The notes under the pieces: model-generated
What the model saw: the letters and a program-made list of their open reading frames with translations, nothing else
The model's database searches: none
Told to the model about the DNA's origin: nothing
Position numbers and translations under genes: made by a program
Source: Deltaproteobacteria bacterium
GTDB taxonomy: Bacteria; Desulfobacterota; Syntrophia; Syntrophales; UBA8958
DNA: 64,000 bases
Assembly (NCBI GenBank): GCA_026388335.1
Contig: JAPLJZ010000236.1
Span: forward strand, 9,295 to 73,294
Reading direction: 5' to 3'
Shown here: piece after piece, positions 1 through 64,000 of the stretch
How positions within the stretch are numbered: the stretch's first letter is position 1
Layout: the number at the start of each line of letters is the position of its first letter

Positions 1-1
1 C

Positions 2-703
2 CTGGACCTGGACCGGCAATATATGCGAGAAGCGCCCAACGATCCCCAGGCTATCAATGCCTATGTCAATGTGCTGATCTCCGCCAAACGTCTCGATGAG
101 GCGGTAGACACGGTGCAAAAAAGTATCAAGAAGCAGCCGCGGGAATGGTCGTTGCATTATTTATTGGGCGATCTTTATCTCCTGAAAAATGATTTCAAAT
201 CGGCGGCTGCAAGCTATGCAATCGCTTTGGCATTGAATCCCGGCGATATTCCTATGGCGCTCAATGTGGGCGCCCGTTACGAGAAGAATGCCTCTGATGG
301 GGAAACGGAGAAATATTACCTTGAAATCAGAAAAAAATATCCCGATGAACCCTTGATCGCCAATCAACTGGCGTGGTTATATATTGAGCGAATGGAGACG
401 CCTCAGAAGGCCAAGGAGCTGGTTGAATTTTTAATGGCAGACAAAGAACGACCGGAGGTGAAGGATACCATCGGCTGGTATTATTACAAGTTGGGTAATT
501 ATGTTGCGGCGGAAAACTATTTCCGAGAGGCCTTGCAATTGGCGCCGGATCAATATAGTACTCGGGCGCGATTGGCGTTGACGCTGTTTTCCCTAAAGAA
601 GAATCAGGAAGCGGAGGGAGAGGCGAAAAAGGTCGTCGCCCTGCTGGCGCCGAGTCCATTGAAAATCAAACTGGAACAAGCCATGACCAAAGGAAAAATA
701 TAG
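2..703 (+). CDS. TPR-repeat protein, C-terminal part (5' end outside the window)
   Basis: The frame of ORF 23..703 stays open back to nt 2, so the ATG at 23 is probably internal. The translation is a run of TPR-like 34-residue units (e.g. YAIALALNPGD, FREALQLAPDQ). It lies next to PEP-CTERM and exosortase genes, which fits a PrsT-like TPR protein (inference). Confidence 0.7.
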   Translation: MDLDRQYMREAPNDPQAINAYVNVLISAKRLDEAVDTVQKSIKKQPREWSLHYLLGDLYLLKNDFKSAAASYAIALALNPGDIPMALNVGARYEKNASDGETEKYYLEIRKKYPDEPLIANQLAWLYIERMETPQKAKELVEFLMADKERPEVKDTIGWYYYKLGNYVAAENYFREALQLAPDQYSTRARLALTLFSLKKNQEAEGEAKKVVALLAPSPLKIKLEQAMTKGKI

Positions 704-781
704 GGATGACTAAAGACATTAAAGCCAATGATATAATTATGACGGACAGATATGTAGATTCCTGGAAGCCGAACATTTGTC

Positions 782-810
782 TTGACATTAAGATTAAAGT
801 ATTTAAATTA
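782..810 (+). promoter_or_regulatory. Putative sigma70-type promoter for the PEP-CTERM protein gene
   Basis: TTGACA at 782-787, a 16-nt spacer, then an A/T-rich TAAATT at 804-809, about 60 nt upstream of the ATG at 869. Motif match by eye only. Confidence 0.3.
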
Positions 811-868
811 ATTACCGACATGTAAGATAATGAGGAGAACAATCAGTACTGCCAGGAGGAACGGGAAT

Positions 869-1495
869 ATGAAAAAATATATCGTGATGGCTTTGATCTT
901 AGCGGTGTTTACGACATCACAGGTTTGCGCCGAAACGCTCAACCTGACGACACTGCCCACGCAAACGGCTGGTGGATATTATGTCGGTGCTGTTGGGGGA
1001 AACATTAATGGCGGTACGACAGCAAATTATTACTGTGACGATTTTGCAGCCCACACAACTGTCCCAAGTTCCTTTGCCGTATTGGTTTCAACCTTATCAG
1101 ACATATCCGGCACCAAGTTTATCAGTCAATCCGATGCATTGAAAAAGTACCAGCAAGTAGGTTGGTTGATGTATCAACTGGAAATCAATCCGATTAAGAC
1201 CGCAGCGATCCAATTTGCAATGTGGAGTGTCTTTACGCCGACATCACCGACGTTCGAGGATTCTGCTGCCTGGCTTGATGCTTCAACAAGGATTGATGCA
1301 GGGAGTTATGACTTTAGCCAGATGAGAATTTACACACCGACAGGTTCCAGCAACCAGGAGTTTGTGGGGGGACATGTAGGTCTATCGGCTGTTCCAGAGC
1401 CTGCGGAATGGCTGCTGCTGATCATCGGCCTCGGCCTCATCACCTATTCTGTTTACCGTAACCCGGTGAAGAGCGTCGTTCGGATATCCGCCTGA
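869..1495 (+). CDS. PEP-CTERM sorting-domain secreted protein (exosortase client)
   Basis: ATG 869 lies 8 nt after AGGAGGA (854-860). N-terminal signal peptide MKKYIVMALILAVFTTSQVCA. The C-terminus has VPEP (PEP codons 1394-1402), the hydrophobic stretch AEWLLLIIGLGLITYSVY, then the basic tail RNPVK, which is the PEP-CTERM architecture. The longer ORF start at 830 lacks an RBS. Confidence 0.8.
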   Translation: MKKYIVMALILAVFTTSQVCAETLNLTTLPTQTAGGYYVGAVGGNINGGTTANYYCDDFAAHTTVPSSFAVLVSTLSDISGTKFISQSDALKKYQQVGWLMYQLEINPIKTAAIQFAMWSVFTPTSPTFEDSAAWLDASTRIDAGSYDFSQMRIYTPTGSSNQEFVGGHVGLSAVPEPAEWLLLIIGLGLITYSVYRNPVKSVVRISA

Positions 1496-1529
1496 ATGAC
1501 CATCACCTCCTCCCTTCTTATACAACAAG

Positions 1530-1562
1530 TTAATGACCATCGCCTGAGGCGGTGGTTATTAA
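1530..1562. terminator. Long imperfect hairpin between convergent genes (possible bidirectional terminator)
   Basis: TTAATGACCATCGCC-TGA-GGCGGTGGTTATTAA forms a ~15-bp stem with two G-T wobbles. It lies between the stop of 869..1495 (+) and the stop of 1576..2166 (-). No clear T-tract on the plus strand. Confidence 0.45.
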
Positions 1563-1575
1563 CTAAAACACTTAC

Positions 1576-2166
1576 CTAAACAACGGGAAGAATAACATTT
1601 GTCAGTCGCCAGTTAAATCCCTCACGTGTAAAGACGAATGAAAAATATTCTGAATAACGGCCCTTTTCATCTCGGACACTAACAACGAATTTTGATAACG
1701 ACTGATAGTTAAAACTGGCCTTGTCAATCATTTTCCGCACCATTTGATACTGACTTATTTCTGGCGGCGGTTTTACAGGATCTGGTTTCATACGTGCAGT
1801 CCCTGAAAAGGCGACGTAGAACCCTTCCGTAGAAATGGCCCGGTCAACTTCGTTGTCCGTCGATAGCGCCGACCACAAGATCGACAGATCAACCAGGGAT
1901 TGATCTTTACCGTCATCTTTTCTAAGGTTCTTAATAACCCGTTGTCCCCTTTGCGCCTTCAGATTGCGTCTCATCTCGGTAAACCCGGTCGAAGCAGCGA
2001 GTTTTTCGGCATCTTTGTTTATGATAGCGGATTCAACATGATAATAGGCAACAAATGGCAGCAAATATAAGGCTAAAGCCACAGCAGCGATTGCAAATGC
2101 TGCCATGAAGGCCACGTATTTCATCCATTGAAATTTCTCTTTGCTTTTATTGTGATGATATCCCAT
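1576..2166 (-). CDS. Membrane-anchored hypothetical protein, DUF2939-like
   Basis: The probable start is the internal ATG at 2166 (MGYHHNKSKEKF...), with AAGGA about 10 nt upstream; the ORF is open to 2217. One N-terminal TM (YVAFMAAFAIAAVALALYLLPFV) is followed by YYHVESAIINKDAEKLAASTGFTEMRRNLKAQ, which resembles the DUF2939 family. That recognition is from memory and unverified. Confidence 0.55.
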   Translation of the reverse strand: MGYHHNKSKEKFQWMKYVAFMAAFAIAAVALALYLLPFVAYYHVESAIINKDAEKLAASTGFTEMRRNLKAQRGQRVIKNLRKDDGKDQSLVDLSILWSALSTDNEVDRAISTEGFYVAFSGTARMKPDPVKPPPEISQYQMVRKMIDKASFNYQSLSKFVVSVRDEKGRYSEYFSFVFTREGFNWRLTNVILPVV

Positions 2167-2429
2167 AGTCGTGCCGTCCTTGAATATTTTGTTGCTTTCT
2201 CCTTCACCTAAAATCAATAATTACACAAGGAATATTTTGGATTGTGCATAAAACCAAGAGCTATGAATTTTTCCGGAAATGATTGTAGTTGTCGTTTCGT
2301 TGAAAACCGGAAAACGAAGTTTAATGTTCATAATCCAGTATTTTCAAGACGTTCTTGACCCGGCTGGAGTTTACCCAGTACCGCGATACGGGGACGGGGT
2401 AACGGTGGTAATGTCTTTTTCTGTTCGCT

Positions 2430-4004
2430 TCAAGAATTGGGATTAATCAGATATGTTTCCATATCGTCCAAAAACTGTTTCATATAAACGCCAGACTGTT
2501 TTATGTCTACAGTATCTTCATTCATCGTTATCTCGACAAAGTATTGTTTGATATGACCGCGTTTCAATTTTTCCCCTGCCTCGTATATCTTTTTCTCTAT
2601 CCCATCGGGTATTACTTTTCCCCCAACATAAAATCCGTGATAAACCAGAATTGTCTCCTGCCCCATTTTCCCCATAAGTCCCGCCAGCCTGATTTTCCCC
2701 GAGGAACTTTTGAGTGGGGGAATCTCCGTCAACTCCCGACCTGATCCCTGATAGCACAGAGCCGGGGGATGATAATTTGATATACGGCTATAGAGGGCGA
2801 GAAAATTCAGGCTTGGGCCATTCTTCTGCCGATATTGCCGCAAAATAAAATCATCGGGGCCAACCTCCCATGGCATCACAGCAGAAAATGTACTCCCCTG
2901 CCATCCTGATGCTACCATCGGCAAACTGAGCGGCAGGCTTGCCGTCTGAGCGCCTTCGCCCCGGTTCTGCAAATAGGCGCTGAGCAAACCACTCATGAGC
3001 AGCAAGACGAAGACCAGAAATAGCTTTCCCTTATTAACCCCCATGCCCGGCGCAGCCACAACGAAGCATGAAAATTCCCCCTTACCCCCCCTTGACAAAG
3101 GGGGGATGGAGGGATTTTCATGTAAATCATGAGATATCCGGCTTTCCATGACCATAAAGAACTTGGTGATCGCCATGAGCCCCAAAACGGCAACGACAAA
3201 AACAGCAATGCCCCATAACGAGTGCAACTTCCCTTCCGCCATCTCCGGACCCCATTTTACAGCCACCACGGCGGTTGTTGTGACCCGGATAATATTCACC
3301 ATAATGATCAAGGGCAACATAGATATCACTATTGCCAGGCGAAATTTCCACCTGCGAATGACCAGGTAACTGTAAAATATGGACAGGGTTAAAATAGCCA
3401 TCAGGGAATTCAGGCCGGAACAGGCATCTGCGACGCCCAGAAACAGGGATGAGATTTCAATAATGTTCCCATAAATTTTGACTTGGTAGCCCATGAGCGT
3501 CAGAAGCGCTGCTGCCGCCTTCGTTACGAGCAGCTTGAGGGGGAAGACAACGTCCATGTATATTTTGCCGGGGATAGGAAAAGCCAGCCCCAAAAGAGCA
3601 AGAGGAAAGACAAATTGTCGGGCAAAAGAGACCCCCTTTAGATAGCAGGCCAGGCCATATAGAGTGAGGGGTATGGAAAGCTGGGCCAAGAAATAGACCC
3701 CCGATGCCTGCCCCAGGAGATTAAGAGACAGACCAACCAGGAAAAATACCGGGCTTCCCGCATCAGGACAGGGGCTCTTTAATAGCTCCCAGAGAATTTT
3801 CCGTTTCTGGTAGACAAGAAACCCGGACAGGGCAAAGACCAAGGGGGCATGGCGAGCCAGTTCATTGCCGATGACACTGTCTCTCAGATCATAGATAATG
3901 GGATAGTAGGCGAAAAAGAGGAACAAAAACAGGAAACCAAAGATGAACCAGGACCTGCTCACCCCCTGCTCCCCGTGGTGCTTATCACCCGGGCTTTCCC
4001 TCAT
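2430..4004 (-). CDS. Exosortase (EpsH family) fused to a C-terminal EpsI-family domain
   Basis: 524 aa. The N-terminal ~300 aa is polytopic membrane with exosortase-type motifs (ADACSGLNSL with the candidate catalytic Cys; NIIRVTT with the conserved Arg). The C-terminal ~200 aa is soluble and EpsI-like (...LYSRISNYHPPALCYQGSG...). A 4-nt overlap with the upstream TPR gene suggests translational coupling. Confidence 0.85.
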   Translation of the reverse strand: MRESPGDKHHGEQGVSRSWFIFGFLFLFLFFAYYPIIYDLRDSVIGNELARHAPLVFALSGFLVYQKRKILWELLKSPCPDAGSPVFFLVGLSLNLLGQASGVYFLAQLSIPLTLYGLACYLKGVSFARQFVFPLALLGLAFPIPGKIYMDVVFPLKLLVTKAAAALLTLMGYQVKIYGNIIEISSLFLGVADACSGLNSLMAILTLSIFYSYLVIRRWKFRLAIVISMLPLIIMVNIIRVTTTAVVAVKWGPEMAEGKLHSLWGIAVFVVAVLGLMAITKFFMVMESRISHDLHENPSIPPLSRGGKGEFSCFVVAAPGMGVNKGKLFLVFVLLLMSGLLSAYLQNRGEGAQTASLPLSLPMVASGWQGSTFSAVMPWEVGPDDFILRQYRQKNGPSLNFLALYSRISNYHPPALCYQGSGRELTEIPPLKSSSGKIRLAGLMGKMGQETILVYHGFYVGGKVIPDGIEKKIYEAGEKLKRGHIKQYFVEITMNEDTVDIKQSGVYMKQFLDDMETYLINPNS

Positions 4005-5473
4005 CTCCTGGCCTGCTTGATCCGCTCATAGAAACTCTCGGCCTTTTTTACGTCTCCCAGCTTCCGGTAGCCATCGGCGGATTGTGACAAGGCCACCACA
4101 TTGGTGGGCTCTCGTTCGAGGATCTTGCCGTACTGTTCAACGGCCTTCGTGTATTGTCCCTTTCTGGTATAGATATCGCCGAGGACAATCCGCGGCGACA
4201 GGGCTGTTTCGCCCAGCTTCAGGGCCTTCTGGGCATAGTCCTCGGCCACAGACAGGATACCATCAGCCCAGTAAAGCTCGGCCAGCAAGGTGTTGGGCCG
4301 GGGGGCGTCGGGGACGAGGGCGATGATCTGCTTCAGGGTGATGATGGCCTCTTTGGGCTGCAAATTGAAGAGTTCATACCGGACCTTGAGACTAAGCGCC
4401 AAAATATCGCCGGGCTGACGGGATAAGGTGTCGTCAATATGCTTCTTTGCTTCCTTCAGTTGATCCGCCGCCATGAGGGCCTGGCCGACGCGATAGGAGG
4501 CGATGCGGGACTGGGGCATCAGCGCATAGACCTTTTGAAAATGGGGAATGGACTCGCGATATTTGCCCTGGCTGAATAGTTGTTGGCCGTAAAAATAATG
4601 AACCTCCGGCGATTCGGGATAACGCGTCAGGGCGTCGGTCATAACGGCCAACGACTTTCCATTCCTGTCCGTATTCTGATAATAACGGGTCATGGAAAGC
4701 AATCCCGTGGCGTCCAACTTCTTTTCGTCAATTTTGGCGATGATCTGTTCCGCCTTGGCACGATCACCCTTCCGGGCATACAAGCCGGCCAATTGAATAA
4801 GAGACATATCCGGCGCCGCCCCCTTCTTCGCATCGACGGCCGCTTGGACCTTTTGCAGGGCCTCATCGAGTTTTCCCTCGGATAGGGCGTTTTCAGGCTG
4901 GAGAAGCAAACCGTCCGCCAGATAATCCGATTTTTTTGTAAGAATGGACGTCGTCTCCTGGGCCGATTTCAGATCGCCGACGGTCACATAGACCTCGGCC
5001 AGCTTCTGCTGGGCCTCATAGTAATCTGGTTGCAGGCGAATCGCCTCCTTGAAGTTGCGGTAGGCGCTGCTGACGTCGCCTTGCCGCATGTAGACGATGC
5101 CCGCCAGATAAAACCCCTCGGCATTGCTCTCACGCTGGAGATACTTCAGTATGAGCTGTCTCGCCTCCTCCACCTTGCCAGCTTCGAGAAGCTTTTTGGT
5201 ACGGTCGAAAATATCCAGTCGTTCCTTCTCACTCACCTTCATGAACTTCCCCGCCGCCTGCTCGGTTACCTGGGACGGCTGCTTCATGATCCGTGAGATC
5301 AGAACCCAATAATAATCAAAAAACAAGATGAAAGAAACGAAAAGAAGAAACGTGAAGAAGCCGATCAGACCTCTTCTTCGCTTTAGCCATTTTACTTTTC
5401 TAAAGACATCGGACGATGGACCTTTTGGCGCCTCAGTACCGTTTTTAAAGGAATTATTCGATCCTGCAGCCAT
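4001..5473 (-). CDS. TPR-repeat membrane-anchored protein (PEP-CTERM-system TPR protein, PrsT-like)
   Basis: The ORF is open to 5572, but a promoter-like element lies inside that extension, so the likely start is ATG 5473 (MAAGSNNSF...). One TM (LIGFFTFLLFVSFILFF) is followed by ~10 TPR units (e.g. YLAGIVYMRQGDVSSAYRNFKEAIRLQPDY). The stop overlaps the exosortase start. Confidence 0.75.
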   Translation of the reverse strand: MAAGSNNSFKNGTEAPKGPSSDVFRKVKWLKRRRGLIGFFTFLLFVSFILFFDYYWVLISRIMKQPSQVTEQAAGKFMKVSEKERLDIFDRTKKLLEAGKVEEARQLILKYLQRESNAEGFYLAGIVYMRQGDVSSAYRNFKEAIRLQPDYYEAQQKLAEVYVTVGDLKSAQETTSILTKKSDYLADGLLLQPENALSEGKLDEALQKVQAAVDAKKGAAPDMSLIQLAGLYARKGDRAKAEQIIAKIDEKKLDATGLLSMTRYYQNTDRNGKSLAVMTDALTRYPESPEVHYFYGQQLFSQGKYRESIPHFQKVYALMPQSRIASYRVGQALMAADQLKEAKKHIDDTLSRQPGDILALSLKVRYELFNLQPKEAIITLKQIIALVPDAPRPNTLLAELYWADGILSVAEDYAQKALKLGETALSPRIVLGDIYTRKGQYTKAVEQYGKILEREPTNVVALSQSADGYRKLGDVKKAESFYERIKQARR

Positions 5474-5543
5474 GTTTTTGTTTACCTTTTGACATACTTG
5501 GATTTGATATTTGATTTGATAAGGAATTTCATTTGTGAGGAAA

Positions 5544-5572
5544 TGTATATGCAGAACTGAGTTGTATGTCAA
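5544..5572 (-). promoter_or_regulatory. Putative sigma70 promoter of the TPR-exosortase operon
   Basis: On the minus strand: TTGACA (5572-5567), a 17-nt spacer, then TATACA (5549-5544). This predicts a ~60-nt 5' UTR before ATG 5473. Motif match by eye only. Confidence 0.4.
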
Positions 5573-5684
5573 TGAGATATTGGGACAGGGCGGTACGTGG
5601 CAGCAGGAGGTAAAAGCATAAATTTTTTTGTATTTTCCCGGAATTTAGGGTAACAGAGTTTCAATTATCAAAAAGGGAGGCCCC

Positions 5685-6350
5685 ATGAAGCTTACAGATG
5701 ATCTTTATGCCTATGAGTGGACAGATTATTTCGAGAACAATTGCAATAGCTTTTATATCGGCGGCAATATCGGGGCCCTTGTCGATCCCGGCCTGACAAA
5801 ATATGTTCCCGATCTCCTGGAAAAAATGGCGCAGGATGGCATTGAAACCAAGGGCATCCGCTACATCATCAATACCCACTCCCATCCCGATCATTTTGAA
5901 GGATCTGAATATTTCTACGACCAGGACATTCAAATAGCATTGAATAAGGAAGAACTGGATTTTCTCCAGGGACCGGGCGGGGAGCTCTATGGCCTATTCG
6001 GGCTTGCGACACCCCAAGCCAAAATCGATCTTTTTTTAGCGGAAGGACTTTTGACACTGGGTGATGAGGAGTTTCAGGTGCTGCATGTCTCCGGTCATTC
6101 GCCTGGTTCCATCGCCCTTTATTGGCCGCGGCGGAAGACCCTTTTCCCGGGGGATGTCATTTTCAATCAAAATGTAGGGAGAACGGATTTCCCGGGCGGT
6201 AACGGGTCGCTGCTTAAAAAGAGCATCTCCAAACTGAGCGCCTTGGATGTGGAATGGCTTCTGCCGGGGCATATGGAGATCATTAAAGGGGCTAATAATG
6301 TGAAAAACAATTTTAAAACAGTCGTGGATCACATCTTTCCTTACATCTAA
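5685..6350 (+). CDS. MBL-fold metallo-hydrolase
   Basis: 221 aa with the canonical HxHxDH motif (NTHSHPDHFEGS), downstream His/Asp ligands (VSGHSPGS, LLPGH), and GGGAGG shortly before the ATG. Confidence 0.85.
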   Translation: MKLTDDLYAYEWTDYFENNCNSFYIGGNIGALVDPGLTKYVPDLLEKMAQDGIETKGIRYIINTHSHPDHFEGSEYFYDQDIQIALNKEELDFLQGPGGELYGLFGLATPQAKIDLFLAEGLLTLGDEEFQVLHVSGHSPGSIALYWPRRKTLFPGDVIFNQNVGRTDFPGGNGSLLKKSISKLSALDVEWLLPGHMEIIKGANNVKNNFKTVVDHIFPYI

Positions 6351-6364
6351 AAAGATCACAATTT

Positions 6365-7198
6365 ATGCTCACAGCCAGAAGGACAGTTTTTTTCATATCT
6401 GACGGCACGGCCATAACGGCGGAAACGTTGGGGCAGAGTCTCCTGACCCAGTTCAACCATATCCTTTTCGATCAGGTCACCCTCCCCTTTATTGATACTG
6501 CCGCCAAAGCAGAGCGGGCGGTGAACCAGATCAATCTGGAGGCAAGCCAGACGGGACTCCCCCCCCTCATCTTCAGCACCCTCATTAATGCCGATATTCG
6601 CAATATCATTATGAATAGTCAGAGTAAATTTTTTGACCTCTTTGAAGTCTTCATCGGTCGTCTGGAAAAAGAACTCAACGTAGAATCCTCCCATACCATC
6701 GGGCGCTACCACAGCTTTGTCAGCAACGGCAGCTATGATGTCCGCATTGACGCCGTGAATTATGCCCTCGGAAATGACGACGGGATTTCCACGAAGAATT
6801 ACGACAAGGCCGATATCATCGTCGTGGGCGTTTCACGCACCGGTAAGACGCCGACATGTCTTTATCTTGGTATGCAATTCGGTATCTATGCGGCCAATTA
6901 TCCCCTGACCGAGGAAGATCTTTTTGGACGCTACGACGAACTTCCCAATGTCCTGGTCCCCTTCCGGAGGAAATTGTACGGCCTCACCATCAATCCCGAA
7001 CGCTTGCACAGGATCCGGTCCGAAAGGCGACCCCAGAGCCGTTATTCCTCTCTTCATCAATGCCAGGTGGAAATCGCCGCCGCTGAATCGCTTTTTCTTT
7101 CTGAACACATACCATATATTAATATTACTACCGTATCTGTGGAAGAAATCGCCGCCACTGTGCTCCATGCATGCGGTTTGCAGAGGCGAGTTCTTTGA
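6365..7198 (+). CDS. ppsR: Pyruvate, water dikinase (PEP synthase) regulatory protein, DUF299 kinase/pyrophosphorylase
   Basis: 277 aa. N-terminus RTVFFISDGTAITAETLGQSLLTQF, P-loop VVGVSRTGKTPTCLYL and C-terminal IDITTxSVEE-type ending (INITTVSVEEIA), all typical of PpsR. Confidence 0.85.
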   Translation: MLTARRTVFFISDGTAITAETLGQSLLTQFNHILFDQVTLPFIDTAAKAERAVNQINLEASQTGLPPLIFSTLINADIRNIIMNSQSKFFDLFEVFIGRLEKELNVESSHTIGRYHSFVSNGSYDVRIDAVNYALGNDDGISTKNYDKADIIVVGVSRTGKTPTCLYLGMQFGIYAANYPLTEEDLFGRYDELPNVLVPFRRKLYGLTINPERLHRIRSERRPQSRYSSLHQCQVEIAAAESLFLSEHIPYINITTVSVEEIAATVLHACGLQRRVL

Positions 7199-7216
7199 TT
7201 TTCTACTTGATTTTCC

Positions 7217-7246
7217 TTGACAATTCAAATACAAAGCAGGTGTAAT
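7217..7246 (+). promoter_or_regulatory. Putative sigma70 promoter of the sensor gene
   Basis: TTGACA at 7217-7222, an 18-nt spacer, then TGTAAT at 7241-7246. By eye only. Confidence 0.3.
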
Positions 7247-7397
7247 TAACGGTGACGCACATTTTGCTAAGGTATAACAACTTCACAAAATGTATATTTT
7301 CCCGTGCATACGGAAATCCAGATCATCAGTAACTCATTAAATACAATGGATTACGTTTTTGCCGGAATAACAGAATATGGACACTTAAAAACCTCTT

Positions 7398-9251
7398 ATG
7401 AGTCTATCAAGTATGACCCTGCGGAAAAAGATATTTCTCATCGTTGCCTTGACTTTTTTTGGTCTAACGATTGTATCCCTAATTACCTCTTACCGTATTC
7501 TCCTGGGGGGAATCCAGGAAATCGAAATACGAGAAAGCCGGCAGGACCTGGATCGCGCCATCGCCCTGCTTGACAATGAACTCAGCTCCATTGGCACGAT
7601 GGCACGTGAGTATGCTACATGGAACGACATGTGCACCTTCATGACCTCCCGAACCCCGGCTTTCATTACCTCTAATTTTACCGATTCAACCTTTATCAAT
7701 CTGAAGATCAATTTTATTATCATTACCGATCGCTCCGGTAATATTGTCTATGCATCTGGTTTTGATCTGAAAAAACAAAAGAAAATGCCGATATTCAATG
7801 GTTTCCCCGAACAACGCAAAATAATTCATGATTACATCTTCTCCTCGCCTACATCCAAATCATCATCAGGCATTGAATTCTTACAGGAAGGCCTGACCAT
7901 GCTTGCTGTCCGGCCCATCATGACCAGCGATGGCAAGGGAAATCCACGCGGCCTTTTTATCATCGGCCGCTTCCTCGACACGGGAGAAATTGCTCATCTT
8001 GGCGAGATGCTAAAGCTTAAATTATCACTTTTCCACAAAAACGAAAAGAATCTTCCTCCAGATGTCAGCAACGCATGGACCGCTCTGACCCCAGATCAGA
8101 CCATGTTCATTCAACCCATTAGCGGTCATACCATTGCCGGATATGCTTTGATGAAAGATCTCTTTGGAAAATCATCCCTGGTACTCAGAACGATGGACGA
8201 CAGATCCATTTTCAAGCATGGCAAGGCTATCGCCGTCTATGTGCTTATCTTTGTGCTATTTGCGGCCCTTGTCTTCACGGTGGTCTCGGTCTTGCTGCTG
8301 GAAAAGTTAGTTCTCCGCAGGCTTTTGAAGATCAGCCATGATGTCAGATCCATCGAATCCGACGGAAATCTAACAAAAAGAATCCAACTGGATGGTCGAG
8401 ACGAGCTGGCAAACCTTACCCATGACATCAATAACATGCTTGAAAAACTCGAGCATTCGGAAATTAACATTCGCAATGAAGCGGAAAAATACCGCGCTGT
8501 TATTGAAGATCAAACGGAATTCATCTGTCGTTTTGACCAAGACGGCGCCTTGACCTTTATCAACGATGCTTATTATCGCTTTTTCCATCATAAACGCCGG
8601 GAATTGATTGGCAGACATTTTCTTTCTTTTGTCCCTGACAATGACCGCGGCCATATCGACGAACTTCTCAGTAGTGTAAAGACGGAAAACCCCGTGATAT
8701 CTTATGAAAACCGCGTGATATTGCCCGAAGGCGAGGAATTATGGCAGCATTGGACCTGCCGGGCGATCTATGATGAGCATGGGGAATTCATGGAATATCA
8801 GGCTGTCGGACGGGATATTTCTGATCGCAAACAAGCGGAAAATGAGCTCCTGACCCTCAACAGCAAGCTCGAAGAGGCCAATATCCAATTAGGCGCTGCC
8901 TATACGAACATGAAAAACAACCTTGATAAGCTGAGAAAACATCTTTTCAAGGAAGAATTTGCTTTTCTCGTGGACCGGAAAGGACAGATTTGCGGCATCA
9001 CCGAACGGGTGCTTGAATATATGAAACTCTCCCGCAGTGAGATGATCGGCGCCAACATGAGCGATTATCTGCCGGACAAGGAACGCGAGACCTTCATCGG
9101 GGAGCTTCACGAGGCCTGGATTGGCATTACCAAGCAATCCTATGTTCAGCTCCTGCGGCCAAAAGAGGAATCGGAATCGCAATTCTTCGAAATGAAACTG
9201 GCCAGGCTGACCCTGGAAGGGAAACGGATGCTTCTGGTTACCCTCAGATAA
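7398..9251 (+). CDS. Membrane sensor protein: CHASE4-like periplasmic domain, HAMP, two PAS-like domains, no recognisable output domain
   Basis: 617 aa. TM1 (IFLIVALTFFGLTIVSLI); a ~250-aa periplasmic region beginning ...DLDRAIALLDNELSSIGTMAREYATWNDMCTFM (CHASE4-like); TM2 (VYVLIFVLFAALVFTVVSVLLL); HAMP (RDELANLTHDINNMLEKLE); PAS (YRAVIEDQTEFICRFDQDGALTFINDAY...); a coiled coil; and a second PAS-like segment. No HisKA/HATPase, GGDEF, EAL or MCP signature seen. Confidence 0.7.
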   Translation: MSLSSMTLRKKIFLIVALTFFGLTIVSLITSYRILLGGIQEIEIRESRQDLDRAIALLDNELSSIGTMAREYATWNDMCTFMTSRTPAFITSNFTDSTFINLKINFIIITDRSGNIVYASGFDLKKQKKMPIFNGFPEQRKIIHDYIFSSPTSKSSSGIEFLQEGLTMLAVRPIMTSDGKGNPRGLFIIGRFLDTGEIAHLGEMLKLKLSLFHKNEKNLPPDVSNAWTALTPDQTMFIQPISGHTIAGYALMKDLFGKSSLVLRTMDDRSIFKHGKAIAVYVLIFVLFAALVFTVVSVLLLEKLVLRRLLKISHDVRSIESDGNLTKRIQLDGRDELANLTHDINNMLEKLEHSEINIRNEAEKYRAVIEDQTEFICRFDQDGALTFINDAYYRFFHHKRRELIGRHFLSFVPDNDRGHIDELLSSVKTENPVISYENRVILPEGEELWQHWTCRAIYDEHGEFMEYQAVGRDISDRKQAENELLTLNSKLEEANIQLGAAYTNMKNNLDKLRKHLFKEEFAFLVDRKGQICGITERVLEYMKLSRSEMIGANMSDYLPDKERETFIGELHEAWIGITKQSYVQLLRPKEESESQFFEMKLARLTLEGKRMLLVTLR

Positions 9252-9332
9252 TTGTTCAGGATATAGTAATGAATTTTTACCGATAATACCTTGAATATTT
9301 CGCCTTTCTTATTGTACTGTGTCTGAGGGTAA

Positions 9333-9785
9333 ATGACTGTCTTATTTCTCTGCACCGCCAATATCGTCAGGAGTTTCATGGCAGAGAGGATATTGAAGGG
9401 AAGATTGGCAAAGATCAAGAGAAGCGATGTGGCCGTTTGTTCCGCCGGAATGATCGACATGCAGGGCGCTGACGGCGATCCGGCAGCGATAAAAATGCTG
9501 GCGGAACACGGATATGATAGTCTTTCCCATGTTTCCAGATTAATCTCGGAAGGGATGCTGGGGGAAGCAGACTGGATTGTGGTGATGGAAAGCGCTCATC
9601 GTCAACAGCTTATCGGCGACTATCCTCAATATGAGGGAAAGATTCGCCTCCTGAAATCCTTTGCCAGAGATTACGATGGCGTCAACCAGGACATACGTGA
9701 CCCGTACCGGCAGTCGGTTTATAATTATCGACTCTGTTTTTCAGAAATTTACATGGCCATTGACGGAATGATGAAATGTATTTAG
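9333..9785 (+). CDS. Low-molecular-weight protein-tyrosine phosphatase
   Basis: 150 aa. N-terminal CX5R(S) P-loop (LFLCTANIVRSFMAE) and a C-terminal DP motif (DIRDPY). This is the expected partner of the Wzc-type tyrosine kinase at 19266. Confidence 0.8.
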   Translation: MTVLFLCTANIVRSFMAERILKGRLAKIKRSDVAVCSAGMIDMQGADGDPAAIKMLAEHGYDSLSHVSRLISEGMLGEADWIVVMESAHRQQLIGDYPQYEGKIRLLKSFARDYDGVNQDIRDPYRQSVYNYRLCFSEIYMAIDGMMKCI

Positions 9786-10570
9786 ATTATTGGAAAATCA
9801 ACAAGTATCCCTTTGAGAACGTCCCCGATCCGGACTTCATGTACTATTCTCCGGAACACGAAGAAGCCCTTGTCCGCCTGCTGTATGCCGTCAAAAGGAT
9901 GAAGGGCGCCGCGCTCCTGACCGGTGAAATCGGCAGCGGGAAAACAACCTTAAGCAGGGTCTTCATTCAACAGCTTCCCGAGAAGGAATTTGACATCGGT
10001 CTCATCACGAATCCCTCCCTGAACGCCCTGGATTTCATCAAAGAGGTTCATTACCAATTGGGGCTCGATTCCGATTCCAATTCCAAAACCGATCTGCTCG
10101 TTATTCTCAATAACCACTTGCTGGACAACATGAACAATGGAAGGAGCACCCTGTTGATTATTGACGAGGCCCAGCTCATTTTCGGTGAGACGTTTGAGGA
10201 GATCCGTCTCTTGTTGAACTTCCAGATGAACGACCGGTTCCTGATGACTTTCCTCCTCATTGGCCAGCCGGAATTGCGAGATATGATTCGCGAATATAAA
10301 CAGCTTGATCAACGCATCGCCATCAGGTATCACCTCAATCCGCTGACGAAGTCAGAAACGGCCAATTACATCCGTTTCCGCCTGAGCAAGACAGGTTGTG
10401 AGCGTGAGCTATTTACGGAAAAGGCTTATGATGCCATTTATCAATATTCCGGGGGTATACCACGGAAGATAAACAATGTTTGTGACTTATCGCTGTTGAT
10501 CGGCTTCAGCCTGAAATTCCAGGAAATTGATGAGCCACTGATTTTAAAGGTTGTCAGAGATTCCCTATAG
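9776..10570 (+). CDS. ExeA-like AAA ATPase (PEP-CTERM/exosortase-locus secretion ATPase type)
   Basis: 264 aa. N-terminus MYLDYWKINKYPFENVPDPDFMYYSPEHEEAL, Walker A GEIGSGKTT, Walker B LLIIDEAQ. Overlaps the phosphatase gene by 10 nt. Confidence 0.8.
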   Translation: MYLDYWKINKYPFENVPDPDFMYYSPEHEEALVRLLYAVKRMKGAALLTGEIGSGKTTLSRVFIQQLPEKEFDIGLITNPSLNALDFIKEVHYQLGLDSDSNSKTDLLVILNNHLLDNMNNGRSTLLIIDEAQLIFGETFEEIRLLLNFQMNDRFLMTFLLIGQPELRDMIREYKQLDQRIAIRYHLNPLTKSETANYIRFRLSKTGCERELFTEKAYDAIYQYSGGIPRKINNVCDLSLLIGFSLKFQEIDEPLILKVVRDSL

Positions 10571-10616
10571 TCTTTTCAGATTGACAGTCTCTCCCCCGCA
10601 ATCTATAATCCCCAAC

Positions 10617-10904
10617 ATGAACGAACATAATAAAAAGGGCGTGATTGCCAATCCCATGGTAATACTTCGGGAAGAATTCGACGACCGGGCAATCCTGTTC
10701 GATCCGGAAACGGGAAATACTTTCGGCGTCAACCCGATCGGCGTCCTCGTCTGGAAACACCTCGACGGTCGTCATTCCATTGATGATATTGCCGTAATTG
10801 TCTTCGAAAAGGCCGATGCGGTTCCTTCCGATGTGACCACTCACATCGAGAATTTTCTACAGGTCGCAGTCGATCTCGGGCTGGCCGGCTACGGGGTTAA
10901 ATAA
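10617..10904 (+). CDS. PqqD-family protein (RiPP recognition element-like), copy 1
   Basis: The likely start is ATG 10617 (MNEHNKKG...); the ORF is open from 10551. PqqD-type core: ILFDPETGNTFGVNPIGVLVWKHLDGRHSIDDIAVIV. Ends 8 nt before the radical SAM gene. Confidence 0.75.
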   Translation: MNEHNKKGVIANPMVILREEFDDRAILFDPETGNTFGVNPIGVLVWKHLDGRHSIDDIAVIVFEKADAVPSDVTTHIENFLQVAVDLGLAGYGVK

Positions 10905-10911
10905 GGATCTT

Positions 10912-12018
10912 ATGACTACGTCAGTGATGAAAACACCCCGCAATGTTGATATCGAGATTACAAGTTTTTGTAATCTCCGCTGTGCCTACTGCAGTCATTT
11001 TTCCGGCCCGGGAGATGTAAAAGAGGACCTCCCGCTGGAATCCTGGCTTCAGTTTTTCGCCGAATTGGGTCGCTGCAACACTATGAAAATAACCCTTTCC
11101 GGAGGGGAACCCTTCAGCCGCCCGGACCTCCGGGCCATTATTCAGGCTATCGTGGCCAATCGCATGCGTTTCACCATTCTCAGCAACGGCACCCTCATCG
11201 ATAATGAAATGGCCGCTTTCCTGTCCGCAACCGGTCGCTGCGATCTCGTGCAGGTCTCCATCGACGGGGCCATTGATACTACCCACGACGCCTTTCGGGG
11301 GGAAGGTAACTTTATGAAGGCAATTCATGGTATCCATGCCCTGCAGGCCAACCATTTGCCCGTATCGGTCCGCGTTACCATCCACCGGAAAAATGTTCGC
11401 GAACTTGACGCCATTGCCGGATTTCTCCTGGAGGACCTTGGCCTGCCGTCTTTTTCTACCAATTCGGCCTCTCACATGGGATTATGCCGGAAAAACGCCG
11501 CCCAAACGCAACTTACCGTTGACGAGCACTCACTGGCCATGGAAACCCTGCTTGCCCTTACGGCCAGGTATAAAGGACGGATTAATGCATCGGCCGGCCC
11601 ACTGGCGGATGCGCAGTTCTGGCTGGAGATGGAAAATTCCCGGCGGGAAAACCGGGAACGACCAGCGGGTCGCGGATTTCTTACGGGATGCAGCGGTCCC
11701 ATGCAGACCATTGCTGTCCGCGCTGACGGCGTCATTGTCCCCTGCTCACAGTTGTGCCATCTGAGCCTGGGCCGGATCAACCAGGATGATCTTGGCGAGA
11801 TCTGGCGGCACCATCCGGAGCTGCAAAGCCTGAGGAAGCGCTCCCGGTTATCACTTGAGGATTTTCCCTTTTGCCGGGATTGCCCCTATACCTCCTATTG
11901 TACCGGTAACTGTCCGGCAATTGCCTATAGCCTCACCGGCGAAATTGATCATCCCTCTCCCGATGCCTGTCTCCGGCAATTCTTAACACAGGGCGGCCGA
12001 CTTCCGGAGGTAGCGTAA
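10912..12018 (+). CDS. Radical SAM/SPASM-domain peptide-maturase-like enzyme, copy 1
   Basis: 368 aa. CX3CX2C cluster (FCNLRCAYCSH), SAM-binding GGEP (LSGGEPF), and a C-terminal Cys-rich SPASM region (GCSGPMQTIAVRADGVIVPC ... FCRDCPYTSYCTGNCPA). Confidence 0.9.
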   Translation: MTTSVMKTPRNVDIEITSFCNLRCAYCSHFSGPGDVKEDLPLESWLQFFAELGRCNTMKITLSGGEPFSRPDLRAIIQAIVANRMRFTILSNGTLIDNEMAAFLSATGRCDLVQVSIDGAIDTTHDAFRGEGNFMKAIHGIHALQANHLPVSVRVTIHRKNVRELDAIAGFLLEDLGLPSFSTNSASHMGLCRKNAAQTQLTVDEHSLAMETLLALTARYKGRINASAGPLADAQFWLEMENSRRENRERPAGRGFLTGCSGPMQTIAVRADGVIVPCSQLCHLSLGRINQDDLGEIWRHHPELQSLRKRSRLSLEDFPFCRDCPYTSYCTGNCPAIAYSLTGEIDHPSPDACLRQFLTQGGRLPEVA

Positions 12019-12119
12019 ATTTTAGGTTAGGGGTTATAAACATCTTGACCTGCAAATCGCCATAAGGTATCGTTTCAATGTATAGATGTCATGGATTCGT
12101 TATGAAAGGAGGGGCAACT

Positions 12120-12518
12120 ATGGACATCCAGAGAAGGTCTCTTTTCAAGATTGCGGCGGGAGGGGCGCTGCTCGTCACGGGCGGTTCTTTCTTAGCGAAG
12201 GAAAACAGTTTTATGTGGAACCTGTGGCATCAGCTTCGTTATCGCGTCACGATTAATGCGGCGCCGGCGAGAAATCCAGACATTATATCTAAAAGACAAG
12301 GTCAGGAAACGGTTCTTTATTCCCAGTCACAGCAGACGGATCTCCTTAAGCTCAATCCCATGGCCGGGCGCATCTGGGAGATGTGTGACGGCTCACACCG
12401 GGTGGGTGATATGATTCGCAGCATCGGCAATCGTTTTGATGTCGTGACCTCCGAATGCACCCGGGATGTCCTGTTCACCGTTGCAAACCTCCAGCAGCGA
12501 GGATTGCTCCGCATCTAA
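12120..12518 (+). CDS. PqqD-family protein with N-terminal twin-arginine (Tat)-type signal, copy 2
   Basis: ATG 12120 lies 5-6 nt after AAAGGAGGGG (12105-12114). N-terminus MDIQRRSLFKIAAGGALLVTGGSFLAKE (RR-x-L-F-K plus a hydrophobic region). The C-terminal half is PqqD-like: LLKLNPMAGRIWEMCDGSHRVGDMIRSIGNRF. Confidence 0.7.
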   Translation: MDIQRRSLFKIAAGGALLVTGGSFLAKENSFMWNLWHQLRYRVTINAAPARNPDIISKRQGQETVLYSQSQQTDLLKLNPMAGRIWEMCDGSHRVGDMIRSIGNRFDVVTSECTRDVLFTVANLQQRGLLRI

Positions 12519-12529
12519 AGGGAGGATAT

Positions 12530-12913
12530 ATGGAAGGGGACTTTAAATCGAGATTCAAACTTCCCTATGAGCCGCCGCAGATCTTTGACCTCTGGACCTC
12601 AACGGCCCATGCCCAGGATGCGGCGGCCAAGCAGTGTAAAACCGGCTCCTCGGTAAGTAAGCAATGCATGACCGGTGGTTCCCCGGGGCAACAGTGCATG
12701 TCCGGAGGGACGGCATACGGCGGTAAATGCCAAAGCGGCAGCGTAGCTACGGGAGAATGCGACCACGGGAGTTCAGCCCAATCGGGAAAATGCCAGTCAG
12801 GAAGCGTCCCTACGGGACAATGCAGGTCAGGAAGCGCCGCAGCAGGCGGGAAGTGTGACTCAGGCAGCGCCGCTGGAGGTGGTTGCACGTCAGGCAGTGC
12901 AGGGAAAAACTAA
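12530..12913 (+). CDS. Candidate RiPP precursor: 127-aa peptide with 33-aa leader and nine Cys-x-[ST]-G-[SG] repeats
   Basis: ATG 12530 lies 4 nt after GGAGG (12521-12525) and 11 nt after the upstream stop. Cys residues sit at positions 36, 46, 56, 67, 77, 88, 98, 109 and 119. The core is Gly/Ser/Ala-rich with no signal peptide. It is the last gene of the PqqD/rSAM operon. The longer ORF start at 12455 overlaps the upstream gene and lacks an RBS. Confidence 0.65.
   Translation: MEGDFKSRFKLPYEPPQIFDLWTSTAHAQDAAAKQCKTGSSVSKQCMTGGSPGQQCMSGGTAYGGKCQSGSVATGECDHGSSAQSGKCQSGSVPTGQCRSGSAAAGGKCDSGSAAGGGCTSGSAGKN
12629..12910 (+). repeat. In-frame tandem coding repeats (nine 30-33-nt Cys-centred units; last 189 nt = three 63-nt super-repeats)
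   Basis: The periodicity is visible in both the DNA and the protein. For example, aaatgccaaagcggcagcgtagctacggga (12725-) compares with aaatgccagtcaggaagcgtccctacggga (12788-). The 21-aa units are GKCQSGSVATGECDHGSSAQS / GKCQSGSVPTGQCRSGSAAAG / GKCDSGSAAGGGCTSGSAGKN. Confidence 0.8.
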
Positions 12914-12916
12914 TTA

Positions 12917-12940
12917 GTGGGGCATAACCCCGTTTTATTT
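12917..12940 (+). terminator. Weak hairpin + T-rich tract after the precursor gene
   Basis: GGGG(12919-12922)-CATAA-CCCC(12928-12931) is followed by GTTTTATTT. The stem is only 4 GC pairs (6 with wobbles). The T-tract overlaps the stop of the convergent gene at 12935. Confidence 0.3.
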
Positions 12941-13855
12941 CGCCACGACAAGCTCCCAGAAACCGGGATCCTTCCGGAAAAACAGATCATAGGCCGCAGT
13001 CATTTCACAAACGTCACGGCAAAGATAAAAGGCCTGCCTCTTCAAGGGTTCCCCCATCACCTCAAAACAATGAAGGTGCTCCTTTAATAATTCCGTGAAG
13101 GCGTTTCGCTGCTCCCGAGACTGAATGGAGGTCATTGCCGACTGATGGAGAAAGAGCAATTTGTCCAGTTTTTCCTGCTGCAGGTACAACCGTTTGGGGG
13201 ACGGTTGGTCGCCCCCCACCTGCCTGAACGGGGTGGCATGGATATGACAGGCATCTCCGGCGTCTTCGATTACTGTTGCATCATCGGATAAGACAATATC
13301 GCCGGAAGACAAGGCGGCGACAGTTGATTTACCTGTCCCCGAGGTTCCAAGAAACAGGTATCCTCCCCTTCCCTTTCTCTTTTTGATGCCTGCGCCATGA
13401 ACCATGAGCCTGCCTCTGTTTACCATCACCAGGCAGGTAAAGACAAAAAGCAGCTTCAGCAGGGTCCCCACGAAATGGTTCGCCTCATCTGAGCAGAAAA
13501 TGTAGATCAATCCCCGGTTGGTACGATCATCAAAGATTAGGCAACCGTTCAAAAATCCAATGGCTTCAGAATAATTCTTCAGGGAAGAAAAGGTGATTTT
13601 GTCAATCCGGGCAAAGATCGCTTCGTTTATATTGGAATCTTCGCGGCGGATGAGATGGGGTTCACTGTCAAAGCGTTGCAGGTAAGTTAGTTCATGATCG
13701 AAATGGACAAGACAGACGGCGTCAGGGGTTTTTTTTTTGCTGATCAGAAAACCCGACAACAGGCCCGGTAGTTCGTCGAAGAGATATTCCGCCGCCGCTC
13801 CGTGGGAAATAAAGTCAAAGTTGACCCCGGCAATCGAAAACCACGCTTCCTTCAT
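12935..13855 (-). CDS. HPr-kinase-like P-loop protein (putative peptide Ser kinase)
   Basis: 306 aa. ...LMVHGAGIKKRKGRGGYLFLGTSGTGKSTVAAL...IVLSDDATVI matches the HPr kinase/phosphorylase C-terminal catalytic core (H-x-x-x-V, GxSGxGKS, LxxDD). The start overlaps the HD-GYP stop (ATGA). Confidence 0.65.
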   Translation of the reverse strand: MKEAWFSIAGVNFDFISHGAAAEYLFDELPGLLSGFLISKKKTPDAVCLVHFDHELTYLQRFDSEPHLIRREDSNINEAIFARIDKITFSSLKNYSEAIGFLNGCLIFDDRTNRGLIYIFCSDEANHFVGTLLKLLFVFTCLVMVNRGRLMVHGAGIKKRKGRGGYLFLGTSGTGKSTVAALSSGDIVLSDDATVIEDAGDACHIHATPFRQVGGDQPSPKRLYLQQEKLDKLLFLHQSAMTSIQSREQRNAFTELLKEHLHCFEVMGEPLKRQAFYLCRDVCEMTAAYDLFFRKDPGFWELVVAK

Positions 13856-15093
13856 GAAGCGGGCAGGTCCTCGACGGAGACACTGTCTTCAATATTCAAC
13901 ACCGGATGACTCCGCAGGTCGACCATTCGGGGCGGATCCAATTTTATCCCCTTTTCGTCAAAGATCAGATTGACCACCGGCTTCATCGGATTAGTCTTGT
14001 TCGTCGCGACAACCCGGCCGATATTACGGTTATTCAGCCGGACATAACTGCCGATAGGATACATGGAGATCTCATCTAAAAACATCTTGGTGATCCGGGG
14101 TTCAAATAGATTTGCCCTGGAACCAATCAGTTCCTTGATCGAGTCGGACTGCAATAGGGGCTTCTTATGGGGGCGGTGATGGGTCATGGCCTCATAGGAA
14201 TCACAAATGCCGATAATCTGGGCATAGTCGCATATTTCGTCTCCCTTCAGCCCCCGGGGATAGCCCTGCCCATTTGCCCGCTCCTGGTGTTCATAGACGG
14301 CCCTGATCATCTTCGGGTATCTCGCCGCAAAAGGCGCCATTATCTCAACCGCGAATTCCGGATGACTCTTGATAAGATCCATTTCACTATCTGACGGTCT
14401 CCCCGCCTTGTTCAAGATATTATCCGGGATCCTGAACATTCCGATATCATGAAGCAGGGCCGCCAGTCCGAATTCGATGAGTTTCGATTCTGAGTATCCC
14501 ATCCGTTGGGCAACCTTCAATCCATAAACCAGGGTATTGATAGGAGAAGAAAGATAATAATCGTCTTCCTGTTCATAATCCACGGTCAACTGGTAGATTT
14601 GCGATGTCATATCGTGGGAGGAATGGAGGACATTATTTATATAGATCAGCGCCGGTTCAAGCTGAAAGGACTCCCCTTTTCTGACCTGGTTACGGACGTG
14701 ACCCATATATTGTTTCGCCGCCACATAAATCATTCTTATTCTGTCATCTTCACCCGGCTCTTCCGTAGCTTCCGCAATTGGTTGATCATCCTGCCTCTCT
14801 GAAGGCGTTTGCGTCGCTGTCGCCATTGGCAATTCAGGGGCGGCCGTCTCTATCGCCAGCGATGCTTGCGTGGTTTCGATAACATTCGTCTCCTCGATCT
14901 CGATATCAATGGGGATCTCTTGCTGATTTCCAGATTTCAGTTTAAGAATGTCAATTTCACTCAACCGTAAAGACAGGCGTGCTTCTGCCAGAGCTGCCTC
15001 GTCAGTCTCCGTCTGTTCTGCCGATTCGTCCTGCGGTTCAACATTCGTGAGACTCTTTTTTTTACCCATAACAAGATCGTAAGCACGTGCCAT
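13852..15093 (-). CDS. HD-GYP domain protein (c-di-GMP phosphodiesterase type) with acidic low-complexity N-terminus
   Basis: 413 aa. LLHDIGMF (HD) and EHQERANGQGYPRGL (HD-GYP signature). The N-terminal ~130 aa is rich in E/T/A/D. Confidence 0.85.
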   Translation of the reverse strand: MARAYDLVMGKKKSLTNVEPQDESAEQTETDEAALAEARLSLRLSEIDILKLKSGNQQEIPIDIEIEETNVIETTQASLAIETAAPELPMATATQTPSERQDDQPIAEATEEPGEDDRIRMIYVAAKQYMGHVRNQVRKGESFQLEPALIYINNVLHSSHDMTSQIYQLTVDYEQEDDYYLSSPINTLVYGLKVAQRMGYSESKLIEFGLAALLHDIGMFRIPDNILNKAGRPSDSEMDLIKSHPEFAVEIMAPFAARYPKMIRAVYEHQERANGQGYPRGLKGDEICDYAQIIGICDSYEAMTHHRPHKKPLLQSDSIKELIGSRANLFEPRITKMFLDEISMYPIGSYVRLNNRNIGRVVATNKTNPMKPVVNLIFDEKGIKLDPPRMVDLRSHPVLNIEDSVSVEDLPAS

Positions 15094-15113
15094 GATTCAA
15101 TTCACCCCAAATA

Positions 15114-16193
15114 TTAATTATAGATGCGCGAGGCTGGAAACAGGTTTTTCTCGTAAGCCTCGTCACACATAAAAAAAGAGCTTCTCAGATCACCGGAAGC
15201 GGCATAGGCACAGGCCCGGCAGGAACCGAGGCAACGAAATTTAAATATGCACCGTCCGCAGATCCCGCTGAGTTGCGAAGGCGTTTCTTTTCTTAGCTTT
15301 TGCAGCAGCGGATGATGACGCCAGATTTCCGTTAGATCATCCTTCGCGATGTTTCCCATATTAAGGTCCGTTTCCGTCTGCCCGATCCCGCATAAAGATA
15401 CCGTACCATCGGCAAGAATTCCTAAAATATTGAGGATATGGCATTCGTACAGAGGATTGCCGGTGACGGCATGCAGGGATTTCAACCCGATGGGCATACA
15501 GAAGTAAATCTCCGTTTTATATTTACTGCCGAGTTCCGCTTCGATCCAGCGATCAATTCTGATCAGTTCTTCAATATCCACGTTTTCCCGGCGCTGAAAG
15601 ACCTTTTCCCCACGGCCCGTGGGCATGACGGGATTGATCTTGAAGGAGGGAACCTCAAGATCGTCGCAGAGGGCCGCCAGAGCTTCAATCTCCGGAATGT
15701 TTTCCTCATAGAGGCTCATAATGACCTGGGTGTTTATCTTCTCAGCCCGCAGGTAATGCAGGGCGGCAACGGATTTCTCATGACAACCCTTTATTCCCCG
15801 GAGCTTGTCATGCTGCGCCGCCTGCGCACCGTCCAGACTGACAGATACCTGGCGGACCTCACATTCTTTGATGACCCTTGCCATATCATTGTCAATCATG
15901 GTCCCATTCGATTCGATATCGATGCAGAGACCTTCTCCGTGGAGATATCTCATCAGTTCGACAATATCCTTGCGGAGAAACGGTTCACCTCCGGTAAGTT
16001 TGACTGTCCCCAAGCCCAACTCTTTCGCCGCAGCAATGGTTCTCGTAAGGACGGACAGTTCCATCACCTGCTCATCTCCATCCTCCGGAGCAGGGGGGGA
16101 CACCCAGCAGTGCCTGCACCTGAGATTGCAACGCTCGGAAAGGTACAAATACAGGCTCGTCAGGGGAAATTCATCAGGAACCATGGCTCTCAC
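15114..16193 (-). CDS. Radical SAM/SPASM-domain peptide-maturase-like enzyme, copy 2
   Basis: 359 aa from GTG 16193 (alternative ATG 16184). CX3CX2C (RCNLRCRHC), LTGGEPF, and SPASM Cys clusters (ECHILNILGILADGTVSLC ... ICGRCIFKFRCLGSCRACA). Shares strings with copy 1 (EIWRHHPLLQKLRK versus EIWRHHPELQSLRK). Confidence 0.9.
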   Translation of the reverse strand: MRAMVPDEFPLTSLYLYLSERCNLRCRHCWVSPPAPEDGDEQVMELSVLTRTIAAAKELGLGTVKLTGGEPFLRKDIVELMRYLHGEGLCIDIESNGTMIDNDMARVIKECEVRQVSVSLDGAQAAQHDKLRGIKGCHEKSVAALHYLRAEKINTQVIMSLYEENIPEIEALAALCDDLEVPSFKINPVMPTGRGEKVFQRRENVDIEELIRIDRWIEAELGSKYKTEIYFCMPIGLKSLHAVTGNPLYECHILNILGILADGTVSLCGIGQTETDLNMGNIAKDDLTEIWRHHPLLQKLRKETPSQLSGICGRCIFKFRCLGSCRACAYAASGDLRSSFFMCDEAYEKNLFPASRIYN

Positions 16194-16485
16194 ATTTTGT
16201 CAAAAACTGCATTGCCGCCAGGTTTTCAAAAAAAAGTTTCGTATCTGCTGCTATTTTCTCAACGGCCATTTCGGGATAGAATTCCATCAAAAGAGTGATG
16301 ATATCGCCCACTGTTTTCCGGCCGTCGCACAGTTCATAGATATTGACGCCGTTGGCATTCAGGTACTTCAGATTGCCGGTATGGGGGTCAAAAAGGAAGG
16401 CCCCCTCTTCCTCTTTTCTGAAGACCATCTCCTGATTCGGTTTCAGGCAATCTTCCCTGGTGACAATTTTCGTACCATCAGGCAT
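16174..16485 (-). CDS. PqqD-family protein, copy 3
   Basis: The preferred start is ATG 16485 (MPDGTKIV...), preceded by GAGAGGTG; the ORF is open to 16524/16527. Core: FLFDPHTGNLKYLNANGVNIYELCDGRKTVGDIITLL. The 3' end overlaps the downstream rSAM start. Confidence 0.75.
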   Translation of the reverse strand: MPDGTKIVTREDCLKPNQEMVFRKEEEGAFLFDPHTGNLKYLNANGVNIYELCDGRKTVGDIITLLMEFYPEMAVEKIAADTKLFFENLAAMQFLTKCESHGS

Positions 16486-16596
16486 AATACTACACCTCTC
16501 AGCTCTAACTACTTCTTTTTTCATCAAGAATCAATAATGAATTTTAAAATATTTAGTTCCTTTTTTTCCCCGCCCCTGTTATCGTATCCTTCAATG
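16486..16596. promoter_or_regulatory. AT-rich probable divergent promoter region
   Basis: This region is visibly AT-rich (tcaagaatcaataatgaattttaaaatatttagttcctttttttcc). It lies between the best-supported start of the minus-strand PqqD gene and the second candidate start of the plus-strand nucleotidyltransferase-like gene. No specific boxes assigned. Confidence 0.3.
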
Positions 16597-17775
16597 CATG
16601 CAACCATCGATCATGCCCTCTTTTCGCTGATCAACCATCAGCCGACGCCATGTCTCCCGGAAGTTCTGGCTTCCCCGGAATTATTTCCCTACCTTGAGAT
16701 GAACGGCGTCGCCGGAGTGCTGTTTTACCACCTCCAAAGAGCGGGTCTCCAACAGCTCGCCCCTCCGGACTGTTATGAAGCCCTTCATGACCGTTTCCAT
16801 TTCCAGATCAGAAGAAATATGGCGTGTGCGGCCGCGGCAAAGATAGTTTTTCGCCTGTTGCACACGGCAGGCATCCCTTTCCTGGTCTTGAAGGGCATCG
16901 CCCTTGCCGAACATGTTTATCCCCACTTTGCCATGCGCACCACCTCGGACCTGGATATTCTGATCCGCAAAGACGACCTGTTGCGCGCCGATCTGGCCCT
17001 GACGCAAGCCGGTTATCAATCCTGGGACAGCACCCCCCAACAGGCGCTGCTCAATCCCCCGGGTTATCTTGCCAGCCTCGAATACCACAAACCGGGGATA
17101 GCCTTCGCCTACATCCATCTCCACTGGCATCTTGTCAATACCTCAACCCCCGCCACTGCCTTCATTAATCAAGTGGATATGGAGCGAATATGGGAGAAAT
17201 CCGTCGTTGCGAAAGTGGCTGCTACGGAAGTCCGTCTCCTCTGTCCGGAGCATCTCATCATCTATCTTTGTGAGCATGCCTTGCGGGTCGGCCATTCCTT
17301 TGACCGCCTCATCCTCGTCTGCGATATTCTCTATGCCGTCAAAACTTATAAGGCCCACCTTGACTGGAATAACGTGGCCACGGAGGCGAAAGCCTTGGGC
17401 CTGCTGAATTTTGCCTATCTTGGTCTGAAGATTGTTCAGTTCTATGGGGGGCAGGAATTCTTGATTAATGACGTATTAAAGAAACTTGCCCCCCCTTCCC
17501 TCTCCCGGACGGAGCGTCTCTTTCTTTCCCTTCAGGAAAACCATTACCGTATGCGCGGGAGCAGCTATCTCGTCTATCTGGCCCTGAGCAAGGGGCCAGT
17601 AAATAAGATGAGCCTGATCCTGCGCACCATTTTTCCACCCCGCCCCATTCTCGCCCAGCGGGGGCGATGTAAATTGCATACACAGACAAATACTTTGTAT
17701 TTTCATAGAATTCGTGAAATAACGTCCCATCTTTACAAAATGTTGAAGCTTTGTTATCGGACAATTTATCCATAG
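16537..17775 (+). CDS. NTP_transf_5-like (uncharacterised nucleotidyltransferase family) protein
   Basis: Start at ATG 16537 or 16597. The 656-aa ORF from 15805 is antisense to two good genes upstream of this point. Family recognised from ...NGVAGVLFYHLQRAGL...IPFLVLKGIALAEHVYPHFAMRTTSDLDILIRKDDLLRADLALTQAGYQ (from memory; needs an HMM check). Confidence 0.6.
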   Translation: MNFKIFSSFFSPPLLSYPSMHATIDHALFSLINHQPTPCLPEVLASPELFPYLEMNGVAGVLFYHLQRAGLQQLAPPDCYEALHDRFHFQIRRNMACAAAAKIVFRLLHTAGIPFLVLKGIALAEHVYPHFAMRTTSDLDILIRKDDLLRADLALTQAGYQSWDSTPQQALLNPPGYLASLEYHKPGIAFAYIHLHWHLVNTSTPATAFINQVDMERIWEKSVVAKVAATEVRLLCPEHLIIYLCEHALRVGHSFDRLILVCDILYAVKTYKAHLDWNNVATEAKALGLLNFAYLGLKIVQFYGGQEFLINDVLKKLAPPSLSRTERLFLSLQENHYRMRGSSYLVYLALSKGPVNKMSLILRTIFPPRPILAQRGRCKLHTQTNTLYFHRIREITSHLYKMLKLCYRTIYP

Positions 17776-17911
17776 GGAGGTTTCTGATAGCGCAATTTTC
17801 TAACCGGACAATGCCGTGTTTACTATTGATTTTTGATATTTTTTATGTCAAAGTGCGCCCGGAATTGATTGAGCGGATATTTTGAAAACAAGGCAGGGAG
17901 GGGAAGGAAAG

Positions 17912-19150
17912 ATGACCAAAAGTAGTAAAAAAATCTCCTTGATCATTTTGCTATGCCTGATGACGGGCTGTCTTGCCGCCTGCGGATCCGTCGGCGTAGT
18001 AAAGGGTATCCCTGTCAAAACGTATAAGGTCCCGTCGGAGGATCTGGCGTTACTTGAAAAGCAGTCAAAAAAGAATAATGAAGAAATCCTGCAATTGACC
18101 CAGACCCGGCAGAACGCAGTCTTCAAGGAAACAAATGGTGTGCCGGAGTATATCATCGGTCCGGGGGATGTCCTCACTTTGACGTATTGGATGCCCTATT
18201 CCTCCTCTTTATTCACCACCGGACAGCAGACACAGGGCTCCGCCGAAGGGTTTATGCAGACAACCTCTACGGTGACAGTCCGTCCGGACGGTAAAATCAC
18301 CTATAGTTTCGGAGACGATATTCCCGTGGCCGGCCATACGGCCAATGAAGTTCGTGAAATTCTTTTTAACAGGGTTAAGGATTACATCAGAAAACCAAGA
18401 CTCGAGGTTCTCGTCAAGGAATATAAGAGCAAATCGGCCCTTTTATTCGGACGGATCAATAGTCTACAGAGTACACTCGGCATGACCGGGCCCGGTAAAT
18501 ATCCCCTGAAAGAAAAAACGACGATCCTCGATCTCATCATCACGGCGGGAGGACCGGTCACGGGAATTCCACAGCGCAGCCAGCTCAGGACGGACGCCAA
18601 TTATGGCGGCAATGGGGATTTGCGGAAGGTGGATCTCGTCAGAAAAGGGAAGAAGTACACCCTGAATCTCTACAGCGCCCTCTTTGGAGGGGACATGAGC
18701 AATAATGTCATCCTTGATAACGGCGATATTATTACCGTTCCGGATGAGCCCACGTTTGCACGGAGGGTCTATGTCTTCGGTCAGGTGTACAGTCCCGGCG
18801 TCTTCAGCCTGACAGACGTCAATGATTTGTTGATGGCCATCTCCTATACGGGCGGCTACACAGCCCTTGCCGTTCAATCGGACATTAAGATCGTTAGAGA
18901 ATTTGCGGAGAGAAGGGGCAAGCCCCTTGTTCTCTCCGTAAATCTGGATGATATCCTGAAACGGGGTGATATGTCGCAGAACATCGCTCTTCAGGATGGG
19001 GACCTGGTGTACGTGCCGAGAATGTTGATAGGCGACATCAATGAATTTATCGCTAACATCAACCCGCTCATGACTTTCTTTACATCAACGGTACCACCGG
19101 CAACGGTCATGCAAAACTATATGAAAGATACAAGCAGACTTAAATTTTAA
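17912..19150 (+). CDS. Outer-membrane polysaccharide export lipoprotein (Wza/Poly_export + SLBB)
   Basis: ATG 17912 follows GGAGGGGAAGG. Lipobox LLCLMTGCLAAC. Poly_export motif YIIGPGDVLTLTYW. SLBB-like repeats (LDNGDIITVP, LQDGDLVYVP). Confidence 0.85.
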   Translation: MTKSSKKISLIILLCLMTGCLAACGSVGVVKGIPVKTYKVPSEDLALLEKQSKKNNEEILQLTQTRQNAVFKETNGVPEYIIGPGDVLTLTYWMPYSSSLFTTGQQTQGSAEGFMQTTSTVTVRPDGKITYSFGDDIPVAGHTANEVREILFNRVKDYIRKPRLEVLVKEYKSKSALLFGRINSLQSTLGMTGPGKYPLKEKTTILDLIITAGGPVTGIPQRSQLRTDANYGGNGDLRKVDLVRKGKKYTLNLYSALFGGDMSNNVILDNGDIITVPDEPTFARRVYVFGQVYSPGVFSLTDVNDLLMAISYTGGYTALAVQSDIKIVREFAERRGKPLVLSVNLDDILKRGDMSQNIALQDGDLVYVPRMLIGDINEFIANINPLMTFFTSTVPPATVMQNYMKDTSRLKF

Positions 19151-19265
19151 TGACTCTGAAGAATGAACGGAGACCGACAACCATTTATAAAGCAAACGCC
19201 ACGATCAAATATGAAAAAGTGCGATCAGGACGTCATGAAATGGTGAAATCAGGAGAAGCCCATAC

Positions 19266-22184
19266 ATGCTGAAATATGACCTGAACCTCCGGGAATACTG
19301 GCGCATCATCAAGCGCCGCAAACTAATTATTCTCTTCACCGTCATCGTCATGTCCATCTTCAGTTTCATTTCCGCCATCCTGGGTAAGCCCGTACCGATA
19401 TACAAAACAACCTCCACGATCAAAATTGAAAAGAGCGTCTCATATGTGGGCATGAATGCCGTTCAGTCCCTGAGCGGGGCATCCAACGCCATGGAAACCC
19501 AGACCTACGTGATCAAGAGTTACTACATCCTGGAGTTGACGGCCAAGAAGATGGGCCTGATACCCGCAGATCTCTCTCCGGACGAAGTAAGGCAAAACAA
19601 CAAATACATAAATATTATCAATGATTTACAGGAGAGGGTCCAAACGGAACAACGGGGAAACAGCGACCTTGTCGATGTCACCATTACCGCCAACGAACCA
19701 AAATTTGCCACTAATTTTTGCAATACCCTGACGGATGTCTACAGAACCCAGCATTCCCTCGATTTAAACCGGAGAACTATTGAAGGAAAAAAATTCATTG
19801 AAAGCCAGTTTGGCATCTCCAGAGAAAAACTGACCAAATCCGACGAGACTATCAAACGCTTCCGGGAACAGAATAAATGGTCCTCACTGGAGGGAGAATC
19901 ATTGTACTTGGCGAATCAGATCAACCGCCTCCAGACCATCCGTGATCAGGATCAGATCATCATACAGAAGATCAACTCCGCAGCCGCCGCCCTGAATGCG
20001 GCTGAATATTCGCCGTTGACCTCAAAGGTAAATTTTTACTTCGAAGAGGCATCCCCGCCGTACAGGGCACTCAACGACCGGCTGGTGAACCTGATGCTGG
20101 AAAGGGACTCCCTTCTCCAAACATATACGGATAATTTTCCCCAGATTGCGGCTATTAAGACTCTGGTCCACGATACCATCGAAAGCATGAAGGCCCAGTT
20201 AACGTCGCAACGGCGGAATCTCGCGTCCAACATCAGAATATATAACCAGCAGATAGCGGAATCAACCGCCAAATTCAAAAAGCTCCCCGAAAAGGCTCTC
20301 GAACTGACCCGTCTGGATCGTGACGCTGCCATCGCGAAAGAACTATATTCCCTGCTGGAAAGAAGATACCAGGAAACCTTGATCGCGGAGGCCGAAAAGC
20401 TTGACGAAGTTAAGGTCGTGAAGCCCGCCATTGAACCGGCGTCGCCGATCAACCCCCCCAAAACAGGCACCAATACCATTCTTGGAACGGTTTTAGGGCT
20501 GATCCTGGGGGTCGTCTTTGCCTTTCTGATTGAAACCTTTGATACGTCCATCGCCGCCATTGAGGAAGTTGAGGAATTCCTGGGTGTCCAGGTTCTGGGC
20601 GTTATACCCTTTGTTAGCGTCGAAGAAATCAAGACCTTGCTTGGCGACGATCCCGATGTTTCCCTTAACGAAGATAAAGTCCGGCGCTATGCCCGGTTAG
20701 CCGCGCACTTCGTGCCGGCGTCCACGCTTTCCGAGAGTTACAAGGCCCTGCGTACGAGCCTGAATTTTGTCTGCACGGAAAACGATCTTAAAACGATTCT
20801 CTTTACGAGTTCTTCCCCCGGCGAGGGCAAAACATCCATCGTGACCAACCTCGCCATCACCATGGCCCAGATAGGCCAGAAGGTACTCCTCATTGACGGC
20901 GATCTGAGAAGACCCGTTATAGCAAAATTGTTCGGAATTGAACAGATTCCGGGACTTACGGATGTAATCCTGGGCAACTACGAATGGCATAATGTCGTTA
21001 AATCCGTTACAGATCTTATGATGGGCAGGTTGTCCATTGAAGAAATCATGAAGACCCCCGGCCTGGATAACCTCCATATTATTACCAGCGGCACATACTC
21101 GCCCAGTCCCTCCGAAATAATCAATTCCAGGGCCATAGGCGAATTTATGGATAGCATCCGCAAGGAATACGATATTATTCTAATCGACGCTCCGCCGGTG
21201 CTGGCCGCTACCGACGCCGCTCTTTGGAGTTCCCGTGTAGATGGCACGGCCCTTGTCTATCAGGTTGGTAAAATCGCCCGCGGCGCCCTGAGGCGCTCCA
21301 AAATGTCCTTGGAAAATCTGAAAGCCAACGTGATCGGCGTTGTCCTGAACGGCCTGAAAGCGGAGATCAGTCCAGACTTCGGACAGCAGGATTATTACTA
21401 TTATTACTACGGCAGGGAAAAAGCTCCGGTTTCCCTCAGTAAAAAGATCAAGGATAAGATTTTGACTGGTCCACAGAGTATCTGGTATGCTTTAGGCAGT
21501 ATTTTTAGAAAGAAACCGGTCGCGATGCCTGAAGAGGATACACCCACCGGCAACGGAAAGGGAACCGGGAACGGCGAAGATAAGAGAACAGTCATCGCAG
21601 CCAAAATTGATAGCATTAAAACCGAGGAATCAGCCGCGGAGACAAAGAGAGAAAAGAAGCAGGAGAAGGCAAAACCGTGGCTAAAAATTTTCATGATTTT
21701 CCTTTTGATTATTCTTCTGGCCCTCGGCCTCCTCTACCAGGCCGGTTATTTAAAAATACGAAATACCATCAAGTCATCGTGGCAACAGCCCGTCGTCAGT
21801 GAAACCATACCGGTGGCGCCAAAGGAAACGGAAATCGTCAAGACTACGGTGGTTCCACCAACAGCTCCCCTGCCAATAGTTCCCGAAAAAGAAACAGCGG
21901 CCGCAGTGATCCCAGCCAAGGAGGCGGAGGCCGAAAGACCATTTTCAATCCAGATTAAAGCCGTCCCTGCCTCCGAAGAAGCCCGCAGGGATGTGGAAAC
22001 CTTAAAGGCCAAAGGGGAAGACGCATTTTCCATGCGCGTCGCCATCAAAGGCCGTGAGGCATGGGACAGGATCTTTATCGGCCGGTTTGCAACGAAAGAA
22101 GAAGCCGTAAAATATGTGGGGCAAAACAAAATCAAAACCAGATATCCCGGCAGCATCGTACGGAATACGTCAACGAACGATTAA
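19266..22184 (+). CDS. Polysaccharide co-polymerase / BY-family tyrosine autokinase (Wzc-like) with additional C-terminal TM and SPOR domain
   Basis: 972 aa. Wzz-type N-terminus (TM1 LIILFTVIVMSIFSFISAIL, a long coiled periplasmic region, TM2 ILGTVLGLILGVVFAFLI). Kinase Walker A SSSPGEGKTS, A' LLIDGDLRRP, B IILIDAPP. Tyr cluster DYYYYYYG (21393-21410). A Lys/Glu-rich linker, then TM3 (about 21678-21752), a Pro-rich linker, and a SPOR-like fold (FSIQIKAV...RIFIGRFATKEEAVKYV, about 21936-22160). Confidence 0.85.
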   Translation: MLKYDLNLREYWRIIKRRKLIILFTVIVMSIFSFISAILGKPVPIYKTTSTIKIEKSVSYVGMNAVQSLSGASNAMETQTYVIKSYYILELTAKKMGLIPADLSPDEVRQNNKYINIINDLQERVQTEQRGNSDLVDVTITANEPKFATNFCNTLTDVYRTQHSLDLNRRTIEGKKFIESQFGISREKLTKSDETIKRFREQNKWSSLEGESLYLANQINRLQTIRDQDQIIIQKINSAAAALNAAEYSPLTSKVNFYFEEASPPYRALNDRLVNLMLERDSLLQTYTDNFPQIAAIKTLVHDTIESMKAQLTSQRRNLASNIRIYNQQIAESTAKFKKLPEKALELTRLDRDAAIAKELYSLLERRYQETLIAEAEKLDEVKVVKPAIEPASPINPPKTGTNTILGTVLGLILGVVFAFLIETFDTSIAAIEEVEEFLGVQVLGVIPFVSVEEIKTLLGDDPDVSLNEDKVRRYARLAAHFVPASTLSESYKALRTSLNFVCTENDLKTILFTSSSPGEGKTSIVTNLAITMAQIGQKVLLIDGDLRRPVIAKLFGIEQIPGLTDVILGNYEWHNVVKSVTDLMMGRLSIEEIMKTPGLDNLHIITSGTYSPSPSEIINSRAIGEFMDSIRKEYDIILIDAPPVLAATDAALWSSRVDGTALVYQVGKIARGALRRSKMSLENLKANVIGVVLNGLKAEISPDFGQQDYYYYYYGREKAPVSLSKKIKDKILTGPQSIWYALGSIFRKKPVAMPEEDTPTGNGKGTGNGEDKRTVIAAKIDSIKTEESAAETKREKKQEKAKPWLKIFMIFLLIILLALGLLYQAGYLKIRNTIKSSWQQPVVSETIPVAPKETEIVKTTVVPPTAPLPIVPEKETAAAVIPAKEAEAERPFSIQIKAVPASEEARRDVETLKAKGEDAFSMRVAIKGREAWDRIFIGRFATKEEAVKYVGQNKIKTRYPGSIVRNTSTND

Positions 22185-22225
22185 CCGGCAGATTCCCTTG
22201 AAGATGATCTGGAAGGGAGGTAGAG

Positions 22226-22516
22226 ATGCCTGATAGAAAGTTCGCAGATGACTATGGCGCCAATCTTATCAGTAAGCGAAGACACATTCGGAATTACGAG
22301 ACCAGAAAGGCAACGATGAAGTGGGTCGGCATCATCTTCCTCATCGCCGTGATCGTCATTATCCTTGTGAATGTTGTCCCACCGCTACTTAAGAAGTTTG
22401 ATATTGTGGACATTACTTATCGTCCCCGCGACGTCGAAAGGCAATATCATCAAATCCAGAAGACTCGGGATCGAGGTGAGCCAGACAAGATAGAAAAGGG
22501 TAACAGGCAACAGTAA
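22226..22516 (+). CDS. Small single-pass membrane protein, unknown function
   Basis: 96 aa. GGGAGG RBS before ATG 22226, one TM (WVGIIFLIAVIVIILVNVV), and a charged C-terminus. Function unknown. Confidence 0.5.
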   Translation: MPDRKFADDYGANLISKRRHIRNYETRKATMKWVGIIFLIAVIVIILVNVVPPLLKKFDIVDITYRPRDVERQYHQIQKTRDRGEPDKIEKGNRQQ

Positions 22517-22519
22517 TAA

Positions 22520-23921
22520 ATGGGAGCTTACAGCGGAACGACCCCTCAACAGCTCTTTGTCGTCTTTGCAATCATCCTTCTGACGCTTGTAGGGGCTATT
22601 CTCATTTCACATGCGACGATGGGCATCGCTGTTTTCGTCATCATCGGCCTCATTGTGGCCGTATTCACCTTCATCAACACGGAATTTGCCTTGTATGCCC
22701 TGATTATCGCCATGCTTCTGGGCCCTCAGATCGGCCTCGGAGGCCTGGAAGGAACAGGCGCCCGTTCCGAACGCGGTATCACCCTTCGTGTTGACGACTT
22801 CCTCCTGGTCATCATCGGCCTCACCTGGTTTTTTAAAACGGCAGTGGAAAAAGAATTGGGGCTCATGCTGAAGACGCCGTTGAATGGCCCCATCGGCATT
22901 TATGTTCTTGTTTGCGTTATTTCCACGCTTTTCGGCTATATGATGGGAAGGGTCAGAGGATTTACAGGTTTCTTTTTTATTTTGAAATATTTCGAGTACT
23001 ATATCGTCTATTTCATGGCAGTCAACCTCCTCCGGGAAAAGAAACAAATCGAACGTTTTTTGTTAACCATGTTTATCGTCTGCTTTATCGTGAGCCTGTT
23101 TGCCATATTCAGTATGGCCCAGGGAATAAGGGCTTCCGCCCCCTTTGAAGGCGCCACCGGAGAGCCGAATACCCTCGGAGGCTATCTCAATTTTTATGAT
23201 TTCTGTTGCTATGGGTCTCCTCCTGACCTGGGGAACACGTAAACAAAAATATTTATTAGCAATCTTATTGTTCTTCAGTTCCGTTGCCCTCGCCGCCACA
23301 CTTTCAAGGACGTCCTGGATCGCCTTGGGACCCATGGCTTTGTCGTTTCTTTATTTCAGCGACAAGAAAAAAACCATTATGTTCGGAATATTGGTTTGTA
23401 TCATCGCAGCACCCTTTGTTGCTCCGAGAAACGTTAAGGAAAGACTCCTCTTTACCGTAAACCAACCGCATGAAGAGGGGCAAATGAGAGTCGGCAATGT
23501 GCGGGTCGATACCTCCACCTCCGCACGATTAGAATCCATGAAGCTGGTGCTAATGAGAGATTTTGCCAAACAGCCCGTTATCGGCTTCGGCATTACCGGC
23601 TATTCCTTTCTGGATGCCCAGTACGCCCGTGTTCTGGCGGAAACCGGTCTTCTGGGATTGCTAGCTTTTCTCTATCTATTGCGCAGCATTTACCGAAACG
23701 CCAAGGAGACCTATTACCAGACAAATGATCTTTTCTATAAAGGTTTAACGCTCGGTTTTTTAACCGGCTTCTTTGCCTTACTGACCCATAGCATTGGTGC
23801 CAATACCTTTATCATCGTCAGAGTCATGGAGCCATTCTGGTTCGTGACAGCCATGATCATTATGATACCCATTATCGAGGCGCATTCTAAAATTTTACCA
23901 CTAACGGTAACGAAGTCATAA
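22520..23921 (+). pseudogene. O-antigen-ligase/Wzy_C-like EPS polymerase, interrupted by a +1 frameshift near 23189-23195
   Basis: ORF 22520..23242 ends ...APFEGATGEPNTLGGYL and then goes out of family. ORF 23145..23921 continues in the next frame with IFMISVAMGLLL...ATLSRTSWIALGP (the Wzy_C core). The two join cleanly if one base of CAATTTTTA (T5 at 23191-23195) is removed. This could be a real pseudogene, a phase-variable switch or a sequencing error. Confidence 0.7.
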
Positions 23922-23949
23922 AATATCGTATTTCGCCTCAAATTGTCAG

Positions 23950-23965
23950 TCCCGCGAAAGCGGGA
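23950..23965. repeat. Perfect 6-bp stem / GAAA tetraloop hairpin (REP-like element)
   Basis: TCCCGC-GAAA-GCGGGA lies 29 nt after the stop at 23921. The flanking GTCAG...AATCCAG resembles the cccgcgaaagcgggaatcc-type intergenic palindromes common in proteobacterial genomes (from memory). There is only one copy in this window and no T-tract. Confidence 0.4.
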
Positions 23966-24061
23966 ATCCAGTAAAATTGCTGAGTCTATAAATTTTCCGA
24001 TGCCTGCTTCGCCAACAGGCCGTCAATCCCTTCGCGATTCTGTAATCGAGAGGGCGGAGCT

Positions 24062-24090
24062 TTGACATGCATAGTATGGGGGTGTAGAAA
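24062..24090 (+). promoter_or_regulatory. Putative sigma70 promoter ahead of wecB
   Basis: TTGACA at 24062-24067, a 17-nt spacer, then TAGAAA at 24085-24090. Weak -10, by eye only. Confidence 0.25.
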
Positions 24091-24157
24091 CTGTGTTTAT
24101 TCATGACGCGGGGGAAAAACAGCACCTCGATCGGGAAAGGACTGACCCCATCATCAG

Positions 24158-25234
24158 ATGAAAATCGCTACCATCATCGGCGCCCGGCCTCAGTTTATTA
24201 AAGCCGCCACAATATCCCGCGCCATTACAGAACATAATCGGAACAATTCATCGCCCGATATCGAGGAGATTCTTGTCCATACGGGCCAGCACTATGATGA
24301 TGATATGTCGGCCATATTTTTCAGGGAGCTCGAAATTATCAAACAAAACTACAATCTGAACATCGGTTCCGGTTCTCATGGCTGGCAGACAGGGCGGATG
24401 CTAATGGCCATCGAAGAGGTCCTTCTCAAGGAAAAGCCGGATTGGGTGTTGATTTACGGCGATACCAATTCCACGCTGGCCGGCGCCCTTGCCGCGGCGA
24501 AGCTCCATATCCGCATCGCCCATGTCGAGGCGGGCCTCCGCAGCTTCAATCGTCTGATGCCCGAAGAGATCAACCGAATCGTGGCTGATCAGCTCTCCCA
24601 TCTGTTGTTTTGCCCCAGTCAGCTAGCCGTCAACAATCTCGCTGTGGAAGGTATCACCAAGGGCGTCTCGATCACCGGGGATGTCATGGCCGACGCCCTG
24701 CAATTCGCGACGATAAAAGCGCCAGACCATTCGGATATCCTGACCCGCCTGGCTCTTCAGCCGCAGGGCTATCTCCTAGCCACGGTCCATCGCGCCGAAA
24801 ACACGGATGACAACCAAAGACTCAATAATATTCTGTCGGCCTTCGCCGCTTTGAACGAACCCGTTGTCTTCCCCGCCCATCCCCGGACTCGCAAGTTTTT
24901 ACAGGAAGCGGGCTATCAGCCGCCGGAAAACGTTAAGTTAGTCGATCCTGTCGGTTATTTCGACGTCATCACCCTGGAAAAGTCGGCACGGCTCCTTCTC
25001 ACCGACTCAGGGGGCATGCAGAAGGAGGCCTACTGGCTGAAGGTTCCCTGTATAACCCTGCGGGATGAAACGGAATGGATCGAAACAGTGGAACTGGGAT
25101 GGAACATACTGACCGGCGCAGATCATGATCGGATTATCGAGGCGGTTCGTGCTTTTAAAGCGCCCTTCGCGCACCCGCCCCTCTATGGGGACGGCAAGGC
25201 AGCGGCACATTGCCTGAAAGCATTGTTGGAATAA
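24158..25234 (+). CDS. wecB: UDP-N-acetylglucosamine 2-epimerase (non-hydrolysing)
   Basis: 358 aa. MKIATIIGARPQFIKAA..., HTGQHYD, VEAGLRS, DSGGMQKEA: classic WecB/WbpI signatures. Confidence 0.9.
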   Translation: MKIATIIGARPQFIKAATISRAITEHNRNNSSPDIEEILVHTGQHYDDDMSAIFFRELEIIKQNYNLNIGSGSHGWQTGRMLMAIEEVLLKEKPDWVLIYGDTNSTLAGALAAAKLHIRIAHVEAGLRSFNRLMPEEINRIVADQLSHLLFCPSQLAVNNLAVEGITKGVSITGDVMADALQFATIKAPDHSDILTRLALQPQGYLLATVHRAENTDDNQRLNNILSAFAALNEPVVFPAHPRTRKFLQEAGYQPPENVKLVDPVGYFDVITLEKSARLLLTDSGGMQKEAYWLKVPCITLRDETEWIETVELGWNILTGADHDRIIEAVRAFKAPFAHPPLYGDGKAAAHCLKALLE

Positions 25235-25267
25235 AAATAGGTAATTGACCAAAAAGGAATTAATACC

Positions 25268-26860
25268 ATGACTGAAAATAACATTGCTGTCATCGGCGCC
25301 GGATACTGGGGGAAAAACCTCGTCCGTAATTTCCATCAGCTTGGCGTTCTCAAAACGATCTGCGATGGCGCTCAACTCATTCGTGAGGAAATGAGCAAGA
25401 CCTATCCGGATGTATTCATCACCGCCAACGTCTCCGATGTCCTCAAGGATAATGATATTACAGGCGTTGTTATCGCCGCACCGGCCGCCCTTCATTTTGA
25501 GATTACAGAAAAATCCTTGCAAGCTGGCAAACACGTCTTTGTGGAAAAGCCTCTTTCACTTACCCGCGAAGATGGCGAAAAATTAGTCCGCCTGGCCGCG
25601 GAAAGACAAAAGACACTCTTTGTCGGACACATCCTGCATTACCATGCAGCCGTCATCAGGCTGAAGGAAATGATCAGGGCCGGAGAAATCGGCCGCCTCC
25701 AGTATATTTATTCCCGACGCTTAAGCCTGGGCAAGATTCGCCGGGAGGAAAACATCCTCTGGTCTTTCGCCCCCCACGACATTTCCATCATCCTGAGCCT
25801 TACCGGCGAGGAACCTTCATATGTCGATTCCGTCGGCAGCAATTTCCTTCATGCCCGCATCGCCGATGTCACCATGACCAACCTCAAATTCCCCTCGGGC
25901 ATCGGCGCCCATATCTTCGTGAGCTGGCTCAATCCCTACAAGGAGCAAAAACTCGTCATCGTGGGCGGCAACGGAATGCTCGTCTTCGACGACACGGAGC
26001 CCATAGACAAAAAGCTGGTCCTTTATCCTCACACGATCGACTGGCAAAACGGCCTCCCCGTGCCCCACAAGGCGGAAAGCAAACCCATCGATATCAGTCC
26101 TATCTGGAAAGAACCGTTGAGAGCCGAATGCGAGGCATTTCTTGACGCAATCCGGACCGGAACCCCACCCCTTACCTCCGGTGAAGAAGGCCTCCGTGTC
26201 CTTAAAATCCTGGAACTCAGCCAGCAATCTCTGGAACAAAAAGAAAATATTCACGCAGCACGGAGCACTCAGCACTTAGCCCTGAGCTCTGAGTCTTTAC
26301 ATAGTCCTCAGCACTCAGCACTTAGCACTGATTACTATGTCCATCCCACCGCCATCATTGACGCCAATGTTACCATCGGCAAAGGCACCAAGATCTGGCA
26401 CTTCTCCCATATCCTCTCCGGCTCCAAAATTGGCGAAAACTGTAACATCGGCCAGAATGTCGTCATCGGACCGGATGTAGCGATTGGCAACAAGTGCAAG
26501 ATCCAGAATAACGTGAGCGTTTATAAAGGCGTCTCCCTGGAAGACGGCGTCTTCTGCGGCCCTTCGATGGTCTTCACGAACATCTTCAACCCCCGGGCGG
26601 AGATTTCCAAAATGGACCAGGTCCGTCCTACCCTCGTCAAAAAAGGCGCCACGTTGGGAGCCAACTGCACCATCGTCTGCGGCCACACCATCGGCCGTTA
26701 CGCCTTCATTGGCGCCGGAACGGTGGTGGTAACAAAAGATGTCCCAGATCATGCACTCATGGTAGGCAACCCCGCCCGTCAAATCGGAAGGGTGTGTGAG
26801 TGTGGAGAGTCGTTGAAAGATAACAAAATTTGTAGTAGCTGTGGCAAGGCAATTGAGTGA
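25268..26860 (+). CDS. Fusion protein: Gfo/Idh/MocA sugar-nucleotide dehydrogenase (WbpB-like) + left-handed beta-helix N-acetyltransferase (WbpD-like)
   Basis: 530 aa. N-terminal Rossmann [17 protein letters not shown] ... HVFVEKPL. A ~30-aa low-complexity linker ([27 protein letters not shown]). The C-terminal part, [26 protein letters not shown]..., has hexapeptide repeats. Confidence 0.85.
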
Positions 26861-26897
26861 GTGATATCGTAAAATACATCTAATTTTAGGAGATAAA

Positions 26898-27893
26898 ATG
26901 GACATAAAAGGTTCAAAAATATTGGTTATCGGCGGCGCTGGGCTTATCGGGTCTCATGTTGTCGATGAATTATTGAAGGAAGACATCAAGGAAGTCATTG
27001 TATATGACAATTTCTGTCGCGGCACCCATGAAAATCTGGAACCTGCTCTGAAGGACCCCCGATGCCGCATTTTCGAAATCGGCGGAGACATCCTCCAGAC
27101 GGATATTCTCGATACCGCCATGAAAGGGGTTGATGGTGTGATTCACCTTGCGGCCCTGTGGCTTCTCCAGTGCTACGAGTATCCCCGGGCCGCCTTTGAT
27201 GTGAACATCCGCGGCACCTTCAACGTCTTGGAGGCCTGCGTTGCCAACAACATTAAACGGTTGGTTTATTCCTCCTCCGCATCCGTTTATGGGGATGCCG
27301 TAACGGATATCATGACGGAAGACCATCCTTACAACAACTGGACCTTCTACGGTGCCACCAAGATCGCCGGGGAGCACATGCTCAAGTCCTTTCACAAGCG
27401 CTATGGTCTCAATGGCGTCGGCCTGCGATATATGAATGTCTATGGCGCCCGCCAAGACTACAAAGGCACCTATATCGCCGTCATGATGAAGATTCTTGAT
27501 AACCTGGACAAGGACCTTCCCCCCGTGGTCTTTGGCGACGGCAGCCAGGCGTATGATTTTATCTACGTAAGCGATGTGGGACGGGCCAATGTCTGCTCCT
27601 TGAAAAGTGATGTTCCCTTCGGTTTCTACAACGTGGGACGGGGTATTAAAACATCCATCAAGGAATTGACCGAGATGATCCTGAATATTTCCGGATCGGA
27701 CTTGACTATCCAATACGAACCGTCCGGGCTGACCTTCGTGACCAACCGGGTGGGCGATCCCGTCGCGGCGCAGCGGGATCTCGGCTTCACCTGGACGGTA
27801 GAGCTGGAAGAAGGCCTGAAACGTCTCATCGAATGGCGGAAGAACAATATGGATGCAGTGGAATCGAGAAGAAAGAAAGCGCGTAGCTCGTAG
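26898..27893 (+). CDS. NAD-dependent epimerase/dehydratase (extended SDR)
   Basis: 331 aa. GGAGLIGSH, SSSASVYG, YGATK (YxxxK). Confidence 0.85.
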   Translation: MDIKGSKILVIGGAGLIGSHVVDELLKEDIKEVIVYDNFCRGTHENLEPALKDPRCRIFEIGGDILQTDILDTAMKGVDGVIHLAALWLLQCYEYPRAAFDVNIRGTFNVLEACVANNIKRLVYSSSASVYGDAVTDIMTEDHPYNNWTFYGATKIAGEHMLKSFHKRYGLNGVGLRYMNVYGARQDYKGTYIAVMMKILDNLDKDLPPVVFGDGSQAYDFIYVSDVGRANVCSLKSDVPFGFYNVGRGIKTSIKELTEMILNISGSDLTIQYEPSGLTFVTNRVGDPVAAQRDLGFTWTVELEEGLKRLIEWRKNNMDAVESRRKKARSS

Positions 27894-27935
27894 CTGATAG
27901 CTGGTAGACGATGACTGCAAGGTGACAGGAAATAG

Positions 27936-29039
27936 ATGAATAAAATTCCGTTAATCAAGCCCTACATTACGCAGGAAATAAAGGATAAGGTCTGCGAAGT
28001 CCTCGACAGCGGCTACCTGACCGAAGGACCCATCACGAAGGATTTCGAAAACGCCGTCAAGCACTTTGTTGGCTGCAAACATGCCATTGCCGTGACATCC
28101 TGCACCACGGGCCTGGAAATGGCCTTGCGCGTATTTAATATCGGACCCGGCGATGAGGTCATCGTTCCTAATTACACCTACCCGGCCACGGCGGATGTCG
28201 TCGCCATTGTGGGGGCGACCATCGTTATCGTCGATGTTTCCAAAGATACCATGCTAATTGATTACGATGCCTTAGAACAGGCCATCACACCCAGAACAAA
28301 AGCCATCATCCCCGTTTCGATCTTTGGCAATCCCCTGGATTATGACAGACTCAACCCCATCAAGGAAAAGCATGGCGTCTATATCATTGAAGACGCCGCC
28401 TGCGCCATCGGCGCTGAGTACAAGGGTATAAGAGTCGGCAATTACGCCGATATTTCCGTCTTCAGTCTTCATCCGCGGAAGTTCATCACCACCGGTGAAG
28501 GCGGCATGATCACCACCAACCATGCTGAATGGGCCGCCTGGATGGAATCCTATAAACACTTCGGCATGGACGTATCAGCAACCCGTGAAGGCACGGTCTT
28601 CGCGCGCATAGGCACGAACTACAAGCTGAGCAATATTCTTGCCGCCGTCGGCCTTGTGCAGATGCAGCATATCGACGAACTCCTAAACAAGCGGATCGAA
28701 TTGGCAGAAAGATACAAGGAACTTCTCAGCGGCGTCGATAAGATACAGATCCCTCAAACAACGGCGGGCGGCAAACATTCCTACCAGTCCTTCTGCTTAT
28801 TCGTTGAGAATCGTGATGAAATCATGAAACACATGAGAAAAAGTGGCATCGAAGTTCAGATCGGCACCTATGCCATCCATATGCACCCGGCGTTCTCCGA
28901 AGGTCGTCATGTCATCCACCACGGATCCTTCGAGGGCAGTCGCTATGCCTTAGATCATTGCCTGACCATTCCTTTGTACCATGAATTGACCGACCACGAC
29001 CAAAAATGTGTCATCGATATGCTTCAGTCGTTTCTATGA
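27936..29039 (+). CDS. DegT/DnrJ/EryC1/StrS-family sugar aminotransferase (WbpE-like)
   Basis: 367 aa. IPLIKPYIT..., CTTGLEMAL, DAACAIGA, SLHPRKFITTGEGG (PLP-Lys region). Confidence 0.9.
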   Translation: MNKIPLIKPYITQEIKDKVCEVLDSGYLTEGPITKDFENAVKHFVGCKHAIAVTSCTTGLEMALRVFNIGPGDEVIVPNYTYPATADVVAIVGATIVIVDVSKDTMLIDYDALEQAITPRTKAIIPVSIFGNPLDYDRLNPIKEKHGVYIIEDAACAIGAEYKGIRVGNYADISVFSLHPRKFITTGEGGMITTNHAEWAAWMESYKHFGMDVSATREGTVFARIGTNYKLSNILAAVGLVQMQHIDELLNKRIELAERYKELLSGVDKIQIPQTTAGGKHSYQSFCLFVENRDEIMKHMRKSGIEVQIGTYAIHMHPAFSEGRHVIHHGSFEGSRYALDHCLTIPLYHELTDHDQKCVIDMLQSFL

Positions 29040-30208
29040 TTATTGATATGCATAAATCGTTTTTGTCTAAAATAAATACGCTAAGAGTCATAACGCTGTT
29101 CTTGGCAATTATTGCTGTTTTTGCTTATGGCGTAGGAGTTGGTCATTATCGCTGGCCCCCCTATGAGCAACTAAAACATTTGTATGTTATAATGAGTGCG
29201 TCTCATGTCAGTGATACTAATCGGTCATATATGGGCGAAGAAGAGCTTCTTCAATATGCCTTTACCGAACCCGCCATTGATGGGGAAAAGCTTTTACCGG
29301 CAATCTCCACTCTAAGCGGCATTTATAGAGCCAACCAAAGCATCTTCACTGATGTCAAAAATTTTAATACTGCCTATAAGAAATTAATACTCCTATCTAT
29401 GAATTCATTGAGCTTTGATGGCGGAAAAACAAAGATTATGCAGGTTCGCTTTGCTCTTTACGGCAAAGAATATAACGCATACGCATATTGGTTAAGAAAC
29501 ATAGACTGCGGTCAAGGCAAGACTGCAGCATTAATTATTCCCGGCAGCGGAAACAATCAATCACATGCTATTTACACCCGTGACCCGAAAAATTATCACG
29601 AGGGTATCATTGATGCGCTGGAAAAGAGCGCGGTAGATGTATTTGTCTTTATCAAACCCAACGAGGATATCATCGCTTTTCATGATGGCAAAAAGAAACT
29701 TAATAATAACTTCATCGTGAATTACCAATTAAATCGCGGTTCTTCATATTCTGCATGTTACATCGTGCAGAGTCTTGCGATTACCAAGTATTTAAAGAGC
29801 TGCTACGGGAAGACAATCATTGCTGGGGTTTCACAGGGAGGCTCTGCAGCACTTCTGAATGCGCTTCAATCCGAGCCGGATATTGCGATCGTGGCATCGG
29901 GCTACAGCATGATTAATGGAAAGGCAGAATGGTCGGGCGACTTGAACCAGATAATTATTCCTGGGTCGTATGCACGCTGGACTGATATCACCAAGCTTAC
30001 GAGTAAAATCAGCAAGACCCGGACACATTATCTGTTCACATGGGGGAAGCAGGAGACAGGATTATACAAGATTGAGGCTGAAGAACAGCGTTCCTGCAAA
30101 AAATTGACGGATCTGCCGAATGTCAGGTGTACTATTCACAATGGAGGTCACATCTTCCCGGTCGAAGAAATCAGGGCGTTCCTTATTGAAGAGCAAGGCC
30201 AAAAATAA
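29036..30208 (+). CDS. Membrane-anchored alpha/beta-hydrolase-like protein
   Basis: ATG 29036 overlaps the upstream stop (ATGA). N-terminal TM (VITLFLAIIAVFAYGVGV), a nucleophile-elbow-like GVSQGG and a C-terminal GGH. The fold assignment is tentative. Confidence 0.5.
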   Translation: MIIDMHKSFLSKINTLRVITLFLAIIAVFAYGVGVGHYRWPPYEQLKHLYVIMSASHVSDTNRSYMGEEELLQYAFTEPAIDGEKLLPAISTLSGIYRANQSIFTDVKNFNTAYKKLILLSMNSLSFDGGKTKIMQVRFALYGKEYNAYAYWLRNIDCGQGKTAALIIPGSGNNQSHAIYTRDPKNYHEGIIDALEKSAVDVFVFIKPNEDIIAFHDGKKKLNNNFIVNYQLNRGSSYSACYIVQSLAITKYLKSCYGKTIIAGVSQGGSAALLNALQSEPDIAIVASGYSMINGKAEWSGDLNQIIIPGSYARWTDITKLTSKISKTRTHYLFTWGKQETGLYKIEAEEQRSCKKLTDLPNVRCTIHNGGHIFPVEEIRAFLIEEQGQK

Positions 30209-32089
30209 ATGTGCGGCATAGCAGGCATATTCAATCTGAACGGTGAGCCCGTCTCCCCGGTCTTTCTCCGGCGGATGACCGACGCCATCTCCCACCGAGG
30301 ACCGGACGGTGAGGGCTTTTATACTGATAGCTTCATCGGCCTTGGCCACCGCAGACTGGCGATCATAGACCTGTCGCCGGCCGGCCACCAGCCGATGGCG
30401 ACGACACAAAACCAGCATGTCATCACCTACAATGGCGAGGTCTATAACTTCCAGGAACTGCGCACGGAGTTGGAAGCGCTGGGCCACCAGTTCCGCTCCC
30501 GTTCGGATACGGAAGTCGTTCTTTACGCCTACAAGGAATGGGGCGCCAAGTGCCTTGAAAAATTCAACGGCCACTTTGCCTTCGTCATCTGGGACAAGAC
30601 AAAGCAGGAGCTGTTCCTCGCCAGGGACCGTTACGGCACAAAACCTCTCTACTACACCTTTGCCGGCCCATATTTTATTTTCGCCTCCGAACAGAAGGCG
30701 ATCGTCATCCACCCGGCAGTGAAGAGAGAAATCGACCTGGAAGCTCTCCTCGAATACTTCACCTTCCAGAACCTCTTTACCGACAAGACCTTGTTCAAAG
30801 GCATCCGGCTCTTCCCCGCCGGTACTTACGCCCACCTCACCCTGGCTGCAGGGAGTCACGAGTTGCGAACAACGCGCTACTGGTCCTGGTATTTCTCGGA
30901 GCCGGAAAATCCGCTAAGTAAAAAGGAATACGTCGAAGAACTGGATCGCCTCTTCCGCCAGGCCGTGAACCGTCAGCTCATCAGCGACGTGGACGTGGGG
31001 GCCTATCTCAGCGGCGGCATGGACTCCGGCTCCATCACCGCTATCGCCGCAAAGCAGCTTACCTACATGAAGACCTTCACCTGCGGTTTTGATCTCCATT
31101 CCGCCTCAGGGCTTGAACTGGGCTTCGACGAGCGGGAAAAAGCGGAATACATGTCCTACCTCTTCAAAACGGAGCATTACGAGATGGTCCTGAAGGCCGG
31201 AGACATGGAGCGCATCCTCCCAAAACTGGCCTGGCATCTCGAAGAGCCCCGCGTCGGCCAGAGCTACCCGAACTATTACGCAGCCCAGTTAGCCTCCAAA
31301 TTCGTCAAGGTCGTTCTCTCCGGCGGGGGGGGCGACGAGCTTTTCGGCGGTTATCCCTGGCGTTATTATCGGGCCGTGGATCCCACCGACAATTTCGAGC
31401 AGTACATTGATAAATATTACGCTTACTGGCAGCGCATGGTTTCCAATACGACCATCAAAAAATTATTCCGGCCTGTGTGGAATGAAGTGAAGAACGTCTG
31501 GACTCGCGACATCTTTCGGGACGTCTTCTTGAAACATGACCATAACCTGAACCGACCCGAAGACTATATCAACCATTCCCTTGCTTTTGAAGCTCGGACG
31601 TTTCTTCATGGCCTGCTCATCGTGGAAGATAAGCTGAGCATGGCCCACGGGCTGGAAACGCGTATGCCGTTTCTGGACAACGATCTGGTGGATTTTGCCC
31701 TGAAAATACCCGTTAATCTAAAGCTGAGGAATCTGACGGAGGCAGCCGGTATCAACGAAAACGAACCGGGTTCAAAAACGGAGAAATATTTCCGGAAGAC
31801 CAACGACGGCAAGCTGATCCTGCGCACCGTCATGGAGCGATATATTCCCCAAGACATCACAAATGCCACAAAACAGGGCTTTTCTGCACCAGACGCCTCC
31901 TGGTTCAAGGGGGATAGCATCGAATTTGTAAAGAACACTTTTTTTAAGCGCAATGCCCACATTTATGAATGGATGGATCGATCAGCCATTGAAGCATTGA
32001 TTGAGGATCATTTGAGCGGAACGCAGAACAGACGGCTGCTCATTTGGTCTTTTCTCAATATTGAAGAATGGCTAAAATCCAATATCTAA
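30209..32089 (+). CDS. Asparagine synthase (glutamine-hydrolysing)-family amidotransferase, copy 1
   Basis: 626 aa. N-terminal nucleophile MCGIAGIF, HRGPDG, YNGEVYN, and the PP-loop SGGMDSGS. Confidence 0.9.
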   Translation: MCGIAGIFNLNGEPVSPVFLRRMTDAISHRGPDGEGFYTDSFIGLGHRRLAIIDLSPAGHQPMATTQNQHVITYNGEVYNFQELRTELEALGHQFRSRSDTEVVLYAYKEWGAKCLEKFNGHFAFVIWDKTKQELFLARDRYGTKPLYYTFAGPYFIFASEQKAIVIHPAVKREIDLEALLEYFTFQNLFTDKTLFKGIRLFPAGTYAHLTLAAGSHELRTTRYWSWYFSEPENPLSKKEYVEELDRLFRQAVNRQLISDVDVGAYLSGGMDSGSITAIAAKQLTYMKTFTCGFDLHSASGLELGFDEREKAEYMSYLFKTEHYEMVLKAGDMERILPKLAWHLEEPRVGQSYPNYYAAQLASKFVKVVLSGGGGDELFGGYPWRYYRAVDPTDNFEQYIDKYYAYWQRMVSNTTIKKLFRPVWNEVKNVWTRDIFRDVFLKHDHNLNRPEDYINHSLAFEARTFLHGLLIVEDKLSMAHGLETRMPFLDNDLVDFALKIPVNLKLRNLTEAAGINENEPGSKTEKYFRKTNDGKLILRTVMERYIPQDITNATKQGFSAPDASWFKGDSIEFVKNTFFKRNAHIYEWMDRSAIEALIEDHLSGTQNRRLLIWSFLNIEEWLKSNI

Positions 32090-32098
32090 ATCCAAGCC

Positions 32099-33118
32099 AT
32101 GTCACCGGCAGTTATGAACTGTAAGATATCACGAAAGGTATGTATGAACAAAGAATCTTTTAATGGTTTATTTGTCAAATTGACCGGACTGGATAGGCCG
32201 CTTCCGGACGGTGCTAATTTCATTTCACTGAACGAAGAGGCAACTGATGCCGATCAGGCGCAAACTAACGAGGCATTTTCGGACAAATGGACTGCATACG
32301 AAAAGAGCAATGAAAAAGAGCGGTGTTACGAATTTCAAAAGCACTGGTATCTTTCTCTTTACGGTTTTTCTTCGGAGGAAACCCTCTCAACTTTTTTGTG
32401 TGATAAAAAAGTAATCTTCGATGCTGGTTGTGGTCTTGGTTACAAAGCGGCTTGGTTTGCCGACTTGGCACCTGACTCTCTGGTGATTGGTATGGATTTT
32501 TCAGAAATAGTAAGACTTGCCGCTCAGAACTACAGTCATTTATCCAATCTCTTTTTCATCCGTGGCGATATAGCCATGACCACTTTTCCTGACAGCAGCA
32601 TCGATTACGTCAGTTGCGATCAGGTCATCCAGCATACACAGAATCCCAATAAAACATTCGAAGAGTTTACAAGAATTACTAAGAAGGGTGGGGAGATAGC
32701 CTGTTACTTTTACGCAAAAAAAGCGCTGCCAAGAGAACTTATTGATGACTATTTTCGGACACAATGCACCAATATGACATCAGACGAATTGTGGGAGATG
32801 TCAGCGCAGCTTGCTGAACTTGGCAGGAGATTGAGTGAATTGCAGATCAGCTTTGATTGCCCCGAAATACCCGCTTTGGGAATTAAGGGGGGTGTGTACG
32901 ATATTCAACGATTTGTCTATTGGAATTTCTTGAAGTGTTTCTGGAACGAACACTTAGGCAGGGAAACTTCTGTTATGACAAATTTTGACTGGTACAGCCC
33001 CAGCAATGCCCGACGGTTCAGCGAGGAAGAAATCATGGCATTGGTTACTAATAACGGGCTATCTATAGTTCACTTTCATCATGAGGAAGCGTGCTATAGT
33101 GGGCGGTTTATTCGTTGA
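32099..33118 (+). CDS. Class I SAM-dependent methyltransferase
   Basis: 339 aa (alternative start MNKESF at 32144). Motif I VIFDAGCGLGYKAAWFA, and post-I/II SIDYVSCDQVIQH. Confidence 0.75.
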   Translation: MSPAVMNCKISRKVCMNKESFNGLFVKLTGLDRPLPDGANFISLNEEATDADQAQTNEAFSDKWTAYEKSNEKERCYEFQKHWYLSLYGFSSEETLSTFLCDKKVIFDAGCGLGYKAAWFADLAPDSLVIGMDFSEIVRLAAQNYSHLSNLFFIRGDIAMTTFPDSSIDYVSCDQVIQHTQNPNKTFEEFTRITKKGGEIACYFYAKKALPRELIDDYFRTQCTNMTSDELWEMSAQLAELGRRLSELQISFDCPEIPALGIKGGVYDIQRFVYWNFLKCFWNEHLGRETSVMTNFDWYSPSNARRFSEEEIMALVTNNGLSIVHFHHEEACYSGRFIR

Positions 33119-33208
33119 ACTGTAGCGGACATAGAGATGGTTGCCATTTCTTTGCCTATTTTTAAGCTTTTCCAGTTCGCATACGCATGAGTTTATGTAG
33201 GTACCCAC

Positions 33209-34279
33209 ATGTTACCACAAAATGAAATTCGATGTTTAAGGCTCATCCAGCAGATAATTGAGACGTTCAATATTGATCTCTCCGGTTTCATTGTACTGAC
33301 TGAAGCAGCCACCAATTATTACATGTTGACACCATTGATCGCGGCCATGGCGAATGCGAACATGGTGTATGCGATTACAAAGGATTCAAGGCACGGAAAG
33401 GCTGATGAAATTCGTGAAACAACTTTGGGACTTGCTCAAAGATGGGGGGTATCTTCGCGAGTCGAAGTCATATTATCGCGGGATGACCCGAGGATAGCCG
33501 ATGCGGACATCATTACTAACCTCGGTTTCGTCCGGCCATTGGACAAGGCTTTCTTGGGGAGGCTCAAAACGACGGCTGTTATACCTCTTATGTGGGAAAC
33601 ATGGGAGTACAGAAAAGAAGATCTGGACCTTCAGGAAGCATACCGTCTTGGCATTCCTATTTTGGGGACAAATGAATCCCACCAAAAACTCGAAACGATG
33701 AAATATATCGGGATTACTGCATTGAAGATGCTCCTTAACATGGACATCGAAGTGCTTTGCAGCAATATCGTTGTGCTGGGAAGTGCTGACTTTGCCAATC
33801 CAATTGTCGCGACTATTTCTAATGCGGGCGGTATTCCCCATTTTTTTAAGGTCACGAATCAAGGAGAATATGATGTTAACTCTTTTTGGGAATCCATTGA
33901 AATCGCCGATGCCTTGATTATTTGTGATCATAGAAATAAAAAGCCCTTGTTCGGGATGGAAACGGAACCTTCTGCCCAAGATATTTACAAGCTAAATCCG
34001 GGCTTGGTTGTAATTCATATATGTGGGAATGTGGCAGCAAGAGAAATAGCTGTTGCTGGTTTGAGATATTCTCCGCCCTCTTTTGCAATACCCGGGTTCA
34101 TGTCTATAACGACGGATTATGTAGGGCCTAAACCACTAATAGACTTGCATGCAGCGGGGTTGCATATTGGGGAGCTTCTTGCGAGAAAACGGAAACAAGG
34201 ATTGAATAGAATAGAAGCAGAACAGGCCGTACTGAAGGAAACCAGTTTAGCTCAGGGATTTAACCGTGTTACCTCATGA
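33209..34279 (+). CDS. Hypothetical protein (possible Rossmann-like fold), function unknown
   Basis: A 356-aa ORF in the operon frame and context. I recognised no diagnostic motif. IVVLGSADFANPIVATI hints at a nucleotide-binding beta-alpha-beta unit. Confidence 0.45.
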   Translation: MLPQNEIRCLRLIQQIIETFNIDLSGFIVLTEAATNYYMLTPLIAAMANANMVYAITKDSRHGKADEIRETTLGLAQRWGVSSRVEVILSRDDPRIADADIITNLGFVRPLDKAFLGRLKTTAVIPLMWETWEYRKEDLDLQEAYRLGIPILGTNESHQKLETMKYIGITALKMLLNMDIEVLCSNIVVLGSADFANPIVATISNAGGIPHFFKVTNQGEYDVNSFWESIEIADALIICDHRNKKPLFGMETEPSAQDIYKLNPGLVVIHICGNVAAREIAVAGLRYSPPSFAIPGFMSITTDYVGPKPLIDLHAAGLHIGELLARKRKQGLNRIEAEQAVLKETSLAQGFNRVTS

Positions 34280-34364
34280 ATTTCTCAGCCGTCTTCGTTG
34301 TTTCAAATATTATTTTTAATTGCTCTTTATCGAGTTAATGTGATTTTCCAAGAGGTCTACGCTG

Positions 34365-35285
34365 ATGCGCATTGCTATAATCGGACGCACCGAGATTCTT
34401 CACGATACTGCCATACGCCTGCCTGAACAGGGGCATGATCTTGCCTTGATCATTACAGCCAAAGAGGCACCCGAGTACACGAGAACCTCAGCCGACTTTC
34501 AATCGTTGGCGGAAGCGCTTAGTATTCCTTTCATCCATACACCGCGAATTGAGGAAACCATCGAGACGATTCGGCTGTTGCCCCAGATCGACATCGGAAT
34601 CAGCTTGAATTACAGCGGTGTCATTCCGCAATCGGTAATTGATCTTTTCCCGTTGGGTATTTTGAATGCCCACGGTGGCGATTTACCACGATACCGGGGA
34701 AACGCCTGCCAAGCCTGGGCCATTATCAATGGTGAAGAAAGGATCGGCCTTTGTATTCACAAGATGATCGGTGGTGAACTTGATAGTGGTGACATCATCG
34801 CTCGTGATTTTTTTCCGCTGACCCTCAACACCAAGGTAACGGCAGTTTGCCAATGGATGAGCGGTCGAATTCCTGAACTTTTTACGTATGCGCTGAAACA
34901 GTTGGAAAAAGACCCGAACTATGTACTTGAGCGTCAGTCCAAAGACCCCAAGGACGCACTTCGCTGCTACCCCCGCAAGCCGGAAGACGGTCGTATCGAC
35001 TGGAGCAAAAGCGCCGCGGAGATTCTGCGGCTGATCAATGCCTGCAACAAACCTTATGACGGGGCTTTCTGCGAGTTCGAGGGACAGAAAATGATTATTT
35101 GGGATGCCGAGCTGGCGCCGGAGGAGAACTTTCTCGCCATTCCAGGTCAGATAACCCTCATTAGTGATGGGTTTGTTGAGGTCGCGACGGGTGAAGGGAA
35201 ATTAAGAGTGAGGTGGGTGGAGCTGTCAGGTGAAGAGAAGTTTCCAAGCCAATTCATCAGGTCAATCAGGCAAAGATTGAATTAA
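34365..35285 (+). CDS. Formyltransferase-family protein (Fmt/ArnA N-domain-like)
   Basis: 306 aa. MRIAIIGRTE..., the catalytic-region motif ILNAHGGDLPRYRGNACQAWAIINGE, and LDSGDII. Confidence 0.8.
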   Translation: MRIAIIGRTEILHDTAIRLPEQGHDLALIITAKEAPEYTRTSADFQSLAEALSIPFIHTPRIEETIETIRLLPQIDIGISLNYSGVIPQSVIDLFPLGILNAHGGDLPRYRGNACQAWAIINGEERIGLCIHKMIGGELDSGDIIARDFFPLTLNTKVTAVCQWMSGRIPELFTYALKQLEKDPNYVLERQSKDPKDALRCYPRKPEDGRIDWSKSAAEILRLINACNKPYDGAFCEFEGQKMIIWDAELAPEENFLAIPGQITLISDGFVEVATGEGKLRVRWVELSGEEKFPSQFIRSIRQRLN

Positions 35286-35291
35286 CCTGGT

Positions 35292-36587
35292 ATGAAGATT
35301 CTATTAGGACCTGTTGAAATTGCAGGATATTACACGAATCTTTGTAAAGGCTTTCAGCGGCTTGGGATTCATTCGGATATTCTTTTAAAAACTCCTAATC
35401 CCTTCAATTACGGGATAAATATATATTCCAGTTTTGTCATAAGAGCGTGGTTGAAAACAGCATCGATGAGGGCCAATACGCCAAAGACTAAACTGCTGCA
35501 AAAAATTCTACTGGCGCTTCTTGATAGTTTCTTGGAAACTTGTGTTGTTATTAAGATTGCGTTGCAATACGATGTATTAATTTTTGGTTTTGGACAAACA
35601 TATACGAATAGGCCCTGGGAGCTTGCTATATATAAAATATTAGGCAAGAAAATAATCTTTACGTTCAACGGATCGGATTCCAGGCCTCCGTATCTTGATG
35701 GTATGTATTGCAATGAAGACATTGAAGTAAGCTATCAGAACCTATCTGCAGTGGTAATGCATCATAAGAAACTCATCAGCCGCATTGAAAAATATGCCGA
35801 CTTTATGATTAATGCTATCCCACAGGCACATTTCCATACAAAAGCTTATATAAACTGGTTAATGATGGGGATCCCCCTCGACCCAGGAAAGCATTCAACA
35901 GCAGTCAGCAGCTTGGCTGACCGGGGGGTAGTACGAATACTGCATAGTCCGTCGGATGAACGGGTAAAAGGAACTAAAATAATTATACAGGTGATTAACA
36001 GTCTTCGCACAAAAGGTCATTCCATAGAGCTTGTTCTTATCAAGAATATGCCAAACGTACAAGTATTACAAGAACTTGAAAAATGTGATTTCATCATTGA
36101 TCAACTTTATTCGGATACGCCCATGGCAGGTTTTGCATCCGAAGCGGCGCACTTTGGCAAACCGGCCGTCATTGGGGGATATTTTTGTGATCAAATTCGA
36201 GACTATTATTCTGAAAAAGATGTTCCCCCGTCTTTGTTTGTGCATCCAGACAAAATCGAAGAAGCCATAGAAAGACTTATTATTGATGTTGACTACCGCT
36301 TGGATTTGGGAAAAATGGCCTACGAGTTCGTTAGATCAAGATGGAGGCCGGAGCATGTTGCAGCACGATATCTGCAATTAATAAACGGCGATATACCTGA
36401 GGAATGGTGGTGTGACCCTAAAGATATTCGATATCTCCACGGCATGTTGCCTGAATGGCGAACTAGGGAAATGGTTCGCGGTTTAGTTGAGCATTACGGC
36501 GCCGAAGCTTTGCAGCTAGATGACAAACCTTGCTTAGAAAAGGCTTTTCTTGAATTCGCCGGCGTGGCTCCTGAAAAAATCGAATGA
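35292..36587 (+). CDS. Putative GT-B-fold glycosyltransferase
   Basis: 431 aa. The C-terminal half resembles the GT1/GT4 donor-binding domain (RILHSPSDERVKGTKIII...CDFIIDQLYSDTPMAGFASEAAHFGKPAVIGG). The N-terminal half was not recognised. Confidence 0.45.
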   Translation: MKILLGPVEIAGYYTNLCKGFQRLGIHSDILLKTPNPFNYGINIYSSFVIRAWLKTASMRANTPKTKLLQKILLALLDSFLETCVVIKIALQYDVLIFGFGQTYTNRPWELAIYKILGKKIIFTFNGSDSRPPYLDGMYCNEDIEVSYQNLSAVVMHHKKLISRIEKYADFMINAIPQAHFHTKAYINWLMMGIPLDPGKHSTAVSSLADRGVVRILHSPSDERVKGTKIIIQVINSLRTKGHSIELVLIKNMPNVQVLQELEKCDFIIDQLYSDTPMAGFASEAAHFGKPAVIGGYFCDQIRDYYSEKDVPPSLFVHPDKIEEAIERLIIDVDYRLDLGKMAYEFVRSRWRPEHVAARYLQLINGDIPEEWWCDPKDIRYLHGMLPEWRTREMVRGLVEHYGAEALQLDDKPCLEKAFLEFAGVAPEKIE

Positions 36588-36636
36588 TCCAATCTTTTTT
36601 TACGAGACAGTACCCTATAGGCGGAGAGAAATCGCC

Positions 36637-38103
36637 TTGTTGAAATTTCTTAAACAGCTTGCCTCAGAGAGTCTTGTATACGGACTTGCTGGGATCGCTT
36701 CCCGGTTCCTCTCCATATTTCTCGTTCCCATCTATACGCGTATATTTTCGCCCGAAGATTACGGCGTCATGAGCCTGGTGACCACCACGATGAGTCTGGT
36801 CGGCATATTCGTGATCCTGGCCCTGGATTCAGCCGCCGGGCGCTGGTATTGGGACACGAAAGACGAAAACGACCGGAAAACGACCTTATCCTCATGGTTT
36901 TGGTGTCAACTGGTCGTTGCCTCGTCATTCTGCGCCATCACACTCATTTTTTCTTCTGAGCTGAGCCACTGGATTGTCAAGGATGGGAGAGCGGCCATTT
37001 ATTTCCAGATATCGGCCTTTGCCCTGCCCATCGGACTCATCGGTTTTGTCACGTCAACCTGGCTGAGAATGCAGCGACGGCCTTGGGCGACAACCTTCTA
37101 CGCCTTGGGCGTTAATATCTTCAACATTGTTATGACCCTCATCCTGGTGGTTTTTCTCCGCTGGGGACTCTTGGGTATTTTCTACGCCCAACTGTTCTCA
37201 GCGATCGTAGGGGGAGGCATCGCCATATTTCTCATGCGCGATTGGATTCATCCCCGTTATCTTAGATTTTCTCGTCTTTCCGACATGATAAAATACGCCA
37301 TGCCTTTGATTCCCGCCTCGTTGGCTTTCTGGATCGTTAATTCATGTGACCGATATTTTATCCAAAATTACAGTTCAACAGCCGAGGTAGGGCTATATCA
37401 GGTGGGCAGTTCCATTGCCTGGGGCATTGCCCTGTTCACCGGCGCCTTCCAGCAGGCCTGGGGTCCATTTTCTCTGTCCATCCATAAACGAGACGACGCC
37501 AAAGAAGTTTATGCCCATGTTTTGTTGGCTTATCTATGGGTGACCTGTGTCGGCGTATCCCTGCTTGCCATGTTCGGATCGGAAGTGATCATGATCTTCG
37601 CCACCCAACGTTATCTGGGGGCAAATTCCGTCATTGGCCTGTTGTCCCTAAGTTATGTGATGATCGGCCTCGGCTTTATCGCATCGGTCGGACCCACCAT
37701 TATGAAGACGACAGCCCCGACGGGCTTCGGCGTGACGATGGCCGCTATCCTGAATATCCTTTTTAATTTTCTCTTGGTTCCCCTCTGGGGGAAAACAGGC
37801 TCCGCCGTTGCGACACTCGTGAGCCAAGCCATGATGCCGATCTACCTCTTTTACCGTTCCCAGCAGATGTATCCCATTCCCTATCGGTTTCGACCGGCTA
37901 CTATCATCTTCATCACAGCCATAATCTATATTATCGTCGGCGCTCTATGGCAGGTTCATCACTTGGACCCTACCGTTATCGTCACAAAATTGCTTTTAGT
38001 ATCTTTATTTGTTCCCGTCGCCTTCATGGCCCGCATCATTACACCGGACCAGGCAAGAAAGCTCTTGAGTTCGATTCCCGGTATGCGGAAAGAGCCCGTT
38101 TAA
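36637..38103 (+). CDS. Wzx-type oligosaccharide flippase (MOP/polysaccharide biosynthesis protein family)
   Basis: About 12-14 TM segments. N-terminus LLKFLKQLASESLVYGLAGIASRFLSIFLVPIYTRIFSPEDYGV is typical of the family. The likely start is TTG at 36637/36640, after GGCGGAGAGAA. The ATG at 36550 would overlap the upstream gene by 38 nt. Confidence 0.7.
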   Translation: MLKFLKQLASESLVYGLAGIASRFLSIFLVPIYTRIFSPEDYGVMSLVTTTMSLVGIFVILALDSAAGRWYWDTKDENDRKTTLSSWFWCQLVVASSFCAITLIFSSELSHWIVKDGRAAIYFQISAFALPIGLIGFVTSTWLRMQRRPWATTFYALGVNIFNIVMTLILVVFLRWGLLGIFYAQLFSAIVGGGIAIFLMRDWIHPRYLRFSRLSDMIKYAMPLIPASLAFWIVNSCDRYFIQNYSSTAEVGLYQVGSSIAWGIALFTGAFQQAWGPFSLSIHKRDDAKEVYAHVLLAYLWVTCVGVSLLAMFGSEVIMIFATQRYLGANSVIGLLSLSYVMIGLGFIASVGPTIMKTTAPTGFGVTMAAILNILFNFLLVPLWGKTGSAVATLVSQAMMPIYLFYRSQQMYPIPYRFRPATIIFITAIIYIIVGALWQVHHLDPTVIVTKLLLVSLFVPVAFMARIITPDQARKLLSSIPGMRKEPV

Positions 38104-38153
38104 ATTCAAATATTCTATCATCATCCCCGCCTCGGAAATCAGGATCAAACCTT

Positions 38154-40133
38154 ATGTGCGGCATATTAGGTTCCATCTGTAAACCCCAAGACCATATTGA
38201 TGTCAGTTTATGCTGCAAGGCTTTAGATACCCTTCGTCACCGTGGGCCTGATGATGAAGGGTATCTGTTGGTAAATACACTTAAGAATCAGTCATACGAA
38301 TGCCGGGGACGCGATACGGAACCATCGCTTCAATTTCCTGATGTTAGGGAATTTACCGAGAAGCATTTCAACATCCTCTTGGGCCATCGCCGCCTTTCCA
38401 TTATTGACCTCTCGCCGGCAGGCCATCAGCCCATGTCCAGCCGCGATGGAAGATATTGGATCGTTTACAACGGCGAAACCTATAATTATTTAGAGCTTCG
38501 CGACGAACTGAGGAAATTGGGGCACCCATTCAAGACCGCAACGGATACGGAAGTGGTCATTGAGGCGTTTATCGAGTGGGGACCGGCTATGCTTAATCGT
38601 CTAGTGGGGATGTTTGCCCTGGCGATTCTGGATTTGAAAGAAAAAAGTCTTTTTTTGGCCCGAGATTTCTTTGGTATAAAACCCCTCTACTACACCAACG
38701 TGAGGGGGCAATTCGCCTTTGCCTCGGAAATTCAGGCCTTAATTCAATCCCCCCTGGTTTCGAGACAAGCTAATCCTCAGCGGGTCTATGATTACCTCCG
38801 CTTCGGGCTCACCGATCATGGCGATCAAACAATGTTTGCCGATGTATACCAATTACCGCCCGCCCATTACTTAATCATGGATATCCGGAATCTCTCCTTC
38901 TCCGCCCCACAACAGTATTGGAGATTACAGACCGACATCACGCTCGATTTACCCGCTGACGAAGCAACTGCTATAACGCGTGACCTGTTTTTGAAAAATA
39001 TCGGCCTGCACATGCGCAGTGATGTTCCCGTTGGATCATGTTTATCGGGAGGAATTGATTCTTCGGCAATCGTCATGGCCATGAGGCATCTTGAAGGGGA
39101 CGCTCTCGATTTGCACACCGTCAGCGCCATCTTTCATGACACCGAGATTTGCGAGGAAGCCTATGTCAATAGAATCGTGAAAGATGCAAACGCCATATCC
39201 CACAGCACGGAACCCACTTCAACGGAGTTGATCCAGGATATTGATCGGTTGATTTCCATACAGGGAGAACCCTTCGGCACTACAAGCATCTACGCTCAGC
39301 AACGCGTATTTAAACTGGCAAGTGAACGCGGCCTCAAGGTTATGCTGGATGGTCAGGGCGCAGACGAAATCCTGGGGGGATATTTTAGCTATCTGACGGC
39401 CAAGCTGGCTTCACTCGTAAAACAGGGGCGCTTGATGAGAGCCTATCTTTTCCTGAATGCCATTGACCGCCTTCCGAATGTATCCAAAATAAATGTACTG
39501 AAGGAATTAGTCATATATTTTATACCGGCCGAATTCCAGTCGCTGTTTTGGAAAAGTCCCGGCACGGAATTTGCCCCTGCCTATATGAATAAATCATGGT
39601 TGAATGATCATCATGTTGCGATTAAAAGGCCCATGAAGACGCCACGTGAGACGAAAACGGTTCTTCGTGCAACGATGGCCCAATCCTTTCTTCTCACGAG
39701 TCTCCCCATGCTACTCCGTTATGAAGACCGGAATTCCATGTCCCACAGCATCGAAAGTCGTGTCCCTTTTCTTACGCCGGAATTTGTACAATTTATTTAT
39801 TCTCTGAAAGAGGACGATCTCATCAATCAGCAGGGAGAAACGAAACACGTCTTCCGAAAGGCCATGCGGGGTCTTGTCCCCGACATCATTTTAGATCGAA
39901 GAGATAAAATTGGTTTCGCCACGCCTGAAAATCAGTGGATAACGTCAGAGACGCCTTGGATCGATAAAGTCTTGAAGGAAGCCATTCCGGGGGATTTGGC
40001 GCCGCTTCATCTTGAGGAAATTGTCCAGTATTGGACACAGATAAAGGAACATGCAAAGCCTTATTCAGGCGAGATATGGCGATGTATCAATTTCATCCGA
40101 TGGGTTCAATTAAATAACGTAACGTTTACCTAA
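38154..40133 (+). CDS. Asparagine synthase-family amidotransferase, copy 2
   Basis: ATG 38154 gives MCGILGSI (the Ntn Cys). HRGPDD, YNGETYN, and PP-loop SGGIDSSA. The ORF extension back to 37947 overlaps the flippase gene. Confidence 0.9.
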   Translation: MCGILGSICKPQDHIDVSLCCKALDTLRHRGPDDEGYLLVNTLKNQSYECRGRDTEPSLQFPDVREFTEKHFNILLGHRRLSIIDLSPAGHQPMSSRDGRYWIVYNGETYNYLELRDELRKLGHPFKTATDTEVVIEAFIEWGPAMLNRLVGMFALAILDLKEKSLFLARDFFGIKPLYYTNVRGQFAFASEIQALIQSPLVSRQANPQRVYDYLRFGLTDHGDQTMFADVYQLPPAHYLIMDIRNLSFSAPQQYWRLQTDITLDLPADEATAITRDLFLKNIGLHMRSDVPVGSCLSGGIDSSAIVMAMRHLEGDALDLHTVSAIFHDTEICEEAYVNRIVKDANAISHSTEPTSTELIQDIDRLISIQGEPFGTTSIYAQQRVFKLASERGLKVMLDGQGADEILGGYFSYLTAKLASLVKQGRLMRAYLFLNAIDRLPNVSKINVLKELVIYFIPAEFQSLFWKSPGTEFAPAYMNKSWLNDHHVAIKRPMKTPRETKTVLRATMAQSFLLTSLPMLLRYEDRNSMSHSIESRVPFLTPEFVQFIYSLKEDDLINQQGETKHVFRKAMRGLVPDIILDRRDKIGFATPENQWITSETPWIDKVLKEAIPGDLAPLHLEEIVQYWTQIKEHAKPYSGEIWRCINFIRWVQLNNVTFT

Positions 40134-40172
40134 AATCTTTCGTTGTTGATCTCTATTTATTAGGAGGCAACC

Positions 40173-41171
40173 GTGGCTTTTTTGCTCGACAATCTAAAAC
40201 AAATGTATCGATTAGTCCGCTTTCGAAGACTCATGAATAGAGATCTGCCTTCAGCTATAGGCTTTGAAATGACGACAAGATGTAATGCATTTTGTCCAAT
40301 GTGTGTGCGACGGGATTATCAAATTGTGAATGAAGACATGGATTTTTTCCTTTTGGAAAAAACAGTTGATGAGGTAAAAAAATGGCTTCATAAAAAAATC
40401 CTCTTCAATCTGACGGGACTTTCAGAACCCACCTTATATCCAAGACTTATAGAAGCCGTGGCATACGTTAAACGCTACATTCCCGAAAGTAACGTAAGAA
40501 TTATTACCAATGGCATCGTCTTGACCTCTGATTTATCAAAAGATCTTATTCAAGCAGGATTAGACGAGTGCATGATAAGTTTTAATGGGGTGAACAGAGA
40601 GGATTATTTGGCAATCTGCGGGATTGATGCCTATGAAAAAGTGACTGAAAATATTAAAGCGCTTATAGAAAACAGGCGCTCTCTGAAATCAACCACTTTA
40701 CGCATTAACTTGAATCTTAAAAAACATGAAGGAAATAAATCATATATCCCAAACGCTGTTTCTTATTGGAACCCGCTTTTAGGCGCTGAAGATGTCGTCA
40801 GTATATCGAACATTCTTCCACTTCGGGGGGATCAACCCATCAGTTCGTGTAGCAACAGTTCCGCACGTTATCCATGCGCCCATCTCTGGGGTGAAATAAA
40901 ATTGGATATCCACGGAAATATTTATCCCTGTGATGGAAAGGTGATGGATTACCATTACCGAGAAAAAAGTGAATTACTTTTAGGGAATGTTCGGGATACG
41001 TCAATTAAAGAAGCTTATGTGTCAGACCGTGTTCGCCATTTCCGGAAGACGCATCTCAGGGGCGCATTTGATTCACTTCCCACCTGTTTATCGTGTCCGA
41101 GTTGGTCGAGATTCCCCAATTATTGGATATATAATAATTCCTTTCCTTTTTTGCGGAGAATGTGGTTGTAA
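40173..41171 (+). CDS. Radical SAM enzyme with C-terminal auxiliary Cys motifs (SPASM/twitch-like)
   Basis: GTG 40173 lies 6 nt after AGGAGG. CX3CX2C (TTRCNAFCPMC) and C-terminal Cys groups (YPCAHLWGEIKLDIHGNIYPCDG; LPTCLSCPSW). Confidence 0.8.
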   Translation: MAFLLDNLKQMYRLVRFRRLMNRDLPSAIGFEMTTRCNAFCPMCVRRDYQIVNEDMDFFLLEKTVDEVKKWLHKKILFNLTGLSEPTLYPRLIEAVAYVKRYIPESNVRIITNGIVLTSDLSKDLIQAGLDECMISFNGVNREDYLAICGIDAYEKVTENIKALIENRRSLKSTTLRINLNLKKHEGNKSYIPNAVSYWNPLLGAEDVVSISNILPLRGDQPISSCSNSSARYPCAHLWGEIKLDIHGNIYPCDGKVMDYHYREKSELLLGNVRDTSIKEAYVSDRVRHFRKTHLRGAFDSLPTCLSCPSWSRFPNYWIYNNSFPFLRRMWL

Positions 41172-41198
41172 ACTGACCGAAAGGATTGAACCCCTAGA

Positions 41199-42587
41199 TT
41201 GAAGAAAGTATTATTGATTTCTTTTAGTTACCCGCCTCTTGCGGGAATGGGCATGCTTCGGAGCCTGAAGTTCGCCAAATTCTTGCCTTCCTTTGACTGG
41301 CAGCCTACGATCCTCACGATTGCCACACACAAAATCAAGGCGACACGGCAAACACAATACTGGCATTGCGACGAAACAGAAGGGCGTTTATCAGGCGTTA
41401 AAGTTATCAGGGCAAAATTCATTTCCCTTAAATCTCCAATGCAATATCTGGCACAACTGCCTCCTTTTAGACAAAACAACGAGGAGCGTTCTCCTAATTT
41501 AAATGCTCATGATGCTTTCGTTCCCCCTCGTCATCATTCAATAATCAGGGATAGATTTAAAAGCGGTGTGCGCAATTTTTGGAACAACTGGATCGAATTC
41601 CCGGACAGCGCCATTGGATGGTATCCCTATGCGTTAACGGAGGCACTGGCATACCTTCGTCAAAACCCTGTGGACGTGATCTTCAGCACGGCCCTTCCCA
41701 TGACCAGTCATCTTGTTGCCAACAGTCTGTCAAAAAGAACGGGCATCCCCTGGGTCGCCGACTTCAGAGATCTCTGGTCGCAAGCGGACTACCGGGATGT
41801 CAATAAGCTTCGTAAGATGATCGATTCGTGGCTCGAAGTCCGGACAGTCAAAAGTGCCAGCGCCCTGATTACCGTCTCGGAACCGCACATGGAAGATCTG
41901 CTGCATCTCCACAAAACATTTACCACTAAAAATTTCGTCATCTATAACGGTTATGATGCCGAAGATTATCCGGAATCGGAGATGCCTGTAAATCGGCCCT
42001 TTACAATCACCTATACGGGTCGGATGTATGACATCGATTTCTCGTCAAAAGGACGTACGCCCCTCATCCTCTTTCAAAGCATCGCCGCGCTATTTCGGGG
42101 AAAACACATCCCGTCGGATCGCCTACAGTGCCTTATTTATGGTGAGCACCCCCATGAACTCATTGAAATGATCGCCGCCCACGGCCTGACAAAGACCGTA
42201 AAATGCCTGGGCGCCGTTCCCTTTCGTGAGGCCGTTAAAGCACAACAACAGGCCGATGTCCTTTTACATCTGAATTGGAACGACGCGGATCAGAAAGGCA
42301 TTCTCTCCGGAAAAATATTTGAGTACTTGGGGGCGAAAAAAAATATATTGTCCATTCCTTTTGATAATAAGGGGGTGGGTGATATCCTGAGATCCACGCA
42401 ATCAGGCGTCATCCTCAACAATGTTGAGGCCTGCAAGGAACAGATATGGCGATGGTTCCAGGATTTTGAAGCCCACGGCGCCATTCCCTATCATGGCATA
42501 CCGGCGATATTGGATCATTATTCCCGGAAAAAGGCAACGGAACAGTTGGCGGCCATTTTGAATCAGGTTTCACAGGCGAAGGGATGA
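41199..42587 (+). CDS. Glycosyltransferase (GT4-like, GT-B fold)
   Basis: TTG start at 41199. N-terminus KKVLLISFSYPPLAGMGMLRSLKFAKFL and C-terminal EYLGAKKNILS-type nucleotide-sugar-binding region. Confidence 0.65.
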   Translation: MKKVLLISFSYPPLAGMGMLRSLKFAKFLPSFDWQPTILTIATHKIKATRQTQYWHCDETEGRLSGVKVIRAKFISLKSPMQYLAQLPPFRQNNEERSPNLNAHDAFVPPRHHSIIRDRFKSGVRNFWNNWIEFPDSAIGWYPYALTEALAYLRQNPVDVIFSTALPMTSHLVANSLSKRTGIPWVADFRDLWSQADYRDVNKLRKMIDSWLEVRTVKSASALITVSEPHMEDLLHLHKTFTTKNFVIYNGYDAEDYPESEMPVNRPFTITYTGRMYDIDFSSKGRTPLILFQSIAALFRGKHIPSDRLQCLIYGEHPHELIEMIAAHGLTKTVKCLGAVPFREAVKAQQQADVLLHLNWNDADQKGILSGKIFEYLGAKKNILSIPFDNKGVGDILRSTQSGVILNNVEACKEQIWRWFQDFEAHGAIPYHGIPAILDHYSRKKATEQLAAILNQVSQAKG

Positions 42588-43591
42588 ACATGCCTTCCGG
42601 CAACCTTATCAGAATCGGCTTAATCGGGGCAGGCGCCATTGCCCAGCAGGCCTATCTCCCCATGTTAAGGGAGATTAGGGGTTTGGAGTTCACCGCTGTT
42701 GTCGAATCGAACGAAAGTATCAGGGCCAAGGCGGCGGCCGGCCACCCCCCCTTCGCATACCTGGGGGCAGATCTCGACGCCGCCATGAACCATGTGGATG
42801 CCGTCATTATCTGCGTTCCCAATCACCTTCATCACCCTATCGCTCAGACCTGTTTGGCAAAAGGAAAGCATGTCCTCTGTGAAAAACCCATAACGATCGA
42901 CGTCAGAGACGCCGAAACCCTTCTGCGTATGGCGGAAGCCCGTTCTCTCACATTGACTGTTGCCCATGTCCGGCGCTTTTTCCCCGCCGTCAAGAAGATT
43001 AAGGAAATCATCACCACGGGCACATTAGGCGCATTAACAGGCTTCGATTTCCGCGAGGGAACCGTTTTTAGCTGGCCGACCGTAACCGGATTTACCTTCG
43101 ACAAAGAAAAGGCAGGTGGCGGCGTCCTCATGGATATCGGGGTTCACCTTCTTGATCTCCTGTTCTGGTGGATTGACGATGAGGTCGCCTCGTTTCAATA
43201 CGCAGACGACAACCTCGGCGGTCTCGAAGCGACGGGAGAAATACAAATGACCTTCCGACGGGGTGTTACGGGCCATGTGAAGCTGACCCGTCTGGCTGTT
43301 TTAAACAACTTTTACACCTTCTATTTTGAAAAAGGCGTCCTCTCATGGAATCCCTTTACGCCCCGCAGAATTTATATTCGTAAAGACAGCAATCAAACGG
43401 TCTCTATAAAGACAGAAAAAGGAGCTCCCGTGCGGGATCTGCTTCTTGATTTTTCCGCAGCCATTCGTGACAAACGCCCACCCTTCATCAGAGGAGAAGA
43501 AGCGCTCCAGGCGCTAAAATTCATTGAGGCCTGTTACTCGTCCCGCCAAGCCATCCCCATGACATGGCTAAAAGGAGTGGCATCCCAATGA
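42584..43591 (+). CDS. Gfo/Idh/MocA-family oxidoreductase
   Basis: 335 aa. IGLIGAGAIAQQAYLPML and HVLCEKPI. The start overlaps the upstream stop (ATGA). Confidence 0.85.
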   Translation: MNMPSGNLIRIGLIGAGAIAQQAYLPMLREIRGLEFTAVVESNESIRAKAAAGHPPFAYLGADLDAAMNHVDAVIICVPNHLHHPIAQTCLAKGKHVLCEKPITIDVRDAETLLRMAEARSLTLTVAHVRRFFPAVKKIKEIITTGTLGALTGFDFREGTVFSWPTVTGFTFDKEKAGGGVLMDIGVHLLDLLFWWIDDEVASFQYADDNLGGLEATGEIQMTFRRGVTGHVKLTRLAVLNNFYTFYFEKGVLSWNPFTPRRIYIRKDSNQTVSIKTEKGAPVRDLLLDFSAAIRDKRPPFIRGEEALQALKFIEACYSSRQAIPMTWLKGVASQ

Positions 43592-44694
43592 ACTTGAGCG
43601 CCTCCAGGGTCTTTATTACCGGCGCCACGGGATTTATCGGCGGCCGCATTGCCGAACGCTTATGGCTTGACTATCAAATCCCCGCCAGATGCCTCGTTCA
43701 TAATTATGCCGGTGCATCCCGTCTGGCCAGACTACCCGTCACCCTGTATCCAGGAAAGATGCTCGATATAAGCTCTCTCGAACGGGGTTTGGGAGACAGT
43801 AATGTCATTTTTCATTGCGCTTACGGCAAAAGCAATGATCCGGGTCTCAACGCCAGAATCAACGAAGAAGGGCTCCATAACCTGGGGGAAATCGCCATCC
43901 AGCACGGTGTTGAAAGATTGATCCATCTGAGCACTGTGGCCGTCTATGGTCCCGAGCCCCCTGAAATGGTCACGGAAGAAACTCAGGCTCGTTTGTCTGA
44001 AGATGAATACGGTAATTCTAAAATCAGGACGGAGGCCATTTGCCATGATTTAAGGGAACGTGGCCTTCCGATTGTGGTAATCAGACCCACGGTTGTCTTC
44101 GGCCCCTTTTCACCTATCTGGACCATCGGCGCCATAAAACGCGTCCTCTCGGGAGGCTGGGAAAATACAGGCGATGTACATGGTCTCTGTAACCCCGTTT
44201 TCATTGATGATCTGGTGAACGGCCTTTTTTTATGCGTAGAAACCGACGCTGCCATAGGACAAACCTTTATTCTTTCGGGAGAGAAACCCATTTCCTGGAA
44301 TGATTATTTCCATGCCTACAAAAAGATTGCCGGCATCGAGAGTGCACCCTTTTCAACTGATTATGGCAGTAACACTTGGCGAACCTATCTCAGCAATTTT
44401 CTCCACAGTAATGTTCAGTTTTTAAGAAAATTTGCGGAACCACAACTCGTCGACCTCTATGAACGGTTGAAGATCCATAATCCCACATTCGCCAGAAAAT
44501 TGTATGCGCTCTTCAGCAGCGGCATTCAGGAGAACGAAAAGGGGAAATTAAACCAACATACAGTTTATTCTATTGAAAAAGCAGGGAAATTGCTCGAATA
44601 TACCCCTCGTTCATTTGAAGAAGGCATGAGAGATACAGCGGAGTGGCTGATCTATTATGAATATGTCCAAAGACAACCATGCAAGCGAGGGTAA
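43588..44694 (+). CDS. NAD-dependent epimerase/dehydratase (SDR)
   Basis: ATG 43588 overlaps the upstream stop (ATGA). VFITGATGFIGGRIAE and YGNSK (YxxxK). Confidence 0.8.
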   Translation: MNLSASRVFITGATGFIGGRIAERLWLDYQIPARCLVHNYAGASRLARLPVTLYPGKMLDISSLERGLGDSNVIFHCAYGKSNDPGLNARINEEGLHNLGEIAIQHGVERLIHLSTVAVYGPEPPEMVTEETQARLSEDEYGNSKIRTEAICHDLRERGLPIVVIRPTVVFGPFSPIWTIGAIKRVLSGGWENTGDVHGLCNPVFIDDLVNGLFLCVETDAAIGQTFILSGEKPISWNDYFHAYKKIAGIESAPFSTDYGSNTWRTYLSNFLHSNVQFLRKFAEPQLVDLYERLKIHNPTFARKLYALFSSGIQENEKGKLNQHTVYSIEKAGKLLEYTPRSFEEGMRDTAEWLIYYEYVQRQPCKRG

Positions 44695-44831
44695 GATGGC
44701 CTTGTCATTTACGGTGACCTTTGCATAACCTCGAAGACTATAGTCTTATAGGTCATGTTTACTTGACAATAATCTGAAATTGTTCTTTTATTTAAATCAA
44801 CATAGGGGAATGAAACAAATGGAGTGGAAGC

Positions 44832-45308
44832 ATGTCAATAACAAGTAATGTTAAGTTAGGATCAGAAGTTAAAATTTTTCATCCTGACCTTGTTAATCTT
44901 TATGGTTGCACGATTGGTGATGAAACAAAAATAGGGGCCTTTGTAGAAATCCAGAAGAACGCTTTTATTGGCAAGCGCTGCAAAATCTCTTCGCATACTT
45001 TCATATGCGAGGGTGTGAAAATCGAAGATGAGGTTTTTATCGGCCATGGAGTGATGTTCACCAATGACCTGTATCCGCGTGCAACCGCGGCAGATGGCTG
45101 TTTGCAAACAGAAGAAGATTGGCACGTTATCGAAACCCGAGTGAAAAAACGTGCATCGATCGGCAGTAATGTCACTATCCTGGCAGGTATAACCATCGGG
45201 GAGAAGGCTATTGTTGGCGCTGGCGCCGTTGTCACAAAGGATGTTCCTGATAACGTGACTGTTGTCGGCAATCCCGCCCGTATCATTCACACAACTGACG
45301 AAAGATAG
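44832..45308 (+). CDS. Hexapeptide-repeat sugar N-acetyltransferase (WlbB/QdtC-like)
   Basis: 158 aa. Left-handed beta-helix repeats and the C-terminal [20 protein letters not shown]. Confidence 0.85.
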
Positions 45309-45354
45309 ATTCCGGAGGTAATAATATTATTATATTAAGCGGAGGCAAATTTAT

Positions 45355-46368
45355 ATGATTAAAATTGGAGTTATTGGTTATGGATACTGGGGACCCAATC
45401 TCGTCAGGAACTTTTCAGAAGTCTCCGGATCAAGTGTCATCTCGGTCAGTGATCTGAGATCAGAGAGACTCGCACTAGCAAAGAGCCGCTATCCATGGAT
45501 CAAGACCATGACTGATCACCGTGAACTGATCGCCGATCCATCGATCGATGCGGTGGTAATCGCAACACCTGTTTCCACCCACTTCAACCTCGCAATGCAG
45601 GCCTTGGAGGCCGGTAAGCACGTCCTCGTGGAAAAGCCAATGACAGCAACGGCCGATGAAGGGGCGCTGATGATCGATAAGGCACAGAAGTGCAAGCGAG
45701 TCCTACTGGTGGACCACACATTTGTTTATATGGGTGCAGTTAGGAAAATAAGGGAATTAATTAAAAATGGTGAGTTAGGTAAAATTTATTATTACGATTC
45801 AACACGTGTGAACCTAGGACTTTTTCAACACGATGTTAACGTAACCTGGGACCTTGCCGTACACGATCTGGCTATTCTTGATTATGTGCTGGGAGCCAAT
45901 GCGACCGCCATTTCCGCCACCGGCATGAGTCATGTGAACAATGCCCCGGAAAACGTGGCTTACATGACGTTATTTTTCGATTCTTCCCTCATCGCACACA
46001 TAAATGTAAACTGGCTTTCGCCAGTCAAGGTGCGCCTGACGCTGATTGGGGGGAGCAAGAAGATGATCGTATTTGATGATCTGCAACCCAGCGAGAAGAT
46101 TAAAATTTACGATACAGGTATTACGGTTAATAGCGCTCCGGACAGCATTTATGAAATCCTCATTGGTTACCGGACCGGCGATATGTGGGCACCTCGCTTC
46201 GACACAACGGAAGCATTGAAGGCAGAGGCACTTCACTTTATTGACTGCATTGAGAATGGACGTGAACCTGACACGAATGGCGAAATGGGCCTGCGGGTTG
46301 TCCGGATACTCGAAGCCGCTACAAAGTCAATCAGAGAAAAGGGAAAACTGGTTACACTATGGGAATAA
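45355..46368 (+). CDS. Gfo/Idh/MocA sugar-nucleotide 3-dehydrogenase (WlbA/WbpB-like)
   Basis: 337 aa. IKIGVIGYGYWGPNLVRNF and HVLVEKPM. Paralogous to the N-terminal half of 25268..26860. Confidence 0.85.
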   Translation: MIKIGVIGYGYWGPNLVRNFSEVSGSSVISVSDLRSERLALAKSRYPWIKTMTDHRELIADPSIDAVVIATPVSTHFNLAMQALEAGKHVLVEKPMTATADEGALMIDKAQKCKRVLLVDHTFVYMGAVRKIRELIKNGELGKIYYYDSTRVNLGLFQHDVNVTWDLAVHDLAILDYVLGANATAISATGMSHVNNAPENVAYMTLFFDSSLIAHINVNWLSPVKVRLTLIGGSKKMIVFDDLQPSEKIKIYDTGITVNSAPDSIYEILIGYRTGDMWAPRFDTTEALKAEALHFIDCIENGREPDTNGEMGLRVVRILEAATKSIREKGKLVTLWE

Positions 46369-46406
46369 TTACCTCACCAAAACTCAATCTAAAAGAAAGA
46401 AGCTTT

Positions 46407-47510
46407 ATGAATGAAACTATCCAATTCATGGATTTGAAACGGCAATACGTAACAATCAAAGAGGAAATATCTGCGGCACTCTCGGCGGTGTGTGAAAAAA
46501 CCGCCTTTTCCGGTGGACCGTTTGTCGAAGAATTTGAGAAGAATTTTGCTGATTATTGCCATTCTTCCCATTGTAGCGCTGTCAATAGCGGCACCTCTGC
46601 CCTACAACTGGCCTTGGTCGCGGCCGGGATCAAACCAGGTGATGAGGTCATTGTTCCCGCAAATACATTTATAGCCACAGCTTGGGCAGTATCGTATGTG
46701 AATGCGACCCCCGTCTTTGTTGATTGTACATCTAACACCTGGAATATTGACCCACAGAAGATCGAAGGGAAAATCACGAAAAAGACGAAGGCCATAATAG
46801 GTGTTCACCTCTACGGACAACCCTTTGATGTCGATGCCGTAAAATCGATCGCCGACACCCATGGATTAAGTATGATCGAAGATTGCGCACAGGCCCATGG
46901 TGCTCTTTACAAGGATAAAAAAGTGGGCGGATTTGGCTTATTGGGATGCTTTAGTTTCTATCCCGGAAAGAATCTTGGCGCCTATGGTGAAGGTGGCGCT
47001 ATTGTGTCTAACAATGGCACGAACGATCAACGAATCAAAAGCCTGAGGAATCATGGTTCTACAATCCGTTATCACCATGAAGAACTGGGTTTCAATATGC
47101 GTATGGATGGCTTCCAGGGAGCCGTCCTGAATGTTAAGCTGAGATATCTAGATTCATGGAACAAACGCCGGAGAACCATTGCCCAAATGTACCGCAATGG
47201 GATTAAGAATGATAAAATACGGATGCAATCCCAGCCATCCTGGTCCTCATCCGTTTATCATCTCTTCGTCGCTACGGTGGATGATAGAGACCATGTTATG
47301 CAGTATTTGCAGGATAGAAAAATATTTTGTGGTTTGCATTACCCGATACCGTGTCATCTTCAGCGGGCTTATAGTCACTTGGGATACAAGAAGGGGGATT
47401 TACCAAACGCAGAATATCTGGCTGATCACTGCGTTTCCTTGCCGATGTATCCCGAACTTACGGACGCTGAAGTATCGTATATTATAGATACTCTGAACGG
47501 TATCAATTGA
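46407..47510 (+). CDS. DegT/DnrJ-family sugar aminotransferase (WlbC/WbpE-like)
   Basis: ATG 46407 (MNETIQFMDLKRQY...). NSGTSALQLAL, DCAQAHGA, SFYPGKNLGAYGEGG. Confidence 0.9.
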   Translation: MNETIQFMDLKRQYVTIKEEISAALSAVCEKTAFSGGPFVEEFEKNFADYCHSSHCSAVNSGTSALQLALVAAGIKPGDEVIVPANTFIATAWAVSYVNATPVFVDCTSNTWNIDPQKIEGKITKKTKAIIGVHLYGQPFDVDAVKSIADTHGLSMIEDCAQAHGALYKDKKVGGFGLLGCFSFYPGKNLGAYGEGGAIVSNNGTNDQRIKSLRNHGSTIRYHHEELGFNMRMDGFQGAVLNVKLRYLDSWNKRRRTIAQMYRNGIKNDKIRMQSQPSWSSSVYHLFVATVDDRDHVMQYLQDRKIFCGLHYPIPCHLQRAYSHLGYKKGDLPNAEYLADHCVSLPMYPELTDAEVSYIIDTLNGIN

Positions 47511-47517
47511 ATTCATT

Positions 47518-48150
47518 GTGAAAAAACTACTTATCTTTCCATACAACGGAAACGCTATTGAATCCTTGGATTGCATTGATTCTGAATTCGAATTTATTGG
47601 ATTCATAGATGATAGTATTGATAAACAAATTAAGCGAGAAAATGACCATAGAGTTTTTGGAAGAACTATCTTAGATAAATATGAGGATGCATTTTTACTC
47701 ATCGTACCTGGCAGCCCTACAACCTTTTTAGAAAGAAAAAAGATTATTGACAACTTTAATATCAAATCCGAAAGGTTGGCGCAAATCATTCATCCAAAGG
47801 CTTGCATCTCTCCATTGGCAAAAATAGGGAAAAATGTTCTTATTATGGCAGGAGTTGTTGTTACGAGTAACGCAATAATTGGCAATCATGTCTGTATCTT
47901 ACCTAACACAGTGATTCATCATGATGTACGGGTAAACGACTATTGCTTAATTGGTTCCAATATTACGATTGCCGGTTATGCAACCATCGGTATCAACTGT
48001 TATATTGGTAGTGGAACTTCCATTATAAACGGTGTAGAAATCGGAGACAGAACGATGATCGGCATGGGGTCTAATGTTATAAGAAACATTGATCATAATT
48101 GTATCGCAGTAGGTAATCCATGCCATATTGTAACCCGGAGACAACAATAA
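47518..48150 (+). CDS. NeuD/PglD-family sugar acetyltransferase
   Basis: GTG start. An N-terminal Rossmann-like KKLLIFPYNGNAIESL followed by C-terminal hexapeptide repeats (IGNHVCILPNTVIHHDVRVNDYCLIGSNITIAG). Confidence 0.8.
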   Translation: MKKLLIFPYNGNAIESLDCIDSEFEFIGFIDDSIDKQIKRENDHRVFGRTILDKYEDAFLLIVPGSPTTFLERKKIIDNFNIKSERLAQIIHPKACISPLAKIGKNVLIMAGVVVTSNAIIGNHVCILPNTVIHHDVRVNDYCLIGSNITIAGYATIGINCYIGSGTSIINGVEIGDRTMIGMGSNVIRNIDHNCIAVGNPCHIVTRRQQ

Positions 48151-49188
48151 ATGAATAACAAAGAAGATAATAGTAGGAATTTATACGATTATAAAAATAT
48201 TCTTGTTACCGGCGGCGCCGGTTTCATCGGATCGGAATTGACGAGGCAATTGGTTCAATACGGGTTTCATGTTATCGTTATCGATAATCTCATCAATGGG
48301 AAAAAAGAGGACCTGAAGGCCCCGATTGACAATGGAGCAGATCTGATTATTGCCGATATTCGAGACGAAGCTGAAATCGATAAACTGACGAAACAAGCAG
48401 AAGTTGTTTTCCATCTGGCTTGTCTCGGCGTGAGACATTCCATTCATGATCCCTTGGAAAATCATGATGTCAATGCCACAGCAACACTCAAGCTGCTTGA
48501 TGCTTCAAGAAGAAACGGCGTTAAAAGATTCATCTACATTTCTAGTTCGGAGGTATACGGAACGGCTAAATGGGTACCTATGACCGAGGAACACCCGACA
48601 ATGCCAAATACGGTTTACGGCGCTTCGAAACTTGCTGGTGAATGCTACACACGTGCCTTTTTTGAAACCTACGACTATCCTACAACAGTTATTCGCCCCT
48701 TTAACACATACGGACCCAATTGCCATCATGAGGGTGATAGCGGTGAAGTGATCCCCAAATTTCTATTGAGAACACTTGCCGGACTTCCGATGATCATCTT
48801 CGGAGACGGAAAACAAACAAGGGATTTTACTTATGTCACCGATACGGCGCGGGGAATCATAGAATGCGGGTTACATAAGAAAACTATCGGTCAGACAATT
48901 AATATCGGCAGCGATCAAGAAATATCGATTAACCAACTAGCGACATCCGTTTCCGAAATGATCGAAGGAACAACCCAAATCATCCACGAATTGCCACGTC
49001 CCGGAGACGTTTTGAGGCTGTATGCCGATACAACAAAAGCGGTACAGATGGTTGGTTTCAAACCGATAATCAAATTTATGGAGGGGTTGCAGAAGCTCAA
49101 GAACTGGTATGTTAGCACTGGCATTTCACCTCAAGAATTTCTAAAAAGTGAGATTGTGAAGAATTGGGAGACATTACAAAAACAATGA
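48151..49188 (+). CDS. NAD-dependent epimerase/dehydratase (SDR; 4,6-dehydratase-like)
   Basis: 345 aa. VTGGAGFIGSEL, SSSEVYG, YGASK. Confidence 0.85.
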   Translation: MNNKEDNSRNLYDYKNILVTGGAGFIGSELTRQLVQYGFHVIVIDNLINGKKEDLKAPIDNGADLIIADIRDEAEIDKLTKQAEVVFHLACLGVRHSIHDPLENHDVNATATLKLLDASRRNGVKRFIYISSSEVYGTAKWVPMTEEHPTMPNTVYGASKLAGECYTRAFFETYDYPTTVIRPFNTYGPNCHHEGDSGEVIPKFLLRTLAGLPMIIFGDGKQTRDFTYVTDTARGIIECGLHKKTIGQTINIGSDQEISINQLATSVSEMIEGTTQIIHELPRPGDVLRLYADTTKAVQMVGFKPIIKFMEGLQKLKNWYVSTGISPQEFLKSEIVKNWETLQKQ

Positions 49189-50393
49189 GCGATTTTAAGA
49201 ATTTCATCCCCATCGCCAAACCCTGGATGGATGACCGTGAATCCGATGCGGTCGCGCGCGTCATTGCCACAGGATGGATTACTCAAGGGCCAGAAGTGGC
49301 GTCTTTCGAGAAGGAGTTCGCTGATTTTGTTGGGGCGCCTCATGCCTGTGCCGTATCGAGTTGCACGACCGCCCTTCACCTTGCCCTGCTTGCCGTTGGC
49401 ATCAAGCCGGGAGATGAAGTAATCACTGTAAGCCATTCCTTCATTGCTACAGCAAATAGCATTCGCTATTGTGGTGCTTCACCTGTTTTTGTGGATATCG
49501 AACCGGACACTTTCAATCTGAACCCTTCACTTATTGAAACGCTGATCAACGATAAGACCAAAGCCATTCTTTGCGTTCATCAAATGGGCATGCCATGCAA
49601 TCTTGAACCTATTATCGGCATCGCTCGCAGGCACAACTTAGTTGTCATTGAGGACGCAGCCTGCGCAATTGGCAGTGAAATCAGTTGGCACGGTAAATGG
49701 GGAAAAATCGGAAAGCCACATGGTGATATCGCTTGCTTCTCCTTCCATCCGCGAAAATTACTCAGTACAGGGGATGGGGGCATGCTGACAACGGCCAATG
49801 ATGAATGGGATCATCAATTCCGTTTATGGCGACAGCACGGCATGAGCGTTCCAGATACCATTCGGCATGGGGCGAAGGAAGTCATCTTGGAATCTTATCC
49901 ATGTGTCGGTTATAATTACCGCATGACCGATGTGCAGGCGGCAATGGGTCGTGAACAACTTAAAAGGTTGCCGGAAATCGTTGCGAGGAGGAGAGCAATG
50001 GTCAAACGTTATCGGATGCTGCTGGGTGAAGAAATTCCAGGCATCGGATTGCCTTTAGAACCTAAATGGGCAAGAAGCAACTGGCAAAGCCTCTGCGTGC
50101 GGTTGCCGGAACGGGTGAATCAGATAACCGTGATGCAAAAGATGCTCGACATTGGCATAGCAACCCGCAGGGGCGTTATGTGTGCCCATCGAGAAGATTC
50201 CTACAGACACGGAACCTGGTCATGTGGAAAAGGACCCGGCCCATGCGAATGCGAACCGAAACGATGCGCCAGGCTTGTCGAAAGCGAAAGGGCGCAAGAT
50301 CGCTGCATCATTTTACCGCTATACCATCAGATGACGGAAGCTGATCAACTCATAGTCGTGATGACCCTGAAACAATCTTGTGTGCACATATGA
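49185..50393 (+). CDS. DegT/DnrJ-family sugar aminotransferase (third copy)
   Basis: ATG 49185 overlaps the upstream stop (ATGA). IPIAKPWM, SCTTALHLAL, DAACAIGS, SFHPRKLLSTGDGG. Confidence 0.9.
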   Translation: MSDFKNFIPIAKPWMDDRESDAVARVIATGWITQGPEVASFEKEFADFVGAPHACAVSSCTTALHLALLAVGIKPGDEVITVSHSFIATANSIRYCGASPVFVDIEPDTFNLNPSLIETLINDKTKAILCVHQMGMPCNLEPIIGIARRHNLVVIEDAACAIGSEISWHGKWGKIGKPHGDIACFSFHPRKLLSTGDGGMLTTANDEWDHQFRLWRQHGMSVPDTIRHGAKEVILESYPCVGYNYRMTDVQAAMGREQLKRLPEIVARRRAMVKRYRMLLGEEIPGIGLPLEPKWARSNWQSLCVRLPERVNQITVMQKMLDIGIATRRGVMCAHREDSYRHGTWSCGKGPGPCECEPKRCARLVESERAQDRCIILPLYHQMTEADQLIVVMTLKQSCVHI

Positions 50394-51355
50394 CAACACC
50401 TGAAACCCTATTGACCATCATCACGCCTGCATACAACGAAGCCGGGAACATACCTCTTCTCTATCAGCGAATTGAAAAGGTTTTGAAAGATGAAATGATC
50501 GATTGGGAATGGATCGTTGTTGATGATCATTCTCAAGACGATACATTTAAAGTCATTTCGCAGATCGCTCAGACGGATATCCATATTAAAGGAATACGAC
50601 TGGCGCGAAACGCAGGTTCCCATATGGCCATCAAATGCGGGCTGGATTTCTGTCAGGGTCATTGCGCCGTTGTTATGGCCGCTGATCTCCAGGATCCTCC
50701 GGAAACAATCCCCGATCTCATCGACAAGTGGCAACAAGGGGCGAAGGTCGTCTGGGCCGTTCGAGAACAGAGGCAGGGAGAAAAAGCCAACACTATTGGG
50801 TTTTCTCGTCTTTATTATTTTATTATGAGAAATATTGTTGGTATCCGGGAAATGCCAGCCACAGGGGCTGACTTCTTTCTCATCGATAAGCAAGTCATTT
50901 GTGCGTTGAAGCAATTCAACGAAGCGCATGTTAGCCTTCTGACATTAATCACTTGGCTTGGCTTTAATCAAGATAGTATCAGTTATAATAAGGAGTTTCG
51001 ATTTCACGGAAAATCCGGCTGGACGCTGAGAAAAAAGCTGAAATTAGTTATCGACTCCGTAACTGCCTTCAGCTACTTTCCTATCCGCTTTATGAGTTAT
51101 TTTGGCTTCTTTATCGCACTGGCTGGTTTTATCTATGCTGGCTGTGTTTTTATCAACGGCCTCCGAGGGATACCCGTTGAAGGGTGGGCTTCAATGATGA
51201 TTGTGATCCTTGTCATTGGTGGGATGCAAATGCTCATGCTCGGAATATTGGGGGAATATTTATGGCGCACACTCGATGAGAGCAAAAAAAGGCCAAGATA
51301 TATAATTGAGAAAGCTGTACGAATCGGTTGCGAAACAAGGGAAATAGGTCTTTAG
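50390..51355 (+). CDS. GT2 polyprenyl-phosphate glycosyltransferase (ArnC/GtrB/Dpm1-like)
   Basis: ATG 50390 overlaps the upstream stop. LTIITPAYNEAGNI, VVDDHSQDDT, MAADLQDPPE, and two C-terminal TM helices. Confidence 0.85.
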   Translation: MTTPETLLTIITPAYNEAGNIPLLYQRIEKVLKDEMIDWEWIVVDDHSQDDTFKVISQIAQTDIHIKGIRLARNAGSHMAIKCGLDFCQGHCAVVMAADLQDPPETIPDLIDKWQQGAKVVWAVREQRQGEKANTIGFSRLYYFIMRNIVGIREMPATGADFFLIDKQVICALKQFNEAHVSLLTLITWLGFNQDSISYNKEFRFHGKSGWTLRKKLKLVIDSVTAFSYFPIRFMSYFGFFIALAGFIYAGCVFINGLRGIPVEGWASMMIVILVIGGMQMLMLGILGEYLWRTLDESKKRPRYIIEKAVRIGCETREIGL

Positions 51356-51462
51356 TTGACTTGACCCAAGATGACACAGGAAAGGTCACTGATGGATTAC
51401 AAAATGGGTGAATCGTATGGAGAAAAAGGGACTAACGAGTTAGTTGAGTCAGGAGAAAAACT

Positions 51463-52962
51463 GTGAGTCCGAACGTTCTTTTAATAAACCCAAGCATTGG
51501 GAATGCATCGCAGAACAAGAGGATTAATCGAGTTGTCGGAATTACATTTCCGACAAGCATTGGTATCCTGGCGGGATGCTTGATGACATCAGGCATAGAT
51601 GTCCGTATCTTAGACGAACAAATTGATCCTATATCCGAATCTGATTTTCCTCGTCTGATTAGCTCTATGCAGAGCCCGCGAATTGTTGGGATTAGTGTTT
51701 TGACGCTCAATTCCGGTCGGGCTTATGAGGTGGCGCAGCAGGTCAAGCAAGTGGACCCCCATGCGACGGTGGTGTTGGGTGGTATTCACCCGACTGTTGC
51801 TTTGGACGAGGCGCTTCATGCCGACGGGGTGGACGTGGTTGTTCGTGGTGAGGGGGAAGAGACATTTATTGAGTTAGTACAACTCATTCTTCAGGGCAAG
51901 GATTATAGGGGAATAAGCGGCATTTCCTTTTCAGTGGACGGAAAAACCATCCATACCCCCAACCGTCCATACATAGACAATCTGGACTCAATCCCGCCGA
52001 TTCCTTATCACCTGTTCGAAACAGACATCCTTCGGTATCCCAGCTTTTCAACTGTTCTGGGATCGCGCGGCTGTCCGTATTCGTGTTTGTTTTGCTCGTC
52101 CAGAAGCATTTCAGGCAAGAAGTATCGCTTTCACTCGGTTGACCGGGTTGTGCAAGATTGCACAACATTGATTCGTAAATACAAACAGCAATCCGTCTTT
52201 TTCGCCGACGATAATATCGCTGTCGATCGTCGGCATTTTATCGAACTCTGTGATGCGTTGACCAAAGAGGGACTCCACAAGGAGGCATTCTTTCACGCGT
52301 CTATGCGCGCTGACAATGCGACCGACGAAATCTTGGAAAAAGCGCGTGCGACCAATTTCAAAATGATCTACTTTGGTTTTGAAACCGGCATTGAAAGGCT
52401 GATGAAGATTATTGACAAACGTGAGACAGTTGCCCAAATCGTAGAAGCTATTCAAAGAGCACATCGCGCGCATATATCGGTTGGCGCGACCTTGATATTT
52501 GGTTTGCCCACCGAGACAAGACAAGATAGGTATGACACGATCAAGCTGGTCAATTCTTTACCACTTGATTCGATTCGATTCAATACGCTGGTTCCATATC
52601 CCGGCACCCCGGCCTACAAGATGCTGGCTCCGCAGGGGAAAATACTCATTAAAGGCTGTTGGGAGAACTTTGGGGTACAATATATGTGGGAAAGCGATGA
52701 CATTCCCTATGTGCCGGACGAAAGCAACCGAATTGAACTAATTTTTGATACGATGTATGCCAACTTGTCATATTATCTCGCCCCCAAAGGGATCAGCAAA
52801 CTTATTATGTCGCCTGTTGCTGGCGGCAACGTCATCAAGCTAAAGAAACGTTGGTTTCTCTCCTTGCAGGAACTGTACAAGATGGGCAGTGTCTTTACCT
52901 ATCTTTTCGCTCGGTTCCTGAGTGTAGCCATCAGAATGTTATGGACAAATATAATAAGCTGA
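51463..52962 (+). CDS. B12-binding-domain radical SAM enzyme (class B)
   Basis: GTG start. N-terminal cobalamin-binding-type Rossmann region (RIVGISVLT...VVLGGIHPT...VVVRGEGEE), then the CX3CX2C motif GSRGCPYSCLFCSS. Confidence 0.8.
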   Translation: MSPNVLLINPSIGNASQNKRINRVVGITFPTSIGILAGCLMTSGIDVRILDEQIDPISESDFPRLISSMQSPRIVGISVLTLNSGRAYEVAQQVKQVDPHATVVLGGIHPTVALDEALHADGVDVVVRGEGEETFIELVQLILQGKDYRGISGISFSVDGKTIHTPNRPYIDNLDSIPPIPYHLFETDILRYPSFSTVLGSRGCPYSCLFCSSRSISGKKYRFHSVDRVVQDCTTLIRKYKQQSVFFADDNIAVDRRHFIELCDALTKEGLHKEAFFHASMRADNATDEILEKARATNFKMIYFGFETGIERLMKIIDKRETVAQIVEAIQRAHRAHISVGATLIFGLPTETRQDRYDTIKLVNSLPLDSIRFNTLVPYPGTPAYKMLAPQGKILIKGCWENFGVQYMWESDDIPYVPDESNRIELIFDTMYANLSYYLAPKGISKLIMSPVAGGNVIKLKKRWFLSLQELYKMGSVFTYLFARFLSVAIRMLWTNIIS

Positions 52963-53033
52963 AACGAATTATGACAGAATGATAAATTAATCAATGTTAA
53001 TGAATATTTGAACTTGTCCCGAGGCCTTCAATA

Positions 53034-54845
53034 TTGAAAACGTATCCATTACGCAATCTCGATTTCTATATAAATAGTTTCACACTATTTACCGTCCTTT
53101 TTCTATTTCATCTCCTGTGGATTTTCCAGGGAATTGACGTTACGGATAATGGCTTCCATCTGACCAATCAGGTACTGGCTTTTTCTGGTCATGGCGACAA
53201 GACTCTCATCATGATCTTTTTGTCGGATTATATCGGAGGGGCGTGGCTGAGCCTTGCGGGAAGTCCCAATCTTATTTGGGCGAGGCTTGGCGGCGTTCTT
53301 ATCTTTTGCCTTACCGCTCAAATTTCCTATCATATGTTATCAACTTTATTTGATAAGAAGAGGGTTTTTTATATCGTTATCATTTCCACCATATTGATCA
53401 CCATGACCATTCCTACCTTCATCATCGATTACTATTCCTTCCCGGCGCTTCTTATGAATATCGGGTTGTTTTTCGTTTATCAGCTCTGGAACAGCGAGAA
53501 TGACCCCAAGAAGAGCAATATCTATTCTTTTCTGGTGGGATTTATTGCGGTTCCCATCATCCTATCGCGATTTCCGCTGATCATGATTTTCTTAATCCCC
53601 TTCATCGTCGTTGTGTCTTATCGCCTCACTAAGCAAAGTATAGCAGCGCTATCGAATATTGCAAAATATTCTCTCCTGGGTTTCGCTATAGCCTTGGTGA
53701 TATTCACCGCATTCTACCATTCTTTGGGGTTGCTCAGTCGTTTCATCGAAGAAATTGCGAAGATGTTCTCCCGATTTGCCGGCGGGGGCAATATCCCGAA
53801 TCATGACATCCCCCAATTTCAAGCAGCCCGCTCACAATACGATGTAACATGGTATCTCGCTATCCTTTATGGGGATGGCCTCTTTCTGACGGCCTGTACA
53901 GCTATCATCCTGCCGGTTTTATACATTGTTTCCCGGATTAAGAAAAAACTGTCTTTTATCGGCTTGTCTCTTACGGCATACCTGGCTGTTCTTATCACTC
54001 TGGGAGCAATATTGCTGTTCTGCCGGTATGTTTTTAACCTTCATATTGATCTGGTTGTAGCTGTACTTGTAAGCATCATACTGATGGTGGCCGCCTCCTA
54101 CTTTTCACAGGCCGGTAAAGTAAATACGAGAACCGGCATACTTTTGTTGCTGGGTCTGTCCATCATGCTCATCAATCCGCTGGGTTCCAGTGCGGGCTAC
54201 CTTTGCCGGACTATTTACGGAATGTGGCTGGTCCTTCCCCTGGCGTTGCTTCTGACCTATGACCTCATCGGCAAGCTGAAGGAAGGAAACCTAAAAAGAA
54301 TGTTGTCCTTGAATACGGCAATCATTCTGTTGCTAATCCCGATTGCCCTTTTTGCTCATTATCGGAACATCTATCGAGATGATCTGAATCGCGCTCGTTT
54401 AAATACCCCTTTTCAGGATAAAGCTCTGCAACTCGTCTTCTCTCATAGGGAAAGGGTAGATGCAGTTGACGATGCACTCAGACAGATCCGCCTGCGCACT
54501 GAGAAAGGTGATAAAACCCTGATGGTAGGCGGCATATACCTGTTTTACTATCTAACGGAAACAAGGCCGGTTTGGCCGACAGTCTGGATGGGCTTAACGT
54601 CCCTCCTTGAATTCGATGACTTGATTGCCGGTTTGTCAGCAGGAAAGGAATATCCCAAAGTAGTGGTCTTCTCCAAAGTCAATATGCGCGAAAATAATTG
54701 GCCTGAAGTGGGAGTTAGGAGAAATGTGGGTATGGCAAAGGACTACTTTCGGGAAATCGACTATTTAAAAATATCGTTCCGTGAAAAGTTAGATTACCGA
54801 ATCGTATGGGAAAACCGGGCTTTTGAGATCTACGCGCGGAGATAG
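53034..54845 (+). CDS. Large polytopic membrane protein with C-terminal soluble domain (candidate GT-C glycosyltransferase or polymerase)
   Basis: 603 aa, TTG start, at least 12 hydrophobic segments and then a ~170-aa soluble tail. No diagnostic motif recognised. Confidence 0.45.
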   Translation: MKTYPLRNLDFYINSFTLFTVLFLFHLLWIFQGIDVTDNGFHLTNQVLAFSGHGDKTLIMIFLSDYIGGAWLSLAGSPNLIWARLGGVLIFCLTAQISYHMLSTLFDKKRVFYIVIISTILITMTIPTFIIDYYSFPALLMNIGLFFVYQLWNSENDPKKSNIYSFLVGFIAVPIILSRFPLIMIFLIPFIVVVSYRLTKQSIAALSNIAKYSLLGFAIALVIFTAFYHSLGLLSRFIEEIAKMFSRFAGGGNIPNHDIPQFQAARSQYDVTWYLAILYGDGLFLTACTAIILPVLYIVSRIKKKLSFIGLSLTAYLAVLITLGAILLFCRYVFNLHIDLVVAVLVSIILMVAASYFSQAGKVNTRTGILLLLGLSIMLINPLGSSAGYLCRTIYGMWLVLPLALLLTYDLIGKLKEGNLKRMLSLNTAIILLLIPIALFAHYRNIYRDDLNRARLNTPFQDKALQLVFSHRERVDAVDDALRQIRLRTEKGDKTLMVGGIYLFYYLTETRPVWPTVWMGLTSLLEFDDLIAGLSAGKEYPKVVVFSKVNMRENNWPEVGVRRNVGMAKDYFREIDYLKISFREKLDYRIVWENRAFEIYARR

Positions 54846-54956
54846 CAGAACATGGGGCCTCAAAAAGGTAGTTTAGTTATCATTGTCTTGATCAGCACCG
54901 TATGATTAAAGACAGTGCCCAAAATAATTATCGATCAGAAGGAATAGATTCAAGCA

Positions 54957-56159
54957 ATGACGCCAACGGCAAAGCCCGAATTAAGTTTTTTTGTATTTGC
55001 CTATTGGCATGACGCACGCTTTAAAAGTAAAGCAGGCGGGCCGATGAAGGTGTACGAACTGACCCAAAATCTCACCAAGCGCGGCCACCGGGTATATTTG
55101 TTTATTCCTAAAATCGGTTATCCGGAACAACAGACAACAGCCCATGTTTGCCCTGTTCCTTTCATCGACCTGCCTGTTTTGAGGTTCATTTCCTTTCAGG
55201 TGGTTGCCTTCTTATGGGCACTTCGTGTTGCCTTGAGCAAAGATTTTCCAGACATCATTTACGTCCGTATCATGTGGTCATTCATTCCGATGGTCCTCGG
55301 TAAACTTTTTTCTGTACCGGTGATGCTCGAAATCAATGACAGTCCCCACCGGGCATATGCTTCGACTAAGAATCCTTTCAAGAAAACCGTCGTGCATCTT
55401 ATCGATAAAATCAGTTTTCAGTTAAGCGATCACATCCTCCCGGTCAATCAGAAGATCGCACAAGAAATGTACACGTTAGAAAAAATTCCCTGGGGAAAGT
55501 TGACCGTTTTGCCGAGTGGCACGAACATCGATTTGTTTCACCCGATGGATAAGCTCCCGAGTTGCCGAAAGCTTGGTTTCGATGAATCGATAACATATAT
55601 AGGTTTTATCGGCACTTTTTTTCGTTATCAGGGAATTGATACCTTAATTGGAGCCGCTCCTTTGATTATCCAAAGGAACCCGCAGATACGATTTCTGATT
55701 CTTGGTGACGGTCCCATGAAGGATACATGGCAAACCATGATCATGGAGAGGGACTTGGAATCCTGTTTCATCTTTCCCGGTCATGTCCCTTATGAAAGTG
55801 TACCTTCCTATTGTGCGGTTATGGATATCTGCGTGGCCCCTTTTCACAGAAGCGCCGGTGATAGTTCCGGCGTGAAGATCTTCGATTATCTCGCCTGTGG
55901 GAAGCCCGTCGTGGCCGCTGATGTGGGAGAAACAAGCGTTTTTTTTGCCGACAGCGGCGCCGTTATGCTCGTCCCGCCGGAAGATCCCGCAGCCTTGGCC
56001 CAAGGACTTAATCACCTGCTGGAAAATGAAACCTTGCGTGAAGAGATGGGAAACAAAGGAAGAGCATTTATTGCCGGCAGATACAGCAGGACGCAGATTG
56101 CCGAAACTGTTGAAATGATTGCTACGAGGATTACGCTGGAGTCAAAGAAACCTCATTAA
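54957..56159 (+). CDS. GT4-family glycosyltransferase
   Basis: 400 aa. GGPMKVYELTQNLTKRGHRV, GFIGTFFRYQGIDTLI, FPGHVPYESVP, KIFDYLACGKPVVA. Confidence 0.85.
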   Translation: MTPTAKPELSFFVFAYWHDARFKSKAGGPMKVYELTQNLTKRGHRVYLFIPKIGYPEQQTTAHVCPVPFIDLPVLRFISFQVVAFLWALRVALSKDFPDIIYVRIMWSFIPMVLGKLFSVPVMLEINDSPHRAYASTKNPFKKTVVHLIDKISFQLSDHILPVNQKIAQEMYTLEKIPWGKLTVLPSGTNIDLFHPMDKLPSCRKLGFDESITYIGFIGTFFRYQGIDTLIGAAPLIIQRNPQIRFLILGDGPMKDTWQTMIMERDLESCFIFPGHVPYESVPSYCAVMDICVAPFHRSAGDSSGVKIFDYLACGKPVVAADVGETSVFFADSGAVMLVPPEDPAALAQGLNHLLENETLREEMGNKGRAFIAGRYSRTQIAETVEMIATRITLESKKPH

Positions 56160-56209
56160 ACGATCATTCAGGAGATCCTGCCTTTCCCCCGGTATTTTCA
56201 AAGGAGAAA

Positions 56210-57196
56210 ATGAAAGATAAATTTTTCACGTTTATTATCATCTTATTGAGTTGCCTGATCTCCGTGTTGGCTGCGGAGCTTTTCCTGAGGTTCTTTTTAC
56301 CCCAACCCCTTTACAGCTTTGAAAAGGGGCTTTTTATGTCATCGCCTGACTATGGTTATGCCCTAACTCCCAATGTTGAAAAATACCATCGTCAACCGGA
56401 TTACAACTATACGATCAAATCAAACTCCAAAGGATTCCGGGGGCGGGAACCGGGTATTAATGCCGATACACGCATCCTCGTCCTAGGCGATTCCTATGGG
56501 ATGGGCCAGGGCGTATCGGAAGGGAAAAGCATATGCGATTTGGCCCATCAGCACTTCAAAGGCTCCGTAAAGTCGTTGGATATCTTCAATACGTCAATTT
56601 CCGGGTATGCGGGCATCAACGAGATAGGGGTACTGAAAAGGCAGTTAAAAGATTATAAACCCCACATTGTCATCCTACTGTTCTTTTGGAACGATCTCGG
56701 CGTCACAGAATCGCTGCGCGTCCAGAACGGTTATCTGGTCGTGAATTATGGCAACTCCCAAACGGCACCCCTGCGGGAATGGCTGAACAATAACTCTCAC
56801 TTCTACGCACTGTTGAAGCGTAGCTGGTATGCTTTCAAGAGCCCCAAAGCCAAGACCGCCGATCCTGACCCTGCCATTCCTCAATCGGACATCGATGTAG
56901 CCCTTGATTACATCATCCGAATGAAGGGGATTTGCGATCAGCAAAATACAGTTTTTGTTACTATTTTACTTCCCGTAGACGGCGTTTATGCCGGGAGCCC
57001 GGCCATGCAGGCCTGCCGGGAAACGATGATTAAGGAACTGAAGAAAAACGCCGTGCTGTACCGGGACTGGACCCTGATCGTGCCACAGGAAGGCAAGAAG
57101 CAATATATCTTCGGGCATGATCAGCACTGGAATGAACTGGGCAATGCCTACTTCAGCCGGTATCTGATTCAGGTCATCGATGACGTCCTGAAATGA
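56210..57196 (+). CDS. SGNH/GDSL-family hydrolase or acyltransferase, membrane-anchored
   Basis: N-terminal TM, block I ILVLGDSYGMG and block V GHDQHWN (DxxH) near the C-terminus. Confidence 0.75.
   Translation: MKDKFFTFIIILLSCLISVLAAELFLRFFLPQPLYSFEKGLFMSSPDYGYALTPNVEKYHRQPDYNYTIKSNSKGFRGREPGINADTRILVLGDSYGMGQGVSEGKSICDLAHQHFKGSVKSLDIFNTSISGYAGINEIGVLKRQLKDYKPHIVILLFFWNDLGVTESLRVQNGYLVVNYGNSQTAPLREWLNNNSHFYALLKRSWYAFKSPKAKTADPDPAIPQSDIDVALDYIIRMKGICDQQNTVFVTILLPVDGVYAGSPAMQACRETMIKELKKNAVLYRDWTLIVPQEGKKQYIFGHDQHWNELGNAYFSRYLIQVIDDVLK
57020..57196 (+). repeat. Direct repeat copy A (3' end of the SGNH gene)
   Basis: A manual ungapped alignment with 61482..61658 (offset 4462) gives 157 identical positions out of 177. 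Confidence 0.85.
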
Positions 57197-57253
57197 GACC
57201 GGATTTTCCATAGAAGCAAAGAAGGAGATGTTGGTTTCATAGAGACTTTAAAT

Positions 57254-58825
57254 TTATTTTGCGGCGGCAATGTAATAGAGAACCACGCTGTTATAAGGAG
57301 GTGCTCCGGAAAACGATACGACTTTTTTCCAATTTGGAGGCGGGTTTTTTTCATATTTTGCATAAACGGTTTTTTGCGAAACAGGCCTGCCGATAACATC
57401 GGCTTCCAGATATCTCCTATTGAAAACGACAAAAACGTTCGATAAATTATTCAATTCTTCTTCGTCTATTTTGTTCATATCTCTAAATGTATAAGAAGAG
57501 TCATAACGTAAAAAATATTTCAGGAACAACGGCCATCTGTAATGGTGGATATAGACGGTACTGCATGGCTTCTTTATAAGATATTCGGCGACTGCAATAT
57601 ATGGTGCCGCATCATTCCCAGCGTTTATATATAACCTGTATAGCCCATAGAAATGCATTGATATTAGGATTATAATACTTACTGTAAATATCGCTATTGA
57701 TTTGGCCCCGAACTTTGTTCGGATGAAAATAAAAATGTGATAGATAAAATATGCGCTAATAATCATCGCCGGGCCTGTTATTAATGCCAGGTAATTAGCA
57801 CTTTTACCTATTAATATTCCTTCATTTAAGCTTTGAAAGCCGAATTCAAAACCGTAAAAGGGAATCACCAAACACACAACAATCAATAATGCCTTACTTT
57901 CTCTCTGCAACCATAATACCGCGAGACCGCCGACGACAAACCACCAGGTGAAGCCATACGTAGCCAAACCAGACAGGTCAAATCCCAACATATTTTTTGG
58001 GAAAAACAGCAATCCGAAATCGTAATCGTTCTTTACCATGTTAACTTGGGCAAGGCTCGTTATTCGATGAATCTCGAAGAAAGGATCCCCTGTATACAGG
58101 TAAAAATATAATGCCTCAACTATCAAAGGAATCGATAATCCAATCGCCATCCAGAGGAAGGTGGTATATTTTTTGTGGAACAATTGATAAATAGCAAGGG
58201 CGAAGAACATAAATATAGAGGTTACCCGGGCCATATAGGCTAAGGCAATAAGGATTCCGGATAAAAGGAGCAATAAGATCTTCCGATGGTTTGAAGAGGC
58301 GTTTTCCTCGACCATAATGTAGCACAAAATCGCCAGGGTAGATAGGAAAGGGATGAAACTATCCGGGCCCACACAATTTGCGTTGCCGATGTTTAATGGG
58401 TAAATAATCAATAATCCCGAGGCTATAATGGCTATTTCCATGTTAAAGATTATCTTGCCAAGCTGGAATACCACTACAATATTCAGTAACGAGAATATAT
58501 ACGGAAAAATACATGAAGACACGTCATTAACCCCAAAAATCATGAAGCTGAACGCGGTTGGCAGCAGGACGGAATATCGGAATCCGTACCATCCATGAAT
58601 CGAATCTAAATTATAATTACCCGAGGCAATATCATAGGCATACTGGGCATAGACAAAGGCGTCCGAGCCACGAATGCCGCCGGAGAAAAAAATACATCGC
58701 ACGACAAAGGCGGCAAGCAATAATGCGAACAGGATTTGCCATTCTCGAGTAATCTGAAACTGATGTTCTGGGCCGTGGTTCATCGTACAATAGCCTTCCT
58801 TTAACGGGTTATGATCATAATACAT
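57254..58825 (-). CDS. GT-C-fold membrane glycosyltransferase (ArnT/PMT, GT39/GT83-like)
   Basis: 523 aa (alternative start MNHGPEH at 58783), about 12 TM segments. The first-loop region FFSGGIRGSDAFVYAQYAYDIASGNY is typical of ArnT/PMT-type enzymes. It is the only minus-strand gene between 17.9 and 64 kb. Confidence 0.65.
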   Translation of the reverse strand: MYYDHNPLKEGYCTMNHGPEHQFQITREWQILFALLLAAFVVRCIFFSGGIRGSDAFVYAQYAYDIASGNYNLDSIHGWYGFRYSVLLPTAFSFMIFGVNDVSSCIFPYIFSLLNIVVVFQLGKIIFNMEIAIIASGLLIIYPLNIGNANCVGPDSFIPFLSTLAILCYIMVEENASSNHRKILLLLLSGILIALAYMARVTSIFMFFALAIYQLFHKKYTTFLWMAIGLSIPLIVEALYFYLYTGDPFFEIHRITSLAQVNMVKNDYDFGLLFFPKNMLGFDLSGLATYGFTWWFVVGGLAVLWLQRESKALLIVVCLVIPFYGFEFGFQSLNEGILIGKSANYLALITGPAMIISAYFIYHIFIFIRTKFGAKSIAIFTVSIIILISMHFYGLYRLYINAGNDAAPYIAVAEYLIKKPCSTVYIHHYRWPLFLKYFLRYDSSYTFRDMNKIDEEELNNLSNVFVVFNRRYLEADVIGRPVSQKTVYAKYEKNPPPNWKKVVSFSGAPPYNSVVLYYIAAAK

Positions 58826-58842
58826 TTTTGGAAGGATAAAGC

Positions 58843-60138
58843 GTGACAGTTAAAAAAGTCAAACAATATTATTACCATCTGATGGCGCGTTATCTTGCTG
58901 TCAAGATTAGACCTCAAGACCACGCCGTTGAGGTGAATCCGCAAAATGACTATCTTGGCAATTTTCTTAAACACCTGATGACCATTGCCTATCCTGAGGA
59001 GGCACAAACCCTTGCGGGTCTGTCACCGGATTATCTGGTCTTGAACGGAAACCTGCATATTGAGAGGGATATACACTCTTTTTTTACATCTCTGCGCGGT
59101 CGGCTGAAGTCAGCTACGTGTCTCGTCATCATTTACTACAGCAGCCTCTGGAAACCAATTCTCATGACGGCCGCTCGATTTGGCATGAGAAATAGAATAC
59201 CGGAAATAAATTGGATTACCACAGGCGACATGATCAATTTTCTCGAACTGACAGGCTATGAGGTAATTTCAGATGAGACACGGGTTCTTATGCCCATATA
59301 CATACCCTTCCTAAGCAATTTTCTAAACCGATGGCTTGCCCCTTTGCCCCTGTTCAATTCATTATGTATGGTCCACATCATGACGGCAAAGCCCGCCATA
59401 CCTGTCTTTTTCGAACCGCCTTCGGTCTCAGTGGTGATACCGGCACGGAACGAAGCCGGCAATATAGAAGATGCGGTGAAACTAATCCCGAGAATGGGTC
59501 CTGCCGACGAGATCATCTTTGTGGAAGGCGGCTCAAGCGACAATACATGGGAGACAATCTGCGACATCCGTGATCGGTACGGGAAGGATCAACATATCAT
59601 CATTGCCAAGCAGGAGGGCCGAGGCAAGGGGGACGCCGTACGAAAGGGGTTTGCCCTCGCCTCGAAAGAAATCCTGATGATTCTGGACGCCGATTTGACT
59701 GTGCCGCCGGAGACATTGCCTCAATTCTATCAGGCCCTCGTGGAGGGCAAAGGTGAGTTCATCAACGGGAGCAGACTGGTCTATCCCATGGAAAATCGTT
59801 CAATGCGGTTCCTCAACATGATCGGTAACAAATTTTTTGCCATTGCCTTCACGTTCGCCCTGAATCAGTCTTTCAAAGACACTTTATGCGGAACGAAGGT
59901 TCTGACTCGTGATAATTATCTGAAGATAGCCGCACACCGCGATTATTTCGGCGAATTTGATCCCTTCGGCGACTTTGATCTCATCTTCGGCGCTGTGAGG
60001 ATGGGGCTTAAGGTCCGTGAGCTTCCCATCGCTTATCGGGAACGCACCTATGGCGATACCAACATCAGCCGGTGGCGGCACGGATGGCTGCTGATAAAAA
60101 TGCTGTATTGCTCAATTATAAAAATAAAATTCATATGA
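58843..60138 (+). CDS. GT2 glycosyltransferase with ~190-aa N-terminal extension (degenerate methyltransferase-like?)
   Basis: GTG start. The C-terminal part has VSVVIPARNEAGNIEDAV, FVEGGSSDNT and MILDADLTVPPE. The N-terminal part lacks a GxGxG motif. Confidence 0.75.
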   Translation: MTVKKVKQYYYHLMARYLAVKIRPQDHAVEVNPQNDYLGNFLKHLMTIAYPEEAQTLAGLSPDYLVLNGNLHIERDIHSFFTSLRGRLKSATCLVIIYYSSLWKPILMTAARFGMRNRIPEINWITTGDMINFLELTGYEVISDETRVLMPIYIPFLSNFLNRWLAPLPLFNSLCMVHIMTAKPAIPVFFEPPSVSVVIPARNEAGNIEDAVKLIPRMGPADEIIFVEGGSSDNTWETICDIRDRYGKDQHIIIAKQEGRGKGDAVRKGFALASKEILMILDADLTVPPETLPQFYQALVEGKGEFINGSRLVYPMENRSMRFLNMIGNKFFAIAFTFALNQSFKDTLCGTKVLTRDNYLKIAAHRDYFGEFDPFGDFDLIFGAVRMGLKVRELPIAYRERTYGDTNISRWRHGWLLIKMLYCSIIKIKFI

Positions 60139-60896
60139 ATCTGGAGGATATAGACAGAATCAGAACCATAGAAAATCGCCGTCGCCTTCTCAGGAACGAG
60201 AATTTACTTTTTTGGTACCGATCTCTCTACGCATCTCAATTCTCCGGGCTCGGCGATCTTGACAGGCTTATGGTGCTTGAAGTGGGCAGTGGGACGTCGC
60301 CGCTCAAACATTATTATCCCACGGTTTTAACAAGCGATGTTCTACCCCTGGACTATCTGGATTTTAGTTTCGACTGCCATCGGATCGACGAAGTTCAGGA
60401 AATCCCAAATGGCAGCATCGATATTCTGACCATGACGAATGTGCTTCATCACCTGAAAGCCCCTCTAATCTTCCTCAGTAAAGCCTCTGCCAAGCTTAAA
60501 AAGGGCGGCAGATTGATCATGACCGAACCGTATTTTTCATGGGGATCACGATTCATATACCAGTACATCCACCATGAATATTGTTCATTCGATATTGAAG
60601 AACCCGTCATCACCAATGTGGGTGGTCCCTTGACTTCAGCTAATTCAGCCATCCCCTATCTGATATTTTTTTCGGGCAGGGGATGGGATAGACATCTTAC
60701 GGATATTTACGCTGTTGATTATAGCCATGTTAATTATTTTACATCACTGTCTTATTTTATGACCGGCGGCATTTCACACCGTTTTCCCATACCCCATCGG
60801 CTATTTAAGCTTCTATTTAAGGTAGATGAAAGCCTGACGAAATGGGCTCCGGCTATCTTCAGCTCATTTTTTACCCTGGAACTTTCTAAACGATAA
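60135..60896 (+). CDS. Class I SAM-dependent methyltransferase
   Basis: ATG 60135 overlaps the upstream stop (ATGA). Motif I VLEVGSGTSP, plus ILTMTNVLHHL and GGRLIMTEP. Confidence 0.7.
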   Translation: MNLEDIDRIRTIENRRRLLRNENLLFWYRSLYASQFSGLGDLDRLMVLEVGSGTSPLKHYYPTVLTSDVLPLDYLDFSFDCHRIDEVQEIPNGSIDILTMTNVLHHLKAPLIFLSKASAKLKKGGRLIMTEPYFSWGSRFIYQYIHHEYCSFDIEEPVITNVGGPLTSANSAIPYLIFFSGRGWDRHLTDIYAVDYSHVNYFTSLSYFMTGGISHRFPIPHRLFKLLFKVDESLTKWAPAIFSSFFTLELSKR

Positions 60897-60909
60897 AGGC
60901 TATTCTGCT

Positions 60910-61491
60910 ATGAAACAAGAGGAACGGATAAACCCCATCGCGAGATTCCGTAGGCGATATTCGGGACACCTTTTTCACATATGGGCTGAAGAATATGTCG
61001 TCTGGATCACCCGCAATCTCCCTTCTTTTGAGGGCATGTTGATACGTTACAGCCTTTATCGCCTTCTATTCAAGGAGATAAAATCATTTGCCCTCATCTA
61101 TCCCGGCGTCTATTTAACCCACACTTACGGCATTAAGGTCGGACATCGATTCTCCATCAATTCCGGCACCATTATCGACGGGCGAGGAGGCATCACCATC
61201 GGAGATGACGTGATGATAGGACCGCACGCCGTAATTTATTCGTCAAGTCATGACACGACGCAACTGGACCGACCGATGACGGGCCTCGATCATATTCTTA
61301 AACCTGTCTTGATCGAGGATAACGTCTGGATAGGCGCTCACACCAGCATCCTCGGCGGTATTGTTATTGGAAAAGGTGCTATCGTGGCAGCCGGCGCCGT
61401 CGTTGTCGACGATGTTGCGAATAACTGCATCGTTGCCGGTGTACCCGCCCGTATCACGGGGAAAAGAGTCCCCCTTGCCTTGAAACGATGA
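60910..61491 (+). CDS. Hexapeptide-repeat O-acetyltransferase (WcaF/maltose-acetyltransferase-like)
   Basis: 193 aa. IIDGRGGITIGDDVMIGPHAVIYSSSHD...VWIGAHTSILGGIVIGKGAIVAAGAVV. The last 10 nt, including the stop, lie inside repeat copy B. Confidence 0.85.
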   Translation: MKQEERINPIARFRRRYSGHLFHIWAEEYVVWITRNLPSFEGMLIRYSLYRLLFKEIKSFALIYPGVYLTHTYGIKVGHRFSINSGTIIDGRGGITIGDDVMIGPHAVIYSSSHDTTQLDRPMTGLDHILKPVLIEDNVWIGAHTSILGGIVIGKGAIVAAGAVVVDDVANNCIVAGVPARITGKRVPLALKR

Positions 61492-61658
61492 TCAAGGAAT
61501 TGAAGAAAAACGCCGTGCCGTATCGGGACTGGACTCTGATCGTGCCGCAGGAAGGCAGTGAGCAATATATCTTCAGGCATGACCAGCACTGGAATGAACT
61601 GGGCAACGCCTACTTCAGCAGGTATCTGATTCAGGTTATCGACGATCTTCAGAAAGGA
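61482..61658 (+). repeat. Direct repeat copy B
   Basis: See copy A. The TGA stop of copy A (57194-57196) is GGA here. Confidence 0.85.
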
Positions 61659-61667
61659 CGACTATGA
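61488..61667 (+). pseudogene. 59-codon remnant ORF duplicating the C-terminus of the SGNH hydrolase
   Basis: MIKELKKNAVPYRDWTLIVPQEGSEQYIFRHDQHWNELGNAYFSRYLIQVIDDLQKGRL. It shares ATGA overlaps with both neighbours. It keeps the block V DxxH motif but lacks the GDS nucleophile block. It is below the 60-aa cut-off of the ORF track. Confidence 0.6.
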
Positions 61668-62410
61668 AACAATTAATAAAACAAATAGCTCATAGCCTGG
61701 GATTTCATATCAGCCGACTACCCAAAGTCGACAAAAAAAAACTTATTCAAGAATATGAGTTAGTCACGCCAAATGCAGAATACAGCCCGTGGAATATCGA
61801 CGCGTCTTTTGTGGAAACATACAACATAATCAAGCCGTTCACTATGGTTGATCAATATCGGTGCTTTGAGCTTTGGCGGCTGATCGAGGAAAGCTCAAAA
61901 TGGCAGTGTGGCAGTATTCTTGAAATAGGCGCTTGGCGCGGCGGAACCGGAGCGTTAATTGCAAAGAGGGCTAAAGAATGTGGAATCGCCGAGCGCGTCT
62001 ATCTATGCGACACCTTTACAGGCGTCGTAAAGGCCGGTCCGGAAGATTCGAGATATAAAGGTGGAGAGCATCATGATACGTCAAAACAAATAGTTGAAGA
62101 ATTGGTTTTCAACCGGCTCAACCTTGATAACGTTTCAATATTGGAAGGTATTTTCCCCGATCAAACCGCTAAGGAAATAGAAGATTTAAAATTCAGGTTT
62201 TGCCATATAGATGTTGATGTTTATCAATCGGCCAAAGACAGCGTTGATTGGATCTGGCCAAGATTGGTGTCCGGCGGCATCATTGTCTATGATGACTATG
62301 GATTCCGAAACTGTGACGGCATTACAAAATATGTTGAAGACCAGATGCTCTGTAAAGACAGACTGGTGTTTCACAATCTTAATGGTCATGCCATCGTTAT
62401 TAAAAAGTAA
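61664..62410 (+). CDS. TylF/macrocin-O-methyltransferase-family methyltransferase
   Basis: 248 aa. ILEIGAWRGGTGALIA, LCDTFTG, CHIDVDVYQS, IIVYDDYG. Confidence 0.8.
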   Translation: MKQLIKQIAHSLGFHISRLPKVDKKKLIQEYELVTPNAEYSPWNIDASFVETYNIIKPFTMVDQYRCFELWRLIEESSKWQCGSILEIGAWRGGTGALIAKRAKECGIAERVYLCDTFTGVVKAGPEDSRYKGGEHHDTSKQIVEELVFNRLNLDNVSILEGIFPDQTAKEIEDLKFRFCHIDVDVYQSAKDSVDWIWPRLVSGGIIVYDDYGFRNCDGITKYVEDQMLCKDRLVFHNLNGHAIVIKK

Positions 62411-62550
62411 GACCAGTTCGCGCATGAAAACAGCATATCAAGACCTCCGCACCTATTGACAGATTCAGGAAACTAACTATTAAAACATCATCAGTTACCG
62501 CAAATCAGTCTCCTCATTGCGTTAATTATGCTTCACGTGCAGTTAGGTCA

Positions 62551-63453
62551 TTGATTAGCCTTTTTCCGGCGGCTGGGCTTTTTAATAATATCCCTTCCAG
62601 GCCCCAAGGCGTCAGCGTCTATATGCGCGTCAAGGATGAACGTGACTGGATCGCCACCTCTATCGCTTCCATTCGAGGCATTGCCGATGAGATCGTCATT
62701 GTCGATAACGGATCGGTGGATGGCACTTATGAAATCCTCCAGGAATTGGCCCATGCGGAAAAAGGATTCATCAAACTCTGGCAGAAACCGAACCTCTATC
62801 ACGCGGAACTTTCCAACTTTGCCCTGGAACACACGTCATTTCGCTGGGCCTTCCGCTGGGACGGCGACATGGTCGCCCATACGGACGGCGAACACCCCAT
62901 CGCTGAATTGCGGGCGCGGATTCTCGGCCTGAATCCCCATCGTTATTATCTAATCTACCTTCGACACATCAATCTTTCCGGGGATGTATTCCATCAGGAT
63001 CCGAGAGAGATGGTTCATATCGAAGAATATATTCATACATTTTCCGAGGCTACACGATTCATTCACCCCGGCCGTTTCGAGGCCCTCAAGTTCCCCTTAT
63101 ATTATAAACCCCTGTTCTGGTATGAGCCCTACGTTTTCCATGTGAACATCAAATCGGCACGGCGCATGCTGTTGCGCTATTTCTGGGAAGACTGGATGGA
63201 ATTAAAGGATTACATCCACTATCCCATCCTTGAAGACTATGCTGCGGCCCACATCGAAAAGGAATTCGGGACCCCCTTAATGGAAGAAGCACAGAAGAGA
63301 TGCATGGGAAAGGTACTGCAAAACCATATCTCCTTTGACGCTGAGCGGTTCGGCCCTTACCCGGCACTGCTGAAGCCCCTTATGGATCAACCCCCATATC
63401 GCATACAATACCAAAACGGTCGCATTTCCGGGCGAACAGAACCTGGAGATTGA
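62551..63453 (+). CDS. GT2-like glycosyltransferase
   Basis: TTG start (alternative ATG 62623). VSVYMRVKDERDWIATSIASIRGIADEIVIVDNGSVDGT. Confidence 0.6.
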   Translation: MISLFPAAGLFNNIPSRPQGVSVYMRVKDERDWIATSIASIRGIADEIVIVDNGSVDGTYEILQELAHAEKGFIKLWQKPNLYHAELSNFALEHTSFRWAFRWDGDMVAHTDGEHPIAELRARILGLNPHRYYLIYLRHINLSGDVFHQDPREMVHIEEYIHTFSEATRFIHPGRFEALKFPLYYKPLFWYEPYVFHVNIKSARRMLLRYFWEDWMELKDYIHYPILEDYAAAHIEKEFGTPLMEEAQKRCMGKVLQNHISFDAERFGPYPALLKPLMDQPPYRIQYQNGRISGRTEPGD

Positions 63454-63455
63454 AC

Positions 63456-64000
63456 ATGAAAACGAGGATTCTTTATGTTATTGATGGCATAGAATTCGGC
63501 GGCGGGGAACGGGTCTTTGCCCAGATCATCAATGGTCTTCCCGAAGACCGCTATGAGACATTTTTAGCCACGGCCCCAAATGACGCCTTTCAAAAGGCCA
63601 TCACCGTTAAAAACTGCTCCTTTTTCCCTATCGATTTCTCCAACCGCTACAATGCGGCTAATCTGCTAAAACTGATCAGAATCATTAAGTATCATCGGAT
63701 AGATATCGTTCATGGTCAGGGGGCAAGAGCGGAATTCTATGCCCGTCTGGCCGCAGGTCTCACAGGACGCAAGAAATATGTGGCCACCGTTGCCATGCCG
63801 GTAGAGGGCTACGATGTCGGTCCTTGGAAGCGCCGTCTTTACGGGATATTCGACCGATTCTCCGAGCGCTTTGTGGATCGCTTTCTCGTTGTGTCTGATA
63901 TTCTCGTGAAATCAATGATTCAGGTGCATGGCATTGCACCTGGGAAAGTCGTAAAGATCTACAACGGCATTGAAACGGACCTCTATCGGCAGGAGAATCA
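63456..64000 (+). CDS. GT4-family glycosyltransferase, N-terminal part (3' end outside the window)
   Basis: ATG 63456, open to the window edge. MKTRILYVIDGIEFGGGERVFAQIINGL...IDIVHGQGARAEFYARLA is a typical GT4 N-domain. Confidence 0.75.
   Translation, partial: MKTRILYVIDGIEFGGGERVFAQIINGLPEDRYETFLATAPNDAFQKAITVKNCSFFPIDFSNRYNAANLLKLIRIIKYHRIDIVHGQGARAEFYARLAAGLTGRKKYVATVAMPVEGYDVGPWKRRLYGIFDRFSERFVDRFLVVSDILVKSMIQVHGIAPGKVVKIYNGIETDLYRQEN

Follow-up and report, generated by a model that had tools for sequence, protein, structure and literature searches.

What product do the non-glycan genes serve that lie within an exopolysaccharide (EPS) locus, between exosortase/TPR genes and the Wza/Wzc-type export genes? 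The question arises from a 64,000-nucleotide stretch of deltaproteobacterial DNA (the window), in which a sequence-only reading had recognized eleven genes as a cassette for peptide maturation. All eleven ORFs were found, at the positions first proposed or a few codons off (Table 1), and the gene starts annotated publicly on this same contig differ slightly for the third PqqD protein (16524), the second radical SAM (rSAM) enzyme (16184) and the NTP_transf_5 protein (16594). The list of non-glycan genes was, however, incomplete, as three more are present between the TPR gene and the cassette (5685-9251), namely those for an MBL-fold protein, PpsR and a CHASE4-HAMP-PAS sensor. The 10-nt overlap between the LMW-PTP and ATPase genes (9776/9785) and the ATGA overlap between the HD-GYP and ScmC-like genes (13852-13855) were seen as described, and HMM searches with Pfam and NCBIfam models upheld the family assignments of the listed proteins.

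Table 1. Features of the cassette and of its surroundings in the window.
Feature	Position	Strand	Evidence
PEP-CTERM protein (context)	830-1495	+	VPEP + TM + basic tail
Exosortase-EpsI fusion (context)	2430-4004	-	TIGR02602 132.5 bits (cutoff 105.6)
LMW protein-tyrosine phosphatase (LMW-PTP)	9333-9785	+	Pfam LMWPc 98.9 bits; CX5R motif, DPY
AAA ATPase, XrtA/PEP-CTERM-associated (ExeA-like) type	9776-10570	+	TIGR03015 248 bits (below cutoff, 324.5); AAA_22 80 bits
Predicted sigma-70 promoter, TTGACA-17-TATAAT	10581-10609	+	12/12 match
ScmD, PqqD-type RiPP recognition element (RRE)	10617-10904	+	TIGR04248 106 bits (cutoff 100); PqqD 44.5 bits
ScmE, radical SAM/SPASM	10912-12018	+	TIGR04250 571.8 bits (cutoff 400); CNLRCAYC
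Tat-type-signal PqqD/RRE-domain protein	12120-12518	+	PqqD 49 bits, residues 65-130; QRRSLFK + h-region + FLA
ScmA-like precursor peptide (ScmA'), 127 aa	12530-12913	+	TIGR04252 20.3 bits, weak (cutoff 35); GGGAGG ribosome-binding site
Terminator-like hairpin between convergent operons	12916-12934		7 bp stem, then T-rich tail
ScmC-like P-loop protein (ScmC'), PEPCK/HPr-kinase fold	12935-13855	-	TIGR04249 24.9 bits; PF27840; GTSGTGKST
HD-GYP domain protein, putative c-di-GMP phosphodiesterase	13852-15093	-	HD_5 91 bits, HD 54 bits; HDIG, HQERANGQGYP
Second radical SAM/SPASM (ScmF'), divergent ScmF paralogue	15114-16193	-	TIGR04251 333.5 bits (short of cutoff, 400)
Third PqqD-domain protein, heads minus-strand operon	16174-16524	-	PqqD 40.7 bits; start per public gene call
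NTP_transf_5 nucleotidyltransferase-like protein	16537-17775	+	PF14907 158 bits; SDLDILI
Wza-like exporter (context)	17882-19150	+	
Wzc-like tyrosine autokinase/co-polymerase (context)	19266-22184	+	

Our answer is that a SynChlorMet (Scm) cassette of a variant kind ("type B") is encoded here, in which the 127-aa ORF encodes the substrate of RiPP maturation; to this explanation in full we would assign a probability of roughly two in three. The Scm system, of which it is a variant, is catalogued through the models TIGR04248-TIGR04252 (ScmD, ScmC, ScmE, ScmF and ScmA, respectively) and Pfam PF27840 (ScmC) but is experimentally uncharacterised. ScmD and ScmE are bona fide members of their families and pass the NCBIfam equivalog cutoffs. 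ScmF, ScmC and ScmA have divergent homologues here in the second rSAM enzyme, the P-loop protein and the peptide, respectively, and all three of these score under the curated cutoffs; for ScmF', TIGR04251 is still the best NCBIfam match. A link to SynChlorMet had been suggested in the sequence-only reading and is borne out by these matches, but its remark that no precursor is known for this system was mistaken, as a precursor family (TIGR04252, ScmA) exists. The same gene set was found again in other genomes, and a search with SynChlorMet, the Scm names and the TIGR0425x numbers gave no relevant paper and no experimental characterisation in the literature searched.

As had been proposed, the cassette is of the RiPP type: it encodes RRE proteins, a pair of rSAM/SPASM enzymes and a precursor with Cys repeats. 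ScmE has the full 7-Cys SPASM motif, and its cysteines are invariant in the alignment; ScmF' belongs to a distinct clade of eight loci (the window and seven others), all without a match to canonical ScmF, and has many relatives at 44-58%. When the rSAMs were compared with PDB structures, SkfB, PqqE and CteB were the nearest solved relatives. The nearest NCBIfam neighbours outside Scm, furthermore, include the heme/cofactor rSAMs NirJ and AhbD, so that the reaction of these enzymes is not fixed by homology alone.

The 127-aa ORF is a conserved coding gene under purifying selection: its dN/dS is 0.19-0.33 against three orthologues, and all of its nine Cys residues are invariant. The peptide is composed of the leader KLPYEPPQIFDL with the motif KLPYEPPxIFDL, an A-H-A site and nine decapeptide repeats of C-x-[ST]-G-[SG]-x-A. 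The ORF is conserved in homologous loci: of the 81 related loci, at least 46 encode similar peptides, many of them in several copies, and homologous peptides occur beside ScmE across bacteria and archaea. In type-B precursors, the repeat has a period of 10-11 residues, and Gly is located at +3 after Cys in 100% of the 98 Cys positions.

ScmC' is a putative peptide kinase of the PEPCK/HprK fold. It is assigned to ScmC in precomputed Pfam and was aligned with canonical ScmC by hhalign (99.3%, E 4e-20); its profile matched PEPCK (5e-6) and HprK (1e-4) in the PDB, and its AlphaFold2 model (pLDDT 87.6) retrieved PEPCK in Foldseek (E 1e-9). The earlier assignment to HPr-kinase-like proteins hence stands at the level of superfamily and fold, as does that of the NTP_transf_5 protein at the level of Pfam; 36 loci, the window among them, have homologues of the latter. 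The precedent in lasso peptides, which had been brought up along with these assignments, is documented: an HprK-homologue kinase and a nucleotidyltransferase act on a RiPP to give a Ser-O-phosphate and a hexose on that phosphate (PMC8498205).

Besides the window, 13 other distinct loci have the type-B cassette, in which the Tat-signal PqqD protein and a post-leader A-x-A site co-occur and the ABC exporter known from canonical cassettes is absent. The RR signal was found in all 14 type-B loci (the window counted) and the A-x-A site in all 12 type-B peptides; the Tat assignment is that of a sequence pattern alone, and a Tat HMM gave no match to the PqqD protein. Among the loci of the genome scan, those with the RR signal and the 20 with a full-length ABC exporter showed zero overlap (hypergeometric p about 0.02, a value that ignores kinship in a set with many truncated contigs), and in a separate look-up one locus (L084) was found to combine its type-B cassette with an adjoining one of type A that includes an ABC transporter. 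In another locus (L072), a canonical ScmF-ScmA-ScmC-ABC module is placed between the same flanking genes, indicating a swap of modules in place. Also, the Tat-PqqD-peptide operon is headed by LMW-PTP homologues in three loci (L002, L019 and L075). The cassette is a real and undescribed variant, in which a Tat-signal peptide-binding protein replaces the exporter and which sits inside a polysaccharide-export locus; from these patterns we infer that the peptide would be exported by the Tat route.

The proposed course of maturation is as follows. The cytoplasmic PqqD/RRE proteins would bind the leader at KLPYEPPxIFDL and hand the core to ScmE and ScmF', which would then work iteratively on every repeat. 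Small Cys-derived thioether rings are the most likely products, assumed by analogy, and the invariant Gly at +3 is the favoured acceptor. As is known from lasso peptides that are phosphorylated or phosphoglycosylated, ScmC' together with the NTP_transf_5 protein would put a phosphate, and possibly a phospho-linked sugar or nucleotide, on Ser/Thr. Without an ABC exporter in type B, the Tat-signal RRE protein would carry the cross-linked peptide over the membrane by its leader, which signal peptidase I would then cut off at the conserved A-[H/Y]-A.

In terms of genomic context, the cassette is placed between the LMW-PTP/AAA-ATPase pair and Wza/Wzc, with the HD-GYP gene inside. About 10% of ScmE loci have Wza/Wzc no more than 10 kb from ScmE, and these genes are arranged in at least five ways (the window type, L014, L031, L010 and L084); both were found within this distance in 10 of the 82 comparison loci, and L072 likewise has both, its Wzc cut by the locus end. 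The AAA ATPase adjoins ScmE in 11 of the 82, HD-GYP homologues are near ScmE in 11 as well, and the overlap of the LMW-PTP and ATPase genes is kept in L072, L080 and L082. The juxtaposition with EPS genes is hence not unique to this genome. LMW-PTP, the ATPase, HD-GYP and Wza/Wzc are the recurrent partners, but exosortase, the other part of the context first described, adjoins the cassette in the closest relatives only. Such recurrence suggests an envelope role for the product, in concert with exopolysaccharide or biofilm functions. About 85-90% of ScmE loci nonetheless lack EPS genes inside a 10-kb range, and one complete type-B cassette (L083) resides among housekeeping genes (uvrB/uvrC and ribosomal genes); the link to EPS is therefore facultative. 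Furthermore, the cassette appears to have its own promoter between the ATPase gene and scmD, the hexamers of which and their spacing to the ATG are kept in three related genomes (L001, L080 and L072, the last with a diverged spacer). Being only 7 nt 5' of the ATG, it would give a leaderless or near-leaderless scmD mRNA. No terminator able to stop read-through from the ATPase gene into the cassette was found, but such a perfect, conserved promoter directly 5' of scmD makes it doubtful that co-transcription with the EPS genes, which had been claimed, is obligatory.

The facultative link and the strong promoter would also suit a secreted bacteriocin-like or signalling RiPP unrelated to exopolysaccharide, which would have come to lie in an EPS locus by an accident of insertion that a few related lineages then inherited; multi-copy, hypervariable precursors, typical of antimicrobial RiPPs, are indeed seen in L018, L025 and L037. 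We consider this unlikely, though worth keeping in mind, because an accident hardly explains the adjacency to Wza/Wzc in at least five arrangements, nor why LMW-PTP, the ATPase and HD-GYP travel with the cassette despite a changed gene order (L002, L007, L031, L075 and L082), and because translation of HD-GYP is coupled to that of ScmC' within the maturase operon.

That the peptide gives rise to a small redox cofactor or a metal chelator, its repeats being excised as many cross-linked fragments for enzymes of the locus, is quite improbable. The repeats would permit several products per precursor, PQQ and mycofactocin synthesis share the PqqD and rSAM/SPASM core, and the weaker matches include the PqqE, mycofactocin, NirJ and AhbD models; every cofactor model is, however, far under its cutoff, the Cys number (3-19) and the sequence vary widely between loci unlike those of cofactor precursors, cassettes are accompanied by exporters or Tat-signal proteins, and genes for a protease, an oxidase or any other tailoring of a cofactor are lacking from the window cassette. 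Gene callers, on the other hand, often omit the precursor ORF or call the antisense strand, and a 107-aa antisense ORF indeed lies opposite it (12565-12888), as if the ORF were spurious and the rSAMs were anaerobic sulfatase-maturase (anSME)-like or other protein-modifying/cofactor enzymes for EPS enzymes. This idea is contradicted by the match of ScmE to a peptide-cassette equivalog model and by the ribosome-binding site, conserved leader motif, invariant Cys, dN/dS well below 1 and homologous peptides beside ScmE; no anSME structure was matched by the rSAMs at E <= 0.001, either, and we hold it to be extremely improbable.

The preferred reading, a type-B Scm cassette, shares with SynChlorMet the two rSAM/SPASM enzymes, PqqD, a ScmC-type P-loop protein and a precursor that has Cys repeats behind a (K)YExPxLxxL-type leader, and NTP_transf_5 is a frequent companion there. 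It differs in that its genes are split over two convergent operons, in its three PqqD proteins (one with the Tat signal) without an ABC exporter, in the long precursor with nine repeats and the A-x-A site, in the HD-GYP gene within an operon and the location in an EPS-export locus, and in the divergent, below-cutoff counterparts of ScmF, ScmC and ScmA. With sactipeptides (SkfB, AlbA) and ranthipeptides (PapB/freyrasin, CteB/SCIFF, NxxcB), the cassette has in common an RRE, an rSAM/SPASM enzyme and a Cys-bearing precursor, as well as SkfB and CteB among the closest solved relatives of its rSAMs, and its iterated short Cys motifs presumably resemble the repeated motifs of the PapA and NxxC precursors. 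In contrast to those systems, it is known from genes alone and has two maturases plus kinase-like and nucleotidyltransferase-like enzymes, and the PapB, StsB, AlbA and SkfB models are far under their cutoffs on its rSAMs. To our knowledge, the C-x-[ST]-G-[SG]-x-A motif belongs to no characterised class. Multiple intrapeptide Cys thioethers, such as may arise here, are made in the cytoplasm by the rSAM/SPASM enzyme QhpD in QhpC, the gamma-subunit of quinohemoprotein amine dehydrogenase, which must reach the periplasm already cross-linked, as the peptide would. QhpC, however, ends up as a subunit of an enzyme that has a quinone cofactor, and that system is without decapeptide repeats, kinase, nucleotidyltransferase and Tat-signal RRE. 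The lasso peptides paeninodin and pseudomycoidin similarly have HPr-kinase-superfamily, nucleotidyltransferase-type and PqqD/RRE proteins beside a ribosomal peptide (PMC8498205). Unlike them, the cassette lacks a lasso cyclase and a leader protease, the peptide of the window lacks the C-terminal Ser of lasso-kinase substrates, and ScmC' matches HprK-related models weakly (21 bits), its whole-chain fold being closest to PEPCK.

The eleven genes that the sequence-only reading had grouped as a RiPP cassette in an exosortase/EPS locus were all recovered in our ORF list (see the table below), and the SynChlorMet (Scm) cassette, to which that reading had likened the layout, was borne out by the scores on the NCBIfam Scm models. 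Namely, ScmE reached 571.8 bits on TIGR04250 (cutoff 400; aligned over 1-358 of 358 positions) and ScmD 106 bits on TIGR04248 (cutoff 100), on which the two other PqqD proteins of the window scored 32-36 bits. ScmF' had TIGR04251 as its best match over the full length at 333.5 bits, which is under the cutoff of 400, and is 37-41% identical to canonical ScmF, forming a clade of its own. ScmC' gave only 24.9 bits on TIGR04249 (cutoff 125); it is assigned to PF27840 ("ScmC") in the public precomputed Pfam, and hhalign of ten window-type proteins against 29 canonical ScmC proteins returned a probability of 99.3% (E 4e-20) in an alignment of the last 156 residues, the Walker A loop among them. The Cys-repeat peptide scored 20.3 bits on TIGR04252 (cutoff 35) and has a leader motif and Cys-repeat architecture in common with the peptides of canonical loci; TIGR04252 is itself a precursor model, ScmA, and the earlier statement that no precursor had been assigned was thus mistaken. 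ScmD and ScmE are members of the Scm families, the remaining cassette parts are homologous to Scm components, and a variant SynChlorMet RiPP system is the best-supported reading of the cassette.

Features of the Scm cassette and its surroundings in the window
Feature	Positions	Strand	Remarks
PEP-CTERM-like tail	830-1495		one visible
CHASE4-HAMP-PAS protein	7398-9251		output domain not recognised
LMW-PTP (LMWPc)	9333-9785	+	98.9 bits
ATPase (AAA_22)	9776-10570	+	10-nt overlap with LMW-PTP gene; TIGR03015 248 bits (cutoff 324.5)
Predicted sigma-70 promoter	10581-10609		TTGACA-17-TATAAT
ScmD (PqqD)	10617-10904	+	
ScmE (Radical_SAM + SPASM)	10912-12018	+	
Tat-PqqD (PqqD, N-terminal extension)	12120-12518	+	
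Cys-repeat peptide	12530-12913	+	
Antisense ORF	12565-12888	-	107 aa; rejected as a gene
Hairpin and T-rich tail	12916-12934		3' of the peptide stop
ScmC' (P-loop protein)	12935-13855	-	ATGA overlap with HD-GYP gene
HD-GYP (HD_5/HD)	13852-15093	-	
ScmF' (Radical_SAM + SPASM)	15114-16193	-	
PqqD3 (PqqD)	16174-16524	-	
NTP_transf_5	16537-17775	+	divergent from minus-strand operon; PF14907 158 bits
Overlapping ORF pair	22520-23242, 23145-23921		different frames; second matches Wzy_C
AsnB-type Asn synthase	30209-32089		GATase domain; in sugar operon

ScmE homologues are numerous (2,948 at E <= 1e-30 in one search) and come from Thermodesulfobacteriota, Aminicenantes, Nitrospirota and methanogens. 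In the searched literature, nonetheless, we found no relevant paper on SynChlorMet, the Scm proteins or TIGR04248-TIGR04252, and nothing relevant on SPASM and PqqD together with exopolysaccharide or on Tat together with RRE and radical SAM; nor are the features reported here described there, i.e., the type-B architecture (defined below), the Tat-signal RRE, the motif analysis, the internal promoter and the recurrent EPS/HD-GYP/LMW-PTP association. The Scm family, although large, is therefore catalogued through curated models and uncharacterised in that literature as to chemistry, product and role. The present locus offers an experimental handle: its one defined precursor has nine near-identical putative modification sites, two maturases and a pair of kinase-like and nucleotidyltransferase-like tailoring enzymes are encoded with it, and the hypothesis on export can be put to the test.

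The 5' flank of the cassette encodes an exosortase-EpsI fusion that passes TIGR02602 (132.5 bits; cutoff 105.6), a TPR protein and a PEP-CTERM-tailed protein. All models specific to the XrtA system stayed under their cutoffs, namely those for the ATPase (TIGR03015, "XrtA/PEP-CTERM system-associated ATPase"), the export protein (118 bits; cutoff 180) and PrsT (130 bits; cutoff 312). Between the TPR gene and the cassette lie genes for an MBL-fold protein, PpsR and a CHASE4-HAMP-PAS sensor, which had been missing from the earlier gene list. The sensor gene is directly upstream of LMW-PTP also in four comparison loci (L001, L003, L072 and L080), and its product may be a sensor partner of the HD-GYP protein or of the Wzc module. 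On the 3' side, Wza- and Wzc-like genes are followed by a long plus-strand sugar-modification operon including UDP-GlcNAc 2-epimerase, DegT aminotransferase, AsnB, methyltransferase and formyltransferase. The overlapping ORF pair in the table corresponds to a single 468-aa Wzy_C (O-antigen ligase/polymerase) gene in L082, and the split in the window may reflect a frameshift or an assembly error. The genome locus nearest to the window is that of a Syntrophus sp. MAG (L001). No RNA family, c-di-GMP riboswitches included, was matched when the entire window was scanned with Rfam.

Comparison of loci separates two types of cassette. In type A, the canonical one, ScmD, ScmE and ScmF are encoded on one strand in most loci, frequently with ScmA, ScmC, an MsbA-like ABC exporter and NTP_transf_5, and L072 is a fully annotated example; ScmC was counted in 44 loci, NTP_transf_5 in 36 (the window included) and a full-length ABC exporter in 20. 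Type B, to which the window belongs, has the divergent ScmC', the precursor, a PqqD protein with a twin-arginine signal and mostly also the divergent ScmF' (L001, L080, L003, L002, L075, L019, L005, L013, L014, L016, L082, L083 and L084). Each of the twin-arginine motifs (e.g., QRRSLFK-, ARRNFLA-, DRRRFIS-, SRRSFM- and GRRGFVL-) leads into a hydrophobic stretch rich in Gly, which closes with an A-x-A-like sequence. No Tat-signal model was matched by nine Tat-PqqD orthologues in an NCBIfam scan (E <= 10), so that the Tat call comes from the motif, and the N-terminus is a putative Tat signal by pattern only. In the genome-scan set, no locus with Tat-PqqD had a cassette ABC exporter (hypergeometric p about 0.02, phylogeny ignored); L084, found in a separate look-up outside that set, combines a type-B cassette with a neighbouring type-A cassette that includes an ABC transporter. 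The ScmE of L072 is 78% identical to that of the window, closer than several type-B loci. In L072 and the window alike, LMW-PTP-ATPase-ScmD-ScmE form one flank and NTP_transf_5, HD-GYP, Wza and Wzc the other, and what they enclose in L072 is a canonical ScmF-ScmA-ScmC-ABC module. These gene orders suggest an in-place exchange of the downstream module.

The Cys-repeat ORF is preceded by a ribosome-binding site (GGGAGG, 5 nt before the ATG), and the nine Cys residues all recur, with their spacing, in its orthologues from L001, L080 and L003, at a dN/dS of 0.19-0.33; it is a conserved multi-repeat precursor. By a pattern scan, leader-plus-Cys-repeat peptides were found in 46 of 81 ScmE-containing loci, often in 2-6 copies, and a second copy was looked for within the window and not found. 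The repeat consensus is C-x-[ST]-G-[SG]-x-A-x-x-x with a period of 10-11 residues; Gly occupies +3 from Cys at 98/98 type-B positions and at 78% of 378 type-A positions, and +6 in type B is Ala or Pro in 84%. The leader consensus common to the peptides, [K/R]-x-x-Y-E-x-P-x-[LI]-x-x-L, is the sort of motif bound by RRE domains, and its type-B form reads [K/R]-[LIVF]-P-Y-[E/D]-[P/A]-P-x-[IL]-x-D-L. An [A/V]-[H/Y]-A motif lies 4-5 residues past the leader D-L in 12/12 type-B peptides; type-A peptides mostly have A-x-G just ahead of the first Cys. The sorting tail is absent from the window peptide, which is hence not considered a PEP-CTERM substrate.

Public gene callers mostly skip the precursor ORF or call an Ala/Pro/Val-rich antisense ORF instead, so that cassettes look precursor-less in public annotation. 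Examples are L079/L085 (identical to window 12519-12934), L082 13037-13405 and L084 12055-12444. The GC-rich repeats account for the antisense ORF of the window, which we rejected as the true gene in view of the ribosome-binding site, the invariant Cys residues and the dN/dS of the plus-strand ORF.

Rival readings are non-peptide functions of the two radical SAM proteins and a role of the peptide as a cofactor precursor. Beyond the Scm models, the next NCBIfam matches are a mixture of peptide and heme/cofactor radical SAM families, all far under cutoff. Both proteins carry CxxxCxxC as their cluster motif, and their SPASM signature is complete (C-x12-G-x4-C, C-x2-C-x5-C-x3-C, C). Among solved structures they are most closely related to SkfB, PqqE and CteB, which are RiPP maturases; neither matched anaerobic sulfatase maturase structures at E <= 0.001. 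An anaerobic sulfatase maturase or a cofactor radical SAM enzyme was discarded on the last result and the cofactor-model scores. The window resembles sacti-/ranthipeptide systems in having an rSAM/SPASM maturase, an RRE and a Cys-containing precursor, but its enzymes fall into none of the characterised PapB, StsB, AlbA and SkfB families by model score (72-122 bits; cutoffs 300-850), and their reaction cannot be read from homology. The enzymes would cross-link the peptide iteratively at Cys, and thioether rings are the product we favour, by analogy to SkfB-, CteB- and PapB-type enzymes.

Further tailoring is suggested by the neighbouring genes. The ScmC/ScmC' profile matched ATP-dependent PEPCK with an E-value of 5e-6 and, less strongly, several HPr kinases (1e-4 to 7e-3), and an AlphaFold2 model of ScmC' built from database homologues (pLDDT 87.6; pTM 0.89) matched PEPCK structures in Foldseek over both domains (E 1e-9); as modelled, ScmC' has a PEPCK/HprK P-loop phosphotransferase fold. 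The NTP_transf_5 protein keeps the S-D-L-D motif. In lasso peptides, according to a review, the C-terminal Ser of the precursor is phosphorylated by an HPr-kinase homologue, and in pseudomycoidin a nucleotidyltransferase puts a hexose on that phosphate (PMC8498205). The window precursor is likewise adjoined by an HPr-kinase-superfamily protein and a nucleotidyltransferase (PF14907), but neither an Asn-synthase-like cyclase nor a B-type leader protease is among the eleven cassette proteins, and a lasso-peptide cluster was rejected for this reason; the Asn synthase of the sugar operon is of the AsnB type. ScmC' and the NTP_transf_5 protein would phospho(glyco)sylate Ser/Thr residues.

The cassette has its own predicted promoter, a 12/12 match to the sigma-70 consensus between the ATPase stop and the scmD ATG, when only about 0.003 perfect matches are estimated for the 9.2-kb stretch in question. 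The hexamers and the 7-nt gap to the ATG are kept in L001, L080 and L072, of which L072 has a diverged spacer. No Shine-Dalgarno sequence precedes this ATG, which makes a leaderless or near-leaderless scmD mRNA probable. We found no terminator-like site between the upstream genes and the cassette, so that some transcripts may read through from upstream.

The earlier reading had also stressed the juxtaposition with EPS genes; this recurs in other genomes as far as Wza and Wzc are concerned, both being within 10 kb of ScmE in 10/82 comparison loci and present in L072 besides these ten, but adjacency to the exosortase is confined to the closest relatives of the window. The window-type Wza/Wzc arrangement occurs in L001, L080, L003, L072 (Wzc cut by the locus end), L026, L029 and L082. 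ATPase-Wza-Wzc lie upstream of ScmE in a Desulfatibia MAG (L014), Wza/Wzc are divergent from ScmE with HD-GYP and ATPase downstream in L031, Wza-Wzc precede a canonical cassette in L010, and type-A and type-B cassettes are followed by Wza-Wzc in L084. Other recurrent neighbours in the 82 loci are LMW-PTP (13), ATPase (11) and HD-GYP (11). In L002, L019 and L075, which have no Wza/Wzc nearby, LMW-PTP is the first gene of a Tat-PqqD-peptide operon; the phosphatase may be part of the peptide system and not solely a Wzb. These LMW-PTP homologues are 52-55% identical (L002 2879-4372, L019 123-1070 and L075 8023-9500), with the precursor(s) in the same operon.

These arrangements bear on a further rival, in which the product is a bacteriocin unrelated to EPS and inserted here by accident. 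The EPS association is facultative and limited to a minority of cassettes, and L083 has a complete type-B cassette amid housekeeping genes. Wza/Wzc lie near ScmE in differing arrangements, however, so that the association is recurrent, and a single inherited accident is unlikely. We infer an envelope- or biofilm-related role for the product, which would be exported as a Tat "hitchhiker" through the Tat-signal RRE and lose its leader at A-x-A. In a more far-reaching reading, to which we give about one chance in five, RiPP export by Tat "hitchhiking" would have its first example in the type-B Scm peptides: the Tat-signal RRE would grip the leader of the cross-linked, phospho(glyco)sylated peptide and carry it to the periplasm, signal peptidase I would cut the leader at the conserved A-x-A, and the mature Ser/Gly-rich multi-ring peptide would serve as a structural exopolysaccharide partner, either primer or matrix component. 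Both c-di-GMP, via the HD-GYP protein, and tyrosine phosphorylation, via LMW-PTP and Wzc, would tune its production. If true, the Tat-RRE idea would represent a new RiPP export logic, and a functional EPS link would tie peptide natural-product chemistry to biofilm matrix assembly in syntrophic anaerobes.

Some canonical cassettes are accompanied by an S26 signal-peptidase-like gene (L072 17956-18930; homologues in L034, L037, L046 and L068), a candidate leader peptidase for the A-x-G/A-x-A sites. A 175-aa Cys-rich protein (CPxC...CC, CxxCxxCC-like), absent from the window, is encoded after the precursor in several type-B cassettes, namely those of L083 (12412-12939), L084 (12422-12949) and L005 (12293-12820), with a homologue in L007. 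In L084 1-14500, the type-A and type-B cassettes adjoin each other on one contig, and after them come genes for an Rce1-like protease and a HEAT-repeat protein and then Wza/Wzc.

Follow-up and report, generated by a model that had tools for sequence, protein, structure and literature searches.

A PqqD/RRE protein with a conserved twin-arginine-type signal encoded beside a cysteine-rich precursor in an XrtA/PEP-CTERM exopolysaccharide locus

PqqD of PQQ biosynthesis (TIGR03859; PDB 3g2b and 5sxy) is a free-standing protein of the cytoplasm that acts as a chaperone, presenting a peptide to a radical SAM/SPASM enzyme. To our knowledge, RREs in general are treated as cytoplasmic adaptors, and we know of no export signal on the B1 RREs of lasso systems (TbiB1, 5v1u/5v1v; TfuB1, 6jx3), which have been solved with leader peptides. 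Export of RiPPs is normally credited to ABC, PCAT or MFS transporters. The Tat pathway moves folded proteins and recognizes the consensus S/T-R-R-x-F-L-K; natural exceptions tolerate Lys at the first position of the pair, while the second Arg is fixed. In Tat hitchhiking, one subunit bears the twin-arginine signal and a bound, signal-less partner crosses with it in a folded complex, as the large subunit of E. coli hydrogenase-2 does with the Tat-signal small subunit HybO, and DmsB with DmsA. In Rieske iron-sulfur proteins, the Tat signal is left uncleaved and serves as an N-terminal membrane anchor.

Here we describe a gene whose product joins elements of these systems. It lies in a 64,000-nucleotide stretch of DNA from a Syntrophales bacterium, analyzed as a whole and referred to below as the window. 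A first-pass annotation had proposed that the gene encodes a PqqD/RRE protein with an N-terminal Tat-consensus signal, and the motif, a weak Gly-rich h-region and the Pfam domain were all found. We refer to it as the Tat-type PqqD gene, and its surroundings are as follows:

2430..4004, minus strand: exosortase of the EpsH family (TIGR02602, 132.5 bits, cutoff 105.55)
9776..10570, plus strand: XrtA/PEP-CTERM system-associated ATPase (TIGR03015, 248 bits, under the cutoff of 324.5)
10551..10904, plus strand: ScmD, a signal-less PqqD paired with ScmE (TIGR04248, 105.1 bits, cutoff 100)
10912..12018, plus strand: ScmE radical SAM/SPASM enzyme (TIGR04250, 571.8 bits, cutoff 400; Pfam Radical_SAM and SPASM)
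12120..12518, plus strand: Tat-type PqqD gene, complete, for a 132-aa PqqD/RRE protein with an N-terminal twin-arginine-type signal (ORF, translation)
12530..12913, plus strand: precursor peptide of 127 aa, leader residues 1-28 (KSRFKLPYEPPQIFDL...AHA), core from Q29 (translation)
12935..13855, minus strand: ScmC-like/HprK-related P-loop protein (weak matches to TIGR04249 and TIGR04355)
13852..15093, minus strand: HD-GYP-type (HD_5) protein within the cassette (Pfam HD_5, E 8.8e-26)
15114..16193, minus strand: ScmF-like radical SAM/SPASM enzyme (TIGR04251, 333.5 bits, under the cutoff of 400; Pfam Radical_SAM and SPASM)
16174..16527, minus strand: third PqqD (PqqD3), signal-less, overlapping the start of the ScmF-like gene (Pfam PF05402, E 3e-10)
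16537..17775, plus strand: NTP_transf_5 nucleotidyltransferase (Pfam PF14907, E 3e-46)

The exosortase gene lies about 8 kb upstream of the Tat-type PqqD gene. In related loci, orthologues of the ScmC-like protein belong to Pfam PF27840 (ScmC), and the HD-GYP-type gene is kept wherever the flanks reach that far. A check of the 56 larger ORFs in the 64-kb window found no ABC/PCAT exporter, leader peptidase or other export gene, and the genes of the window include neither tat genes nor lasso enzymes.

The cassette is of the SynChlorMet (SCM) kind, with a true ScmD (105 bits), a true ScmE (572 bits) and ScmF-, ScmC- and ScmA-like genes. The Tat-type PqqD shares the PqqD fold with ScmD (TIGR04248) but reaches only 35.8 bits against the cutoff of 100; its neighbor at 10551-10904 is the ScmD, which lacks the 46-residue N-terminal signal and linker of the Tat-type protein. 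Likewise, it shares Pfam PF05402 and a presumed peptide-presenting role with PqqD of PQQ biosynthesis, but its score of 29.2 bits falls short of the cutoff of 46, and no pqq genes occur at the locus. Lasso B1 proteins are its best structural and PDB sequence matches, yet it scores 31.1 bits against 80 with the B1 models NF033536 and NF033530, genes for the B2 protease and the C cyclase are absent nearby, and its partners are radical SAM/SPASM enzymes. Finally, some related loci resemble the HPr-rel-A system (HprK-related kinase A, a PqqD-family chaperone, TIGR04353, and a nucleotidyltransferase): those of the KR clade, described below, combine ScmC/HprK-like, PqqD and NTP_transf_5 genes in exopolysaccharide loci without a radical SAM gene. 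However, TIGR04353 does not report the Tat-type protein, and the signal-bearing PqqD is an extra gene beside the ATPase gene.

The Tat-type PqqD protein consists of three parts, a twin-arginine-type signal, a Trp-rich linker helix and a complete PqqD/RRE domain, which are listed here with the ribosome-binding site:

12106..12114, plus strand: ribosome-binding site AAGGAGGGG, 5 nt 5' of the ATG (sequence)
12120..12197, plus strand: signal region, residues 1-26, with n-region MDIQ-RR-SLFK and Gly-rich h-region IAAGGALLVTGGSFLA (conservation, hydropathy)
12201..12257, plus strand: Trp-rich linker helix, residues 28-46 (ENSFMWNLWHQLRYRVTIN), between signal and RRE (AF2, W36 conservation)
12258..12515, plus strand: PqqD/RRE peptide-binding domain, residues 47-132, three strands then three helices (Pfam, AF2, Foldseek)

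Pfam PF05402 matches residues 65-130 (E 7.4e-13, 49.1 bits, cutoff 23.4). The structure predicted by AF2 has strands at 55-60, 63-68 and 73-78 followed by helices at 80-88, 95-106 and 110-126, with a pLDDT of 95-98 over residues 41-132 and 86 overall. Foldseek places TbiB1 best (TM 0.80-0.83, rmsd about 2 Å), and its top matches are the TbiB1-leader complexes 5v1u/5v1v, 6jx3 and PqqD; the best PDB match by sequence is TfuB1 (E 6e-8). The family HMM score, the modeled RRE fold and the genomic association with a precursor and a modifying enzyme thus agree in assigning the protein to the PqqD/RRE family. Residues 8-45 form a single helix in the model, along which the pLDDT of ten-residue blocks climbs from 62 (21-30) through 84 (31-40) to 95 (41-50), and W36 within it never varies among close relatives and is often kept in distant ones. 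As a separate observation, the Cys pair C89-C113 is strongly enriched in the signal-bearing clade, in a count that ignores shared ancestry. Partly on that account, a hypothetical disulfide between these residues was dropped as evidence for location.

The reading frame extends from the ATG at 12120 to the TAA at 12516-12518, giving 132 aa on translation, and several observations place the true start 5' of the RR motif, a point on which the first-pass annotation had hinged its proposal. A strong ribosome-binding site precedes the ATG, and a similar GGAGG-type site lies 5' of the homologous genes in related loci L014, L009, L001 and L004. The alternative in-frame ATG at 12102 merely reads the ribosome-binding site as MKGGAT and would still place RR inside the first 12 residues, and the next in-frame Met, M32, is not conserved in relatives. 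In L004 a TGA stands two codons 5' of the same Met. Over codons 1-10, comparison with L004, L016 and L001 gives 2, 3 and 4 synonymous changes against 0, 0 and 1 non-synonymous changes, respectively. Because these changes are mainly synonymous, the N-terminus is taken to be translated and constrained at the protein level; a wrong start codon was discarded on this evidence and on that of the upstream stop in L004.

The codons for R5-R6 occupy 12132-12137. The motif reads Q4-R5-R6-S-L-F-K10; next come 16 uncharged residues (I11-A26), 4 of them Gly, and then K27-E28. The h-region is Gly-rich and weakly hydrophobic, with a maximum Kyte-Doolittle 15-residue mean of 1.68; the family mean is 1.79, compared with 2.1-3.1 for the TM or Sec N-termini of the same window, a small comparison set. 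When a loose test for RR plus an uncharged run was applied to 56 window genes, just 2 passed, the Tat-type PqqD and Wzc, the latter by way of a transmembrane helix with a hydropathy of 2.85. Shuffled versions of residues 2-35 pass at a rate of 0.9%, and 55 of 183 collected proteins pass the corresponding RR/KR test. The signal is also conserved: in an alignment of 24 relatives with the target at 25-78% identity, R6 is invariant and position 5 is Arg (16) or Lys (8), the same pattern as in the natural Tat exceptions. Across 21 closer relatives M1, R5, R6, L8 and K10 are invariant. In the family more widely the motif takes the form SRRxF[LMI] or SKRxFLK, and G21 is conserved in at least 90%. The alignment of homologues that the first-pass annotation had called for is therefore favorable, with the N-terminal extension kept and R6 invariant down to 25% identity. 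Judged from sequence, the signal is not a product of chance. Taking together the ribosome-binding site, the codon 1-10 substitutions, the in-frame stop in L004, the unconserved M32 and the motif test, we regard it as exceedingly improbable that the real start lies 3' of the RR motif or that the motif arose by chance; the analysis turned up nothing in favor of either.

The precursor ORF starts at 12530 with its own GGGAGGA, 11 nt past the stop codon, so that the Tat-type PqqD gene does stand directly 5' of it, as had been claimed. The precursor core contains 9 Cys arranged in repeats of the C-x-[ST]-G-[SG] type; the precursor matches the ScmA model weakly (E 4.7e-4, under cutoff) and carries no export signal, its N-terminal hydropathy being 0.10. 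The leader is conserved in L014, L004, L016, L009/L022/L025 and L020/21, with the motif K-x-K-h-K-L-P-Y-E-P-P-Q-I-x-D-L. Within this motif Y-E-P-P-Q-I resembles the lasso leader motif YxxPxL, and a YxxPx[IL]-like element is thus common to lasso leaders and the precursor leader of the window. The leader-core junction is conserved as well: the window, the same related loci and L010 show AHA|Q, AYA|Q or AYG|Q there. We propose that the leader may be removed at this A-[HY]-[AG]|Q junction, outside the cytoplasm; its residues agree with what signal peptidase I requires at -3 and -1.

Homology searches returned 36 close homologues and, in a representative library, 451 PqqD relatives at E<=0.001, and among the best 15 almost every entry is a full-length signal-bearing protein or a fragment. 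A search of genome contigs gave only 4 loci (from Syntrophus sp. MAGs and a Deltaproteobacteria MAG, plus one weak match), a locus search of metagenome contigs gave 4 loci of a single clade, and a profile search of an indexed database with a diverse alignment added little beyond the first search. The relatives come from Syntrophales-type bacteria and Latescibacteria. By sequence and context, the signal-bearing PqqD proteins form a separate clade without an existing name, and among the contexts examined this clade occurs only in XrtA/PEP-CTERM exopolysaccharide loci.

Within this clade, the most constant neighbor is the XrtA-associated ATPase gene, not the precursor, and the Tat-type PqqD gene lies directly 3' of it in most related loci (L001, L007/8, L009, L018, L019, L022-25). 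Where the locus includes a radical SAM gene, a Cys-rich precursor without a signal is encoded close by: the Tat-type PqqD gene stands directly upstream of it in the window and in L014, L004-6, L016 and L020/21; the two adjoin in Syntrophus-type, P0028-type and Latescibacteria loci, and in the P0043 clade (L009/L022/L025) the precursor is one gene away. The core differs in the Latescibacteria loci L010/11, where it is Cys/Pro-rich. In the P0043 clade and L013, the Tat-type PqqD gene overlaps the start of an ScmE-like radical SAM gene (ATGA) and is the sole PqqD/RRE gene beside that enzyme. This overlap with the start of a gene for a cytoplasmic enzyme points to a cytoplasmic role before export, which needs post-translational export of the kind that Tat offers. 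The KR clade (P0038, P0041, P0044) keeps signal and RRE in loci without a radical SAM gene or a recognizable precursor nearby: the 420-bp gap 3' of the KR-clade gene in L018 contained only a ~50-nt direct repeat, and a scan of L001, L007, L008 and L018 for the leader motif and Cys-rich ORFs found no precursor. Some genomes have two paralogues, one by the ATPase gene and one by the precursor. Because the P0035-type paralogue lies 3' of the ATPase gene with no precursor beside it, the precursor cannot be the sole ligand of the family. The L001-type locus was dropped as proof of independence from the precursor, since the same genome has a second Tat-type copy at a contig end, and a precursor follows on that copy's own contigs.

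We tentatively propose, with a probability of roughly 0.4, that leader binding by the RRE takes place in the cytoplasm and that the folded complex exits via Tat, in line with the escort role that the first-pass annotation had suggested. Co-export draws indirect support from the signal-less state of the precursor, its closeness to the Tat-type PqqD gene and the failure to find an exporter gene among the larger ORFs of the window. In this scheme the Tat-type PqqD would be made and folded in the cytoplasm, where its groove would bind the conserved leader of the adjoining Cys-rich precursor. The ScmE and ScmF radical SAM/SPASM enzymes would cross-link the core, and in some lineages the Tat-type RRE itself may partner the ScmE-type enzyme. 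The Tat signal of the RRE would then carry the RRE-peptide complex across the inner membrane, with the signal-less peptide as hitchhiker, and the leader would be cut off outside at the conserved A-[HY]-[AG]|Q junction. The RRE might afterwards be released or stay tethered by an uncleaved signal, as in Rieske proteins, whose passenger domain is unrelated. For release, the conserved G21-x-[SA]23 offers a candidate site, with G21-x-S23 of the target a possible signal peptidase I site; P0035 and P0036 have A-T-A and A-T-L. For tethering, there is no conserved AxA, and P0043 gives a weak match to the PetC anchor (E 0.021, far under cutoff). Known Tat hitchhikers are redox enzyme subunits, whereas in this scheme an RRE of 86 residues without a cofactor would carry a modified peptide by its leader. 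A fuller version of this proposal, which we consider rather doubtful, would give one RRE two tasks: to bind the leader as an adaptor for the radical SAM enzymes of the cytoplasm, and to carry the finished peptide out through Tat. The result would be a split signal peptide, in which the RRE gives the twin-arginine signal in trans and the leader gives the handle and the A-x-[AG]|Q site cut outside. Taken alone, export of the Tat-type PqqD itself probably depends on Tat, but Tat use is in itself no proof of cargo, and a fast-folding domain could also need Tat; this weakens the case for an escort.

That caveat applies directly if the RRE is exported by Tat without acting as a carrier, an alternative close to the periplasmic or membrane-anchored receptor that the first-pass annotation had raised. 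Located in the periplasm or on the outside of the inner membrane, it would then be a receptor or adaptor that recognizes some peptide or protein segment belonging to the XrtA/PEP-CTERM exopolysaccharide machinery; in loci with radical SAM genes it could also bind a peptide exported by another route. The gene neighborhoods lend themselves to such a receptor: the partners that recur most constantly are the genes for the LMW phosphotyrosine phosphatase and the XrtA-associated ATPase, which lie immediately upstream, together with ScmC, HD-GYP, PqqD3 and NTP_transf_5, the KR-clade loci keep a signal-bearing RRE with neither radical SAM enzyme nor precursor, and some genomes have paralogues on both the ATPase side and the precursor side. 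We nevertheless hold it to be unlikely, given that the precursor is signal-less with no exporter among the larger ORFs of the 64-kb window, that the overlapping genes of the P0043 clade indicate a step in the cytoplasm, and that no candidate periplasmic ligand was found.

The signal itself bears on two further explanations. If the RR and hydrophobic N-terminus were a membrane-association or docking element, the RRE would stay cytoplasmic and hold the radical SAM enzymes and the peptide at the inner membrane face near the ATPase and exopolysaccharide machinery. This would suit the coupling of the gene to genes for a cytoplasmic radical SAM enzyme and a cytoplasmic ATPase, the cytoplasmic location of the RREs that we know to have been described to date, and the similar charge on either side of the target h-region (about +3 before it and about +2 after it). 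Members of the KR and P0043 clades, however, clearly have more positive charge N-terminal to the h-region than C-terminal to it, which predicts an N-in, C-out orientation; moreover, an S/T-R-R-x-F-L-K motif whose second Arg never varies corresponds to the Tat consensus and to no generic anchor, and a stable anchor would call for a more hydrophobic h-region, which makes docking seem quite improbable. Equally, the N-terminus could be an ordinary Sec/SRP signal peptide or signal anchor in which RR is incidental, the RRE being exported unfolded and without cargo. Searches of isolated N-termini with Pfam PF10518 (TAT_signal) and NCBIfam TIGR01409 gave no match to the target at E<=10, although HMMER filters discard many weak short matches; the signal of about 23-26 residues is also short for Tat, and the c-region has no classical AxA site after the h-region. 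Yet the family member P0056 falls just under the cutoffs of the same models (21.6 vs 22.7 bits for PF10518, 14.9 vs 16.7 bits for TIGR01409), conservation over 25-78% identity extends to all of S-[RK]-R-x-F-[LIM]-[KS], beyond what positive charge alone would require, and the h-region is Gly-rich and of low hydropathy with the basic K27 in the c-region. We therefore consider a Sec route to be improbable. A lipoprotein was dropped, as the target signal has no Cys.

The first-pass annotation knew of no described Tat-targeted RRE, and our literature search agrees, in that no paper on one was found; searches on SynChlorMet, on PEP-CTERM with radical SAM and PqqD, on twin-arginine with RiPP and on HprK-related kinase/PqqD likewise returned nothing relevant. 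A conserved RRE clade with a twin-arginine signal would give the RRE domain a new location. For Tat biology, carriage of the precursor by the RRE would, if true, amount to a very small, cofactor-free hitchhiker system. It would also be a new transporter-free mechanism of RiPP export, and clusters without a transporter would be read differently in genome mining. If the signal is indeed split between RRE and leader, a cross-linked Cys-rich peptide would be delivered to the envelope or exopolysaccharide matrix of exosortase-bearing anaerobes. More broadly, the clade provides a concrete handle on the SynChlorMet/HPr-rel-type cassettes of unassigned function in the XrtA/PEP-CTERM exopolysaccharide loci of syntrophic anaerobes and Latescibacteria, and suggests that the product of these cassettes acts outside the cytoplasm.

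The gene at 12120–12518 encodes a 132-aa protein, running on the + strand from ATG 12120 to TAA 12516–12518, and we recovered the same ORF and translation as the first-pass annotation. Its ribosome-binding site, AAGGAGGGG, lies at 12106–12114, 5 nt 5' of the ATG; an alternative in-frame ATG at 12102, the start used in some database entries, reads this site as MKGGAT and retains the RR motif. On sequence criteria the N-terminus is translated, because codons 1–10 differ from related loci L004, L016 and L001 by 2/0, 3/0 and 4/1 synonymous/non-synonymous changes, L004 carries an in-frame stop two codons 5' of the same Met, and the next in-frame Met, M32, is poorly kept among relatives. These data and the ribosome-binding site place the true start 5' of the RR motif, and an artefact, whether a wrong start or a chance motif, is extremely improbable.

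Pfam, AlphaFold2, Foldseek and a profile search of PDB sequences together indicate that the protein consists of a signal-like segment, a Trp-rich linker helix (residues 28–46) and a complete RRE, the PqqD-type leader-peptide-binding domain (47–132). Residues 1–26 comprise M-D-I-Q-R-R-S-L-F-K and an uncharged Gly-rich run, IAAGGALLVTGGSFLA, with K27-E28 next, and Pfam PqqD (PF05402) matches residues 65–130. AlphaFold2, run on a 25-sequence alignment, gave a model (mean pLDDT 86) with a single helix spanning residues 8–45 (pLDDT by ten-residue block: 50, 54 and 62 for residues 1–30, 84 for 31–40 and 95 for 41–50), followed by a strand-strand-strand-helix-helix-helix domain at pLDDT 95–98. Its best Foldseek matches in the PDB are lasso B1 RREs with leader peptides (TbiB1, 5v1u/5v1v; TfuB1, 6jx3; TM 0.80–0.83, rmsd about 2 Å), with PqqD itself next, and the profile search is concordant (TfuB1, E = 6e-8). 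HMM, fold and context thus agree that the protein belongs to the PqqD/RRE superfamily, bearing out the PqqD-type C-terminal fold noticed at first pass, and it is a member of an unnamed, signal-bearing RRE clade. Assignments as ScmD (35.8 bits versus 100), as PqqD of PQQ synthesis (29.2 versus 46) and as a lasso B1 protein (31.1 versus 80, with no lasso enzymes nearby) were rejected.

The N-terminus carries the sequence features of a Tat signal, and the protein is probably Tat-targeted. M1, R5, R6, L8 and K10 are invariant across 21 relatives (46–88% identity). Searched exhaustively with HMMER, 1.84 billion representatives yielded 451 PqqD relatives, the best 15 of which are nearly all 126–142 aa long and aligned from residue 1–5 on, or fragments, with N-termini reading S-R-R-x-F-[LMI] or S-K-R-x-F-L-K and then an uncharged run. 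In the 25-sequence alignment (25–78% identity) just seven columns are invariant, R6 among them, and position 5 is Arg in 16/24 relatives and Lys in 8/24; natural Tat exceptions follow the same pattern, with the second Arg fixed and Lys tolerated at the first position. The h-region is weak, with a maximum 15-residue hydropathy of 1.68 (family average 1.79), compared to 2.1–3.1 for transmembrane or Sec-type N-termini elsewhere in the window. A loose RR-plus-uncharged-run test is passed by only 2 of 56 window genes, the target and a strongly hydrophobic Wzc transmembrane helix; when the target N-terminus is shuffled, just 0.9% of the shuffles pass. The Tat signal initially proposed is therefore supported by its conserved consensus motif and weak h-region, but not by the curated Tat HMMs: neither Pfam TAT_signal nor NCBIfam TIGR01409 reported a match to the target N-terminus, and family member P0056 falls slightly below both cutoffs. 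We found no AxA site in the target signal; cleavage might occur at a conserved G21-x-[SA]23.

By NCBIfam and Pfam matches, the target lies in a SynChlorMet-like cassette, directly 5' of the precursor gene as originally described.

Genes of the cassette and two 5' neighbours
2430–4004, −, exosortase, 5' of cassette
9776–10570, XrtA-associated ATPase, 5' of cassette
10551–10904, +, ScmD (105 bits, above cutoff)
10912–12018, +, ScmE radical SAM/SPASM (572 bits)
12120–12518, +, target, Tat-type PqqD (PF05402, E = 7.4e-13)
12530–12913, +, precursor, 127 aa (weak ScmA match, E = 4.7e-4, below cutoff)
12935–13855, −, ScmC/HprK-like protein (weak matches)
13852–15093, −, HD-GYP protein (HD_5, E = 8.8e-26)
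15114–16193, −, ScmF-like radical SAM/SPASM (333 bits, below cutoff)
16174–16527, −, third PqqD, PqqD3 (E = 3e-10)
16537–17775, +, NTP_transf_5 (E = 3e-46)

The cassette sits inside an XrtA/PEP-CTERM exopolysaccharide (EPS) locus. Genes for a PrsT-like TPR protein, a PpsR-like kinase, a CHASE4-PAS sensor and an LMW phosphotyrosine phosphatase also lie 5' of it. On its 3' side come polysaccharide export and Wzc-like genes and, beyond them, about 40 kb of genes for sugar modification. Among the 56 larger ORFs of the 64-kb window we found no tat gene and no gene for a leader peptidase or for an ABC or PCAT exporter. Three PqqD paralogues share the cassette: the two signal-less ones are each paired with their own radical SAM/SPASM gene (ScmD-ScmE and PqqD3-ScmF), and the signal-bearing one is coupled to the precursor. 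The HD-GYP gene, between the ScmC-like and ScmF-like genes, is kept in related loci with long enough flanks, and the sensor (7398–9251) owes its CHASE4 label to orthologues in related loci with Pfam CHASE4 and PAS matches; together these two proteins hint that c-di-GMP may connect the peptide cassette with EPS production. A metallo-beta-lactamase-fold protein and the PpsR-like kinase/phosphorylase (5685–7198, +; 383 bits, above cutoff), unexpected company for an EPS locus, are encoded 5' of the sensor in all Syntrophales-type loci. The window also encodes a DUF2939 membrane protein (1576–2217, −) and, within the sugar-modification block far from the cassette, another radical SAM/SPASM protein (40173–41171, +; 332 aa) and a B12-binding radical SAM protein (51463–52962, +).

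The precursor has no export signal (N-terminal hydropathy 0.10). After the leader, KSRFKLPYEPPQIFDLWTSTAHA, the sequence from Q29 on contains nine Cys arranged in C-x-[ST]-G-[SG]-type repeats. Syntrophus-type loci, the P0043 clade and L020/21 have in common the leader motif K-x-K-h-K-[LI]-P-Y-E-P-P-[QR]-I-x-D-L and a junction of A-[HY]-A before Q; the Latescibacteria leader ends in AYG before Q. Signal peptidase I obeys a -3/-1 rule and has its active site on the periplasmic face, and the junction, A-x-[AG] before Q, fits this rule as a candidate cleavage site. Within LPYEPPQIFDL, Y-E-P-P-Q-I resembles the lasso YxxPxL motif, the element bound by lasso B1 RREs, which are the closest structural relatives of the target.

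Syntrophus sp. MAGs match the window (87% for the target protein). By annotation, one distant family member comes from Candidatus Latescibacteria, and the NCBI name for these proteins is simply "PqqD family protein".

Gene order in related loci
Syntrophus type (window, L014, L004-6, L016): ATPase > ScmD > ScmE > Tat-type PqqD > precursor
P0043 clade (L009, L022-25; 28% identity): ATPase > Tat-type PqqD > ScmE-like rSAM > precursor < ScmC < HD-GYP < ScmF < PqqD > NTP_transf_5
Latescibacteria (L010/11; 31%): NTP_transf_5 > Tat-type PqqD > Cys/Pro-rich repeat precursor > rSAM-SPASM-PqqD fusion
L012: Tat-type PqqD > PqqD > ScmF-like > ScmC-like
KR clade, K-R instead of R-R (L007/8, L018, P0041 contig): LMW-PTP > ATPase > KR-type PqqD
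L001-3: signal-bearing paralogue directly 3' of the ATPase gene, no precursor adjoining

A signal-less precursor adjoins the Tat-type PqqD in Syntrophus-type, P0028-type and Latescibacteria loci and is one gene away in the P0043 clade. This clade has no separate ScmD; its Tat-type PqqD gene overlaps the rSAM start (ATGA), as also in L013, and is the sole RRE gene beside that cytoplasmic rSAM. In L009 (also L022, L025), the real gene at 9525–9896 encodes a 123-aa Cys-rich precursor with the conserved leader, the public call at 9556–9996 (146 aa, no Pfam match) being in the wrong frame. In L010 (9500–9820) and L011, a 106-aa precursor missing from the gene calls, with Cys/Pro repeats of the P-C-R-P type, is encoded between the signal-bearing PqqD and the fusion gene; its core is quite different, but the arrangement is the same.

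KR-clade loci contain ScmC and HD-GYP where the contig is long enough (L008 also PqqD and NTP_transf_5), and none contains an rSAM or a recognisable precursor. In L018, the 420-bp gap 3' of the KR-type PqqD gene is filled by a roughly 50-nt direct repeat (ctgttgaaaagggcccggatgcaaggcgggca...; 1700–2000) and holds no precursor-like ORF. A DUF2939 gene lies directly 3' of the signal-bearing PqqD on the opposite strand in L007 (8402–9001), L008 (3046–3645) and L018 (2065–2667). Some Syntrophales MAGs encode two signal-bearing paralogues, one after the XrtA-associated ATPase gene and one before the precursor. In L001 and L002 these lie at 10001–10411 and from 13027 to the contig end; the L001-3 contigs break at the second copy, which on its own contigs (L020/21) precedes a precursor.

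C89 and C113 of the target (12384–12386 and 12456–12458) occur together in 25 of 31 signal-bearing family members versus 3 of 120 signal-less PqqD representatives (Fisher 9e-20, uncorrected for shared ancestry), and position 113 is mostly A, V, L or I in signal-less proteins. The pair could form a disulfide suiting an extracytoplasmic protein or be a mere clade marker.

We propose a model, to which as a whole we give a probability of about 0.4, in which the target RRE folds and binds the precursor leader in the cytoplasm, the precursor core is modified by ScmE and ScmF, and the Tat signal would move the folded RRE-peptide complex over the membrane, as in known Tat hitchhiker complexes; the signal would be cleaved, perhaps at G21-x-[SA]23, or retained as an anchor. 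The YxxPxL-like motif of the leader fits such binding. Because Tat substrates are targeted once folded, this pathway would leave room for work in the cytoplasm, and to our knowledge no other export route does. The first-pass interpretation is partly supported: its escort role is consistent with a signal-bearing RRE beside a signal-less precursor with no exporter nearby, but the KR clade keeps the signal without a recognisable precursor.

That clade, the paralogue linked to the ATPase gene and the constant presence of the ATPase neighbour point instead to an exported RRE that is not a carrier and serves the XrtA/EPS machinery, a possible but doubtful reading for the target. Part of the signal-bearing family evidently works without a precursor, which cannot be the family's only ligand. 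A cytoplasmic RRE with a membrane-docking N-terminus is unlikely, given that the full Tat motif is conserved, the h-region is weak and, in the KR and P0043 clades, the way charges are distributed predicts an N-in, C-out orientation. An ordinary Sec/SRP signal on the target is improbable as well.

A full-text literature search found no paper on a twin-arginine signal in a PqqD or RRE, in keeping with the earlier remark that no Tat-targeted RRE was known to have been described, and none on the SynChlorMet cassette. The RRE-plus-signal architecture is clearly conserved and, to RiPP specialists, unexpected.

Follow-up and report, generated by a model that had tools for sequence, protein, structure and literature searches.

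The 127-residue peptide encoded at 12530–12913 in the stretch of Syntrophales DNA analysed here (64,000 nucleotides, hereafter the window) is probably the precursor (A) peptide of a variant SynChlorMet (SCM) radical-SAM cassette from Syntrophales, and probably matures along the lines proposed below. The SCM system is reportedly Haft's; to our knowledge the cassette exists solely as database models. A literature search found no experimental study of ScmA or of the SCM cassette. That the frame encodes a leader-guided, multi-site RiPP precursor, with a leader and a core served by radical SAM/SPASM and PqqD proteins, had been proposed in a preliminary description of the locus and is very probable, given conserved synteny, tandem paralogues and coding-type substitutions. 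The same description saw in it an unrecognised class. Here we differ: the neighbouring ScmD and ScmE proteins exceed their NCBIfam cut-offs, and the peptide itself is a sub-threshold relative of ScmA. The features of the locus are listed in Table 1.

Table 1. Features of the peptide gene and of the surrounding cassette (positions in the window)
Feature	Position	Strand	Basis or remark
LMW phosphotyrosine phosphatase	9333–9785	+	conserved upstream neighbour
AAA_22 / PEP-CTERM-type ATPase	9776–10570	+	conserved upstream neighbour
ScmD, PqqD-type recognition protein paired with ScmE	10617–10904	+	TIGR04248, 105.1 bits (cut-off 100), scored on 10551–10904
ScmE radical SAM/SPASM enzyme	10912–12018	+	TIGR04250, 571.8 bits (cut-off 400)
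PqqD-family protein with N-terminal twin-arginine (Tat-type) signal MDIQRRSLFKIAAGG..., 132 aa	12120–12518	+	Pfam PqqD, 9.4e-13
Ribosome-binding site GGAGG	12521–12525	+	4 nt 5' of ATG 12530, read directly
Putative ScmA-type precursor peptide gene	12530–12913	+	127 aa plus stop, by translation
Leader, residues 1–28	12530–12613	+	YxxPx[IL] motif, ends at invariant A26-H-A28
KLPYEPPQI, RRE-binding-type YxxPx[IL] motif in leader	12557–12583	+	
A26-H-A28, leader end	12605–12613	+	invariant in alignment A1
Core, residues 29–127	12614–12910	+	brief spacer of variable sequence, followed by nine C-x-x-G-x-x-[A/P/G/V] units
Cys codon starts in core	12635, 12665, 12695, 12728, 12758, 12791, 12821, 12854, 12884	+	
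Terminator-like hairpin	12916–12934	+	consensus scan, pattern match only
ScmC-family protein, PEPCK/HprK-like P-loop phosphotransferase fold	12935–13855	-	PF27840 via P0157; AF2 and Foldseek
HD-GYP domain protein	13852–15093	-	HD_5, 8.8e-26; HD and GYP motifs readable
ScmF-like second radical SAM/SPASM enzyme	15114–16193	-	TIGR04251 best match, 333.5 bits (under cut-off 400)
Third PqqD-family protein, paired with ScmF-like gene	16174–16527	-	PqqD/ScmD-type NCBIfam matches
PF14907 (NTP_transf_5) nucleotidyltransferase	16537–17775	+	Pfam, 8.5e-46

Coding status and layout of the peptide gene

On comparative evidence the frame can be taken as a genuine, conserved coding gene, a conclusion drawn from third-position substitutions, from its being the only frame that is always open, and from the ribosome-binding site and the terminator-like hairpin that flank it. 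Against the homologue at locus L003, substitutions at the three codon positions number 11, 8 and 38, and the codon changes are 32 synonymous and 13 non-synonymous. The sense frame alone is open across all seven close homologues compared. These figures bear on the suspicion, already voiced in the preliminary description, that the frame might be an untranslated by-product of G+C-rich repetitive DNA. The antisense frame 12565–12888 is indeed open in the window, the G+C content of the gene is 59% against 48% for the window, automatic gene callers missed the gene in two assemblies and the exact protein was not found among a collection of 15 billion proteins. However, the antisense frame does not stay open in L003 and L004, the other frames are likewise interrupted in homologues, and the leader and unit architecture is common to 263 related protein clusters; together with the third-position bias and the low identity of the DNA repeats (see below), this comparative evidence has effectively refuted the by-product reading. 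The absence of the gene from automatic annotation also means that the family is under-counted in genome mining.

Our reading of the sequence agrees with the preliminary description on the ribosome-binding site and on the position of the ATG, 11 nt past the stop of the upstream PqqD gene. An earlier start, ATG 12455 (152 aa), was rejected: it overlaps the PqqD gene, lacks the ribosome-binding site and yields an unconserved extension. The hairpin lies directly 3' of the peptide stop, between the convergent peptide and ScmC genes.

The nine cysteines, re-read in the translation, lie at residues 36, 46, 56, 67, 77, 88, 98, 109 and 119 (spacings 10, 10, 11, 10, 11, 10, 11, 10), with Gly at Cys+3 and Ser/Gly at Cys+4 in all nine units and Ser/Thr at Cys+2 in eight, the exception being C77-D-H-G. 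When the core was shuffled 200,000 times, no shuffle reached 8/8 spacings of 10–11 (maximum six) or Gly+3 in 9/9 units (maximum eight), so the regularity of both is more than chance. The 10- and 11-residue units differ mainly by one additional linker Gly; it is a speculative idea that they might represent two substrate types for the two radical-SAM enzymes.

Three 21-residue super-repeats had been described in the last 63 residues, visible also in the DNA. They stand at the protein level, where 11–14 of 21 residues are identical, but are weak in the DNA, where the 63-nt blocks are 52–60% identical. Tandem Repeats Finder reported nothing at 12400–13000, and a DNA repeat search recovered only pieces of 24–39 nt at 67–88% identity. 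A recent DNA-repeat origin was rejected on the block identity and these short, diverged pieces. Given so faint a trace in the DNA, the periodicity is kept at the protein level.

The leader was originally thought to end at residue 33, and the family alignment moves this boundary to A26-H-A28. Its likeness to YxxP-type leaders, on the other hand, is borne out: YEPPQI fits the [Y/W]xxPx[L/V/I/A/F/Y] motif of discrete lasso RREs (PMC13381572). The peptide has no signal peptide and no match in Pfam, and Rfam gave no match in the window. Its AF2 model is disordered (pLDDT 38, from a shallow MSA), as would be expected for a precursor; because the MSA is shallow, the lack of a solenoid or repeat fold is weak evidence.

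The peptide family and its SCM neighbourhood

Homologous frames beside related maturases, for which the preliminary description had proposed a search, were found, and synteny is kept in 17 of the 24 loci surveyed. The peptide has 11 close homologues, and relatives are encoded at 22 genome loci, all in Syntrophales-type MAGs. A profile search of 1.84 billion representatives returned the 263 related clusters (E < 1e-3), whose shared architecture is a YxxPx[LIV] leader followed by C-x-x-G-x-x-[A/P] units; a second protein search with the broad alignment A2 added little.

In the leader, P12, Y13, E14, P15 and P16 are invariant in alignment A1, as are A26 and A28. More widely, Y..P.[LIVM] is present in 127 of 148 superfamily members, and of 27 leaders, 23 have A-x-A at Y+13..15, with the other four at most one residue off. 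The unit positions conserved across relatives are Cys, Gly+3 (227/227 units across the family) and Ala/Pro+6 (90% of the same 227), whereas Ser/Thr+2 and Ser/Gly+4 reflect a mere preference for small residues and the linkers between units are the most variable positions. Unit spacing is 10 or 11 in 190 of 200 cases. Since most superfamily members have 5–6 units, the nine seen here are unusually many. Tandem paralogue pairs, with a conserved leader and a variable core, occur at six loci. One relative bears a C-terminal sorting-type domain (FlgD_ig / Por_Secre_tail), and some family members are orphans that lie far from any maturase (L001, L016, L020, L022, L023 and L035).

The peptide gene probably belongs to the computationally defined SynChlorMet cassette, represented here by a long, nine-repeat Syntrophales form. 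The models that define the cassette, with their cut-offs in bits, are ScmA TIGR04252 (35), ScmC TIGR04249 (125) and PF27840, ScmD TIGR04248 (100), ScmE TIGR04250 (400) and ScmF TIGR04251 (400). Against ScmA the peptide itself scores 20.3 bits (E 4.7e-4), over residues 28–64 only. We nevertheless regard it as an ScmA homologue because 29 of 92 members of its profile family match TIGR04252 and one of them, P0068, passes the cut-off with 36.5 bits. P0068 has the same YE[PK]P leader and CxxG units as the peptide and sits in an ScmE–ScmA–ScmC array whose ScmE scores 634 bits.

Among the neighbours, ScmD and ScmE clear their cut-offs; the other two proteins match ScmF and ScmC better than any other family, in both cases below the NCBIfam cut-off. 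ScmE has readable CX3CX2C and CX2CX5CX3C motifs, and its nearest solved relatives are SkfB, PqqE and CteB. The ScmC-family protein scores 24.9 bits against TIGR04249. PF27840 is a precomputed match, marked weak, on P0157, a public protein of identical sequence. Neither the single sequence nor a profile drew more than non-significant PEPCK/HprK P-loop matches from PDB chains, so that a fold search was needed: the AF2 model (pLDDT 90.5) has ATP-PEPCK as its top Foldseek matches (E 1.3e-9), and GxSGxGKST and LSDD are invariant. The Tat-signal PqqD protein has lasso_PqqD_Bac among its NCBIfam matches, and an [RK]-R-x-[FL] motif with a hydrophobic stretch behind it is conserved in its orthologues. 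For the third PqqD gene, the Pfam PqqD match is on its counterpart in L031.

The arrangement of these genes is itself conserved. In 15 loci the Tat-PqqD gene immediately precedes the peptide gene, in 14 the peptide gene and ScmC converge, and the remaining cassette parts are retained together despite rearrangements. Of the 24 loci surveyed, 13 have both radical-SAM genes and 16 at least one. The HD-GYP gene, which overlaps the ScmC start by 4 nt, is found at most loci, and the PF14907 nucleotidyltransferase is conserved beside the cassette. So too is the position of the cassette inside an exosortase/EPS locus, to which the upstream phosphatase and ATPase genes link it.

Set against the SCM system as modelled, the locus differs in several respects. 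The peptide, the ScmF-like enzyme and (by NCBIfam) ScmC are all sub-threshold; A-x-A closes the leader, and the unit number exceeds the usual 5–6. There are two additional PqqD proteins, one with the Tat signal, as well as the nucleotidyltransferase, the HD-GYP protein and the conserved place within the exosortase/EPS locus.

Proposed maturation and rival readings

In the maturation that we propose, leader capture would fall to the PqqD proteins, one for each radical-SAM enzyme, as is suggested by the fusion of ScmD to ScmE in relative L002. ScmE and the ScmF-like enzyme would act on the invariant Cys of every unit, most likely to give one intra-unit thioether or other Cys-based crosslink, and hence a string of small rings. 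The partner of the Cys could be a backbone or small-residue carbon, for example at Gly+3 or Ala/Pro+6; this is a guess, because no acceptor with a reactive side chain is conserved. Kinship with SkfB and CteB makes ScmE a candidate thioether-forming enzyme, PqqE also being among its nearest solved relatives. ScmC would phosphorylate a Ser/Thr, and the nucleotidyltransferase may elaborate the phosphate, as in paeninodin-type lasso peptides and linear polyphosphorylated peptides (LPPs). The case for phosphorylation in every unit is weakened because Ser/Thr at +2 and +4 is unconserved in the family. A type I signal peptidase would remove the leader at A-x-A and the Tat-signal PqqD protein may carry the bound peptide across the membrane, such Tat hitch-hiking being a purely inferential step. 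The product would finally be associated with the exopolysaccharide that the surrounding locus produces. By analogy, a Cys crosslink in each unit plus phosphorylation is probably the chemistry of the product.

It is somewhat unlikely, but worth weighing, that the defining maturation is instead LPP-like, consisting of RRE-guided (poly)phosphorylation by ScmC, elaboration by the PF14907 protein and a signal-peptidase-I cut, with the radical-SAM enzymes being accessory or catalysing something other than thioether formation (such as epimerisation, C–C or C–O crosslinks or Cys conversion). The LPP system has been validated experimentally, with its RRE, HprK-like kinase, NTP transferase, signal-peptidase-I-like peptidase, polysaccharide locus and YxxP leader, and the next-best families for ScmE and ScmF include the non-thioether enzymes WgkB, PqqE, AhbD and NirJ. 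Moreover, locus L029 keeps a PqqD gene, the peptide and an ScmC–signal-peptidase fusion with no radical-SAM gene within 10 kb, so the radical-SAM step may not define the superfamily. However, Cys is the sole absolutely conserved side chain in each unit, which fits sulfur chemistry, and thioether synthases are among the nearest solved relatives of ScmE; the frequency with which radical-SAM genes accompany the peptide and the lack of a conserved Ser near the core start or end comparable to the LPP Ser3 also count against the LPP-like reading.

A more far-reaching version of the crosslinking scheme, unlikely as a whole, makes the mature product a component of the exopolysaccharide matrix and not an antibiotic. 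Two RRE-guided radical-SAM enzymes would turn the nine units into as many small Cys-linked rings, and the leader-bound Tat-signal PqqD protein would be an RRE serving as a Tat 'hitch-hiker' carrier out of the cytoplasm. Cleavage of the leader at the invariant A-x-A would fall to a housekeeping signal peptidase I. The core, phosphorylated or nucleotidylated, would then be joined to the exosortase-dependent exopolysaccharide or lodged within it, with c-di-GMP (HD-GYP) in control.

The disordered model, the embedding of the gene in an EPS/exosortase locus, the orphan copies and the relative with a sorting-type domain would also suit a peptide that is no enzyme substrate at all: a disordered, Cys-periodic secreted or matrix protein (metal-binding, Fe–S-binding or disulfide-forming) that happens to share the SCM operon. 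This is very unlikely, since the peptide lacks a signal peptide, has an RRE-type leader motif beside three adjoining PqqD proteins and has tandem paralogues of the kind typical of RiPP precursors, and since unrelated contigs also show the canonical ScmE–ScmA–ScmC adjacency. Highly improbable is a multi-core precursor whose 10–11-residue units are each cut out, yielding nine small cyclic peptides or a small cofactor-like molecule (compare PQQ and mycofactocin): every repetitive unit does have one invariant Cys-x-x-Gly, and PqqE-like enzymes and PqqD proteins are characteristic of pathways that make cofactors from peptides, but there is no conserved cleavage motif between units, no protease in the cluster, and unit sequences so different that the products would be heterogeneous.

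Likeness to characterised peptide systems

The closest characterised analogues are the PapA/PapB ranthipeptides and the linear polyphosphorylated peptides described in 2026. PapB installs six thioethers on the six CX3D motifs of PapA (PMC9413430). Ranthipeptides and sactipeptides (freyrasin PapA/PapB, SCIFF/CteB, SkfB) likewise combine a leader-guided radical SAM/SPASM enzyme with a Cys-bearing core, and a radical SAM/SPASM maturase, an RRE and a Cys-containing core are all present here by gene content and motifs. PapA is also alike in its repeated units, having six in-line repeated motifs with one thioether each (PMC9413430). The differences are that CX3D is replaced by C-x-x-G-x-x-[A/P], without a conserved Asp, Glu or Thr acceptor, that the RREs are discrete where those of ranthipeptides are fused, that there are two radical-SAM enzymes and that the thioether is here a predicted one. 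With 90.3 bits the PapB maturase model stays below its cut-off of 340, and there is no match between the peptide and the SCIFF precursor family.

In LPP biosynthesis, a module of HprK-like kinase, NTP transferase and RRE has been validated, LPP clusters also lie in polysaccharide loci (Popov et al. 2026, PMC13381572), and the RRE presents the leader to a signal-peptidase-I-like enzyme (PMC13381572). The clusters as described there list or mention no radical-SAM enzymes (PMC13381572). By fold, domain or motif, the locus described here has in common with them a discrete PqqD-type RRE, a YxxPx[LIV] leader, an HprK/PEPCK-fold kinase and an NTP transferase (uncharacterised in LPPs; here PF14907), together with the polysaccharide-locus setting, and the signal-peptidase-I domain fused to ScmC in the distant relative L029 echoes LppS. 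LPP leaders, by contrast, run on as ...VLxHQxIxFETxxS, and LPPs come from Bacillota, whereas our locus is from Syntrophales and alone has radical-SAM enzymes. The dedicated SipW-like signal peptidase I and MsbA-like exporter of LPPs were not found in the cluster in the window: a tblastn search with the L029 signal-peptidase-I domain gave nothing significant in the window or in the 24 loci L001–L024, and there is no ABC exporter among the cluster genes.

The ScmC–signal-peptidase fusion, the YxxP leader and the polysaccharide setting link SCM to the LPP/paeninodin tailoring module validated in 2026, which suggests one widespread RRE–kinase–transferase chassis that may carry different core chemistries (lasso cyclase or radical SAM). 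The locus is an unusually informative SCM member, in that nine near-identical putative modification sites should make for a strong MS signal per enzyme. The two radical-SAM enzymes have a PqqD partner each and the third PqqD protein carries the Tat signal, and the locus offers a testable export route for a leader-bearing peptide without a signal sequence. It also suggests that the exopolysaccharide and biofilm biology of syntrophic anaerobes may have RiPPs as partners.

With lasso peptides the locus shares the leader motif and the spacing from its Tyr to the putative cleavage site, and the PqqD proteins score against lasso_PqqD models. A lasso peptide reading was nevertheless rejected, as the scanned ORFs include neither a lasso cyclase nor a B2 transglutaminase-like peptidase. 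The core also lacks the ring-forming Asp/Glu architecture. Both Asn-synthase homologues of the window (30209–32089 and 37947–40133) carry strong GATase domains, as in EPS amidotransferases.

The peptide gene and its periodic core

The 127-aa candidate precursor opens at ATG 12530, 11 nt past the stop codon (12518) of the upstream PqqD gene and behind an RBS-type GGAGG at 12521–12525. Its nine cysteines lie at positions 36, 46, 56, 67, 77, 88, 98, 109 and 119, with glycine at Cys+3 in 9/9 units, serine or threonine at +2 in 8/9 and serine or glycine at +4 in 9/9, all as first described. Chance does not come close to explaining this Cys/Gly periodicity: with the core shuffled 200,000 times, 8/8 spacings of 10–11 never appeared, nor did 9/9 glycines at +3. 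The C-terminal 63 residues form three 21-aa super-repeats with 11–14 of 21 residues identical. These had been thought visible in the DNA as well, where they show only weakly: the 63-nt blocks are only 52–60% identical, TRF detected no tandem repeat over the peptide region and a DNA repeat search returned short pieces only (67–88% identity). It is thus the protein sequence that keeps the repeat. AF2 predicts a disordered peptide (pLDDT 38), as would fit a precursor; the prediction speaks against a repeat region that folds on its own.

The pattern of divergence marks the ORF as a real gene. Against the L003 orthologue (a locus in another genome, 90% identical), substitutions at codon positions 1/2/3 number 11/8/38; of the codon changes, 32 are synonymous and 13 are not. 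The caveat that the frame might be a by-product of GC-rich repeats, the antisense frame also being open, loses its force here: the antisense frame, 114 codons in the window, is shortened to 64 in L003 and 49 in a further locus, L004, and no frame other than the sense one stays open in all seven close homologues compared. A terminator-like hairpin (12916–12934) lies past the stop codon. An alternative upstream start, ATG 12455, is disfavoured relative to ATG 12530 by homologue N-termini and the RBS.

Automatic annotation misses this gene. No exact copy of the peptide exists in a 15-billion-protein collection; in two assemblies of the same organism (L031 3921–4338 and L032 3053–3470) the gene is uncalled, leaving a gap between the ScmC and PqqD genes, and close homologues are called with a spurious upstream start (P0001). 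The family is probably under-counted by genome mining. The protein encoded next to the peptide gene matches NTV58_16325 of a 'Deltaproteobacteria bacterium' MAG at 100% identity.

A SynChlorMet cassette in an EPS locus

The gene content of the window (ScmD, ScmE and others, together with polysaccharide genes) identifies the 'SynChlorMet' (SCM) cassette of TIGRFAMs/NCBIfam, set within an EPS locus. The minus-strand cassette genes are convergent with the peptide gene. The flanks encode an exosortase, a PrsT-like TPR protein, a polysaccharide export protein and a Wzc-like kinase, and then come ~40 kb of glycosyltransferase, flippase and sugar-modifying genes.

Genes of the cassette in the window
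Feature	Position	Strand	Evidence
LMW phosphotyrosine phosphatase	9333–9785	+	
AAA_22 / PEP-CTERM-type ATPase	9776–10570	+	
ScmD	10617–10904	+	TIGR04248, 105.1 bits (cut-off 100)
ScmE	10912–12018	+	TIGR04250, 571.8 bits (cut-off 400)
PqqD protein, Tat-type N-terminus MDIQRRSLFK (Tat-PqqD)	12120–12518	+	
Peptide gene	12530–12913	+	translation
ScmC-family protein	12935–13855	-	
HD-GYP protein	13852–15093	-	
ScmF-like radical SAM/SPASM	15114–16193	-	TIGR04251, 333.5 bits (cut-off 400)
Third PqqD protein	16174–16527	-	
PF14907 nucleotidyltransferase	16537–17775	+	

A 12/12 sigma-70-type promoter match (TTGACA-17-TATAAT; 10581–10609, +), a consensus match only, ends 8 nt short of the ScmD ATG; if used, it would give a leaderless or near-leaderless ScmD–ScmE–PqqD–peptide transcript. 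On the other strand, in the operon PqqD3–ScmF-like–HD-GYP–ScmC, the HD-GYP gene and the ScmC start overlap by 4 nt (13852–13855).

A first search found 11 homologues sharing invariant P-Y-E-P-P, A26 and A28 and repeated C-x-x-G, and a genome scan found 22 loci, every one in Syntrophales or 'Deltaproteobacteria' MAGs. In the 27 peptides extracted from these loci (6–12 units each, 227 units) Cys+3 is glycine in 100%, +6 alanine or proline in 90% and +2 serine or threonine in only 58%. Of 200 cysteine spacings, 190 are 10 or 11 residues, neighbouring spacings alternating in 127 pairs as against 30 that do not; the 11-residue units mainly carry one additional linker glycine. Tandem paralogue pairs occur at six loci. 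A profile run against 1.84 billion representative proteins extended the family to 263 clusters with E<1e-3, of which 49 reach E<1e-10; most are 66–110 aa long. Among 148 small members, glycine stands at +3 of 94% of 843 cysteines and 588 spacings are of 10 or 11 residues; five to six units are commonest and only four members have nine. P0050 and P0056 (L034 1253–2050) are ~265 aa long with 20–21 Cys-x-x-Gly units, so that unit number ranges from at least ~3 to 21.

The preliminary description placed the peptide in an unrecognised class, a view that its relatives and the SCM genes alongside overturn. The NCBIfam model of the SCM precursor, ScmA, matches 29/92 family members, and one relative, P0068, passes its cut-off (36.5 vs 35 bits) and sits in an ScmE (634 bits)–ScmA–ScmC array; the window peptide scores 20.3 bits (cut-off 35). 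On these matches we place it inside the ScmA superfamily, as a divergent member with an expanded repeat, and see no new class. One relative, P0023 (L033 148–948), joins an ScmA-like leader and 10 units through a Lys/Asp-rich linker to a C-terminal FlgD_ig/Por_Secre_tail-type sorting domain, which hints at a cell-surface fate in one lineage, although the single short contig could be chimeric.

With window proteins as tblastn queries across 24 loci, the peptide gene proved to lie next to cassette genes in 17, directly 3' of Tat-PqqD in 15 and convergent with ScmC in 14. ScmE, the ScmF-like enzyme, ScmD, the third PqqD, PF14907 and HD-GYP are retained through several rearrangements, as are the AAA_22 ATPase, LMW phosphatase, export protein and Wzc; the HD-GYP gene accompanies the cassette at most of the loci. 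The gene content is the same in L002, a more distant contig, and its ScmD–ScmE fusion (11557–12975, -), a 472-aa PqqD–radical SAM–SPASM protein, supports the view that each radical-SAM enzyme uses its own PqqD recognition partner. An upstream CHASE4-HAMP-PAS sensor, PpsR and an MBL-fold protein are kept in L005 and L006, and also in L004, but with a partial sensor match (residues 276–617). Orphan or tandem-pair copies away from any maturase gene occur at five loci, L001 (9512–9853 and 10001–10351), L016, L020, L022 and L023, two of them beside PAS sensor kinases, and the distant member L035 is likewise an orphan. In Syntrophus sp. SKADARSKE-3 the copies have a large PAS sensor histidine kinase on either side.

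Leader, cleavage and export

The leader segment LPYEPPQI had been likened to a YxxP-type motif, and YEPPQI indeed fits [Y/W]xxPx[L/V/I/A/F/Y], the motif recognised by discrete lasso RREs and likewise present in PQQ and LPP (linear polyphosphorylated peptide) precursors (PMC13381572). Y..P.[LIVM] occurs in 127/148 small members, and the window PqqD proteins score against lasso_PqqD models. We read A-x-A as the leader/core junction, since A-[H/Y/F/Q]-A starts 13 residues past the tyrosine in 23/27 leaders (12 or 14 in the other four) and its distance to the first cysteine varies. L010 (9998–10441) carries an (Asp-Arg)n insertion, DDYDRDRDRDRDWDRDRKK, between the two; the spacer thus tolerates large insertions, consistent with a junction at A-x-A.

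A-x-A is a classic type I signal peptidase site. In L029, another relative, an ScmC–signal-peptidase fusion (10322–11824, +) neighbours genes for a PqqD protein and an ScmA-like peptide, and there is no radical-SAM gene within 10 kb. Independently, the RRE of LPP systems serves to present the leader to a SipW-like peptidase (PMC13381572). The fusion links SCM to this kinase/SipW-like peptidase system, and together they make signal-peptidase-I-type leader removal plausible; tblastn with the L029 signal-peptidase domain gave no significant match in the window or the 24 loci.

Tat-PqqD orthologues (L002, L004–L007, L009–L015, L018, L019, L021 and L028 compared) keep [RK]-R-x-[FL] and then a hydrophobic stretch, with RR in most and KR in L009–L011 and L015. 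RRE-type domains are not usually sent to the Tat pathway. This N-terminus suggests carrier-mediated export of the leader-bearing peptide: it would hitch-hike out with Tat-PqqD, and a housekeeping signal peptidase would then cut the leader.

Likely chemistry and known systems

Both ScmE and the ScmF-like enzyme have CX3CX2C plus a full SPASM CX2CX5CX3C; among solved structures ScmE is closest to SkfB (thioether), PqqE (C–C) and CteB (thioether). Since cysteine is the only invariant side chain per unit, with Gly+3 and Ala/Pro+6 as small-residue or backbone constraints, we favour, by analogy with PapB and the six CX3D motifs of PapA on which it acts (PMC9413430), a single Cys crosslink within each unit to some carbon of the backbone or of a small residue. 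The motif here is not CX3D. A PapA/SCIFF-type precursor was rejected: the units have no conserved Asp or Glu, the PapB model reaches 90.3 bits (cut-off 340) and the peptide gives no SCIFF hit.

ScmC is predicted to be a PEPCK/HprK-type phosphotransferase: its confident model (pLDDT 90.5) matches ATP-dependent PEPCK (E 1.3e-9, TM 0.46–0.53), GxSGxGKST and LSDD are invariant, and weak sequence matches reach HprK and PEPCK. With PF14907 it recalls the way in which paeninodin-type lasso peptides and LPPs are tailored, by a kinase paired with an NTP transferase. The LPP kinase polyphosphorylates one serine (PMC13381572); phosphorylation of every unit is unlikely here and its site not predictable, Ser/Thr at +2 and +4 not being conserved.

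A lasso peptide was rejected because neither a lasso cyclase nor a B2 peptidase was found among the ORFs scanned. In its working the system comes closest to the pathway of a ranthipeptide or sactipeptide to which the LPP/paeninodin tailoring module has been added. SCM membership comes through the ScmE and ScmD genes and the peptide architecture; the scores of the peptide, the ScmF-like enzyme and, by NCBIfam, ScmC stay under the curated cut-offs. The Syntrophales form goes beyond SCM in its Tat-signal PqqD, third PqqD, PF14907 and HD-GYP, in a leader that ends in A-x-A, in having nine or more units and in its conserved place within an EPS/exosortase locus. A search of a literature library found no paper on the SCM cassette, the chemistry of which is thus apparently unstudied; the locus is a good experimental entry point, and the export/matrix link is intriguing. 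Further into the polysaccharide locus, among glycosyltransferases and sugar-modifying enzymes, are encoded a third radical SAM/SPASM protein (40173–41171, +) and one radical SAM protein that binds B12 (51463–52962, +).
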